A DNA stretch of 64,000 nt from Mobula hypostoma (GCF_963921235.1 NC_086097.1:141734001-141798000); one strand, 5' to 3'; counted from the stretch's first letter, positions 1-64,000 are shown. Notes: generated by a model not told the origin, from the letters alone. Made by a program: numbers and translations.

Positions 1-1009
1 AGTTTCCAAACAGAAAAGACATCACAGGGTATTGGAGAATGGAAAATAGTTATTCAATGGAGGATCAGCCTAATTGTATTAAATGGTGGAACAGGCTTGA
101 AATTTTATAAGGTCGGCTGTACTCTTATTTTTCCATTTTTCTATGATTTGTTTCGCCACTATTGAAATTTGTGAATTTGAATCACGTTCTGGGTTTGAGT
201 AATCTTCCAGGTAAGTTTTCCAATGTAGCACATGGAGAAAGATGCTTTCTGCAACATGTGTAAAAGTTAAATTGCACTTCTTCAGATGGTTGCAGAAAAT
301 TGCAAGGTGCTTTGTAGAAAAGCTCAAGGCTTCTCCCAGCTTCCTCAGACTTCCTAAGATTTGTCCCTTAATGAACATCTCAAAATTTGTAGTTGATGTA
401 ATTTTTTTAAAGCCATGTTTCCTCACGTTTTAACATTTTTCCTCCCATATTAAAAAGGTAATTAGTTTGGATTTGAAAAGTCCTTGAGTTACGCCAAGTA
501 CTGTTTTAAAAGCATTGTGAAGTTCCTGGATATACTCAGCAAGGTAACAACCTGAGTGGAGATGGCAATTTCTTATTGCTAATAGTGATTGTCAAGAATT
601 ATTAAACTCTTTCTTCATCACTACATAAATGTTAATTTCCTTTTTTAATGTGTTCAGTTTTTATTGGTTTTGCTATTTATCTTCAGAGTCATGTTGAAAA
701 TTGTAAATATATGCAAAAGAAAATTGTAAAAAAAAATTCTTGAACTCTGGTCCATGTTACACACTTCTTTTCAATGAGCAGGTTCATATGTATTTAATAC
801 GGAGTAATCTTTCCGCAGCCCATATTCCAGATGACAGCTTTAATGGAAGTTAAAACCCGAGAGGCAAAAGAAAAACTTAATAAAAAAAAAAAGAAATCAG
901 TGCAAATGTGGCTGAAAAATTATGCAAACTAATTAGGTTGATGTCATTTATAGAGGTATACCAGTGAAAACTAGGACATTATGTTAATTGTGTGCATTCC
1001 ATCTTAGTG

Positions 1010-1110
1010 CTGGAAGCGTGGCAAGAGTTGCAGGCTGCCCCCAGCACATCTTCAAACTGTGATTGTTGATGCAAATGCACATTTCACTGTATGTTTCCAT
1101 GTGCATGTGA
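1010..1110 (+). mobile_element. SINE 3' fragment, same family as 38075-38345
   Basis: ggctgcccccagcaca...atgtgacaaataaatctaatctt matches the reverse complement of the element at 38075. Confidence 0.55.
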
Positions 1111-1959
1111 CAAATAAATCTAATCTTTAAGCATTTTGGACCTAGCAGGAGCACACTTGGAATATTGGGTGTAGTTCTGGTCGCTTTGATGCACAGAATA
1201 GATGCTCAATTTTGTTATTAAAATTAAGAGTTTGCAGGAATGACCAATGAATTTTGTTCCTTTTAAAAAAAAAGAAAGGACAAGGCTTCAAAATTGGGGA
1301 TGGGTCAGAAATTTATTTGAGAGACTAGAGACAGCTGGCTGTAGTGGTGGGCAAGTCTAGACTAATAGGATATAAATATATGTAAGTCATGAATGAGAAC
1401 ATAAGAACAGCAGTATTGAGGAACGTTTTGCATTTTTGGATGCCTAAGAAGGGTATTTGACTAGGAGGAAAAGCAAGAACTGACAATTAGAGTTGAGGTT
1501 CTTGTGCTAGCTTGAGGTTTTTTGTAATTCATAGAATTATTTCAGTAAGATTGGAGGGCAGCAAATATTACCCATTGAATAAAGAGGAAGGAGAGACAAT
1601 GGGTACTGGTGACCTGCTAGTCAATAGTGGAAAATGTGCTAGATTCAGTTGAGAATCATAAGTAATAATAGAACACCTTTAAAAAGGAATAGCGTTGTGT
1701 AGAATCAACATGAACTTGTGAAAGGAAAACATTTGACTAATTTATTGAAATTTTAAGAGCATGTTGCAAGTAAAATGAGGGACAAATGGATCTGGTATAT
1801 TTGGATTTTCAGCCAGGCTGGTTGAAAGAGATTGATTAAAAAGGCAATAATGTACAATAATGAACAGAATCAGGAATAATCCACTGATATAGACTCAAAA
1901 TTAGTTATTGGATAGAAAGGTAATCTTTTTCCTTTTCAAGGTAAGTGGGGTTCTGTCAA

Positions 1960-2705
1960 AGACCCTGATCTAGAGCTACACACACACTGGTTCTTTGCGG
2001 TGATGGGACCTGCTCCTAGGACTCACTGAGTGGCCGTTTTTGAGATATCCCAAGGACATAGCCTAGAAGACAAGTGCGCCTTCAGGTTTCCGAGGCTTTG
2101 CGACCATGGGGAATGAGAGGGTTCTATGGTGGTGCTGCTGATTGAAGCGTAACATGAGAAAACTGAACAACAGATCAGCTGTCGAAGGGCTCTGTACTCA
2201 ACAGACTGTGCGCGCGCGTGCTCTCTCTCGCTCGTTTGTTGCTGGTTCTCAAGTTGGAGAACTTGGGGGGAGGAAGCGATGTAGCAGACTTTAACACCAT
2301 AAATCAGCGAGTGGTTTTTTTTTGTCTTTTTAGTCTCCCTCTTGCTGTATGACACCTCTCTTGTCACTTTCACTTTATTAGGGAAAGTGAGAGCCTGTGA
2401 TATGTCGAATTGTCTGATGAATCATTAGTTTTTGTTGTACTGCAGATCATAGTCTTTCTTGGGGCCTTGTTATCGTTTACCTGGTGAGTGGAGGGTGCTG
2501 ATACTTTTTTTGCTGAAATCAGGGGGAGGAGGGTCATTGTTTTGCTGCTTGTGCACGGAAAGGGGAGTAGGAGCCTTTAGTGTTCTAACATTTTTGCTGT
2601 CACTCATTTTTTTTGGGGCTTATTTCTGTTTTTGTGGATGTCTGTGAAGAACAAGAATTTCAGGTTGTATATTGTATACATTCTCTGATATTAAATGGAA
2701 CTATT
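1960..2705 (+). mobile_element. Non-autonomous GC-rich retroelement with a LINE-like 3' tail
   Basis: CpG-containing non-coding body ending ttcaggttgtatattgtatacattctctgatattaaatggaactatt; interrupts a decayed CR1-like sequence. Confidence 0.5.
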
Positions 2706-3289
2706 AAAATAGATAATCTTAATGTTGGCAGGCCTAAACTATTGGGGAACTGCAAGGATTCTGGGCTGCAGAGGTTCACGTAACTTGTATTTATTTGGCT
2801 TAGAGGTGCAAATACCATATTTCTAAGTTTGCTCATGACATTTAACGAACTGGAGTTATTAGACCTTGTGAATGCAGATGAGCTGAATTACTGAGCAAGA
2901 ATATGGCAGAAGGAATATAATGAGGTAAAAGGGAAGTGACTCACTTCGGTGCTCAAAACAGAAAATTAGTGTTTAAAATGTTGAATGTTTGAGTAGTCTT
3001 GATGTTCTAACATGCCTATGAATCCATGAACACCCATCACTGAAAACCAATTTGCTAGCACAGAAAGTGAATAGGAAGGAAAATGATATGTTGCATTGAA
3101 TGAGAGGATTTGACAGGAGTAAAAATGGCCAACTGCAGTTGTGTAAGGTCTTACTGAGATAGTATCTGGAGAGTTGTTTTGATCTCCTTGCCTCTGGAAA
3201 AGATGCATTTTCTACTTTGGGAACCCAAATGCTTTATGAGATTGGCTTGTTTTCAGTGAAGATCAAGGTTTAGTTGGCAGGGGCTGATT

Positions 3290-6200
3290 TAGAAACATAG
3301 AAAACCTACAGCACAATACAGGCCCTTCGGCCCACAGAGTTGTGCCAAACATGTCCCTACCTTACAAATTACTCGTCTTACCTATAACCCTCTATTTTAC
3401 TAAGCTCCATGTACCTATCTAAAAGTCTCTTAAAAGACCATATCACATCCGCCTCCACCACCGTTGCCAGCAGCTCATTCCACGCACTCGCCATTCTCTG
3501 AGTAAAAAAACTTACCCCTGACAAATCCTCTGTACCCACTCCCCAGCACCTTAAATCTGTGTCCTCTTGCGGCAACCATTTCAGCCCTGGGAAAAAGCCT
3601 CTGACTATCCACATGATCAATGACTCTCATCATCTTATCCACCTCTATCAGGTCACCTGTCATCCTCCATCACTCTGAGGAGAAAAGGCCGAGTTCACTC
3701 AACCTATTCTCATAAGCCATACTCTCCAATCCAGGCAACATCCTTGTAAATCTCCTCTGCGCCCTTTCTATGGCTCCCCCATCCTTGTTGTAGTGAGGTG
3801 ACCAGAACTGAGCACAGTACTCCAAGTGTGGTCTGACCAGGGTCCTATATAGCAGCAACATTACCTCTCAGCTCCTAAATTCAATTCCACGATTGATGAA
3901 GGCCAATACACCATACGCCTTTTTAACCAGAATCAACCTGTGCAGCTGCTTTGAGTGTCCTATGGACTTGGACCCCAAGATCCCTCTGCTCCTCAGCACT
4001 GTTAAGAGTCTTGCCATTAATACTACATTCCGTCGTCATATTTGACCTACCAAAATGAACCACTTCACACTTATCTGGGTTGAACTCCATCTGCCACTTC
4101 TCAGCCCAGTTTTGTATCCTATCAGTGTTCCGCTGTAACTTCTGACAGCCCTCTGCACTATCCACAACACCTCCAACCTTTGTGTCATCAGCAAACTTAC
4201 CGACGCAGCGCGCGCAGCTCTCCTATGAAATGATATCGTATTTGTAAGTAGGATGCCGTGCACAATTCTGATTTGATGGAGACAGACGTGAGAAGCACGG
4301 AGGAACATCTGGAGAAACTTCTGAAATGCCCGGTTTGCTGCTACTGTGCGATTGAGAATCTCCGGAGGGAAGGCCCCAAGATCCTTGGCTTTGTCTGCTG
4401 CTGGCAACCGGGGCTGGGGTCGAAGCACTGGGCAGAGATGGTGCTCGGTGTCGGAGGGCTGGTCGAGGCTCGAAGTTTTTGGACGACTCAGAGTCGGACT
4501 GTGGTCGGGCATAGCAGGGAGAGTTTTCTTCCTTCTGTCTGTGTGAGATGTCGGACTTTCGAGAGACTTTGAAGTTTTTTACCATACCCATGGCCTGTTC
4601 TTCATCAAGTTATGGCATTGCTTGCACTGTTGTAACTATATGTTATAATTGTGTGGTTTTTGTCAGTTTTTCAGTCTTGGTCTGTCCTGTATTTCTGTGA
4701 TATCACACTGGAGGAATATTGTATCATTTCTTAATGCATGCATTACTAAATGACAATAAAAGAGGACTGCGTGTCCTCATAATCTAATCTAATCTAATCC
4801 GTTTCCTCATCCAGGTCATTTATAAAATTCATGAAGAGTAATGGTCCCAGAACAGATCCCTGAGGCACACCACTGGTCACTGTCCTCCATGCAGAATATG
4901 ACCCATCTACAACCACTCTTTGCCTTCTGTGGGCACGCCAGTTCTGGATCCACAAAGCAATGTTCCCTTGAATCCCATGCCTCCTTACTTTCTCAATAAG
5001 CCTTGCATGGGGTACCTTATCAAATGCCTTGCTAAAATCCATATATACTACATCTACTGCTCTTCCTTCATAAATGTGTTTAGTCACATCCTCAAAAAAA
5101 AAAATTCAGTCGGGTTCTTAAGGCATGACCTGCCCTTGACAAAGCCATGCTGACTACTTCTAATCATATTATACCTCTCCAAATGTTCATAAATCCTGCC
5201 TCTCAGAATCTTCTCCAATAACTTACCAACCACTGAGGTAAGACTCCCTAGTCTATAATTTCCTGGGCTATCCCTACTCCCTTTCTTGAATAAAGGAACA
5301 ACATCCGTAACCCTCCAATCCTCCGGAACCTCTCCCGTCCCCATTGATGATGCAAAGATCATCGCCAGAGGCTGAGCAATCTCCTTCCTCGCCTTCCACA
5401 GTAGCCTGGGGTACATCTCATCCGGTCCTGGCGACTGATCCAACTTGATGCTTTCCAAAAGCTCCAGCACATCCTCTTTCTTAATAGCTACATGCTCAAG
5501 CTTTTCAGTCTGCTGCAAGTCATCACTACAATCACTAAGATCCTTTTCCATCGTGAATACTGAAGCGAAGTATTCATTAAGTACCTCTGCTATTTCCTCC
5601 TGTTCCATACGTACTTTCCCACTGTCACACTTGATAGGTCCTATTCTTTCACATCTTATCCTCTTGCTCTTCACATACTTGTAGAATGCCTTGGGGTTTT
5701 CCTTAATCCTGCCCACCAAGGCCTTCTCATGGTTCCTTCTGGCTCTCCTAATTTTCTCCTTAAGCTTCTTCCTGTTAGCCTCATAATCTTCTAGATCTCT
5801 AACATTACCTAGCTCTCTGAACCTTTTTTAAGCTTTTCTTCTTGACTAGATTTATTATAGCCTTTGTACACCACGGTTCCTGTACCCTACCATAACTTCA
5901 CTGTCTCATTGGAACGTACCTATGCGGAACGCCACACAAATATCCCCTGAATATTTGCCACATTTCTTCCGTACTTTTCCCTGAGAACTTCTGTTTCCAA
6001 TTTAAGCCTCCAATTTCCTGCCTGATAGCCTCATAACTCCCCTTACTCCAATTAAACGCTTTTCTAACTTGTCTGTTCCTATCTCTCTCTCCAATGCTAT
6101 TGTAAAGGAGATAGAATTATAATCACTATCTCCAAAATGCTGTCCTACTGAGATATCTGACACCTGATCAGGTTCATTTCCCAAAACCAAATCAAGTACA

Positions 6201-6705
6201 GCCTCTTCTCTTGTAGGCTTATCTACATATTGTGTCAAGAAACCTTCCTGAACACACCTAACTAACTCCACCCCATCTAAACCCCTTGATCTAGGGAGAT
6301 GCCAATTGATATTTGGGAAATTAAAATCTCCCATCACGACAACCCTGTTATTATAACACCTTTCCAGGATCTGTTTCCCTATCTGCTCCTTGATATCCCT
6401 GTTACTATTGGGCGGCCTATAAAAAACACTCAGTAAGGTTATTGACCTCTTCCTGTTCCTAACCTCCACCCATAGAGACTCCGTAGACAATCCCTCCATG
6501 GCGTCCACCTTTTCTGCAGCCGTGACACTGTCTCTGATCAACAGTGCCACACCCCCACCTCTTTTGCCTCCCTCCCTGTCCTTTCTGAAACATCTAAAAC
6601 CCGGCACTTGAAGTAACCATTTCCTGTCCCTGAGCCGTCCAAGTCTCTGTAATGGCCACCACATCATATCTACAAATACTGATCCATGCTCTAAGCTCAT
6701 CTGCA
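3290..6705 (-). mobile_element. CR1 LINE, 5'-truncated in the APE endonuclease domain, frameshifted ORF2
   Basis: [49 protein letters not shown] and HLEYCAQFWSPH motifs; (TTTCTATG)-type tail at ~3290. Confidence 0.95.
4201..4799 (+). mobile_element. Non-autonomous SINE-like element with (AATCT)n tail inserted into the CR1 RT domain
   Basis: Interrupts CR1 between the INDLD and KFADD coding segments. Ends aatgacaataaa...aatctaatctaatctaatc, like the Rex1 tails at 9648 and 41190. Confidence 0.75.
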
Positions 6706-9647
6706 TTTCTGTGGGGTTATAGGTGATCTTATTGAAACATACAGAATAGTATGTAGCTAAGGTAGTTAAACAGGTTGAATAACACACATAAAATGCTGCA
6801 GCATGTCACGCAGCGTGTCACACAGCATCTATAGAAAGGAATATAGTGTTGGTGTTTTGGGCTGGAACCCTACATTAGGACTGAACAGGCTGAATGCTGG
6901 GAGGGTATTTACCTGGGGCAAAAAACTTCAACTAACGGTCTTAAAATAGGCCTTTTTGGACTGAAAGGGGAATAAATTAGTTCATGTAAAGAGTGGTAAA
7001 TATTTGGAATTCCATATCAAAGATGATTATGGAGATTTGCCATTTTTCTTCAAAATGGAGAATGATGGATTTCTGGATACTAAGGAATAATTGCGATGGT
7101 GCTTCAAAACGACACTGAGACAGAAGATCAGTCGTGATCTTGATGAATGGAGGAGCAAGTTTGCAAGCTCAAATGGCTTAATTCTGCAATATCTTCATAT
7201 GGATTCATCCGTCCAGAGTTAGGGTGCGCTTCTTACTTGACAAAGGCAAGAACAATTGTGGGTGAATTGCCAGCCAGTGTATGTGACCACTTTTGATTTT
7301 GCACAAATAACTGACTGGCAGCTGAGAGGGATTGTGGAGATTTTATAAAAATTGGCTGTACTCAGAAATTCATTATCATCCTACTTCTATTGCATTATGA
7401 TATTCGTATTAGGTTTCTAACCAAGGGTCCATTATAGTCCCAGTCCCACTTAGGCTAAGGCTAATTCTAAGGCTCTTTATCATCTCGCTGTATTTAAGAG
7501 TGATTTAATTAAAAAAAAGATTTAAGTGAAATATTTTAAACTATTTGGAAGTTCAATTGATATAAACAGGTTTTTGTTTCTTCAGCATGGATTTCCAGAA
7601 GTGGCTAGATGGAATTTAAGGAGATTCAGCTTAACAATGGGTATTCAGCTTCATGAGCAACTTAATAATTGAACATTTCAAGGTCAGAATCCTGATGACA
7701 GTGTCTCATATTAGATGCAACTATTACCACCTTTGTCTGGTACATCATTTTTTTTCCAAAATGTTTCTTGAGACATCTAATCCATATGATTTTATAATGC
7801 TGTTGCAAAGGGCCTTGCATCATTTTCTTCCTTCAGTCAATCTGACAAGTAGAGGAGTGAAAATAACTCCTAGATTGATTGGCCATTGTGTTCTGTACTG
7901 TTGTCTTAGTTTCTGGATCAACTTATCAGTTGCCTTAGTGGGCTTAGGGAAACTTCAGCAAGGAGAAGTCAAAAATTGTTATGGGGATGAAAAATGGAAT
8001 ACAAAAATATAATTAAATGAACAGAAAAAATCAAATCAGCAAAACTTGTATTTAATAGAAACATTGTCTTTTTAAATGTATTTGTCTTGGATCCTAAGGC
8101 AGAAGATACTTTGTGGATCATGAAAATGGGAGAGAGTTAATGCTTTGTCATAAAGGAAGACGATGTAAAAAATCCTGTAAATGCTGAAGAATTGGTCTAG
8201 AGGGCATGTGGAAAAAATAGGAAATAGCATTGAGAAAATAATTCAAAGTCCTGAGGATTTGAGTATTTGGATCCCATGATTTTTGAGTTGAGTAACTGTT
8301 AAGATAGTGGATACATTAGTTGTCATCTTTGAATACTAATGTAAATTAATAAACATGATGTGGTTCTGAATGGTAACACATGTAATCACAGGATTTAAGA
8401 AAGGAGGGAAGAGAAAACCATGAATGAAAGACAGGTGAATTTGATAGCAGCAGTAGGGAAAATTCTAAAATTTATTAAGGACTTCGAAGTCGTAGTAGAT
8501 CATGTGAAAATAATCATTAAATGGGCAAACAAAATAGATTTATTAAAAATACCAGACGATTTGTTTGGAGGTTATAACTACAATAATTGATCAAGATAAA
8601 CCAGTTGCTCCAGTATCTTTGAACATTGTTGACAGAATGCCACAAGAGATTGTTAAATTGAAGGAAAGCAGATTGGAATGGAGATAAAACACTGGTTTGG
8701 ACTGAAGATTGGTTAGAAAACAGTATGAGCAATTAAATCATTTCTGTGTTATTAGAATGCTTTTACTAGTGGGATGTTCCAGGTATATTCACCATATTTA
8801 TGAAGGACTTGGATGAGGGAGTCAAATACCATAGATCCAAGAACGCAGCTGATACATAGATTGGTACTGTGGGTTGTGAGAAGGATACGGAGAGAAACAA
8901 GTACATTAAATAGGTGAAGATCTGGCACGTATTTCTACTCAATAAGAGAATTCTCCTCCATGATCCTGACCACAGTCTATTTACTACCAAATGCTGAGGT
9001 TAACCAGGCATTCAAGATACTGAATGCTGCCATCACCAAACAAGAAACTGCCCACCCCAATGCATTTCAAATAATAGGGACTTCAATCAGGCTTATTTGA
9101 AGAAATCTCTGCCCAATTATCATCAGCATCTAACCTGTAGTACAAGTGATCCAAACACACTTGGCCACTGCTATACTACGATTAGCAATGCCTACTCTTC
9201 CATGCCTAGACTGCATTCTGGGTCACTTGGCTGACCTCCATCTGCCTGCATGCAGGCAGAGGCTAAAGAGCAAGGCATTAAGATAAGGACAACAAAGAGG
9301 TGGCTGTGGAGGCAACGTTGTAGCTACAGGATTGCTTCGAGTCAGTGGACTACACTGTGTTCAAAGGATTCATCTGAAGGTATATCTGAATGAATACACC
9401 ACGATTGTCACGGCTTTTATTAAAACAGTCGTGGGCGAGTGTGTCCTTGTGTGTTAAGTATTTCAGTAATATTTTATATATACATTGATTAAGCATTCTT
9501 GTTTAAGTAATTCATTATGGGTTATATATACCTATATACACAAATTGTATATGTCATTACGCTACCATGTGATACATGTGCACCTCACTTAAAGTTTTAA
9601 AATAAAGTACTCCATTTTCCTCCTGACTTACTTTCCTTCGAATTACG

Positions 9648-10915
9648 TAGATTAGATTAGATTCAACTTTATTGTCATTGTGCCGAGTACAGATACAAAG
9701 CCAATGAAATGTATTTAACATCTGACTAGAAATGCAAAGAATAGTGTTATTTACAAAATAACTGCGAATAAAAGAAAGTGCTACAGCACCCAAATATAAA
9801 AGTACTGAGACAGTACAATACGTATGCAATACTGCTTAGCGCTGTGATGAGAGGTTCAGCAGTGTCACAGCTTCAGGGAAGAAGCTCTTCCTGTTACTGG
9901 ATAGGAGGAGAGTTTAAAAAGTCTATGGTTAGGGTGAGATGCATCACTGATAATGCTTTTCGCCCTGCTCAGGCAGCGTTTATGGTAGATCTTCTCAATG
10001 GTGGGGAATTGGGTGCCGATAATCCCCTGGGCAGTTTTCACCACACGCTGGAGTGCTTTGCGGCCCGATACGAGACAATTGCCCTGCCACACTGAGATGC
10101 AGTTGGTGAGTATGCTCTTAACGGTACAGCGGTAAAAGTCCGTCGGTATCCTGGGACAGAGGTGAGCTTTCTTCATGCTCTGCAGGAAATAAAGGCGCTG
10201 TTGTGCCTTTTTGATCAGGACGGAGGAGTTCAGGGACCAGGCGAGATCCTTGGAAATGTGGACACCAAGGAATTTGAAGCTTGATACATGCTCCACTACA
10301 GTTCTGTTGATGTAGATGGGAACGTGAGTGTGACTCCTGGCATGCCTGAAGTCCACAATGATCTCCTTGGTCTTCTGGGTGTTAAGGGCCAGGTTGTTAT
10401 CGGCACACCACGCAGCCACGGTGCTGGACCTCGTCCCTGTAGACCGTCTCGTCATCCCCTCTGATCAGACCAACCACCATGGTGTCGTCTGCAAACTTGA
10501 TTATGGAGTTAGAACCATGTACAGGAATGCAGTCATAGGTGAAAAGGGAGTACAGAAGAGGGCTCAGCACACAGCCTCGAGGCATGCTGGTGTTCAGGGT
10601 GAGAGTGGAGGAGGAGAGGTTGTCTAACTTAACAGATTGGGGTCTGTTAGTCAGAAAGTCCAAGGTCCAATTGCAGAGGGATACGCTGATACCAAGCTGG
10701 CGAAGTTTGGCGATCAGCTTGGAGGGGATCATGGTATTGAATGCCGAACTAAAGTCAGTGAACAGCATTCTGACGTAAGAGTTGGGGCTGTCCAGGTGGG
10801 TCAGGGCAGAGTGAAGTGCCGTGGAGATGGTGTCCTCTGTTGACCTGTTGGTGCGATAGGCAAATTGATGGGGGTCCAGGGTAGAGGGCAGACAGGATTT
10901 CAGATGTGATAGAAT
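9648..10915 (-). mobile_element. 5'-truncated Rex1/Babar LINE (RT and 3' end) inserted in the Gypsy LTR
   Basis: [32 protein letters not shown] and KKAQQRLYFL motifs; (AATCT)n tail on the minus strand at 9648-9663. Confidence 0.88.
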
Positions 10916-12392
10916 TAGTTGAATGTTTTGAAGATAGAAAACATAATAGTGGTGATGAAGTATTTTTTAAACCAATCTGATACTGCTACCTACCTGTTGA
11001 AGCGCAACAAGACATTCGAGTAAAAAAAAGCATAGCGAGGAGCAGTTAGTAGAAAAATAGCACAGCATATGCAGAGACAATCAAGTTTTTAAAAAAAAAT
11101 GGCAGAAAACGGAAGAATTCAGGGTTCATAAACAGTAAGTACAAGGTGATAATCGGTGAAATGGCTGGCTGTATTGGAAAAATAGATGCATTCGATTGCT
11201 CAACGGGCAACTGGCTTGTGTACTAAGCTAATTGAACAGTATTTTGAAGCAAATAAAACAGTCAATGAGAAATGAGTACCAATTTTGCACTGGGTTTAAA
11301 GACCATCGGTTTGCTTCGAAGTTTGACTGCTGCAACCAAAGCAGCACAAATTAGTTTTGTTGATGGTGTGCAAGAACATCTAGAAATGAAACCATTGTTG
11401 ATTGCAGAACGCTTTGTTTCACAAGAGGAATCAAAAGGAGGAGTCTGTTTAAGTGTATGTGGTTGAATTGAAGGGATTATCTAAGCATTGTCAGTTCAAT
11501 GATGCACTGAGAGATCATTAGTGTGTGGAATCTTCCAAGAAAAGCATTCAAAAATGGCTTGCAATGGAAGCACAACTAACATTTAAAATACTGTTTGAAA
11601 TTGCTGTATCAATAGAAACAGCAGATAGACACAATTGAGTTGCAGTCAGGATTGAAAGTGAGAATGAACAAAATTGCAACATCTAAACAGAGCCAGCCTG
11701 GTTGAACAAATGGTGTTACTGTTGTGGCAGGGGCTCACATATACCTAACCAATGCTGATTTAAAGGCAAAACTTGCAGAAAATGCAACAAAGTATGATGC
11801 AGAAGAGCATGTTGAGCAGACAAAATAAATGGACTGCACAGTGAAGAGTAAAGGATAAAAAGCCAAGTTGCATTTTCAAATCTACATGCTGTTGATGAAA
11901 AATCTGAGTGTGACACAGGACTGCATAGCTTTGAAATTTACAATGTGAAAATTAGCAATAGGCAAGGCAGAAGGCTTATAGCAGAATTGAGTAGCAAGTT
12001 AATTAAAATGGAATTGGTCTCTGGTTCGGCTGTTTCTGTCATTCCACAAAATGAGTTTGAACGGCATTTCAAAAGTACTGAATTGAAGCCTGTAGATATG
12101 CAACTAAGGACTTGTACTGGAGAAAAGATAATTCTTGTGGGAATGTCATTTGTAAGTGAAATACAACAATCAGCAGGCCACTTTGAGCTGGTATATGGTA
12201 GAAACAGGAGGACCAGCATTGTGAGGTTGTGATTGGCTGAGACAGTTTACAACTTGATTGGAGATTCATCCACCATTTGCATGCCACATCCCCTGCAATT
12301 AACTCAACTGAGAGTGAATTAAGAAAGGTACTGGATGATGCCACAACTCCATGTTGTACACCATGAACCGTTTCCTAATTGTGGACAAATAG

Positions 12393-12719
12393 GTGTTGGT
12401 GCCAATCTCTGTGCCTCTGGTTGGAAAGCATATTGGACCAAGTGAGGACCATGCTGCTCAGAGGAATCATTTAAGTGACAAAAACAGTGGTCCAACTAAA
12501 GTTTTTGTAGGCAACATATCTGAGAAAGCTTCTGATATGTTAATCAGACAAGTTACTTGCAAAATGTGGCTTGGTTTTAGGCTGGAAGAGAGTTCAAGGA
12601 GCTTCAGGAAAGTTCCAAATGAGCATAAAGAATCAGAATCTGTTTTGCATGCATTAAGGTTATTGCATGAACATCAAGTGCGAGACAAAAAGCTACTTAT
12701 AAAAATAGATGGAAAGACT
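12393..12719 (+). pseudogene. RBM25: Processed fragment of RBM25 (pre-RRM and RRM region), frameshifted
   Basis: Translates to VLVPISVPLVGKHIG...GPTKVFVGNISEKASDMLIRQ, then after a frameshift LLAKCGLVLGWKRVQGASGKFQ, then after a deletion EHKESESVLHALRLLHEHQVRDKKLLIKIDGKT. This matches recalled RBM25 (VFVGNISEKASDMLIRQLLAKCGLVLSWKRVQGASGKLQAFGFCEYKEPESTLRALRLLH...KKLLVKVDAKT). No intervening introns are visible. Confidence 0.9.
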
Positions 12720-12802
12720 TCTTGACTCTTGTTTTCCTTTGAATTAGTTTAGTGTTTTGAAGTCTCAAAATCATTTTGTCTTCCCCAACGAGAAGCCTTG
12801 GA

Positions 12803-13000
12803 CAGTGTTCACTCTTTTTTACTGCTGCACACATCAACCATTGCTCTGAGCAGGACATTTTTACACAGCCTGAACGCTATGCGGCATTTTAAATGTTTAA
12901 ACCTTAAGAAAATTTCAACTGCATGGTAACAAAGGCTATGTGCATGGAGCACTTGAGTTGCTGCATGGCCATACACCCACATAGCTTAAAGGGAATAGAG
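12803..13000. mobile_element. hAT-type MITE
   Basis: Degenerate termini cagtgttcactct ... aaagggaatagag; 8-bp TSD-like gccttgga / accctgga (6 of 8 match). Confidence 0.6.
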
Positions 13001-13177
13001 ACCCTGGATGAACCATAAGATCTGTAAGCCAGATCAGTGGCATTCAGGTCTTGCAATCAAGTAAGATACAAAAGGTCCAGATACGATCTCCGGAAGATCA
13101 TACAAATGATCTTACAGGCCTTAACAGAATAGATGGACTGGTATGTTCAGAACTAGGCTGTTTAAACAAGGGTACAC

Positions 13178-13260
13178 CTTGCCACGAAAACTCTATGGAC
13201 GATACACTATCCATAGGGTTGCCATGAGCCGACAACGACTCGATGGCACTCAACAACACC
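13178..13260 (+). mobile_element. 3' end of an RTE/BovB-type SINE or LINE
   Basis: ccttgccacgaaaac...ccatagggttgccatgagccgacaacgactcgatggcact(caa)n resembles the recalled RTE/BovB-related 3' tail. Confidence 0.55.
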
Positions 13261-13443
13261 ACCTATTGAAAATTGAAATGAGCAATTCTTTACTTTAAAG
13301 GTGATGAATTTTGGGAATCTATTCACAAGAAAGCTGTGGAGGCTCAGTGACTTTGTATTTTCAAGACTGAGTTTGGTAGGTATTTTTAAACGCAAACAAC
13401 AGGAATTCTGCAGATGCTGGAAATTCAAGCAACATACATCAAA

Positions 13444-13527
13444 AATTTTTTTGTGGGAGACAATGGCCTGGTGCTCCTTAGTGGGAATTTTTTTGTGGGA
13501 GACAATGGCCTGGTGCTCCTTAGTGGG
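13444..13527 (+). repeat. Perfect 2 x 42 bp tandem duplication inside a small complex insertion
   Basis: aatttttttgtgggagacaatggcctggtgctccttagtggg occurs twice in tandem. Confidence 0.95.
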
Positions 13528-14959
13528 CTTTTTGATGTATGTTGGTAGGTATTTTTCCTTTTTAGAAAATTCAGAGATTGAATTGTGTGAGAAAGTGGCA
13601 CTAAGCAAGGAAGCATGATCTTGAATGGCAAAGCAGTCATTGGGGGCTGATTGCTTATTGCTATTTATGTTCTTTTGACTGATCTATTTGGCAGAAGACA
13701 TTAAGGCCCTTAAAATGTTAACTATATTTTTCTTTCTCTGAATACTGACTGATATGATGAATATTTTCAGCATTTCTCTTTTGTTTCAAATTTCCATTAT
13801 CTGTTTGATATTTTCAATAGACATGGCAGTGTTGTCATTATTACATGTACAAACTAAGGTTGGATAGCATTAACAGGCAACAAATTTAATATTTCCTTTG
13901 CTCCCTTTTTACTGGATACTAAGACTACTTGTGTAGATGCACTGAGGTCCAGTTTATTCTATACAGATTGAAGGACATGAGTGGAGGGGAGAGTTCCCTC
14001 AAAAAATTTTAGAGCAGAAGAAATGACAGAATACAGGATTGCAAGCATTGTCAGATGTTAGTGGAGAGTGTGCTTGTATTTTTTTGTATTCAATATGAAG
14101 GTTAGTGATGTTAATTCAGTGAATAATTTAAGATTTATGTGAAATGGTGAAGATAGTTAAGGTTGAGTAAGTTGGTGGGAGAAAGAAAAAAGAGGTTAGA
14201 ACCAGGTTAGGTCATGAAATAGGTGGAAGTGTGCATTGATTCTGAATAGGAAGAGATTAGAAGTACTTCAGTGTCCGGGCATTTGTTGGAAGTTAATTTG
14301 CTTGGCATTTCAAGATTTCTATAGGAATGTTTATACAAAAGCCATTGCACTGCAGTAGTAGAATGTGATGTTCATCTCACAACCTGCCAGTCAGGGGTTT
14401 AATACAAATCAGTGAGGATCCTTGCCTCGTAGACAATGAGATATTTGAGCATGGTGAGCCAAGAGACCTTGGCTTTGGATGAGATAAAAATGAACATGGT
14501 TTCTCTTTTTGGAAAATGGCATTTTAGAAAAGTAAATGATACAGAATGTGTCCTTTGTTCTGAAATCCGTTTTCTTTTCTCTCATAGAATGAAATATGGG
14601 CAGTATTTGGTGAGGACATGTATTCCCAGAAAATGTTGTCTTCCTATATGGCTTTTAAATATTATATGCCTGTGGGCTAGCAGCATGCAGATCGGGTTCT
14701 GGTTAAACAAAACAACTTCGCAACAGCTGCTTAATTTAATAGCACATGGAGAAGGTAAGCTATTTTTTTTAAAAAAAGAATTTACATTAAGCATTTTAAG
14801 GTTGTATGGAAGAGTTGAAAAAATGTATTGTGAAGGAAATCTTGTTCTGATTGAAAATGAGGCAGATTTACTTTTAGTTGAAGTGACATTGTTTTTCAGT
14901 TGTGGGTAATACTGGCATTTAATAATTTCCAGGTTGTAACACCTGTAATAGTCTTAATA

Positions 14960-15500
14960 ACACCATAAGACCTAGAAGCAGAATTGGATTTATTAGGCCC
15001 ATCCAGTCTGCTCTACAATTCGATCATGGCTGATTTATTATCCCTCTCAATTCCACTCCTGCATTTTCCCTGTAACCTTTGATGCCCTTGCTAATCAAAA
15101 ACATCTATCTCAATTTTAAGAATACCCAATGACTTGGCCTCCACAGCCATCTGTGGCAATGAATTCCACAGATTCACCACTTTCTGGCTAAGGAAATTCC
15201 TTTTTTATTCTGTGGCCGCGCTGTCTGGTCCTAGCCTCTTGCATTATTGGAAACATCCTCTCCAGGTGTTTCAATATTCACTAGGTTTAAATAAGATCTC
15301 CACCACCCCCCCCCCATTCTTCTAAACTCCAGTGAGTACAGATCCAGAGCCATCAAACTTTCCTCTTTCATTCCCAGAATTATTCTCACCAAACCTCTTT
15401 TTAAACTGTTCCAATGTCACCACATCCTTTCTTAGATATGGGGTCCAAATGTGTTCTGACCAATGCACCAAAAAGCTTCAGTATTACATCCTTGCCGCTT
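14960..15500 (-). mobile_element. Decayed CR1 3' fragment
   Basis: Reverse complement resembles the CR1 3' ends at 23790-24050 and 45380-45665. Confidence 0.7.
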
Positions 15501-17788
15501 TATTCAAATCCTCCAATTTTTAAAAATGAGTGTTTTGAGGATTATATCACATTCTTGTTCCACTGTTCCTGGAGTCATGGAAAATTGACCCAAGGAGGAC
15601 ATTGTGCCTAGTTTCACTTTGCAGTACAAGGTTCATTGACCTCTAAGTACAATCAACTATGATTCGCATGTGGTGAGAGATTCTGCCCCAACTAGCCTTT
15701 CAAAAAGAGTCTTAACCTTTACCATTTTCCAGAGGGAAAAACATTGCAGAACAAATACTTAAAATGTATGCCCCCAGCTTTTGACTCCTTTTATAAAACA
15801 AATGGATCCTTTCTGTTTACATAGCCCCTCAAAAGTTGACACATTTTAATTAAATGTTCTCTGTCCTTGAATTGTAATTCCCCAAATGCATCAGCTTGCA
15901 CTTAACTAGATTAAGTTCTATTTACAATTTTCTGGCTCAAGTGAACAGATCATCCCCACTTTTCTGCAGTTTAAAGCTTTTCCCTCCATGTCAATCACAA
16001 GGCAATGGTTCTAGGATTGTCCCCCAGGATTTCATTCCAACATTTAGCAGAATGGTAATCTATGTCCACATTGAGGTGGTGTGACACTTTGGTTTGTTAA
16101 GAGCTGGTGTTCCATGTACATATTGCTTTCATTAATTTAGGTGAAAAATTGTGATTTGTGAACTGATGCTGGAAAAGCCTTGGTAATTTGTTTCTGTGTG
16201 TTCCATGGGTAGTATAGACTCCTTGGTGGCTTTGGAGGAAATGTTTGTCTGATATTGATGGTCTGCTAGATGAGTACTGTGTGTCTGATGGAACATAAAT
16301 GGCAAAGCTTCTGTTTAAATTGTACTTGTGTTTATAATTGTATGTTTTGCCTCAGATTATTTTGAAACTGTGAAATAGAACAGCACCTGATTGTGAGTTT
16401 GTATAAATGATTTGGCTTGATAGGATGCTTCAGAGAGAGTTGAAACCAAGCCAGATTGATGTAAGATTGGAGTTGGGTTTCATGAAGGACTCTTGCAAAT
16501 CCAGTAACGTTTGAATGATCAAAAAAGTTCATTTTTTTCCTTGCTGATGGTCTTGTAATTTAACCATTATGCAATTATATTGTGCCATAACCCATAATCA
16601 GACAGTTTGTCTTTGTCAATCAATCATTGTGGAGGAAAAAAAATTTGGTGGGGGGTGGTGGTTTCAATACTTTGTATGCCTTTTGGATCAGTGAGATTTT
16701 CATCTAATTAGAGCCACTTTTTAGATTAGACCCTAGATTATGTATTTAATCTGTTGCAACCTTTATCAGACAGAATACTAGTACATGTCATTTCTACCCT
16801 GTCATAGTAGATTTGGTTCAAGTAGGGCCAATCCAAACTGGGTTCACAAAAGGATCTGGAATGAGAAAAAAATATTGACCAAATTGAAGGTTTTTGGGTC
16901 AAGTTGGAATGTTTGTGTCATAATTTCTATGCAAACACCACAGTGGAGGGTGAAGAAGGTTGCATGTTCAATTTTAAAAATTGTTTGGGAAATCCATTTT
17001 TTTTGGCATGGAAATTTATTAAGATGAAATTGCTTATTTTTGGAAAACAGTTGAGAAGTTCAGAGAGATGGAATCAAGTGTGATCCAGGTTGCATGACAG
17101 GATGTGCTCCCTGACATTTTCTGTCAATGTAGGTAATTTTATCAGATTTTAAATGAGCTTTGTTGTTTGTTTTGGCAGAAGTGGGATTTATGAACAAATC
17201 CATTGAAATATTGCCTGTATCAGTTGGTCCTGATTCTAGGTAGAGTCAGTGAACAAATGATTTTAGTTCCTCTGATCGAGGAATGGCATTTGCTGAATTT
17301 CCAGGAAGTGGTTGTTGATCATGGTCCAACAGCTCATTGCTTCTATGAGAATCCAGATCTATGTTGCTTTTTATCAAGTATGGCCATTGTACATAAATTG
17401 ATGGCACCCATTATAGCTATGTGGTAATGTATTGGTAATCTTTCTGGACTTTTACCTGAAGAAAGAGAATATACAATATTATGGTTGGCGGCTGTCTGTA
17501 GAAATTGCCATAAAAGTTTACATTATTAGTCAATTAAACTAACTTGCAATTTGGCTTGGGCTCTGATTCAGACTCACACCTTTGTCAAATTAGGACAGTT
17601 CATGATGAATAGGTAATTAGATGACTGATTTATGTATTTGTAATGAATGGGAATTCCAAATGTTAGCTCTGGTTGATCTTTTCCTTGAAAGCCAGCTTCA
17701 GTTCACATTTAGTTGATTGCACGAGTGATGTTTTTATCTAGCCCCTAGATGCATGTTGGAATCAATAAAAGATAAATGCAGTGTCCCT

Positions 17789-17801
17789 CCACTAGGTGGT
17801 G
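17789..17801 (+). promoter_or_regulatory. Candidate CTCF core motif in unique sequence
   Basis: CCACTAGGTGGTG resembles the CTCF consensus CCAC(C/T)AG(G/A)(G/T)GGC; motif match only. Confidence 0.35.
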
Positions 17802-19127
17802 AGCAAGACCATGTATTGCTTCAATGTCAGTCTTGCCTCATTTGTTAATTTGGTAGTATTTTGACTTGGGTTAAGAGTCATGAGGAGACACAATCCCCTT
17901 AATTTGACCTGGCAACACACAAATGGGAGAGTGTTGAACTGTTGTAAGTGTTGTTTTCAAATGAAATGTTGAGACTGAAGCCCTAAAGATGAATGCACAG
18001 GATGATATTTCTTATATTAAGAAAGAATATAATGTTCCCATTTCATTAAAGAGAAAATATTGTGGATACTTGGGTAACAAAAGCATGCTTATAGAAACCA
18101 CTAACATTTCCATCTGTGAACTTTGATCTAAACTAACATCTCCAGATTTTTTTTTAAGTTACTGTTTTGTGAGAATTGCTATTAATGTATTTTGAACAAA
18201 CAGTGGATTTTATGTGTAAACCACTGATGCTGTAAATATGAAATATAAACTGAAAATGCTGGACATATACAGTAATCTGTTGGAATCTTTTAAGAAATTG
18301 GGGTTTGGATGATTGGAATTTATGAAATGCATCCAAAAGGGATTTTAAAACATTATGTCGGGAGTTCTGAGGAAAGGGCTGAACTCAACCATAGCGAATG
18401 AGGATGTACAAGCAGTGGAAATGTCTGGAGGAACATTCGGTAGTTTCAGTGTAGTCATGGATGTAGACAAGGTTGGTCTTGGAGATGAGGTTTCAAATTG
18501 AGGAAGGGCGAAAATTATGGAGGCAGGCCAATTTTTTGTAGTTTGTCTAGGCTTTTGACAACATCCCACTGCAAGGGTAAAGAGACCCTGTTGGGAGTTA
18601 TGTACAGGCTGCTGTATGGTAGCCAGGATGTAGGATGTGAATATCAATAGGAACTAGAAAAGGCATGTAAAAAAAGGGTAATGTTACAATAGTTATGGGG
18701 GATTTCAATATGCAAGTAGATTGGGGGAAGAAACAGGTTGCTGCTGGATCCCTAGAGGGGGAATTTATAGAATGTCTATGAGATGGCTATTTAGAGCAGC
18801 TTGTGGTTGAGCTCATTAGAGGAAATGCAGTTCTGGATTAGGTGTTGTGTAATGTCCAGATTTAGATTAGGGAGCTTAAGGTAAAAGAACCCTTAAGAAG
18901 CAGTGATCGTAATATGATAAAATTCATTTGAGGGGGAGAAGATAAAAGCCAAACGCCAAACATATCAGTATTTCAGTGGAGTACAGGGAGAGGGGAGCTG
19001 GCCAAAGTTGATTTGAAGGAGACGCTAGCAGGGATGGTGGCAGAACAGCAATGTTTGGAGTTTCTGGGAGCAATTCGGAAGGTGCAGGATAGATACACAC
19101 CAAATATGAAGAAGTATTTTATTGGGA

Positions 19128-22100
19128 AATAGTATTTAGAAATAGTAACATAGCGCAAATCAACACATGGCTGAAGACATGGTGCAGGAGGGAGGGCTTC
19201 AGATTTATAGATAATTGGGCAGTTTTCCAGGGAAGGTGGGACCTGTTCCAGCGGGATGGTTTACATCTGAACTGGAGGGGGACAAATATTCTTGCAGGTA
19301 GGTTTGCTAGAGAGGCTCCGGTGGATTTAAACTAGATACAAGGGAGGAGGGGAACCAGAGTGTAGGAACAGATGTAAGGGAGAAGGAAGAAAAAGAAAAT
19401 AATGAAGTTGTTTGCACTGTTAGTGATAAACAGAGTAAGAGAAAATTTCTTAAATGCATTTATTTTAATGCCAGGAGTATTATAAGAAAAGTGGATGAAC
19501 TTAAAGCATGGCTTGATACCTGGAAGTTGATATGGTAGCTATTAGTTTACAGGAAGGGTGAGATTGGCAACGAAATATTCCTGGATTTAATTGCTTCAGG
19601 TGTGATAGAATCGGAGGGACAAGGGGGGAGGTGTTGCATTGCTTGTCAGAGGAAATATTACCGCGGTGCTCTGGCAGGATAGATTAGAGGGCTTGTCTAG
19701 GGAGGCTATTTGGGTGGAACTGAGGAATGGGAAAGGTGTAGTAACACTTATGGTGGTGTATTATAGACCACCAAATGGGGAGCGAGAATTGGAGGAGCAA
19801 ATTTGTAAGGAGATAGCAGATGTTTGTAATAAGCACAAGGATGTGATTGTAGGAGATTTTAATTTTCCACACATAGACTGGGAAGCCCATACTGTAAAAA
19901 GGCTGGATGGTTTGGAGTTTGTAAAATGTGTGCAGGATAGTTTTTTTGCAGCAATACATAGAGGTACCAACTAGAGGAGGGGCAGTATTGGATCTCCTGT
20001 TGGGGAATGAGATGGGTCAGGTGATGGCGGTTTGTGTTGGAGAGCACTTCGGGTCCAGTGATCACAATGCTATTAGTTTCAATATAATGGAGAAGGATAG
20101 GTCTGAACCCAGGGTTGAGAGTTTTGATTGGAGAAAGGCTAACTTTGAGGAGATGCTTAAGGATTTAGAAGGAGTGGATTGGTACAATTTGTTTTATGGG
20201 AAGAATGTAATAGAGAAATGGAGGTCATTTAAAGGTGAAATTTTGAGGGTACAGAATCTTTATGTTCCTGTTAGGTTGAAAGGAAGGGTTAAAAGTTTGA
20301 CAGAGCCATGGTTTTCAAGGGATATTGGAAACTTGGTTCAGAAAAGGAGAGATATCTACAATAAATATAGGCAGCATGGAGTAAATGAGGTGCTCGAGGA
20401 ATATAAAGAATGTAAAAAGAATCTTAAAGAAATTAGAAAAGCTAAAAGAAGATATGAGGTTGCTTTGGCAAGTAAGGTGAAAATAAATCCAAAGGGTTTC
20501 TACTGTTATATTAATAGCAAAAGGATAGTGAGGGATAAAATTGGTTCCTTAGAGAATCAGAGTGGACAGCTATGTATGGAGCCAAAAGAGATGGGGAGAT
20601 TCTGAACAATTTCTTTTCTTCGGTATTCAATAAAGAGAAGGATATTGAATTGTGTAAGGTAAGGGAAACAGGTAGGGAAGTTAGGGAAACTATGATGATT
20701 AAAGAAGAGGAAGTACTGGCGCTTTTAAGGAATATAAAAGTGGATAAGTCTCCAGGTCCTGACAGGATATTCCCAAGGACCTTGAGGGAAGTTAGTGTAG
20801 AAATAGCAGGGGCTCTGACAGAAATATTTCAAATGTCATTAGAAACGGGAATGGTGCCGGAAGATTGGTGTATTGCTCATGTTGTTCCATTGTTTAAAAA
20901 GGGTTCTAAGAGTAAACCTAGCAATTATCGGCCTGTGAGTTTGACGTCAGTGGTGGGTAAATTGATGGAAAGTATTCTTAAAGATGGTTATACAATTATC
21001 TGGATAGACAGGGTCTAATTAGGAACAGTCAACATGGATTTGTGCATGGAAGGTCATGTTTGACAAATCTTATTGAATTTTTTTTGAAGAGGTTACTAGG
21101 AAAGTTGACTGGGGTAAAGCGGTGGATGTTGTCTGTATGGACTTCAGAAAGGCCTTTGACAAGGTTCCACACAGAAGGTCAGTTGGGGAGGTTCAATCGT
21201 TAGGTATTAATATTGAAGTAGTAAAATGGATTCAGCAGTGGCTGGATGGGAGATGCCAGAGAGTAGTGGTGGATAACTGTTCGTCAGATTGGAGGCCGGT
21301 GACTAGTGGTGTGCCTCAGGGATCTGTACTGGGTCAAATGTTGTTTGTCATATACATTAATGATCTGGATGATGGGGTGTTAAATTAGATGAGTAAGTAT
21401 GCAGATGCTACTAAGATAGATGGAGTTATGGATAATGAAGTAGGTTTTCAAAGCTTGCAGAGAGATTTAGGCCAGTTAGAAGAGTGGGCTGAAAAATGGC
21501 AGATGGAGTTTAATGCTGATAAATGTGAGGTGCTACAATTTGGTAGGACTAATCAAAATAGGACAGACATGGTAAGTGGAAGGGCATTGAAGAATGCAGT
21601 AGAACAAAGGGATCTAGGAATAATGGTGCATAGTTCCCTGAAGGTGGAATCTCATGTGGATAGGGTGGTGAAGAAAGCTTTTGGTATGCTGGCCTTTATA
21701 AATCAGAGCATTGAGTATAGGAGTTGTGATGTAATGTTGAAATTGTACAAGGCATTGGTGAGGCCAAATTTGGAGTATTGTGTACAATTTTGATCACCGA
21801 ATCATAGGAAAGATGTCAACAAAATAGAGAGAGTACAGAGAAGATTTACTAGAATGTTACCTGGGTTTCATCACCTAAGTTACAGAGAAAGGTTGAACAA
21901 GTTGGGTCTTTATTCTTAGGAGCGTAGAAGGTTGAGGGGGGACTTGATAGAGGTATTTAAAATTATGAGGGGGATTGATAGAGTTGACTTGGATAAGCTT
22001 TTCCCATTGAGAGTGGGGTAGATTCAAACAAGAAGACATGAGTTGAGAGTTAAAGGGCGGAAGTTTCGGGGTAACATGAGGGGGAACTTCTTTACTCAGA

Positions 22101-22319
22101 GAGTGGTAGCTGTGTGGAACGAGCTTCCAGCAGAAGTGGTTGAGGCAGGTTTGATGTTGTCGTTTAAAGTTAAATTGGATAGCTATATGGACAGGAAAGG
22201 AATGGAGGGTTATGGGCTGAGTGCAGGTTGGTGGGACTAGGTGAGAGTAAGAGTTTGGCACGGACTAGAAGGGCTGAGATGGCCTGTTTCCGTGCTGTAA
22301 TTGTTATATGGTTATATGG
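19128..22319 (+). mobile_element. Younger CR1: ORF1 esterase C-terminus, near-complete frameshifted ORF2, (TTATATGG)n tail
   Basis: DGLHLN (SGNH esterase), [37 protein letters not shown] and YADAT motifs; tail at 22304-22319; possible TSD TGGGA at 19123 and 22317. Confidence 0.95.
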
Positions 22320-23704
22320 GAGGATGAGGTAACTGGCTGACAAGGGAAGTCAAAAAAATCATAAAAGGTAATAAGTAGGAAGTTACAGTATCGGGAAGCT
22401 TTTAAAAATCAACAGAAAGCAACTAAAAAATGAGGAAAAAAAGATGAAAAATGATGGTAAACTCGCCAATAATATAAATGAGGATACCAAAGATTTTTTC
22501 TAGACAGCTAAGGAGTAAGAGAGGCAAGAGTGACTATTGGACCCCAGGAAAGTGATGCTGGAGAGGTAGCAATGGGGGGGGGGGGGCAAAGAAATGTCAG
22601 ACAAATTTAATAAGTATTTTGCAACAATCTTCACTGTGGAAGACACGAACAGGAGGCCAGGAATTCAGGAGTGTCTTGGGGCAGAGTTGAATGTAGTTAC
22701 TGTTGAATGTAGCTACTGGGAGAAGGTGCTTAGAAGGCTGAAAGGTCTGAAGGTAGCTAAATCACCAGGACCAGATGGACTACATCCCAGGGTTCTGAAA
22801 GAGGTGGCTGAAGAAATTGTGGAGGTATTAGTGATGATCTTTCAAGAATTATTAGGACTGGAGGACTGTAAAAATGTCACTCCACTCGTCAAGAGAGGCA
22901 GAAGAAAGGAAATTATAGCCAGTTAGCCTGACTTCAATGGTTGTGAAGATGTTGCAGTCCATTATTAAGGTTGAGGTTTTGGGTTACCTACAGGCACATG
23001 ATAAAGTAGGCCAAAGTCTTTTCTTTAAGGAGAAATTAAGCCTGACAAATCTGTTGGAATTCATTGAGGAAATAACTGGCAGGATTGACAAAGGAGAGTC
23101 AGTGGATGTTGTTTACTTGGATTTTGAGAAGGCCTTTGACAAGGTGCTGTACGTCAGTTTGCTTAACGAAATAAGAGCCCATGGTATTACAGGAAAGATA
23201 CAAGCATAGATAGATGATTGGCTGACTGGCAGGAGGCAAGAGAGTTAGAATAAAGAGGACCTATTCTGGTTGGCTGCCAGTAACATGTGGAACTACTTCT
23301 TTTCATGTTATATGTCAACATTTGGTTGATGGAATGCTCTGAGCTGAGGCTGTGGCCTGCTCCAGCTATGTCTATGGACTCTTTTTTTGTTCTGAATACT
23401 ATTATCTAAGAATACTATTATCTAATACTATTATCTAAGAAAAGATGTGCTGCGATTAGAGGGGGTCAAGAGGAGATTCATGAAAATGATTCCAGGAATG
23501 AAAAAGTGAATGTATGAAGAGCATTGATGGCTCTGGGCTTGTACTCAGTGGAGTTTAGAAGAATGTGTTGTGGGGGGGGGGTAAGGGAGGGATGGAATCT
23601 CCTTGAAACTTATTGAATTTTTAAAGACAGATCGAGTGGATGTGGTGAAGATGCTTCCTGTAGTTGGTGAGTCTAGGACCAGATGGCACAGCCTTAGAAT
23701 AGAA

Positions 23705-23782
23705 CAGGGGTTCCCAACCTGGGGTCCATGGACACTGGTTATTGGTAGGGGTCCATGGCATAAAAAAGGTTGGGAACCTCTG
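23705..23782. mobile_element. 78-bp hAT (Charlie-like) MITE
   Basis: TIRs caggggttcccaacct / aggttgggaacctctg; 8-bp TSD gaatagaa / gaatagag. Confidence 0.9.
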
Positions 23783-26700
23783 GAATAGAGGGACATCCAT
23801 TTATAACAAATGAGGAGGAATTTTAGTAGCAGATGGTAGTGAATCTGTGGAATTCATTACCACGGATGGCCATCGAGGCCAAGTCATTCAGTATATTTAA
23901 AGCAGAGGTTGATAGGTTCTTCATTAGTATGGGCATCAAAGTTTACGGGGAGAAGGCAGGAGAATGGTCCTGAGAGGGATAAAAATCAGTCATGATGGAA
24001 TGGCAGGGTAGTCTTTATGGGCCAAGTGACCTAATTCTGCTCCTCTGTCAAATTAGGCTGACCCTGAAAGTTAGAGCACATGGGATCAAGGTGTGTTGGC
24101 AAACTGGATCCAAACTGGTTTGGTGATTCAGATGCAGAGATTAGAAGTTGAAGGGTGTGTTTCTGATTGGTAACAGACTTCTAGTGGTGTATTGCATTGA
24201 TTAATACTAGGATTGTTGTTTTATATAATAATGAAAAAGCAGGTTGACGGAGTAATCTTAGTGACACTGAAATGTGAAAGCAATTTGATACATTACATAG
24301 GGTTTCTATTCAAACTGCCTCTGTTTATCCTGCTGTTAGCTATTTTATGACTCTTGGAGGCTGTCTTTGTATTTCCAAATAAACAACTTAACAACATGTT
24401 TAATTGTGTTGTCAACTGTGGATTTGTCACTATTGCAACTGGTATGTTGCAATAACCATGGGTGTTATCTTGCAGATATTGCATGAGATCAGTTTCTAGA
24501 AAATGTGGATTCATCTGGCAAATATCATGGTGGGAGTCCTGGTTTTGCCATGTGTGATTTATGTACTTAGTTAATTTCTCATGCCTCGTTGGGTTGAATA
24601 AGAAATATTTTTCTATCCATCCCACTCACTGTGCTAATAAAAGTGGAAAAAAATACAGATGCTGGAAATTTGAATCTCAAGTATCAGTGGCAATGGATTG
24701 TGAAATTTTTCTTCTTGCATATTCATTGTCAAATCTTTAAACCACTTGAAGATGCTGTCCATTAAGTATCATTGCAGACAGGCACAAAAATGTATGTCTG
24801 GAAAATGAATTTGACTTTTAGAAACACTAGGTGTATGTGGTGCAGAAAATGTAGGTCTCATTTGTAAAATTGTGTTAGAATAGTCTTATATGCACCTGGA
24901 GCTGTGTGAATTATTTTGTTAGATACTGACAAATCTTCCACACATGATTGTGACATTCTCGTTATTTTATTCATGTACGTATATTGTTTCTGATTTATTT
25001 CTGCTTTTTCTTTTGAGAGTAAGGGCACTGCAGATATGGCTTTTCCTATTCTGATGAAGAGTCATTGACCTGAAAAATGTTTCTTTCCTCACTGATGTAT
25101 CATCTGCTAAATCTTCTGGCATTTGCTGTTTCTGTTTCAGGCTCCCAGCATCTGCAGTTTTTCACTTGATGTGCCATTTCCTGTCAAGAGTTCAATTCAC
25201 TAGGTGCTATGTTTAAAAATGCCTGTCCTCACCCAACCCCCTCCCCCCCACCCCAGTCATTCTCCTCAGCTACAAGTCCTTGTGTGTATTTTTTTCATGA
25301 AGTAACACCTGTAATTGGATTCTCGATATATCGGTCAGGCTTATTCGTTTGGATAAACTTTGCCACATAGCAAAAGAAACCTTGCTTGTATTCCATTTAT
25401 CTATTGCATGAAGAGCAATTCCATGTCCTAATAAGGAAAATCTAACACTTTTCTGCATCTCTCAAAGTAAATGCAAGTGAATGAGAATTGTTTTCTGGAG
25501 CTCCTGCTTTAATTTGAGCCAATCCTTTTTGGCCTGTTGTGCATTCACATGATTGAGGGTGTCATTTTTTTTTGCAAGGTCATGGTGGCGTGATAAGGCT
25601 TTCAACGTAAACAGGAACTGTAGTAGAGACTGAAAACGTTCAATACCCAGTCACTGGAAACAGCAGAGCCTGTCTCTGCTCCTTTGACTTGCTGTACTTT
25701 GAAAATCATCTCAGTTTTAGAGAGGAGCGATTTCTATAATGTAGGAGATGCTGATTATAAATGTTCATTTCTAATATTTATTCTTAATATCCATATTTAT
25801 TACTTGTCCTTCATCAGTTTTTTTACGTAACTCACATTGCGTTTATATGAAAGTGAGCATAATTCTCCAAGTTGGGTTTTGTCCTTTATTACCTTTTTAG
25901 ATTTGTGGAAAGTCAGTCAGTGAAGCAATTAATAAACTGATACTGCTTGTATTTTGAAAATAGTCATTCATGGTTTCAAATATAAGCACCCTCCTCCTCA
26001 GTGCTCCTTAAGTTCCGCTTTGAACTCCACAAATATTTTAATCAAAAACAAGGTGCTACAAGCATTAAATAAGTCAGGTATTATTAGTGGAGAGAGAAAT
26101 TGGAAATTGGTTTGGGTTGAAGACCTTTTGGCAAAAGAGTCTTTGACCTGAAATGTTAATACTTTTTCTTTCCACGTGTTGCTTGAGTGTCTCAGGCATT
26201 TTCAGGTTTTGTTTGAGACTTACAGTATTTTGGAGTTTTTATTTTCATTTACCAAAGCAGCCTGGCCTACTCCCCTGCTTTAATTGTTTGGGGATGAGAT
26301 CTGCTTATTTCAAAATCCATGTTCACTTTCATATTTAAGATACCACCTTCCTAACTTTGTCAAGTCTGATTAAAGCCTTTGCATTTCTGACTCTAATTTT
26401 AGTATCCCCACCATTGTCCTGCATGAGCTGTAGATGTGCTGTTTTGATTGTGACATGCTGCTGCAAAACAACAATTTCATTTCATATAAGACGATGATTC
26501 TGTTAAGACCTTCAATTTATGTCTTGGAATACTGACCATGTTTCCTCATTAAAACTCTGAGACCAAGGTAGTGGGAAGTTTGACCAAAAGTTTGAGTGAA
26601 ACTATTGGGCAGAAAGGAAATTGAGGTATATATGTTCAATGAAAGAATCAAAAGTCATCCAGTGCTGGGATTAAAGAAGAAAAATAGTGAGAAAGTTCTC

Positions 26701-27544
26701 AGAATTGCAGACCTGTTAAAGATGCCAGGAGGAGGGGAGGAGAGATGATGAAAAAAGGATTTTGAAGATGGACACTTAAAATTTGAACTTTCTTGGAGCT
26801 ATTACATTTGAACAATGAGTGATCTCGAATTGGTGTAGGAGGGGCAATGTTGAATTTGATGGTGATTAAATAATCTTGTTTGAAGCAATCAGACTGAAGG
26901 AAGTGGCTGAAATTCTGAATGTTTTTCTTGTGTCAGGAAAATTAGGGTTGGAGGCTCAATTTATGAACAAACACAATTTTAATGTCTGATTAAGGTTCAA
27001 CCTCAAAGGATGTATAGGAGAATGTGGTGGGTGATTAAAAATATGGAGTTCAGGTGAGGAATGAATTATCTGAATAGTGGGGTGAAATCTCACTGTTGCC
27101 AAAATAAAAAACACGATTGATGGAATGGAAAGGTGTTTTGTACGGCATTTGTTTATGCTGTACCTGATTTGAGATTATGTTATACTGATTCTTGGGCATA
27201 TGAAATGGTGAAAAGGTTGATATCCATATTTATGCTGCATAGATATTTTTTAAAGTACATTGTTTGGATGCTGTCTGGTTTCAAATGGACAGTCATTGAC
27301 TAGAGCCTCGAGCATCTTCCGGCAAATGGTACTGATAGAGGTGGGAGTGGGGAAGAAAGGAAAATGAGCCTGTCATTTTTGCTTTTTCAAATATTAACAT
27401 CGCTTATGTAGAATTAATTGATGTGGACCTAAAAGGCCTATGGCTAAGAGCAACCACCAGTCCCATTGAATGTCTCAGGAGGGTTAACCTTATCTCAGGA
27501 CAGTAGGACCATTTTTTTTCCCTCAATTCAGAATGTGCTGTTCC

Positions 27545-29380
27545 AACAAATCTGTTGGATTACTTTGAGGAAATAACAGGCAGGATAGACAAAGAGGAGT
27601 CAGTGGATGCTGTATACTTGGATTTTCAGAAGTCCTTTGAAAATACGCTGCACATGAGGCTGCCAAACAAGTTAGGAACACATGGTATTACAGGAAAGAT
27701 ACTAGCATGGACAGGAGATTTGGATGACTGGCAGATGGCAAATTGTGGGAATAAAGGGGGCCTTTTCTGGGTGGTTGCTGTGACTAGTGATGTTCCACAG
27801 GTGTTGGTGCTAGGTCCATTGTTTTTAACATTATGTTAATTGTCTAGATCAGGGGTCCCCTACCTTTTTTGCACTGCGGACCGGTTTAATACTGACAATA
27901 TTCTTGCGGACCGGCCGACCCGGGGGGTGGGGGGGTGGTAGGGTTGCCAACGGACAAGAGTAGCAGTCATATACGTTGTGTTTACCCCAGAAAGACTACA
28001 ATGAGCATGAAGCCTTGCGTGGGCACCTGTGTACGCATGCACAACTGGCGCATGCGTGTACCTGACAATTTTTTTCTAAAAATTGTTTTTAGCGATTCTG
28101 TTTTGGGGGGGGGCTGTTAATCACGAACGGAATATAGGTGATAAGTGTCTAATACAATCAATTTCATTTCTAAAAGGGTTTTTTCCAACGAGTTTAATAT
28201 TAAACACAGTGCATATTTTCCTGACATGAATATACTGATAAATCAATTATCAGGGGAGGACAGGGGCTTGAAGTAAGTGTTGAACGAACTTCCAGCAGAA
28301 GTGGTAGACACAGGTTCGATATTATCATTTAAAGAAAATTTGGATAGGTATATGGACAGGAAAGGAATGGAGGGTTATGGGCTGAGTGCAGGTTGGTGGG
28401 ACTAGGTGAGAGAAGCGTTCCGCATGGACTAGCAGGGCAGAGATGGCCCGTTTCCGTGCTGTAATTGCTATATGGTTATATAAGTCACTTATAATCTATA
28501 GCATCATAACATTTTAAGTAATGTTTGGATATTAAACACACAGCACATATTTTCCTCGTATGAACAAATAAAATCATTGCAACACACTAATATCGTTGAA
28601 TTAGTGGGAGCCCTGGGCTTGTTTCCCTGCAACGAGACGGTCCTATCGAAGGTTGGTGGGAAACAGCGATACTCGAAGGGGGTTCCTTATGTCCAGTCTA
28701 TTCCGCAATTTAGTTTTCGTTGCATTCATTGCAGAAAACTCCGCTTCGCAGCAAAATGTTGGAAATGGAAGCAACGTTTTCAGTGCTTTCGTGGCTACCT
28801 CACGATATTTAGCCTTGACTTTGATCCAGAATGCTGGCAGAGATGTTATGTCAAAACATACTTTTCAGGCTGCTGTCATTTGCAAGCTCGAGGAGTTGAT
28901 CTTCTTCCCGTGCTGACATGGATGACGCGCGGGTAATGACCGCGCGTGTTCAAAATCAACAGTGGCCGTAACAGGGAATGAGGAAAGGTGCAGCTGACTC
29001 ATCGCCAAATCATATCGTTTCCTCGTGGCCCGGTAGCGCAAGCTTTGCGGCCCGGTGGTTGGGGACCGCTGGTCTAGATGACGGAATGGCTTTGTAAGTC
29101 ATGTTTGCAAATGATATGAAGGATAGGTGGAGGGGAAGGTAGTGTTGAAGAAACACAGCCTGCGAAGGATGTGGGCAGATTAGGAGAATGTGCAAAGAAG
29201 TTGCAGATGGAAGTGTATGGTCATGCACTTTGGTAGAAGGAATAAAGGCGTATACTGTTGTGAACTGCACATGACTGATATAGACCATGTGTAGGCAGAT
29301 GTGCTATTTACGTTGCCATCATGGTTAGGAATAGATATCTTGGGCCAAAGAGTCTGTTCCTGTGCTGTACTATTCTGTTT
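27545..29380 (+). mobile_element. Decayed CR1 RT fragment split by a hAT element
   Basis: YLDFQKSFE and DVPQVLVLGPLF motifs before the insert; FANDMK after it. Confidence 0.75.
27850..29071 (-). mobile_element. Non-autonomous hAT (Charlie/Buster) element with a transposase C-terminal remnant and an internal CR1 3' end
   Basis: TIRs caggggtcccc / ggggaccgctg; perfect TSD GTCTAGAT at 27842-27849 and 29072-29079. Minus strand 28601-28915 encodes EEDQLLELAND...SLPAFWIKVK...ALKTLLPFPT...CEAEFSAM..TKTKLRNRLD...KQAQGSH*. Confidence 0.92.
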
Positions 29381-29419
29381 TTAAATTGAGTCCCTAAGAA
29401 TTTTTTTTTGTGTAGTTTC

Positions 29420-30480
29420 CATGCTACTAATGTATGGAAATTGCCCTTTTTGAATAAGGGAACAACATTACTTGCTCTCCAGTCTTCTGGTACCCCACCC
29501 AAGGCTAAAGATGAAAACAAGATTTTCATCAGAACCTCAGCAATATCCTCCTTTTCTTCCTATAACTCTCATTCCCAAGGCAAGTTATCCACCTTAACGT
29601 ATAGTATTATTTCTAATACTGCCAATTCGCTCCATGGAGGAGTCATGTATGTGAGGTGAGGTGAGGAGTGGTCAGCCTGCACCTTCCTAAAGTCTACAAT
29701 CATCTCTTTAGTCTTGTCCACATTGACTCAAGTTGTGTTTGCACCATTCTACTAGCCATTCTACCTTCTTTCTGTATTCCATCTCATCTTTGTTGTTGAT
29801 GTCAACCGCTGTTGTCATCAGCAAACTTGACTCAATTTGAACTGGATCTAGTAGTACTATTGAAGTCAGCTATCTCTAATTTAAGACCTTAACTCCAGGT
29901 TCAAGCTTAGCCTTTTCTGTGACTACTTTTAAAACTTATGGAATTGTGGTCACAGTTCACTAAGGGTTGCTCCACTGGCACTTCTACCATTTGCTCATTT
30001 TCATTTCCTAAAATATGTTTGTGTACAGCTCTATAGGCCTCTCTGCATGGTGCTTTTGAAACTCCTTTCTGGGGACATTTCACACATTCTGCCCCATTAA
30101 GACCTATGCTAAGGCATCCCAGCAAATAGTGGGGAAGTTAAAATCACGTTAAAATCACCTACTATTTCAGCCCTGTTGTTTTTATTTGCAACTGATTTTT
30201 GTCCATGTATTTGTTCTTCTAAACTTTGGAGGCCTACAGTATAATCCCATGAAAGTGATCACCCATTCCTTATACCTTAGTTGTACCCATAAATTTGCTG
30301 ATTCTCCAGAATATCCTTCCTGAATACTCATGCTCTTTCTGATCAGCAATGCAGCACCTCCTCCATTGTTGATAACCCCACCCCTGTCACAACTAAACAT
30401 TGAACTGCCATACCTGCCCTTTGCTCCGGCATGCTTTTGTATTTGCCGTGATATCATAAACCCATATGTTGGCATACACT
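29420..30480 (-). mobile_element. Decayed CR1 fragments with an embedded Rex1 RT fragment (~29640-29870)
   Basis: VPEDWRASNVVPLFKKG, CDHNSISF and LYCRPP motifs; KFADD-like and IVDFRK segments in the embedded part. Confidence 0.65.
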
Positions 30481-30531
30481 TCAGCTAAAAAGGCAGTGTT
30501 GATACTAAGATAAGTGATTTTTAGATAGGGT

Positions 30532-30692
30532 AAACATGAGGAAATCTGCAGATGCTGGAAATTCAAGCAACACACATAAAAAAAAGTTGGTGAATGCAGC
30601 AGGCCAGCCCAGCCGAGACCCAAAATGCCAACTGTACCTCTTCCTATAGATGCTGCCTGGCCTGCTGCATTCACCAGCATTTTTTGTGTGTT
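30532..30692. mobile_element. Penelope pseudo-LTR-derived fragment with an internal inversion
   Basis: ggtgaatgcagcaggccag and its reverse complement ctggcctgctgcattcacc both occur; the same sequence ends the Penelope element at 59405-59450. Confidence 0.75.
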
Positions 30693-30699
30693 ATGAGAA

Positions 30700-31076
30700 A
30701 TTACAGGGGGTCTTCTTCCTACTGCCATTGGGCAAGAGGTACAAGAGTCTTGGGTCCCACACCAGGTTCAGGAACAGTTATTACCCTACAACCATCGGGT
30801 TCCTGAACCAGAGTGAATAACAACAAACCTCTACACTGAACTGACTCCACAACCTATAGACTCACTTTGAACGACTCTAAAACTCAACATTATTTATTTA
30901 TTTATTTATTTATTTATTATTTACATGATTTGGCATCTTTTGCACATTGTCAGTCTTTTTGTTACTTTTTCATGAATGTTACTGTATTTTTTTCCTATAA
31001 ATGCTTGAAAAAATTAAACTCAATGCAGTATATGGTGTCATACACTATGCATACTTTGATAATAAATTTACTTTGA
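30700..31076 (+). mobile_element. Rex1-type 3' fragment
   Basis: ctactgccattgggcaagaggtacaagagt...aggttcaggaacagttatt; ends gataataaatttactttga. Confidence 0.65.
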
Positions 31077-31169
31077 TCAGCTAGGTATATGAGTTGAGGC
31101 TTTCAATCCAGTTATGTCATATTCTGCAATTTGGTAGATCAAACCAGAGTAGGACAGTGAATAACGGGA

Positions 31170-32640
31170 GTCATGGAAAACTACAGCACAGAAACAGGGC
31201 CTTTGGCTCATCAAGTCCATGCCTAACCATTTAAACTGCCTGTTCCCATCAACCTGCACCTGGACAATAGTCCTCCATGTCCCTCCTATCCATGTATCTA
31301 TCCAAACTTCTCTTAAACTTTGAAATTGAAATCGCATCGACCACTTGCACTGGCAGCTTGTTCCACACTCTCACAAACTCTGAGTGAAGAAGATTCCCCT
31401 CCTGTTCCCATTGCACATTTCACCTTTCACCATTAACCCATGACCTCTAGTTGTCTCACCCAACCTCAGTCGAAAAAGCCTGCTTGCATTTACCCTATCT
31501 ATACCCCTCATAATTTTGTATATCTCTATCAAATCTCTCCTTTATCTTCTACATTCTGTGAAATAAAGTCCTAATCTTTTCAATCTTTCCTTGTAACTCA
31601 GGTACTCCAATCCAGGTATCATTCTCGTAAATTTTCTCTGTACTCTTTTGATAGATAGATAGATATACTTTATTGATCCCGAGGGAAATTGGGTTTTGTT
31701 ACAGCTGCACCAACCAAGAATAGAGCATAAATATAGCAATACAAAAAACCACAAACAATCAAACAACAAAATGCAAACTATGCCAGATGGAAATAAGTCC
31801 AGGACCAGTCTATTGGCTCAGGGTGTCTGACCCTCCACGGGAGGAGCTGCAAAGTTCGATGGACACAGGCAGGAACAACCTCCCGTGACACCTAGTGTTG
31901 TATCTTGGTGGAATATGGCCGGGGTCCATCAGCAAAAAGTTCAATATCTGGTCTACAAACACGTTCCTCGGTCGTAATATGACCCGGATTGCACCATCCG
32001 TTGTTAACCAGAACAGTAAGCACCCAACTCCTTTAAGCTTACCGCTCTCAGTGCACTTCCGGTCAGCCGAATGGTCTGGAAGCCGTCCATGGAAAAGATT
32101 TGATCGGGTATGTCCTCGTGTAGCTCTGTTCCAGTAAAGCACATAACACTGCACTCCCGAAATGTTCTCTGACGCCTGGCTAGCGCCGTGAACTCGTCCA
32201 TTTTTTCACCCACCGAACTCCCCTTCTCCGTAAGTCTCTGTTGTCTCGACCCGGTCCTCTTTCCTCGCCTTTGTGATCCCCCTCTGCATCCTCTGTGTGT
32301 TTTCAATCTTATTTACATCTTTCCTCTAGGAAGGTGACCAAAACTCCACACAATACTCCAAATTAGACCTCACCAATGTTTTATACAACTTAAACATAAT
32401 ATCCCCACACTTGTACTCAATACTTTAATCTATGAAGATCAATGTACCAAAAGCTTTCTTTATGACCCTATCTACCTGTGACGTCACTTTCAGTGAATTG
32501 TGGACCTCTATTCCCAGATCCCTTTGTTCTACCACACTCCTCAGTGCCCTACCACTCACTGTGTAAGACCTACCCTGGTTGGTCCTCCCAAAGTGCAACA
32601 CCTTACACTTCTCTGTATTAAATTCTGTCTGCCATCTTTT
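31170..32640 (-). mobile_element. CR1 3' portion, split at ~31650-32300
   Basis: WQTEFNTEKCKVLHFG and RVQRKFTRMIPGL motifs; CR1-type 3' end near 31170. Confidence 0.85.
31650..32300 (-). mobile_element. Internally deleted Rex1-like element: endonuclease N-terminus joined to the 3' tail
   Basis: KMDEFTALAR..RECSVMCFTGTELH..DGFQTIR motif; 3' end tcgggatcaataaagtat(atct)n. Confidence 0.75.
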
Positions 32641-32649
32641 AGTGTTATG

Positions 32650-34010
32650 GTAAAAAGGGACCCAAGAGTCCAAGTGTAGAGTTCACTTAAAGCAGCATCA
32701 CAGGTAGATAGGGTATTGAAGGTGTTTGACACAGTTGCCTTTAGTCAGGACATTTGAGTATAGGAGTTCGGAAGTGTAACGCTCAGCTATATTGGCTCGT
32801 ATATATCTAGGGGAAATCCCGCCTGGCGCCCGCCTGGACACCTCCAGTTAGATTGGTTGCTGCACCATTGCCACCCAAATCAATCCCAAACAGCAATCAT
32901 CAGCCAGCACATACAGTACGTTTTACCAAGTACACTTTATAGATATTACTAAGTCTATGAAATTAATATAAGTTCGATACAGAAAAAGAAGGAATATAAA
33001 AAGGCGCCAGACTTATCAAAGTTCAAGTTCTTCGTGCACAAGTTGGAGCTCAGGAAGTTCTTCAGGACCACCCGGACCCCGTCGACTCGCGGCTCGGGGC
33101 CACCCGGACCCCGTCGGCGCGCGGCTCGGGGCCACCTGGACCCCGTCGACTCGCTGCTCGGGACCACCCAGAGTGATCAACCGGAGCCTTCCCACGTGTC
33201 CGTCGTCCTCCCCGTCTCTCGTCCGACTCCCTGCCAAAAACCCCCGTTCCCAGTCATATGAGACAGCATTATCACCCCAAGAGATAATAACATGGACACC
33301 CATTGGCTAATAGCACCCTGCTGTCTGTATTAACCCAAGTAAATGTCTAGCTAGAGACTTTCTCAGCATTTAACATAACATAGAAGCCATTTTAATCCAC
33401 ATACGCAGCAGTTTAAAAAATTAACATAACAAAGAAGCCATTTTAAATTTAACATATAAAGAAGAAACCCCGTACAGAAGTTATGCTGCAGTTACACAAG
33501 ATGTTGATAAGGCCACTTTTGGAGTATAGTGTGCCATTTTGCTCACCCTTTTTTATATAAAAGGTGTTATTAAACTAGAAAGTATACGGGAAAGATTTAC
33601 TAGGATGTTTCCCTGACTTGTGGGGTGCTGAGTTACAAGGAGAGGCTGCATAGACTAGGACTGTATTCCCTGGAATGTAGGAAAATGAGGAGTGATCTCA
33701 TAGAGTTATAGATGAAGTGGAAGTATATTGTCTTTTTCCCAGGGAGGGGTTCCTAGAAACAAAAAGTCACCGAAGGCGAGAGACTTAAGAACCATTAGAG
33801 CAGCTTTGTTACACAAAGGGTGATGTGGATTTGGAATGATCCACCAGAAATAGTGGTTAAGGTGGACACATTAGCAACAATAAAAAGCCATCTAAAAAAC
33901 TGCAGAGATCTGAAAGGGGTAGATGGCTCTGGGCCAAATGTGGGCATTTGGGCAACAGTCAGCCTAAAGGAATTGGGCTGAAGGGCCTGGTTTGTTCTTT
34001 TTCTTTGCTG
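32650..34010 (+). mobile_element. Decayed CR1 3' fragment hosting the solo LTR
   Basis: gagtataggagttcggaag|ttatgctgcag continuity; LEYSVPF and RFTRMFP-like segments. Confidence 0.7.
32775..33476. mobile_element. 702-bp solo LTR
   Basis: Starts TGTA and ends TACA; perfect 4-bp TSD GAAG at 32771-32774 and 33477-33480; interrupts a CR1 fragment; contains internal tandem repeats. Confidence 0.85.
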
Positions 34011-34049
34011 CAAGTCTCCTTGTAAATGCAGTTAAACTTATCATGTGGT

Positions 34050-36525
34050 TGTCACCACATACAACCCTGAGATTCTTTTTCTGTGGGCCTACTCAGCAAA
34101 TCTAAGGAATAGTAGCCAAAAAACAGGATCTGTAAACTGTTAAACATCAGGGACTATAAATAAACTGCAAATGCAGATAAATAATGAGCATGAAATAACA
34201 ATACAAGTGTCCTTAAATGAGGGTTGTTATCCCCTTTTGTTCAAGGGCCTGATGGTTGAGGGGTAGTAACTGCTCCTGAACGGTGGTGCGAGTCTTGAGG
34301 CATCTTTACCTCCTATCTGATGGCAGCAGTGCAAAAGGAGCATGGCCTGGGTGGTGGGGATCCTTGATGATGGATGCTGCTTTTCTATGACAACTTTTCA
34401 TATAGATGTGCTCAGTGGTTGAGAGGGCTTTGCCTGTGATGTACTGGGCTGAAACCACTATCTTTTGTAGGATTTTCTGTTCAAAGGCATTGGTGTTCCC
34501 AAGTCAGGCCATAGTGCAGCCAGTCAGCACTCTTTTCACCACACATCTATAGAAGTTTGCTAACGTTTTTGATGACATGCTGAATCTCCTCTGACTCATG
34601 AGGAAGTAGAGGCGCTGTCGTGTTTTCTTTGCAATTATATTTATCTGATGGGTCCAGGACAGATCCTCTGAGATGGTGATACCCAGGAATTCAAAGTTAC
34701 TGACCCTCTCCACCTCTGATCATCTGATGATTACTGGCTCATAGACCTCTGGTTTCCTTCTCCTGAAGTCTACAATCAGTTCCTTGGTCTCACTGATATT
34801 GAGTGAGAAGTTGTCATTATCCACCATTGTTCCTGTACCGAAAAAGACCAAGGTAACATACCTGAATTACTGGCGTCCTGTCGCGCTCAACTCAATAATA
34901 AGCAAATGCTTTGAGACTGGTCAAGGACTACATCTGCAGCATGCTGCCACCCAAACTGGATCCCCTACAATTTGCCTACTGACATAACTGATTGACAGAC
35001 AACGTAATAGCCACTGCTCTACATACTGTCCTTACAAATCAGGAGAAGAAGGATGTTTATGTGAGAATGCTGTTCTTGGACTACAGTTCACCTTTCAACA
35101 CCATAATTCCCTCCAGGATCCACAAGAAGCTCAGAGACCTCGGCCTTGGCCCTACCTTGTGCAGCTGGAACCTGGATTTCTTGTCAAATTGCCAGCAGGT
35201 GGTAAGAATGGGCTCCCTCACATCCACCCCGCTGGCTCTCAACACAAATGCCCCTCAGGACTGTGTACTAAGTCGCTTCTTTTACTCCCTGTATACCCAT
35301 GACTGTGTCACCACCCATAGCTCTAATCTGCTAATTAAATTTGCCGGTGACACTACATTGATTGGCCTTATCTCAAACAATAATGAGGTGGCCTATAGGG
35401 AAGAAGTCATCTCTCTGACACAGTGGTGTCAAGAAAACCTCTCCCTAAATGTCGCAAAAACAGAGGAGTTGTTTGTGGATTAAAGGAGGAATGGGGATGG
35501 GCTAACCTCTATTGACATCAATGGATCTGGGGTTGAGAGGATAAACAGCTTTAAGTTCCTCGGCATCCACATCACCGAGGACCTCATATGGACTGTACAC
35601 ACCAGCTGTGTGGTGGAAAAAGGCACAACAGTGCTTCTTTCACCTCAGACGGTTGAGGAAGTTTGGTATGGGCCCCCAAATCCTAAGAACTTTCTACAGG
35701 GCCACGATTGAGAGCATCCTGACTTGCTGCATTACTGCCTGATATGGGAACTGTACCTCCCTTAATTGCAGGACTCTGCAGAGAGTGGTGCGGACAGCCT
35801 AGCACATCTCTAGTTGTGAACTTCCCTTGATTCAGGACATTTACAAAAACAGTTGTGAAAAAGGGCCCGCAGGATCATTGTGGACCCGAGTCACCTCAAT
35901 CACAATCTATTCCAACTGCTACCATCCGGGAAATGGTACCGCAGCATAAAAGCCAAGACCCTCAGGCTCCAGGACAGCTTCTTCTGCCAGGCCACCAGAC
36001 TGATTAACTCACGCTGATTTGAGTGTATTTCTATGTTACATTGACTGTTCTATTTATTATAAATTACTATGATTGCACATTGCACAGTTAGACAGAGACG
36101 TAACATAAAGATTTTTACTCCTCATGTATGTGAAGGATGTAAGAAATAAAGTCAATTCAATTCAGTACTCCAATTGGTCAAGTTTTCAGTCTCCCTCCTG
36201 AATGCTGATTCATCACCATCTTTGATACAGCCCACAACAGTGGTGTCATCAACAAACTTGTATATGGTGTTGGAGCTCTACTTAGCCCCGCAGTTGTAGG
36301 TGTAAAGTGAGTAGAGCGGGGAACTAAGTACACATCCCTGTGGCACTCCTGTGCTGATGGAGATTGTGGAGTTTTTGCCAATCTGAACTGGCTGGGGTTT
36401 ACAAGTGAGGAAATCTAGGTTCCAATTCCACAGGGGATATTGAGGCTCAGGTCTTGTAATTTACTGATTATTTCTGAGGGAATGATGGTGTTAAATACTG
36501 AGCTGTAATCAGTAAAGAGTATTCA
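34050..36525 (-). mobile_element. Rex1/Babar LINE (34050-34815 and 36165-36525) split by another Rex1
   Basis: ERVSNFEFLGITISEDLSW and KKTRQRLYFL motifs; KFVDD segment. Confidence 0.8.
34815..36163 (+). mobile_element. 5'-truncated Rex1/Babar LINE with (TCAAT)n tail
   Basis: IVPVPKK..WRPVAL, RMLFLDYSSPFNTI and KFAGDTT motifs; ends aataaagtcaattcaattca. Confidence 0.88.
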
Positions 36526-36829
36526 CATTCATAGGAGAATCACCAATCCACTAACTGCCATTTCTAAATATTGGACTAGAGAAGAAGGAAAGACGTTAGT
36601 TTGATTTAGCATGGCTTGTTACCACTCAGCCTCCTTGTTGAAAGCTGACCTGTCAAAGCCTCTGTACTTGGACCTCAAGCTCAACACTTTTGATATTTAA
36701 AAAAAAAAAAATTCTGCTAGAGATCCAGCCTTTTTAAAGAAAAAAATAAATTCCTTTCCCTCCTCAAGTCTCAAATTATCATTAAAATACTTCTCATTCA
36801 TGCAAAATAAAATGTTACCTTGATGTAAC

Positions 36830-37971
36830 CTTTAATACCATCATTTCAAATAAACTGATTCCTAAGCTCCGGAACCTGGGCCTTAGCACTCAGATCTACA
36901 GCTGAATCTTCAACTTCCTCGCAGACAGGACCCAGGCTGACAAAATAGGGGACAAGCTCTCCTCTACAATCACTCTGAGCCCCGGTGCCCCACAAGGCTG
37001 TGTACTAGCCCCCTGCTGTACTCACTGTACACCCATGATTGTCTAGCCAAGTTTCCATCAAACTCAATATGTAGGTTTGCTGATGACACAATTGTAGGCC
37101 GTATCTTGAGTAATGATGAGTTTGAGTACAGAGAGGAAATTAAGAACCTGGTGGCATGGTGCGAAGACAATAACCTATCCCTCAATGTCAGCAAGACGAA
37201 GGAATTGGTTGTTGACTTCAGAAGGAGTAGCAGACCACACGACCCAATTTACATCGGTGGTGCGCAAGTGGAACAGGTCAAAAGCTTTAAGTTCCTCGGG
37301 GTCAATATCACAAATGACCTGACTTGGTCCAACCAAGCAGAGTTCACTGCCAAGAAGGCCCACCAGCACCTTTACTTCCTAAGAAAGCTAAAGAAATTTG
37401 GCCTGTCCCCTAAAACCTGCACTAATTTTTATAGATGCACCGTAGAAAGCACTCTTCTAGGGTGCATCACAACCTGGTATGGAAGTTGTCCTGTCCAAGA
37501 CCGGAAGAAGCTGCAGAAGATTGTGAACATGGCGCAGCACATCACACAAACCAATCTTCCGTTCTTGGATTCACTTTACACTGCACGCTGTCGGAGCAGG
37601 CTGCCAGGATAATCAAGGACACGACCCACCCAGCCAACACACTTTTCGTCCCTCTTCCCTCCGGGAGAAGGCTCAGGAGCTTGAAGACTCGTACGGCTAG
37701 ATTTGGGAACAGCTTCTTTCCAACTGTGATAAGACTGCTGAACGGATCCTGACCTGGATCTGGGCCGTACCCTCCAAATATCCAGACCTGCCTCTCGGTT
37801 TTTTTGCACTACATTACTTTCCATTTTTCTATTTTCTATTTATGATTTATAATTTAGATTTTTAATATTATTTTTAATATTTGTAATCCAGGGAGCGGGA
37901 AGCACAGAATCAAATATCGCTGTGATGATTTACGTTCTAGTATCAATTGTTTGGCGACTATAAAGTATAAA
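36830..37971 (+). mobile_element. 5'-truncated Rex1/Babar LINE
   Basis: FADDT, WCEDNNLSLNVSKTKELVVDFRR and KKAHQHLYFLRKLK motifs; ends ctataaagtataaa. Confidence 0.88.
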
Positions 37972-38074
37972 GGATGTATCAGATGTTAACTGGAACTAAG
38001 AAGATAACTGCAGAAAAAGGGGTAATGGGTGATTAATTATTCAGGCTGTTATTCAAACAATCAGCCTTGTTTAA

Positions 38075-38345
38075 AGGTAAATATTAGCTTTATTTGTCAT
38101 GTGCATTGAAATATAAAGTGAAATGTGTTGTTTTGCATCAACGACCAATACTGTCCAAGGATTGTGCTGGGGGCAGCCCACAAGTGTTGTCACAGTCCTG
38201 GCGCCCACATAGCATGCCTATAACTCACTAATTCTTTGGAATGTTGGAGGAAATCCACGCAGCCATGGGGAGATGGTACAAGTTCCTACGGACAATGGCA
38301 GGAATTGATGATTGCTGGCTTTGTAAAGTGATTGCACTAATCACT
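38075..38345 (-). mobile_element. Decayed tRNA-derived SINE (HE1/V-SINE-like)
   Basis: Minus strand contains ctgcgtggatttcctccaacattccaaag (V-domain-like) and ends atgacaaataaagctaat. Confidence 0.55.
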
Positions 38346-38635
38346 AAAGTGTAGATAATTATATCTATTTATAAATATTCATGAATATTGCTCATTTTGT
38401 TCCATAGAAATTCATTGCTTTAAAAGTCCCAGACCTTAATTTTTGGACTTGTTTGGAAGGCTAGTACAAAAATGAAGGCTGATAGTTGAGTACAGGGCTC
38501 TATCAGTCATGCATTAATAGGAGATGCCATCACTGAAAAGACCTAAAATTAAGAATACTAAAGGATGCTGTAGGAATATTTTGAAGAGTGGAATCATAGA
38601 GCAATACAGTACAGGTACAGTAAAGAATTACTTTT

Positions 38636-39056
38636 TTTGGTTTTCTCAGACGATTTTATGTTTGAATTTGGAGAAAATTAGAAGTAACCTTTATGATTCT
38701 TCATTTAAATTTGAACAGATTTGGGGACCTTTTATTCGATATTTTCATTTAATGTAATATTTACCCTTCTTGTTTTTTTTTCACTGTTTTTAATGGAGGT
38801 CGGGATTGAGGACGTGATTTTAAGTTTAACTCTGTTTGGTTTCAAGTTAGCCCATTGCTTTGCTTTGCTTTTAGTTAGCTGCACGGTGGGTTTTTTTTTG
38901 GGGGTTTTTTTTTCTTTTTTTTTCCATTGATATATATAAAATTTAGTATACTATTATATTATCTTGGTTTCTTATGTTTAAATTACATTGTAGTAATTTC
39001 TTTTTGGTATTGATATCTTTTGGAATTTTATTATACTTTAACATTGTAGTAAAAAA
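38636..39056 (+). mobile_element. Short 5'-truncated L1/Tx1 insertion with poly(A) and a 14-bp TSD
   Basis: ORF2 end LNLEKIR...FEQIWGPFI..FHLM*, T-rich 3' UTR and A-tail; TSD aaagaattactttt at 38622-38635 and 39057-39070. Confidence 0.85.
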
Positions 39057-39522
39057 AAAGAATTACTTTTAACATACTGGCATTTGCTGTGAAAATCAAT
39101 GTTACTAAGACAAATAATCTAGTCATCATTATTATTTTCCTGCTTGTAGGAATGTTCTTTGCAGAAATTGGTGACTTGACACATTTTGAAATGTAGTCAC
39201 TAGGGTATAGTACCTTTCAAGAACTTTGGGATCTACTTGGGTTCTAAACATTTGATCCTTCAGCCATTAGTAAAAAACATAAAATTTAAGTTAACTTTGT
39301 GAGGGTCTTTCCATGTTTTTTTACTGAATTAAAGATGATTGTCTACTGATCTGGAAAAGGAACCTGTTAATTTTGGGAAAACTCCTCTAGCTAGAGATGT
39401 AGAGATACTGTTGCACACTCCAACCACTAATCCATGTAATATGAGGAAATTATTGAATTATAGCTTGCCTTTTTATGGCTATTTGGCTAATTTTGGTTTG
39501 AAATGCTTATAGTGATTTAGCC

Positions 39523-40322
39523 CAGGGGTCTCCAACCTTTCTTGCACCACAGACCGGTCTAATATTGACAATATTCTTGCAGACCGGCCGATCTGGGGAG
39601 CGGGGGTGGAGGGTGTTCAAGTAGGGTTAAACTCACCTCAGCATGTCTTTTACAGTTAGGGTCGCCAACTTCCTCACTCCCAAATAAGGGACAAAAGTAG
39701 CAGTCAAATCCCGGGACACTTTACCGCAGGAAAGACTACAAAGACCATGAAGCCTTGTGCGGGCACCTGTGTGCGCATGCATGACGTGAGCATGTGATGT
39801 GTGCATGTGCATATGTGCCAATTTTTCCCCACAAATCGGTTTTGCCTTCATCTTCCCGACTATACTGTACATACATTATTTCTACTTTATATAGGCTATG
39901 TATTTATCATATCATTCCTGCTTTTACTGTATGTTAGTGTTATTTATTTTCGGTTTTATGTGTTATTTGGTATGATTTGTTAGGTTATTTTTTGGGTCTG
40001 GGAGCACTCAAAAATTTTTCCCATATATATTAATGATAATTGCTTCTTTGCTTCATGCCATTCGGCACAAAAGGTTTCATAGGAACGCTCTACCTTAGCG
40101 GGGGAAATATGGGACAAGGGTGGTCCCGTATGTGACAAACTAGCTCAATATATAGGATGTCCCGGCAAATACGGGACAGTTGGCAACCCTATGTTCAAGT
40201 TCAACAGTGCGTGACAGGGAATGAGGAAAAGGTGCAGCTGACTCGTATCATTTCCTCACGGCCCGGTAGCACATGCTTTGTGGCCTGCTACCGGTCCGCG
40301 GCTCAGTGGTTGGGGACCGTTG
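39523..40322. mobile_element. Non-autonomous hAT, same termini family as 27850-29071
   Basis: TIRs caggggtctccaacc / ggttggggaccgttg; perfect TSD ATTTAGCC at 39515-39522 and 40323-40330. Confidence 0.92.
39622..40191. mobile_element. Nested hAT-type MITE with TAGGGTT termini
   Basis: Termini tagggtt ... aacccta; perfect 8-bp TSD TGTTCAAG at 39614-39621 and 40192-40199. Confidence 0.8.
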
Positions 40323-40851
40323 ATTTAGCCTATGTGTTTTTATCAAGTGTTATTTTCAAAAGAGATGCTGGAGTTTTTTGTTATTTATATTTTAAATATT
40401 TTATATTTAAGCCAGGAGCAACTGCCTTGCTGGTAGGATTAAACAAGGTGATTTAACTTCAAAAATGGAGGGAGGCAGGATATGGATGAGGCTGGAGTGT
40501 TTCTTTGAGCATTGTATAGTGAGAATTTATTTTCCAATTTTTTTTCTGGTGATATTGATCGTTTTAAAATTAGCAGTTTTGGAGTTTATACAATAGTTCT
40601 ATCACAGTTGAGTTTTCATCCTTTACTGATCGTATGAAATGGCGGTTGAGTTTTGATCGCAACTCTTTACTGTCTATTTGCCATACACTTTGATTTCCTT
40701 GTGGTTCAGCAATTTCTTTCATTTACTACAATATGACTAAGCATCCCTTGCTCAGGTTTGAGAATTCCCAAGAGCCTACTCCTAATATGGTTAAAACTGG
40801 CAGTATTACTTTGTTCTGTAACTTGTAATTCCTATATTTGTGTTATTACTG

Positions 40852-41199
40852 CCCAGCGGATTATCGGCACCCAATTGCCCACCATTGAGAACATCTACAA
40901 TAAATGCTGCCTGGGCAGGGCGAAAAGCATTATCAAGGATGCATCTCACCCTAACCATGGACTTTTTACTCTCCTCCCATCCGGTAGGCGCACCAGCAGG
41001 CACAGGAGGAGTTTCTTCCCTGAGGCTGTGACCCTGCTGAACCTCTCATCACAGCACTAAGCAGTGCTGTGGCACTTTTTTTATTCACAGTTATTTTGTA
41101 AATAACACTATTCTTTGCATTTCTGGTCAGATGCTAAATGCATTTCATTGGCTTTGTATCTGTACTCGGCACAATGACAATACAGTTGAATCTAATCTA
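40852..41199 (+). mobile_element. Rex1 3' fragment, same family as 9648-10915
   Basis: Closely matches the reverse complement of ~9650-10035; (AATCT)n tail; attactg flanks both sides (40845 and 41200). Confidence 0.88.
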
Positions 41200-41369
41200 A
41201 TTACTGAACTTGGTTACGTTGTATTCAGCCCCACCAAGCAGGCCAAACTAACTCAAATTGTGAGTGTTTGAACATGATTTCAATTACTTTTATTGAAATA
41301 ATTTAGTATGCTGACAAATACTATTTTTATTTAATTCCACGACTTTCAATTTCATCAATTTCATTAATT

Positions 41370-41455
41370 CATGAGTTCCCAAACATTTTCTTTTATATGC
41401 CATGGACCTGTACCATTAACCAAGGGGTGTGTGGACCCAACGTTGCGAAACCCTG
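41370..41455. mobile_element. Decayed copy of the 78-bp hAT MITE in opposite orientation
   Basis: gttcccaa...tatgccatggacc...tggaccc...aaaccctg. Confidence 0.6.
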
Positions 41456-41569
41456 TCTTAGCCACAATTTGGCTGCCTGCAAGGTAGATTAAGAATGGTG
41501 TAGAATCATCCCCACTTGCTCCAACCACACTTGAGAAGCCAACGTAATATTAAACAAACAGTAATCAGT

Positions 41570-44500
41570 TTGAGAGGGAGAAGATTAAGTCAGATGTATC
41601 AGTATTTGAGTGAAGTAAAGGGAATTGGAGGCAAAAGAGTGGAGCTGGCCAGAGTTGAACACTAACAGGAATAATGGCAGAACAGCTATGGCTGGAGTTT
41701 TTGGGGGCAATTCAGAAGGGGCAGGATAGATACATGCCAAAGATGAAGTATTTTAAAGGGAGCATGAAGCAACTGTGGCTGTCAAGGGAAGTCAAAGACA
41801 GCACAAAAGGTAAAGAGAGAGCACCTAATAATAGTTAAAATTTAGTGGGAAGTTTAGAAGATTGGTAAGCTTTTTAAAAAAAACTAACAGAAGGTGACTT
41901 AAAAAAAATGAGAGAAAAATTGAAATATGAAGGTAAGCGGGCCAATTATACCAAAGAGAATTTCAAGAGTTTTTTCAACTATAATAAAAAGCAGAACAGG
42001 CAAGAGTGGGTATTGGACCGCAGGAAAATGACGCTGAAGGAGTAGTAATGGCGGATGAACTTGCTAAATATTTTGTGCCAGTCTTCACTGGAAGACACGA
42101 GGAGTATGCCAGAAATTAGGGGCAAGAATAGTTGCTATTACTAAGGAGAAAGTGCTTGGGAAGCTGAAAGGTCTGAAGATAGATGAATCACCTGGACCAG
42201 ATTGACAACACCCAGGGTTCTGAAAGGGGTAGCAAAAGAGATTGTGAAGGCAATAGTATTGATCTTTCAAGAATCACTAAATTCTGGAATGGTTCTGGAG
42301 GACTGGAAAATTGCAAATGTCAATCCATTCTTTAAGAAGGGAGGGAGGCAAAAGAAAGGAAATTTAGGCCAGTTAGCCTGACTTTGATAGTTAGGAAGAT
42401 GTTGGAGTCCATTATTAAGGATGAGATTTTGGGGTACTTGGAGGTACATGATAAAGTAGGCCAAATTCAGCATGATTTACTTAAGGGGAATCTTGCCTGA
42501 CAAATTTGTTGGAATTATTTGAGGAAGTAACAGGCAGGAGAGTCAGTGGATGTTGTTTACTCGGATTTTCAGAAGGCCTTTAACAAGGTGTCACATGTGA
42601 GGCTTCTTAACAAGATCCCATGGTATTATAGGAAAGACAGAACCTTGGATAGAAGATCGGCAGGAGGCAAAGAGTCAGAATAAAGGAGCCTATTCTAGTG
42701 GCTGCTGGTGTCTCATAGTGTTCCTCAAAGGTTGGTTTTGGGATTGCTTTTTTTCAAGTTGTATGTCAATGATTTGGATGATGGAATTGATGGATTTGTG
42801 GTCAGGTTTTCGGACAATACAAAGATAGGTGGAGGGGCAGGTAGCGTTGAGGAAGCAGTGAATCTGCAGGAGGACTTAGGCCAGATTGAGAGAATGGGCA
42901 AAGAAGTTGCTGATGGAATATAGTGTAGGGAAGTGTATGGTCATGCACTTTGGTAGAAGGAATAAAGGTCAAAACTCTTTTCTAAACAAGGTGAAAATTC
43001 AGAAATCAGAGGTGCAAAGGGTCTTGGGAGTTGTCATGCAGCATTCCACAAAGGTGTAAGTTGAGTCAGTGGTAAGGAAGGCAAATGCAATGTTAGCATT
43101 AATTTCGAGAGGACTAGAATATAAAAGCAAGGATGTAATTCTGAGGCTTTATAAGGCATTGGTCAAACCACACGAAGTAGTGTGAGCAGTTTTGGGTCCC
43201 TGATTTGTGAAGAGATGTGCTGGTATTGGAGAGAAATTACAACCATATAACCATATAATAATTACAGCACGGAAACAGGCCATCTCGGCCCTTCTAGTCC
43301 GTGCTGAGTGCTTACTCTCACCTAGTCCCACCGAACTGCATTCAGCCTGTAATCCTCCATTCCTTTCCTGTCCATATACCTATCCAATTTTTCTTTAAAT
43401 GACAATATCGACGTCAAACTTACAGGCCGATAATTGCTAGGTTTACTCTTAGAACCCTTTTAAAACAATGGAACCACATGAGCAAAATGCCAATCCTCCG
43501 GCACCATCCCCGTTTCTAATGACATTTGAAATGTAGAGCACCTGCTATTTCCACACTAATTTCCCTCAAGGTCCTAGGGATTATCCTGTCAGGACCTGGA
43601 GACTTATTCACTTTTATATTCCTTAAAAGCGCCAGTACTTTCTCTTCTTTAATCATCATAGTCTCCATAACTTCCCTACTTGTTTCCCTTGCCTTACACA
43701 ATTTAATATCCTTCTCCTTAGTGAATACCGAAGAAAAGAAATTGTTCAAAATCTCCCCCACCTCTTTTTGGCTCCACACATAGCTGTCCACTCTGATCCT
43801 CTAAGGGACCAATTTTATCTCTCACTATCCTTTTGCTATTAATATAACAGTAGAAACCCTTTGGATTTATTTTCACCTTACTTGCCAAAGCAGCCTCGTA
43901 TCTTCTTTCAGCTTTTCTAATTTCTTTCTTAAGATTCTTCTTACATTCTTTATATTCCTTGCACCTCACTTACTCCATGCTGCCTATATTTATTGTAGAT
44001 ATCTCTCTTTTTCCGAATCAAGTTTCCAATATCCCTTGAAAACCATGAAAACTTTTAACCTTTCCTTTCAACCTAACAGGAACATAAAGATTCTGTACCC
44101 TCAAAATTTCACCTTTAAATTACCTCCATTTCCCTATTACATTCTTCCCATAAAACAAATTGTCCCAATCCATTCCTTCTAAATCCTTTCGCATCTCCTC
44201 AAAGTTAGCCTTTCTCCAATCAAAAATCTCAACCCTGGGTCCAGACCTATCCTTCTCCATTATATTAAAACTAATAGCATTGTGATCACTGGACCCGAAG
44301 TGCTCCCCAACACAAACCTCCGTCACCTGACCTATCTCATTCCCGAACAGGAGATCCAACACTGCCCCTTTTAGTTGGTACCTCTATGTATTGCTGCAAA
44401 AAACTGTCCTGCACACATTTTACAAACTCCAAACCATCCAGCCTTTTTACACTATGGGCTTCCCAGTCTATGTGTGGAAAATTAATATCTCCTACAATCA

Positions 44501-45665
44501 CAACCTTGTGCTTACTACCAACATCTGCTATCTCCTTACAAATTTGCTCCTCCAATTCTCGCTCCCCATTAGATGGTCTATAATATACCCCTATTAGTGT
44601 TACTACACCTTTCCCATTCCTCAATTCCACCCAAATAGCCTCCCTAGACAAGCCCTCTAATCTATCCTGCCAGAGCACCGCTAAAATATTTTCTCTGACA
44701 AGCAATGCAACACCTCCCCCCTTGTCCCTCTGATTCTATCACAACTGAAGCAATTAAATCCAGGAATATTTCGTTGCCAATCTCATCCCTCCTGTAACCA
44801 TGTTTCACTAATAGCTACAACATCATATTTCCAGGTATCAATCCATGCTCTAAGCTCATCCACCTTTCTTACAAAGCTCCGAGGATTAAAATAAATGCAT
44901 TTACGAAATTCTTCACCTCTTACTCTCTGTTTATCACTAACGGTGCAAACAACTTTACTATCTTCTTTTTCTTCCTTCTCCCCTACATCTGTTCCTACAC
45001 TCTTGTTCCCCTCCCTCCTTGTATCTAGTTTAAATTCACTGGAGCCTCTCTAGCAAACCTACCTGCAAGAATATTTGTCCCCCTCCAGTTCAGATGTAAA
45101 CCGTCCTGTCGGAACAGGTCCCACCTTTCTTGGTAAACTGCCCAATTATCTATAAATCTGAAGCCCTCCCTCGCAAAATTCACAAGAATGATTCCAGGAA
45201 TGAAAGCATTAACATATGATGACTATATGATGGCTTTACTTGCTGGAGTTTAGAATAGTGAGGGGGAATTTCATTGAAATCTATCTAATATTGAAAGGCC
45301 GAGTTAAAGTGGATGTGGAGAGGATGTTTCCTTTTGTGGGTGAGTCTAGGATTAGGGGGTACAGCCTTAGAATAGAGGGGTGTCCATGTCGAACAGAGAT
45401 GAGAAGAAATTTCTTTAGCCAGTGGGTTGTGAATCTGAGGAATTCATTGACATGGATGGCTGTGGAGGCTAAGTCATCGAGTATATAGAAAGCTGAGAGT
45501 GATAGGTTTTTGGTTAGGGCGTCAAAGGTTATGGGGAGAAGGCAGGAGAATGCGGCTGTGAAGGATAATTAATCAACCGTGAAGGATAATTAATCAACCA
45601 TGATGGAATTGCTGGAATGGACTTGATGGGCTGAGTGGCCTAATTGTGCTCCTGTGTCTTGTGGT
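41570..45665 (+). mobile_element. Older CR1 (41570-43237 and 45173-45665), same family as 18640-24050
   Basis: Shared sequence such as ggagctggcca..gttg and ggatagataca..ccaaa; VPQRLVLGLL, NDLDD and FSDNTK motifs. Confidence 0.85.
43238..45172 (-). mobile_element. Younger CR1, inverted near-copy of 19128-22319 with a ~1.2 kb RT deletion
   Basis: Near-identical translations to the + copy; (CCATATAA)n tail at ~43241; the junction at ~43410 joins equivalents of ~20948 and ~22153. Confidence 0.93.
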
Positions 45666-46649
45666 CTAAAGCATTTCACTTTTTACAGGTCTAAACAGTC
45701 ACAACTGTCATGATTAATTTACATCAGCTGCAAGGTCCCCCTAATAAACTGCAATGTTGTTACTTGTCAAACCATTCTAATAGGATCTCCCAGACCTACA
45801 ACATCTACTGTCAAGAAGAACAAAGACAGCTAGCATCAAGAAGTAACTCTAGTAGCTGCAGTTTTTTGTCCAAATTGGACTATCCTAAACTGGAATTACC
45901 ATTTCTGAATTCTGAAACTCCTTGCCCGATTGCTTAAGAACGTGAATAAACAAGACTAGAGGCACCAAAATCAATAGCCCTAACAATGTTTGAATGCTGT
46001 AAATATATTTGGAAAGAACTATCACTTGCCTTTTATATCTATAATTATCATTCATAGTTTACCCCCATCCAATACATTAGTCAACTATGCATATAAATGT
46101 AATGTTTGTCTCCATTAGACTTTTGTTGCTTCTCCCTTTGATTACAAAATCTTCTGGGTTTTTATCTAGGCTATCCCAAATTAGAGTACTGTACCTTCAT
46201 TACTACTTTGCAATCTGACTACTAATACGCAACTGGTCAACATAGTGTGGTTAAATACAGAATTTTTGAGTAGGTATCAAATCAACTTTATCTAATTTTA
46301 TTTGGGACACCTGCAATATTTGATTTTCTGTGTAGTCTAAGTACAGAAACATCTAGTAAGGGGATTTGCTATGTCTCAGTGTCTTCTATTTTGCTTTGCT
46401 TGTTAATTTTGCTCATATCAAAGTATTAATTTTCTTTGAGATGCATGTCTTACACCCGTATTTCTCCATTGTGTAGTGCAGAACAGGTCTGACCATCCGA
46501 ATGACTCACTGTTGTTGCTATACCATATGAATATCTATTAGAAATAAGATTTACTATTCTGAGTTCCTTTTCATCTGTCAGAAAATGGAAATTGTATACC
46601 AGTTTATTCGTACTTTTTTTTTAGAGCTATTCACAGCTTTGTATCGTTT

Positions 46650-47330
46650 GCAGTTAAAATGATCGTGGTTCAGGAATGTTGGTTGTTGTGGTTAAATGTC
46701 CGTCCTTTGCACTGACGTATACCTTGGTGTACCTTTGATAATCCTGAGCACATTGATGTGGCGGGGGGGGGGGAGATTTTATATATTGTTTAAAACATTT
46801 CGTAGTGACGTGATCCAGAAGCTTGAGAATCACCACAGCTGTGCTCATTTTGTGAACGAGGACGGAAGCAATATCGAGAAAACCCGCATTACACGGCAGT
46901 TATAACTTTTGGGGCAAGCCCGTACTATATATAGCTTAGCTATAGTTGAAGTGTTTTTATTAATTCGTACACGTGAAAATTTGAACGTGATTACTATTTG
47001 AATACGAAGTATTTTAAATTAAATTCCACTCTTTTTAGTAATAGCGCAAGCGGGTTAAACAACCCACCTTTAGAATAATTTTACATTGGAGTTTTGAGTA
47101 TTACGTTAAGGGGATAGAATAATAAACGACTAAACGAATGAAGAAGACCTGGCATAAAAGCCTTTTACACAGTATTTTCCTTAATTTCACTACGATCATC
47201 CGTTGGTGTTGTGGGCGCGCGCGCTTTTTCCCCGTGACCCAACAAGTCCGCCATTTTGTGGTGGGGGAGGGGAGCAGGGGAGGGTGGGGGAAGGGAGAGC
47301 TAGGAAACAAGATGGCCGCCGGTCGCTTGA
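46650..47330 (+). promoter_or_regulatory. CpG-rich putative promoter / 5' region of the KANSL1-family exon
   Basis: CpG density rises sharply from ~46650 to ~48300. Motifs: YY1-like CCGCCATTTTG (47248-47258) and CAAGATGGCCGCC (47308-47320); CRE-like TGACGT (~46713, ~46806); ETS-like CGGAAG (~46863); E-box CACGTG (~46969). Confidence 0.65.
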
Positions 47331-48969
47331 AGCGAATAGCTTCACCGGCTGTGAGTGAAAGCACTAGCGAAGCGCGGCAGCAGCACCACGGACTCAACTT
47401 GGCGGTGTCGTCATCATCACTGCCGCCGCTATCGTCGTCGTCTTCTTCACCAGCGTTCTCGTTGCCCTCGTCTTCGCCGCTTTCATCTGCGGCCTCTAAT
47501 GGCACTTTAGACGAAGACGCAGGGGAGGAAAATAATAAAAATAAAAAACTCGCCGACCCTTTATATTTTTCCGTCGGCCGTATGGACTCTCTGTTCTTGG
47601 CCCGGCCGACTAGAGTGCGGCGGCGCCCGGAGACCGAGCCTTTTTACCACGGCGAGAGTTGCGCTGTGGCCGTTCAGGGAGGAGCGAAAGAGCCTGAGAC
47701 AAAAACTTATAATCACCACAACCATCACAACCACCGCCACCATTCTCCTCACCGGCGGCACCATCGCCACCACCAGGCCGGCGAGTTGCAACAGAGGCGG
47801 GTGAGTTGTACGGAAGCCCCCGGCCTCGGCCTAAATAGGGGGGATTCGCAGATTTACGGCAAGCGTCAGGACAGAATGAATTCTGATGGAGTTTTCTGTG
47901 CCACGGGCGACGAGAAAGAGATGGGTAAAGTTACGGATTCGAGCACCAGCGGCAATGGCTTGATGAAAGAAACGCCTTGTCTCAGCTGTGACTCTGGCCT
48001 GGTGAATGGCACTAACAAAGCGGTGGGCGGCTGTGGCGTCCAGCGGAGCAACGGCGCCATCTCGCTAAATTCGGCCTCGCCTGGAAAGGGAAACTCGGAT
48101 AAAAGACGCTGGCACAGGCTGCAAAGAAGTACTAACACCTCTGCAACTGATTTCGGCCTGCTGACGAAAGGCAGCGGCAAAATCCCCAACCTCGAGTATG
48201 GATGTCGAGCGGATCTTCATGGCTCCAAACCGGTGGGAGTTTCGTTCAAACCACACTGCGGCGAGATAAATCTAAATTGTCTGGGGACTGAGACCCAAAA
48301 AACAAAAAAACATACTCCTGAGAGCATCAGCACAAACACGACTAACCACCATAACAGTCTCAGCATTGCTAGCAGTCAGAATAATTTTAATGTTAGCCAG
48401 GATGAGGTGAGTGCTCAGAGTTTAGTAGTTGCAAGTAAACAAGCTGAGATCAGGACCAGGGCTCATCGACTCTGCAAGCGTTTGCAAGTTGTGCAAGCTA
48501 AGCAGGTGGAGCGCCATGCCCAGCAGCAGCTAGCAGGTTTGGTGGGACATAGTCTAAAGCAATTTTCTTCCACTTTCACCAAAAGTCTTATTAATAACTG
48601 TAGTAGCACTAATAATAAATATGCAAGCACTTTGCATGGGAGTGGCAACCTGCAGAGGAGTACTTTTCCAAGGACGGATCCAGAAGTAGATGCTGATGGT
48701 GTTCATTCCTGTTCTAGTTCTTCCCTCGGATTTGGGGAGAGCAATAAATGTTTACTATCTTCACTGAATGGGGATACTTTCTCTGGTTTTGTGAAAGATC
48801 GAGCTATCTCTGAGGATCTACTGAAATTGGTGTCCAGTGTGACTGCAAAACTCAGAACTTCTGAGCGAGCATTTGATTCTGATGCCACAGAAAGCAGCTC
48901 AGGGGGTGAGACTGATTTGGAAGAGGATGGTACAAATGATGCAAAATTGGAGTATCGGCATGCAATTCT
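47312..48969 (+). CDS. KANSL1: First large coding exon of a KANSL1-family gene (KAT8 regulatory NSL complex subunit 1 or a paralogue); the gene continues beyond the window
   Basis: Lies in ORF 47138-48973. The ATG at 47312 has a strong Kozak context (caagATGG). It encodes [33 protein letters not shown] and RTSERAFDSDATESSSGGETDLEE...YRHAIL, matching recalled KANSL1 ([55 protein letters not shown]...QRHVPL). It ends in a phase-2 donor CT|GTAAGT at 48969/48970. Family is secure; exact orthology is not. Confidence 0.88.
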
Positions 48970-51899
48970 GTAAGTAAAGAGGTATTGACTTGTATAATGG
49001 GCTGTTTTTATCATTTGGTTTTGTGAATGTACTTTCCCATTTCAATTTAAGATTAAAGAAGCAATCATGTCTTTAAAATGCACAATATCTTAGAGTTTGT
49101 AAAATTAAAAATGTTTTATTCTTGCTATTAATTTGTCAAAGACACCAGTAGATGAGATCTGGACTTCGGACTTGGATAGGAATGTATCTTGAGCAGAAGC
49201 TCTGGGTGCATCCCCATTGACTTGAGTTGGAAGGTCTGCTTTAGTCTGTTGCTTTTAATGTTGCTGAAGTAACAGGATGCTCTGAATCATGTCCACCAGT
49301 CACAGGATTAATCAATGGATTGTGTTGTATAAGCCTTCCACAGTGCAGCAATATGTTTTGAAGTTTATAATACCAGTGCCAATAGAGTAGCAGGGTATTA
49401 ATCGTTTAGGCGTGTTAAATGCTTGTTTTGACATTTTTGTTTTTCTGTCAGTATTAATCATCTCGTTTTCCTGACTTTAAAATTGTATTGCAAGTCTAGA
49501 GAGGTACAATGATAATTAAATTCAATCATTGAAGAAGCTGAAAGTGGTGAATTAAAATCTCGTTTTATTCCTGTTTGGCAATAGGCAGACCTGATAACCT
49601 TTGAGTTTACCTTGGGCTAGACTCCAATCTTCTGAGTTTTGACACTCAGAACTTGAATTTTGTCTTGTTTACTGAGTGGTATCTTGTTTGCCTGTATATT
49701 CAACAGTCTTTGGTCTTGCTTGTGTAAAATAGTCCTTAAATTATGTTTCCTTAATTTACCAGAATTGATTCATTTTTGGCTTGTGTTTACAAATTTATTT
49801 AGCACAGGTTGACATCTGCCTGGTTGAGTTATCAATTTTGCCCTGATTTAACTTATTCTGCTGCACTATTTTGAGAAAAGTTATATTTGCAATTTTTTTG
49901 GGATAATGATCATAGTGCTTTGCATTTTAAAAACGGTGTGCTTTTTAGCAAGACTGCCAGGTGTGTTCTGTGAATGAAGTGTATTGACCAATTTCTTGTT
50001 AAGTGTTTCTTCATTCCTTTGATTATACACATTAGGATTTAGTTGTTGCAAGATTAAAATAAATAATGATCCTTCATTTTCAAGGTACACCTTTTATCCT
50101 TTTTATTTAAAGAGTTTTATTCACTTATTTTGAGCTAGTTTGAATTTTAATTAGAAAGTTTGCATGATATCTTCATATCATTTGCCAATCGATGGCCAGG
50201 TCTGCAGATCAGCTGAGAAATATTAATTTGAATAATTCTTTCTCCTTCATTGTAATGTAATTTTGGTGGCAGATCTTCCATTAAGATGCTCACTGAATCA
50301 GAGGATAATTGAAATTTGATGTTCAACCACCAACAGCATTGAAGTGTGGCCCAACTGTGCTATGGGAAGTAGAAGTGAAAGATTCTTGAAGTGTGCATCA
50401 TGCACCAATTAAATATATTACAGCTGAGTTGGTATAAAAAGACAGTGAATTGGGTCTGTATAGTGCTTTTCACCTCACTTTATTACATTTCAAAATGTTC
50501 TTTTAAAACATGATTGATCTTGCAAAGAGTACTTCAGTATTTTGGGAAATATGACAGCTAGTCATAATATAACAAGCTCCCATTAATACTGAATTTCTAA
50601 ATTGGTTTTAGAAACATAAACGAGGGATAAATTTTGGAGTTTCATATTTTCCTGTTGTATAAATATCAATGTGGTCTTCAGCATTCACAAAAGAGTGAGA
50701 GGGAGAGATATAGATAGATAGATATCATTTGCAAGAAGCTGCCCACTGGCAGTGCTGCATTCCCTCAATATTGTCCAAAACAGTTGACATTGATCTTTAA
50801 CGTCACATAATAATATTTCCTCAGTCACTTGAAGCTAAAACTATTAGTGCAAATAACTAAATGTTTAAAGTCCTCATTGGAGTTCTGTGAGCTCCAAATT
50901 TTTCATTGATTTTTGATTTTAATCTGTAAATAATAGATCATTGTGTAAAGGATTCATAAAGCAATGCAGAAGACAATCTTGAGTCCCACTCTTTCATCAT
51001 GCTCTATAGACTGTTTAGCTACTGAAGAGCAACATTGAAATATAAAAGTTAAGCTCTTGTCCTAATGCAGTTACAGCTGTTGTCTTGTAAGGTTGATGAG
51101 GGAGTGTTCCTGTTTGGAATGCATGTGTATGGCTTTCCTCATGGAATCATGGGAATCAGCATGTGCTTACTAGATGATATGATGCAGCAAATGACATTAA
51201 AGTTTCAAGATGATCATTTTGAGAATTGTTTTGCTTATGTAAACTGTCTTTATTCCAATGATTTATTGAAAGCTGGCATTTTTTTCTTGTAACCTCATAA
51301 TTTCAAACACTAATTTATTCCCCCAAGTTTATCTTGCTAAGATAAATGAAAAGTTATTTTTGGTCAAAAATTTTCTGATAAATATAACCAAGGTAAAATC
51401 CATTTGCATGTTTTAGCTAATTGTACTCTATTGCCATGTAGAGACATTGTCATTATTAATTTTGCAGGAACGTGGTCTGTTTCCATTGTGGTTTTGCTGA
51501 TCACAATGCATTGACTCTTTTTGGGAACTTGAGCATGTTGAGTAGAGCTGAGCTTTGATTTTGCATAGCAAAGCAGTTGTTAGAACTCTTTCCACCTGGA
51601 AAATGAAGATGGCAGAGGACCAATGCTGTGAATGCAATCAAGTGATTCCTGACCCAAGAGTCAACTCGAAGGACCTTCAAATATATTAGCTGCAATTTGG
51701 TAGTTTTTCCTCAAAACTAGAAATGTACATATGAAGATAAATTATTTAATTAAACTTAAGGAATTCATATTTTCACCTTGTTTAAGTTCAGCTCTTTTCT
51801 GATTATCTTGATCTAATCAAAGCCATTTCTAAAGCAACCCGAACCCAGTAACCCATCCCAGAATTGAGTATTACAGTGAAATAAGGAAAGAAAGATTAC

Positions 51900-52426
51900 A
51901 AAGAAGACATGACAGCTGCTATATTTCATTAGGAGTTTTAAGAGAATTGGTATGTCAGAGGACACTTGCAAATTACTGTATATCTAGCATGGAGAGTATT
52001 ATAAATGATTGCATCACCGTCTGGAATGGAGGGGCCACTGCACAGGATTGGATAAAGCTGCAGAAAATTGCCAGCTCCATCATGAGCCCTGGCCTCCCAG
52101 CATCCAGGACACCTTCAAAAGCTGATGACTCAAAAAAGTGGCATCCATCATTAAGGACCCCATTCACCAAGGACATGCCCTCTTCTCATTGCTGCCACGA
52201 AGACACACTCATTGTTTCAGGAACAACTTCCCCTCTGCCATCAGATTTCTGAATGGACAATGAACCCATTTACATTACCTCATTTTTTCCCCCTCTTTTT
52301 GTGCTACTTTATTTTTTATATATACTTTTTATTGTAATTTATAATTTTTATTACTAGCTGTTGAAATGTACTGCTACAAAACAACAAATTTCCTGATATG
52401 TCAATGATACTAAATCTGATTCTGAA
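51900..52426 (+). mobile_element. Decayed Rex1 3' fragment
   Basis: ESIINDCITVW motif; ends taaatctgattctga. Confidence 0.7.
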
Positions 52427-52899
52427 TTAGGACTCTGAAGGAACCCTGTACTGGGTATCAGAATGAACGAATGAAGGCAAAATAGTTTCTTATGGCTGTT
52501 TGTACTAATATTGGCATAATTAGTCTATAGATTAATGGTGTTGAGAATAATCATAAACTGCAGCGTGCTGTTGACTGGATGGTAATATTGTCAGGGGAAA
52601 GGCAGTCAGAATTCTGATAAGTGTGAGGTGAGGACTTTGGGAGGACTAATAAAGATATGACAATGAGCCGTAAGGTATTAAAGTATTGAGGTACAAAGGT
52701 GCTTTGGTTTACATCACTTAAGGAATATTTAGATCAGCATTTGATTGGTCAACATAGACTGAGTATGCCAAATGGCCTGTTTCTGTGCTGCATGGGTCTC
52801 TGTTTCTCGACCACATTGGTGATGTATGTTTTTGTCAACAATAGCATCCTTTGTCAACCAATAACACCATAAAAATGTGTAACATGGTGTTTGATATGC

Positions 52900-53190
52900 A
52901 TGCAACATACACAAGATGCTGGAGAAACTCAGCAGGCCAGGCAGCATCTAGGAAAAGGGTACAGTTGATGTTTTGGGCTGAAACTCTTCAGCAGGACTTG
53001 ACAAAAACAGCTGAGGAGTAGATTTAAAAGGTGCGGGGGAGGGGAGAGAAAAACACAAGGTGGTAGGTGAAACCTGAAGGGGAAGGGATGAAGTAAAGAG
53101 CTGGGAAGTAAGTTGGTGAAAGAGACAGAAGGCCATGGAAGAAAGAAAAGGGGGGAGGAGCACCAGAGGGAGGTGGTGGGTGGGCAAGGA
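52900..53190 (-). mobile_element. Penelope pseudo-LTR / 3' fragment
   Basis: Similar to the reverse complement of 59150-59450 (cagcaggccaggcagcatcta). Confidence 0.7.
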
Positions 53191-53199
53191 GATAGTGTG

Positions 53200-53407
53200 G
53201 TGTACTAACTGTTACATTACATGCACGCGACTGACACTAGTAGAAAGGTCCGGCAACAGTCTCTTGCCTCAATTAAGTGGCACGGTGTCCTAAATAAACA
53301 AAGGGAATCCTGGATATTTTCTCGTTGAGGTTTTGTTTTTTAAGAATTGTCCTAAATAAGCAGCTGCCCCAATTAACCAAAGGCCCAATTAAACAGAATA
53401 CACTATC
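53200..53407. mobile_element. Truncated Tigger/pogo-like MITE end
   Basis: Repeated (t/c)cc(c/t)aa(a/t)taa sub-terminal motifs ending ccaattaaacagaatacactat. Confidence 0.45.
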
Positions 53408-53419
53408 ATAAAATAAATT

Positions 53420-54630
53420 ATCAGGGTCCCAGGACCTAATTGCTATTGTACACCACTGGTCATCAGCTTCCAATCACAATAGTAAGCTTTTACTCTCACT
53501 CTCCCTTTCCTTATACTAAACCAATTTTTGATGCAGCTATCCAACCTACCTTTTATTCCTTGGATTCTAACCTTTTGGATCAGCCTTTTTATGGGACCTT
53601 TTCGTAGGCCTTTTTTGGAGACCACATCAAATGCATAACCCTCATCAGTATAGTTTCCTCTTCATAAAATTCAATTAAGTTAGTCAAATGGATTTCTCAC
53701 CAACAAAACTGCACTGACTATCCCTGTTCAGTCCTAATCTTTATCTGTTTTGATTAATTCTTTCCAATATTTTTCCAGTAACTTCACTATTGACGTCAAC
53801 CTAATTGGCCTATAATTACCTGTCTTTCTTCTGTCCTTACTGAATAAAGTTCAAGTTCAGGTTTATTATATTTCAACCATAATTAGATACACAGCTAAAT
53901 GAAACATCATTCCTCACGGTTCCACATTTGCTATTTTATGCTCATCTGGCATCTGTACCCAGTGAAGATTCGAGTATTTCAAACAGAGTCTTGGCTGACT
54001 TTTTCGTTGCCTTTATAGAATATTGGAATTTATCTTGTCAGGCCCTGGGGATTTATCAGCCTTTTATGGCTGCTGTGACTTCTAATACTTCCTCTGATTT
54101 TATATTTTTTTGTTCCAGACTTTCATTTTTCCCAACTGAAAGCTTCATATACTATATCTGAAGCAACTACAGATTCATTTAAAAACTTACTCATGTGCAT
54201 TGGTTCCATGTACAGATTGCTATTTAGTCCTCTAATGGGTCCCACTCTTTCCATTGCCATGTTCTTGCACTTTTCATTGTTTTACATGGCAGTGACATTT
54301 TGTTGGTCCCTTTCATCCTAGTTTCTTTGAGCACTCCTACACTCCTGAAATGCTTCTCTTGGTTTCAGTGCTCAATGCCTGTTATTGCTTCCTTTTTTCA
54401 TTTATCAACACCTCGCTATCCCTTGACATCCAAGGTTCCATGAACCTTGTGTGACCCTGAATGCTCTCACCATTTGATTTTTTTTTTAAGTGGTCCTGCT
54501 AATCTGCAAGTAGCTGCTCCATGTTTATGATTGCTGGGTCCTGTCTAATGTTATCGAAACCGGTCTTCCTGCAATTTAGACAATTGATTTCTGGACTATC
54601 TACATTCCTTCCCATAATGACTTGAAATTT
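53420..54630 (-). mobile_element. Highly decayed CR1
   Basis: LMTSGVQ and NYRPIRLTS-like remnants. Confidence 0.6.
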
Positions 54631-55634
54631 ACCAAGCTAATGGGGGTGGTGGTGGTGGTGGGGGGGGGGTGTGGTTGAGTAGTTGATAGCATTGTGGAGA
54701 GAATAAAATGCGATTAGTATAAATGGGTGCTTGATGTTTCCTGTGTATGGTTACCACAAAATGTGCAGTCATGTTTCTCTGGTATGGACTACCCTTTCAG
54801 AATGTATATTGTCTTTTGTTACTTATTAGAACTTACAATCTACATACATTATCCTGAATAACAGACTTCTGATATAGTTTTTATCACTCTGGCAGGTCAA
54901 CCGATCTAATTTCTCTATTTCCCCCCCTCCCCCCCCAATCAGTTTGATATATGATGATGTAACTTGTGTTTTCTAAAGAAACTTAAGAACTTAAAATAGG
55001 AGCAGGAGTAGGATATTTGGCCTTTCAAGCTTGTCCCATCATTTAATGTGATCATAGCTTATCTGAGGTTCTATCTTTTCACTATCAGTTCCCTATAACT
55101 ATGGATTTCCTGATTTTTGCAGAAATTTATCTACATCCTCTTTTTAAAAAAAAACAAAATCACTTCCACGATGGCGAGAACTTGGTAAAATTACACTTAC
55201 TCTATAATGTTCTTGCCAAATCCTTAAACTCTAGGAATTAAGCTTCCTGGCAGGGGGAATCATGTTTAATGCTGTCCTTTGGTTTGTCAGTTTTGGCCAG
55301 TGCTTGAACTTAAATAAGTTTTGACAGTTAAAGTAATAATGCTATTATTTCTATGTGTAATTACATGAATTGCTTTTTCTTAAGTGCTTGGATGGATCAT
55401 GTGGGTGTTAGTTCTTGAACAATGAGCTTTTTATGGTGGTGTTTTGGAGATTGAAGAGTTGGAGTAGGAAATCTGTTTCACAGAAGTTGTGAATTTGCTG
55501 AGAAAATTACATACTTAAAAAATTTTTTTTTATTGAATTTCATCAAACAAATGTATTTCAGATACTGTACATATATATCATATAATCACATTTGTCACAA
55601 ATCTCCACATAATATTTATCTGAGGTATACACTT

Positions 55635-57442
55635 GTAGTCAATGAAACATCGGTAGATGTCTTTTTGCACCTGGATGGTTCGTTCACAGATCATTCGTAG
55701 CATGAAAATTGCATTTCTAGTTCCAATGTTTTCCACAAAGCCGCATTGTTCTTTACTGATTTCTGGTTTTATACAGCGTCTTTCTCTCATCATGATTCCT
55801 CTGAGAATAATTTTTGCCACGTGGCTCATCAGGCTTATTGTACGATGTAACTCACATTCTGTTTGCTCCCTCTTTCTTTGGAAGTGTGATGAACACTGAT
55901 TTACTTAAATCATCAGGTATCTCCCCATGATCATAGATTTCATTTGCTTTTTCTGTTATTTTCTCTATTCCAAAATCTTCTAAGGCCAGTATCATTTCAA
56001 CATCGATGTTGCAAGACCAGTTGCTCTGTTATGTTTTGTTTTATTTACGGCTGCTTGAATTTCTGATTTTAGAATGCTAGGTCCTTCAAGATTCTTTATG
56101 TTCGGTTTTTCTCCTCTTTGGTCTTCAAAAAGTTCTTTTATATATTCTGTCCATCTGTTTAGGATTTCCTTTTTGTTCATAATTAAGCTGCCATCTTTTG
56201 CCTTGATGCATCCACTTGCTGAGCAAGGTAATTTCCCCGTTAGTTCTTTAATCTTATTGTGCATCAACTTTGTTCCAGGGTTATGGGTTTGTATCATTTC
56301 TATTTCTGAGCATTTCTCATTTAGCCATCTGTCTTTAGCTTCTCTGCATTTTCTTTTTATTGTCTTATCAAGTTGTTTGTATTCTTCATTTTCTCTTGTT
56401 GTCAGACAGCAAGATCTTCTGGAAATGCTTCAAGATCTTGACATAGATGGGAAAGATATACGTTTCTTAAGAAACTTGTACTGGGACCAGACAGCATCCA
56501 TCAGAATAGAAGGAGAAGTGAGTGAGTATGTGAATATCATGAGAGGAGTCAGGCAAGATTGTGTCTTTTCGCCAGACTTATTCAACCTGTATAGTGAAAA
56601 TATCTTGAGAAGTATCAAAGACATCAAAGAATTCACAATTGGAGGTCATAATATAAATAACATCAGATATACTGATGACATCGTACTAATAGCTGACTCG
56701 GAAACAAAACTTCAAGAACTACTCACTATAGTGGCAGCAGAAAGTAATCGCAGAGGCCTCTCAATCAACACCAAGAAGACATAACATGGTCATCTCCAGA
56801 ACGACAAACGTCCCACAATGTGTGATCAAGATCGGAAATACAAACATCAAACAAGTCAACAAATTCAAATATCTTGGCAGTCTAATAACAAGTGATGGCA
56901 GGTGCGACACAGATGTCAAATACAGAATAGCAATGGCGAAAGAAGCTTTCCAAAAATGAAGACCATGTTAACAGACAGAAAGATGAGCACGTACACTAAA
57001 AACAGAATACTGCGGTGCTACATTTATTCTATCCTGACTTATGGAAGTGAATGCTGGACCATTTCTCCAGCAATGGAAAAGAGACTAGAAGCAGCTGAAT
57101 TATGGTTCTACTGGAGAAAGTTAAAAATATCATGGACCACACACACATCAAATGAAGTTCTCAGAAGAGCCCAAGCAGTTTGATCACTCATACAACAATA
57201 AGAGAAAGACAACTCAGATTCCTAGGACACATCATGCGGGAAGATGAACTAGAAAAACTCATTCTCTCTGGAAAGATTGAGGGGAGCAAACCTAGAGGAA
57301 GACCCCGGCTTATGTACATCAAAAGCCTGGCCAGATGGCTACACATCGAGGAAATGGAAGTCATCCAAAAAATGAAGGGTAGATCTATATGGAAAACCAT
57401 GGTCACTGAAGTCTGCATCAGATATGGTACCTAGACAGACAG
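55635..57442 (+). mobile_element. RTE-clade LINE with an inverted 5' segment (55635-56400 minus; 56401-57442 plus)
   Basis: Minus part: LMSHVAKIILR...EQCGF..TRNAIF...CFIDY. Plus part: VRQQDLL...[18 protein letters not shown]...YTDD...YGSECWT. (AGAC)n tail; TSD atacactt(g/a)tag. Confidence 0.9.
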
Positions 57443-58313
57443 ATACACTTATAGAAAGGAGAAGAAAGGAAGAACAATCGAAAGAAGAAAACTATGTACA
57501 GAGTGGAGAGTGATTTTTTTTTTACAACATATTCATTGACTTGTGAGAATAAAATCAGGCCTATGAGATGTTATGTAGTTAATCCATTTTTTTTCCAGTA
57601 TGAATAAAATTGTTCCACCTGATGATTAACAGATGCTGTTATCTTCTCCAGTTTGTAAATGTCCATTGTAATTTCCATTCATACATTTAAAGTTGGGCTC
57701 TTTTGTGATAACCATTTCCTGGTAAGGGTCTTTTTACCAGCCACCAGCAGTACATTCATTAAATATTTATCTCTTTTCAACCATTCTTGAGGTATATACC
57801 CAAAATATATGGCCTTACTCTCTAAGGGTATTTCACATTTAAAGATGTCTTGTAGGGCATTATGTATCTCACTCCAATACTCTTTGATAACCGGGCATTC
57901 CCAGAAAATATGATGGTGGTTTGCATTTTGATTTCCACAATTTCTCCAGCAAACTGGGGGGTTACTATCATAATGGGATTTCTGAGAGGTTGTAATAAAA
58001 TATCTTACCAAGTTTTTCCACCCGAACTCCCTCCATTTCTGTGAACTGGTACACTTCCATTGATACCTCCATATTATTGTCCAGTCTTCCTCATATTATT
58101 AGCCCTCCTTCCTTCTCCCATTTTGTTTTAATGTATGAAGTTGAATGTGTTTTAAGATTTGACAAACCCTTATACACACTTGAAATTATTCTACTACTGT
58201 TGTCTGAATTATATGCTTTTCTAAATAGCTCTATCACACAGGTACTTACTTGCCTTTGTTACATTTTTAACCATCCTGTTAACATACAGTTGCATCTGTA
58301 AGTACCGGTAAAA

Positions 58314-59451
58314 GGAGGAAGAAGATGTCTTCCTTTTTTAAAGCAAGGGGCTTCCCTTCCTCCACCACAACTCTGCTCTCAAACGCATCTCCCCCATTTC
58401 ACGCACATCTGCTCTCACTCCATCCTCCGGCCACCCCACTAGGAAGAGGGTTCCCCTTGTCCTCACCTGCCACCCCACCAGCCTCCGGGTCCAACATATA
58501 ATTCTCTGTAACTTCCGCCACCTCCAACGGGATCCCACCACTAAATACATCTCCCCCCCCCGCGCTTTCCGCAGGGATCGCTCCCTACACGACTCCCTTG
58601 TCCATTCGTCCCCCCATCCCTCCCACCGATCTCCGTCCTGGCACTTATCCTTGTAAGCAGAACAAGTGCTACACATGCCCTTACACTTCCTCCCTCACTA
58701 CCATTCAGGGCCCCAGACAGCCCTTCCACGTGAGGCGACACTTCACCTGTGAGTTGGCTAGGGTGATATACTGCGGTCCGGTGCTCCCGATATGGCCTTC
58801 TATATATTGGTGAGACCCGGTGCAGACTGGGAGATCGTTTCGCTGAACATTTACGCTCTGTCCACCAGAGAAAGCAGAATCTCCCAGTAGCCACACATTT
58901 TAATTCCACATCCCATTCCCATTCTGATATGTCTATCTTCGGCCTCCTCCACTGTCAAGATGAAGCCACACTCAGGTTGGAGGAACAACATGTTATATTC
59001 CGTCTGGGTAGCCTCCAACCTGATGGCATGAACATTGACTTCTCAAACTTCCGCTAATGCCCCACCTCCCCCTTGTACCCCATCCGTTATTTATATACAC
59101 ACATTCTTTTTCTCGCTCTCCTTTTTCTCCCTCTGTCCCTCTCACTATACTCCTTGCCCATCCTCTGGGCTTCCTGCCTCCCCCTTTCTTTCACCCTAGG
59201 CCTCCCATCCCATGATCCTCTTATGTCCCTTTTGCCAATCAACTGTCCAGCTCTTGGCTCCATCCCTCCCCCTCCTGTCTTCTCCTATCATTTTGGATCT
59301 CCCCCTCCCCCTCCCCCTCCCACTTTCAAATCTCTTACTATCTCTTCTTTCAGTTAGTCCTGACGAAGGGTCTCGACCCGAAATGTCGACGGTACCTCTT
59401 CCTAGAGATGCTGCCTGGCCTGCTGCATTCACCAGCAACTTTTATGTGTAT
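58314..59451 (+). mobile_element. Penelope-like element 3' part: GIY-YIG endonuclease and pseudo-LTR
   Basis: CKQNKCYTCPY...VIYC...LYIGETRCRLGDRFAEHL...VATHFN...EEQHVIFRLGSLQPDGMNIDFSNFR* (stop 59055-59057); cctgacgaagggtctcgacccgaaatgtc motif. Confidence 0.92.
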
Positions 59452-60420
59452 TTCTTGTTTTTCTAATAAGTGTTTCTCTTTGAGCATTTCAAAACTGAAC
59501 AGTGTTCGTTCTTTCATTATATTGCAAATAGCTGTTATTCCTTTAGCTGTCCAGTCCTTAAATCTAGCATCCAGGAAAATTTCATTCTTAATCATCCTCA
59601 GAGAATGCGATCCATCTTTAGGAAGCTGGTAATCTAGTAAGATTGCCAGAGTTGGTAAAGGTGTTGATTTACATCACTTACAGAAAAGATTATCAGAAGC
59701 ATCAATGTAATAATTTCTTGAACCTTGTAAATCATCTCGGAGCATGATAATTTTATGGAATACGTTTTTGCTATGTTTTATCAAAGGAAATAATGTTATG
59801 TCTGTTGGAGATTCTAAACCACTTCCCAGCCATTTTTTAAAAACAATTGTTTTCTTTGCTATCAGGGCACCCTTGGCAAGGCCAGCGGTCATTGCTAATC
59901 CCTAATTATTGTTGAGATGCAAGTTGCCACCATGAACCAGTACAGTCTTCATGAAAATATTCCAGAAGTACTGATGTCCATGGTCAGCAACAATACTCAG
60001 GTAGGCTGTTGCGTTTAAACAATGCGAATTTGTATTAAGGGACCTAATGTATTCCAAGAAAGCATTCCCCACACCATTACACCACTACCACCACCCTGAA
60101 CCATTGACACAAGGCAGGATGGATCCATGAATTTATGTTGTTTATGCCAAATACTGGCTACCAACTGCACGTTGCAGAGAAATTGAGATTTATCAGACCA
60201 AGTGATGCTTTTCCAATCTTCAACTGTCCAGTTTTGGTGAGCCTGTGCCCACTTTAACCTCAGTTTCCTGTTCTTAGCTGACAGGAGTGGAACCCGGTGT
60301 GTTCTTGTGCTGTAGCCCATCCACTTCAAGGTTTGACCTGTTGAGCATTCAGAGATGCTCTTCTGTTGTGACACGTGGTTATTTGAGTTGCTCTTGCCTC
60401 CCTGTCAGCTGAACCAGTCC

Positions 60421-63230
60421 AAAGTTCTAAGTAAATTTATTATCGATGTACATATGTCACCATATACAACCCTGAGATTCATTTTCTTGCAGACATTCAC
60501 TGTAAGTACAAGAAATACAATAGAATCAATGAAGACATAGAATGGATTAACAGCCAATGTGCAAAGACAACTGCAAATACAAAAAGAAAGAAAAAAGATG
60601 ATAATAAATATCGAGAAAATGAGTTGAAGAGTCCTTGAAAGTAAGTGTATTGGTTGTGGGAACAGTTCAGTGATGGGGTGAGTGAAGTTATCACATTTGG
60701 TTCAATAGCCTATTGGTTGAAGGGTAATAAAGTTTCCTAAATCTAGCAGTTTGGGTGCTGAGGCTCCTTTACCTCTTTTCTGATGGCTGTAGCGAGGTGA
60801 AAGTGTGACCTGTATGCTGGATGATGGATACTGCTTTTCTGTGACAGTGCTACATGTGGATGTGCTCAGTGGTGTGTAGGGCTTTACCCTGATGTACTGG
60901 GCTGTACCCACTACTTTTAGTAGACTTTTCCATTCAAGGGCATTGGTGGTTCCATATCAGGCCATGATGCAACCAGTCGCCATACTCTCCACCACACATC
61001 TATAGAGGTTTGTTAAAGTTTTAGATGACATGCTGAATCTTCGCAAATTTCTAAGAATGTGGAGGCGCTGCTGTACTTCTTTGTAATGCATGGCACTTAT
61101 GTGTTGGATGCAGGATGGATCCTCTGAAATAATAACATGGAGGAATTTAAAGTTGCTGACCCTCTTCACCTCTAAACCCCTGATGAGGACTGGCTCATGG
61201 ACCTCTCGTTTCCTCCTCCTTTAGTTAATAATCAACACCTTGGTCTTGTTAAAATTGAATGAGAGGTTGTTGTTGTGGCACCACTCAGCCAGATTTTCAG
61301 TCTCCCTCTTGTATGTTGATTCGTCACCATCTTTGATTTGGCCAACGACAGTGGTGTCATCAGCAAATTTAAATGTGTTGGATCTGTGCTTAAAGCGAGT
61401 AAAGTGGGGGCTAAGCACACAGCCCTGTGGTGCACCTGTGCTGATGGAGATTGTAGAGAAGATGTTGCCAATCCAAACTGACTGGGGTCTGCATGTGAGG
61501 AAATCAAGGATTCAGTTGCACAGAGGTATTGATGCCCGGGTCCTGAAGCTTATTGATTAGTTTTGATGGGATGATAGTATTGAATGCCAAGCTGTGGTCA
61601 TAGGGAAGTAGAGCAACAAGACTAGCCCATCTAGTCTGTGCAAATCATTTAAACTGCCTACTCCCAATCAACCTGCACCGGGATCATAACCCACCATACC
61701 CCTAACATCCATGTATCTATCAGAACTTCTCTTAAATAGTGAAATCCAGTTTGCATGCAACACTTGTGCTGGCAGCACATTCCACATTCTCATGACCCTC
61801 TGAGTGTAGAAGTTTCTCCCCCATGTTCCCCTTAAACTTTTCACCTTTCACCCTTAATCCATGACCTCCAGTTGTAGTCCCACTCAATCACAGTGGAAAA
61901 AGAGTACTTGCATTTGCCTAATCTCTACTCATAATTTTGTATACCTCTATCAAATCTCCTCTCAGTCTTCTACATTCCAAGGAATAAAGTCCATACCTAT
62001 ATAATATTTCTTTAACAACTTGGGTCCTCCAGACCTGGCAACATCCTTGTAAATTTCTCTGCACTCTTTTAAACTTATTTACATCTTTCCTGTAGGTAGT
62101 TGACTAAAACTGCACACAATACTTCAAATTAGGCCTCACCAATGTCTTATACAACTTCAACATCACATCCCATCTCCTGTACTCAAAACTGTGATTTATG
62201 AGTGCCAATGTGTCAAAGCTTTAACAACCCTATCAGCCTATGAAGCCACTTTCAATGAATTATGGGCTTGTATTACCAGATCCCTTAGTTCTAAAGTACT
62301 CCTTAGTGCCCTACCGTACACTGTGTAAGACCTACTCTGGTTGGTCTTACTGAAGTGCAACTCCTCACACTTACCTGCATTAAATTTCATCTACCATCTT
62401 CAGCCCATTTTTCCAGCTGGTCCAGATCCCACTGCAAGCCCTGATAGCCTCCCTCGCAGTCCACTGCACCTCCAATCTTGGTGTCTTCCGCAGATTTGCT
62501 GATCCAGTTAACCACATTATCATGCAGATCGTTGATATAGATGACAAACAACAACAGACTCAGCATTGATCCCTGCGACACTTCACTAATCCCAGGCCTC
62601 CTGTCAGAGAGGCAACCATCTACTATCACTCTCTGGCTTCTCTCACAAAGCTAATGTCTAATCCAGTATATTACCTCATCTTAAAAGCTGAATGACTGAA
62701 CCTCTGGACCAGCTTTCCATGCAAGACCATGTCAAATACCTTGCTAAAGTCTGTGTAGGCAACATCCACGACCTTGTCCTCATCACCTTTCCTGGTAACT
62801 TCCTTGAAAAACTCTGTAAGAGTAGTTAGACATGACCTTTGAATAAAGAGCATCCTGATGTATGTAACTTCACTGTCCAGATCTTCTAGAGTTGAGTGAA
62901 GAGCCAATGTAATGGTCTCTGCTGTTGATCTTGTGACAGTAGGCAAATTGGAGAAGATCCCAGTCACTTCTCAAGCAGAAGATGATATGTTTCATAACCA
63001 ACCTCTCAAAGCACTTCATCACATAGCTTCTTAGGCACAGGTATAATTGAAGCCTGCTTGAAGCAGGTGGGTACCTCAGACTGCTGAAGTAAGAGGTTAA
63101 ATATATCGGTGAATACTCCAGCCAGTTGATCAGCGCAGATCTTTAGTAACTCGGCCAGGTACCTGTCTTTCTAATAGTTCACCCTCCTGAAGAATGCTCT
63201 TCCGTTGGCCTTGGAGACTGATCAGAGTCA
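60421..63230 (-). mobile_element. Rex1/Babar LINE (60421-61600 and 62840-63230)
   Basis: RSTAETITLALH..IRMLFI continues after the CR1 as [18 protein letters not shown] and EVQQRLHIL motifs. Confidence 0.85.
61600..62839 (-). mobile_element. CR1 3' portion nested in Rex1
   Basis: RSCLTTL, YTDFSKVFDMV and YINDL motifs; CR1-type 3' end similar to 31170-31645. Confidence 0.88.
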
Positions 63231-63759
63231 GAGACTGACCATTCTCTGACCTCTTTTAATAAGGCATTTTTACCCACAGAACTGCTCACCAGATAGTGCT
63301 TGTTTTTCACACCGTCCTCTGTAAATTCCAGAGGCTCTTGTGAGTGAAAACCCAAGGAGATCAGCTTCTGAGATGCTCAAACCATCCCCTCTGGCACCAA
63401 TAATCATTCCACAGTCGAAGTTACAAATATCACATTTCTTCCCCATTCTGATATTTGATCTAAACAACAATTGAACCTCTTGACCATGTCTGCGTGCTTT
63501 TATGCATTGAGTTGCTGCCACAGGATTGGCTGATTAGATATTTGCATTAATAAGCAGGTGTACTGGTGTACCTAATGAAGTTGCCACTAAATGTAATTCT
63601 GAAATGGTGTTCCAGTTGGAAGGGAATATGCAACTGGTAATGTTTCTCTGCACCCACTGCCCTTGACCTCCTTTACACTAATTGTCAATTATTTTGATAG
63701 GAAGACAGACAATTCCAAAGTAGTTGAGACACTGTAAAAAATGGTGTAATGAAAGGGAC

Positions 63760-64000
63760 AGTGCACTGTTAGTAGCTAGACAGTGTCTGTGTACAGAGGG
63801 ATCTTGGGGTCCAAGCTCCCTGAGAGTCCCTGCACAGGTTGATAGGGTAGTGAAAAAGGCATATGGCTTGCTTGCCTTTCTTAGTTGAGGCATTGAGTTC
63901 AAGATCCAGGAAGATAGGTTGCAGGTTGATTAAACTCTGGTTAGACTGTATCTGGAGTATTCCTGTCAGTTCTGAATGCCCCATTACAGAAAGAATGTGG
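63760..64000 (+). mobile_element. CR1 fragment running off the window edge
   Basis: QRDLGVQ, VDRVVKKAYG and LEYSCQF-like segments. Confidence 0.75.

Follow-up and report, generated by a model that had tools for sequence, protein, structure and literature searches.

How did part of a host RBM25 mRNA come to lie inside a Gypsy-type LTR retrotransposon, in the place of pol, and did this happen at one locus or once in the history of a whole family of elements? The element lies on the plus strand of a stretch of Mobula hypostoma DNA that was analysed over its full 64 kb (the window). Its 5′ LTR is present but, contrary to the sequence-only reading, is not continuous: a first part, which starts TGTTA (9452-9645), is separated from the last part (10918-10948) by an antisense LINE, and once this is subtracted the LTR measures some 225 bases and ends in an inverted copy of its own first five bases with one mismatch. 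The LINE (9646-10911, minus strand, about 1.27 kb) is a 5′-truncated, reverse transcriptase (RT)-bearing copy (PF00078, E 2.8e-16; PF09004, E 1.8e-13) that was inserted later and is bounded by a six-base duplication, GAATTA (9640-9645 and 10912-10917); the 3′ LTR remnant has this 6-mer once. The 3′ end of this LINE recurs at 40848-41201, and the RT of the inserted LINE has no match in viral contigs. The bases following the 5′ LTR include a candidate primer-binding-site-like motif starting TGG (10950-10960, plus strand), proposed from position and sequence. At the other end of the element, about 45 bp after the RBM25 piece had been said to match the 5′ LTR, and two alignments bear this out, defining a remnant of about 50 bases (12717-12770, plus strand) that represents the distal part of the LTR without its final few bases: 12720-12746 agrees with 9621-9645 in 21 of 27 columns and 12741-12774 with 10912-10944 in 27 of 34, scores matched by 9 and 0 of 2000 random windows, respectively, and by 0 of 2000 for both together. 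Direct LTRs, inverted ends and the putative primer-binding site after the 5′ LTR are the arrangement of a Ty3/Gypsy element. A target-site duplication of the element is not seen at its right end, where the last LTR bases are missing, and the polypurine-tract region falls in the part deleted from the window copy; we read both as decay, which reduces certainty about the ends of the element but not about its origin.

The apparent insertion target is an older LINE fragment (8950-9451, start approximate, plus strand), recognised by reading its translation by eye. Some 35 bases of it seem to return at 12767-12802 (plus strand) with an F-P-N-x-K-P-W motif that occurs once in the window, at 12781. By its motifs this LINE may be Rex1-like, and 12767-12802 may be in register with 9451; Pfam and homologue searches gave no match for it, and tblastx against the window gave nothing notable.

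Between the LTRs, 11161-12345 (plus strand) holds a decayed Gypsy-type gag with a zinc knuckle, followed by a protease, and ends before RT. Residues 1-413 of a teleost Gypsy-type protein (P0041) match 11161-12342 in four colinear pieces (tblastn, E 8e-63), as expected of homology to a Ty3/Gypsy gag and aspartic protease, and at E≤0.001 phmmer with the gag-protease finds 1923 proteins, the best of them at 8.1e-51. Long relatives of P0041 are single open reading frames with the order Gag-PR-RT-RNaseH-IN (3 of 3 such full-length proteins scanned); the order PR-RT-RNaseH-IN is absent from the window copy, and no RT or IN of the Gypsy clade was found in the whole window with any of the matching proteins longer than 900 amino acids at E<1e-4. 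The succession of gag, protease and RBM25 piece with pol missing, as first proposed, is thus upheld by the P0041 and RBM25 matches. The element may be Mag-like; the window copy carries no RT for placement by phylogeny. Other routes were uninformative: a word-index homologue search with the protease piece gave none, Pfam missed the RRM, gag, protease and target pieces both plain and with X at stops, a PDB sequence search returned nothing of use, and Rfam had 0 matches within the 64-kb window.

The RBM25 piece, of which the window has one copy, is sense-oriented and without poly(A), as had been described. It ends at about 12716-12719; its start, placed at 12393 in the sequence-only reading, is moved some 45 bases upstream to about 12346-12348. 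The added segment (12346-12392, plus strand) matches part of an alternative exon of shark isoforms (tblastn with P0001, P0036 and P0037). We considered 12347-12392 as a retained intron ending in AG and rejected this, as the shark isoforms match it as coding sequence. The remainder (12393-12716, plus strand) is the intron-free linker and RRM, identified by homology and showing high summed depth in all four sequencing runs; its decay shows in a stop, in one frameshift near 12550 and, near 12619, in a short deletion. Of 117 candidate proteins 35 pass E≤0.001, every gene-named match is RBM25, and the best is a shark RBM25-like protein (E 7.7e-29); when the three frames are read separately, 92 of 120 residues (77%) are identical to P0036. 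The start MLYTMN is found in 3 of 40 RBM25 proteins, all three within one 90% cluster. A search with P0036 of viral and of prokaryote contigs yielded no match, and the clusters returned by the ESM Atlas were all generic RRM ones.

Because its sequence agrees with a spliced isoform known from shark, the piece derives from an mRNA. At KQ|VLV, shark isoforms X1 and X2 (each on a contig of length 27,581) are set apart by four residues, which places an intron there, and the window carries the short X2 form. Variants from fish and other species mark two further boundaries, one at LLA| (P0023) and one following GKLQ or GKQ (P0007, P0021 and P0026); the window reads through the former and has a short deletion, and no intron, at the latter. 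With boundaries deduced from proteins, the piece lacks the parental introns, as expected if it came from spliced mRNA. The only metagenome-contig locus for P0001 has an exon of RBM25, flanked by splice signals, that follows directly on the captured part, showing that RBM25 does contain introns, though outside the captured stretch.

The Gypsy and RBM25 frames have an Ala-Thr pair in common, at 12340-12345 (plus strand) in the window and in P0037 (...APATTVSMLY), and we place the predicted switch point here. At least four of the six bases would be shared by the genetic code, a prediction from the P0037 protein. Five bases separate these codons from the Met at 12351, where nine are required; some other copies have four extra letters at this place (14, 8, 15 and 3 contigs), and other contigs have one extra letter, not four, so the junction is not uniform. 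The comparison predicts an in-frame switch at the two shared codons. Short microhomologies also occur at the 5′ truncations of LINEs. A chimeric Gypsy-RBM25 protein was absent from 150 Gypsy protein matches, and the 99 viral stretches that contain a 15-base junction pattern show no blastn or tblastn match at E<1e-3; we attribute their occurrence to chance.

Many diverged copies carry this 5′ junction; they come from organisms A, B and D and from 4 of 4 sequencing runs. Of runs X9-X20 only X10 was used, the others having small shares. Among the 32 pieces listed of about 26,000, 11 bridge the junction at 12345 with 31 or more letters on each side; they differ from the window by 14.6-17.5% and come from runs X2 (5 of the 8 pieces listed), X5 (4 of 8), X10 (1 of 8) and X21 (1 of 8). 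Run X21 is presumably RNA but may hold DNA, and its junction contigs are not taken as evidence of expression. At ten places within 12354-12699 the summed depth is 33-3133 times that at 12717; this sum over contigs should not be read as a copy number, changes about 70-fold from place to place in the piece under the 80% cut-off used, and may include RBM25 copies that are not linked to Gypsy. Classed by eye, 72 contigs of run X10 continue past 12348 with RBM25-type sequence and 107 past 12345 with another sequence, of Gypsy type. An ordinary LINE-made pseudogene would have a junction unique to its locus; here many copies share one internal junction, as in a non-autonomous LTR family, and an ordinary retrocopy at the window locus alone was accordingly dropped. 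The window element is thus likely to be one member of an amplified chimeric Gypsy-RBM25 family, which probably carried a single, probably captured mRNA along as a passenger to hundreds of copies. A junction shared by several loci had been proposed as a check, and for the 5′ junction the diverged contigs provide it; of the suggested template switch with possible amplification, the amplification is supported and the switch is likely as the first event.

The 3′ side is different. The junction of RBM25 with the 3′ LTR at 12718 is bridged by 1 of the 32 listed pieces, with 1 difference in 214 (run X5), and a single X10 contig extends over both 12717 and 12722, which lie 51 and 42 letters from the contig's end. 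Depth is 6.9, 7.9 and 10 at 12717 against 1433-2369 at 12765, and 108 and 141 contigs have loose ends behind 12770. The right flank at 12996 is single-copy (depth 6.6-15.5), which means that the repeated unit excludes it. Orthologues of the locus differ by 0.5% (X5) and about 4-5% (X10). Since the 3′ junction has single-copy depth and is bridged by orthologues only, the missing part of the 3′ LTR was most likely lost later, in a deletion confined to the window locus and its orthologues, and the left edge of the LTR remnant would be the deletion junction. In the window copy an mRNA does replace an internal reading frame, but its 3′ junction is this private deletion. Two suggestions of the sequence-only reading suffer from this. 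A cDNA patch of a break that removed RT-IN and most of the 3′ LTR is largely refuted by the multi-copy 5′ and single-copy 3′ junctions. The argument that a piece from the 5′ part of the coding sequence without poly(A) speaks against a LINE-made retrocopy becomes weak, since the deletion took exactly the part that would have borne a poly(A) or target-site duplication; no poly(A) or duplication is present at the 3′ end of the piece here, but the original 3′ end is gone.

We therefore favour, with a probability of about two in three, a single template switch onto a co-packaged RBM25 mRNA, followed by amplification in trans and later 3′ loss at this locus. In this sequence of events, RT would have stepped off the Gypsy RNA at the Ala-Thr codons just past the protease and continued on an RBM25 mRNA of an alternatively spliced form, joining RBM25 in frame with gag-protease. 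Partial mRNAs that replace internal reading frames, with a median microsimilarity of 6 bp, a sense bias and secondary retroposition, are described in the part of PMC5131818 drawn on here. Copies without RT or integrase would then have been mobilised by the helper enzymes of intact relatives, giving the many diverged copies with a common junction that are seen in A, B and D. The window copy would have received the LINE in its 5′ LTR and lost everything from RBM25 codon 127 (P0036 numbering) to the distal 3′ LTR, both changes presumably preceding the split of A, B and D, and it would now be decaying neutrally as a pseudogene fragment. A tentative extension, which we consider doubtful, is that the in-frame Gag-protease-RRM fusion was of use to the element, the RRM protein or the host-like RNA having aided packaging, processing or escape from small-RNA silencing, so that the chimera came to make up a large share of the Gypsy lineage, as the 72 and 107 contigs at the junction in X10 would suggest, and left a vertebrate genome with copies, on the order of a thousand, of part of RBM25, an essential splicing regulator.

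The same 5′ junction, spliced form and private 3′ deletion would be explained equally well if a LINE had made a 5′-truncated RBM25 retrocopy in the pol of one Gypsy copy, which was then amplified as a non-autonomous element, this locus later losing the poly(A) and pol together with most of its 3′ LTR. RT-bearing LINEs are abundant in the window, and retrocopies are numerous in cartilaginous fishes (14,081 in the part of 10.64898/2026.06.26.734816 used here). However, such an origin requires a near full-length copy to have landed in sense and apparently in frame at the two shared codons, as well as the amplification of a much longer element, and all 15 fly cases in the cited part of PMC5131818 are replacements rather than insertions; we regard it as unlikely. 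We give still less credence to a chimera made at the DNA level in one master copy, by break repair with RBM25 cDNA or RNA or by recombination with a retrocopy, and then amplified. It would yield the same replacement with short homology at the join, and there are other short deletions at the locus, but no older free RBM25 retrocopy was seen and nothing positive separates this route from template switching, which is the documented one. A one-off event at the locus (a cDNA patch, or a retrocopy with a deletion), the multi-copy signal coming from unrelated pseudogenes or segmental duplications, would suit the single copy in the 64-kb window and the caution due to depth sums, but is very improbable, as five overlapping X2-run pieces, 15-17% diverged, bridge the junction and exceed two alleles, dozens more contigs align over it, the orthologues differ little, and both the 3′ junction and the flank to the right have single-copy depth.

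Returning to the favoured capture by template switching, the window copy itself is a dead fragment; its interest lies in the family. The apparent copy number would suffice to ask whether the captured gene benefited the element, as judged by selection acting on the RRM in the internal branches of a copy tree, and the copies would also allow a test of small-RNA feedback onto the parent gene. In these genomes, annotations of RBM25-like genes and the numbers of retrocopies may trace to one capture and not to many retropositions, and the element preserves an old alternatively spliced RBM25 isoform.

We found no literature that combines RBM25, a retrotransposon and sharks, and among the papers listed, titles and abstract openings revealed no Gypsy-RBM25 family. 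The main texts of PMC3597677 and of two relevant preprints make no mention of RBM25, nor do the supplementary files searched of PMC5131818; cartilaginous fish are not among the cases in the part of the latter drawn on here. The known systems nevertheless resemble the present one, as far as the portions of the sources cited here describe them. In the LTR-mediated retroposition of Tan et al. 2016 (PMC5131818), a partial, intron-free mRNA replaces an internal reading frame, mostly in sense, and the switch lies at a short stretch common to both templates; re-mobilised chimeras occur, and some old copies have lost LTR sequence on one side. That study deals with young cases in small numbers (nine fly retrocopies at 18 insertion sites; five in zebrafish, four in chicken and eight in mouse), whereas the present family is old, occurs in three organisms and apparently has hundreds of copies or more. 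CrocERV29 (KIT-ligand) and CrocERV31 (nectin3) likewise carry host mRNA in a vertebrate LTR element, in several copies across species, and nectin3 replaces a viral domain in CrocERV31 (PMC4299795). These are endogenous retroviruses, with nine copies of an intact reading frame and six insertions, captured reading frames that are intact, and purifying selection (PMC4299795), unlike the Gypsy-type carrier described here, in which pol is replaced and the window copy is decayed (77% identity, a stop and a frameshift). In maize Bs1, a non-autonomous LTR element, all copies have common switch points to host exons, but there are one to five copies, three donor genes and a plant host (via PMC5131818). 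HERV-K/FAM8A1 captured an inactive processed pseudogene with microsimilarity at the joins; it is a single case with a retroviral carrier and no large amplification stated (via the same part of PMC5131818). The animal captures compared are thus single or few-copy, and the present one appears to occupy hundreds of loci or more and to have persisted across species. Capture of mRNA by LTR elements is therefore known, and what sets this family apart is its scale, which looks far above that of the compared cases (1-9 copies) as given in the cited portions of these sources.

The element begins with TGTTA at 9452 (+), and its 5' LTR lies in two parts (9452-9645 and 10918-10948, +) split by an antisense (-) LINE of ~1.27 kb with a reverse transcriptase domain (Pfam PF00078, E 2.8e-16; PF09004, E 1.8e-13). 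GAATTA is present at both edges of this LINE (9640-9645 and 10912-10917), and since the 3' LTR remnant has it once, we infer that the LINE entered the 5' LTR after the Gypsy element had integrated. Two LINE copies at 19188-20948 and 43410-45172 are inverted and ~87-96% complementary over ~1.7 kb, ~23-25 kb apart. After the 5' LTR come a candidate primer-binding-site motif, TGG, at 10950 (+) and gag and protease at 11161-12345 (+), recognised by homology to Gypsy-type proteins. With stops read as X, this frame matched 1923 proteins at E≤0.001, the best being a teleost Gypsy-type protein, P0041, whose residues 1-413 align as four colinear segments (E 8e-63). The three full-length relatives scanned are single ORFs in which a zinc knuckle or protease is followed by reverse transcriptase, RNase H and integrase, which is the Gypsy order. 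Their reverse transcriptase starts at about residue 466-500; the window copy therefore breaks off between protease and reverse transcriptase, and neither reverse transcriptase nor integrase of this Gypsy clade was found elsewhere within the 64-kb window.

The stretch 12393-12722 matches RBM25: of 117 candidates 35 passed, with a shark RBM25-like isoform scoring best (E 7.7e-29). The sequence-only reading had placed an RBM25 fragment at 12393-12719; its identity holds and its start does not, as by tblastn the match extends upstream as far as 12348-12351 and takes in an N-terminal segment that 3 of 40 compared RBM25 proteins have, all in one shark cluster. The cluster (P0001, P0036, P0037) has an alternative 16-residue segment before the linker and a 4-residue alternative extension, both absent from the other 37 proteins; the literature search returned nothing on either. 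Identity to P0036, with three frames read separately, is 49/66, 20/22 and 23/32 residues. The piece contains a stop codon, shifts frame near 12550 and has lost a short segment near 12619. These lesions lie in a domain nearly invariant among the vertebrate proteins compared and fit neutral decay. The RBM25 piece is spliced, judged by boundaries deduced from protein variants. The only difference between shark isoforms X1 and X2 is four residues lying between KQ and VLV; a single gene could not otherwise yield such a pair of annotated isoforms, so we place an intron at this point, and the window carries the short form, that of isoform X2. Interruptions in RBM25 variants of other species, following LLA (P0023) and following GKLQ or GKQ (P0007, P0021, P0026), suggest two further exon boundaries; the window sequence is continuous across the first, and at the second it shows a short deletion and no intron. 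These observations bear out the host mRNA-like origin proposed earlier. A metagenome-contig locus (L001) has a spliced RBM25 exon immediately downstream of the captured part.

Contigs of four sequencing runs were aligned to 12150-13050 at 80% likeness: X2 and X21 (organism A; we guess X21 to be RNA), X5 (B) and X10 (D). The Gypsy-RBM25 junction is bridged, by at least 31 letters on each side, in 11 of the 32 pieces listed from ~26,000 (5/8 in X2, 4/8 in X5, 1/8 in X10 and 1/8 in X21), all 14.6-17.5% different from the window. Orthologues of the window locus differ far less (X5, 1 letter in 214 over 12651-12864; X10, 8 mismatched letters plus 2 gaps in 202 over 12734-12935), so the bridging pieces represent other copies, and the chimeric family sharing this junction that had been suspected is found in organisms A, B and D. 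KQ/VLV is bridged by 16 and LLA/KCG by 13 of the 32 listed pieces, which indicates that other copies are intron-free as well. Dozens of further contigs align over the junction with small insertions. X2 record 13 and X5 record 26, each of 294 letters covering 12281-12533 with 10 gaps, may be orthologues of another chimeric insertion common to A and B. Summed depth at ten places in 12354-12699 exceeds that at 12717 by a factor of 33 to 3133, peaking at 1700-3100 in the RBM25 piece vs 2200-8000 in the Gypsy part; because these summed values are not copy numbers and range about 70-fold over the RBM25 piece, we read from them only that RBM25-bearing copies apparently number hundreds or more. Among X10 contigs classed by eye, 107 continue past 12345 as non-RBM25 and 72 past 12348 as RBM25-type, which makes chimeric copies about as numerous, to an order of magnitude, as parent-type ones. 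At the switch point, P0037 of the shark cluster reads APATTVSMLY, with three residues (nine bases) from Ala-Thr to Met; the Gypsy frame ends in Ala-Thr at 12340-12345, with five bases before Met in the window. Four additional letters occur there in 14, 8, 15 and 3 contigs, and other contigs have one, likewise keeping the frame, in alignments that are not uniform. The base count fits if the Gypsy and RBM25 Ala-Thr codons coincide; in that case the two sequences are predicted to share at least 4 of these 6 bases, with Gag-protease and RBM25 joined in frame.

At the 3' end, 12720-12746 aligns with 9621-9645 (21/27 columns) and 12741-12774 with 10912-10944 (27/34); in 2000 random windows the first score was reached 9 times, the second never and the two together never. 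The short match to the end of the 5' LTR is thus upheld, and the remnant represents the distal LTR and diverges from the 5' LTR by about 21%. Contigs of further LTR copies continue past 12770 (108 in X2, 141 in X5), so the last LTR bases and any target-site duplication are missing at the window locus. Depth at 12717 (6.9 in X2, 7.9 in X5, 10 in X10) equals that of the right flank at 12996 (6.6-15.5), and the RBM25/LTR join is bridged by 1 of the 32 listed pieces, the X5 orthologue; both 12717 and 12722 also lie within one X10 contig, at distances of 51 and 42 letters from the contig end. Single-copy depth and orthologue-only bridging show that this join is unique to the window locus and predates the A/B/D split. 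Its simplest reading is a later deletion, which answers the sequence-only reading's call for an explanation of the largely missing 3' LTR. The target on either side of the element is, judged by motifs, presumably one LINE in register; its flanking pieces had no match in Pfam, the homologue search or tblastx against the window. Directly right of the element lies a separate short high-copy repeat, 12815-12874 (with loose ends on both sides in >100 contigs of X2 and X5; top bin depth in X21), and then a repeated fragment, 12900-13260 (elevated depth at 12894-12955), resembling RTE-type LINE 3' ends. An exact 42-base tandem duplication occupies 13444-13527, and a G+C-rich tandem repeat (period 32, 3.2 copies) 33068-33169. 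A 615-codon open frame at 47126-48973 (+), probably a large host coding exon, had no match in Pfam or PDB searches; its C-terminal part may resemble KANSL1-family proteins.

Spliced RBM25 thus follows protease, the junction recurs in many diverged copies of three organisms, and the 3' junction is private. We suggest, at a probability of about 0.68 for the joint reading, that reverse transcription would have switched once from Gypsy RNA onto a co-packaged RBM25 mRNA and back near the element's 3' end; the chimera would have spread in trans via intact relatives, and the window copy would then have gained the LINE insertion and deletions. Divergence is ~21% for the LTR pair, 10-17.5% for other copies (a range limited by the 80% cut-off) and 0.5-5% for orthologues. 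In the main rival, a LINE-made RBM25 retrocopy landed in one provirus and was later amplified. The missing poly(A) once held against it carries no weight, because the window locus has lost the captured piece's original 3' end; we nevertheless consider it unlikely. Formation of the chimera at the DNA level in a master copy is less probable still, and a one-off event at the window locus, set beside a junction found in other copies, is very improbable.

The literature search found no paper on RBM25, retrotransposon and shark together and no description of an RBM25-carrying Gypsy family; the search did not take in paywalled journals, supplements to preprints or repeat libraries, and the family may already be catalogued. 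In the available portions of each source, a survey of host fragments in transposon consensus sequences leaves RBM25 unnamed in its main text (PMC3597677), a 244-genome retrocopy preprint has other genes dominant in cartilaginous fishes (10.64898/2026.06.26.734816), and a manta genome preprint gives repeat totals only. The RBM25-Gypsy feature is real and exceeds a single-locus curiosity; the window copy itself is dead. The mechanism is known, and crocodilian endogenous retroviruses, in the available part of that report, include KIT-ligand with nine intact ORFs and nectin3 with six insertions (PMC4299795). Here, in a lineage for which we found no report, the scale is apparently much larger.
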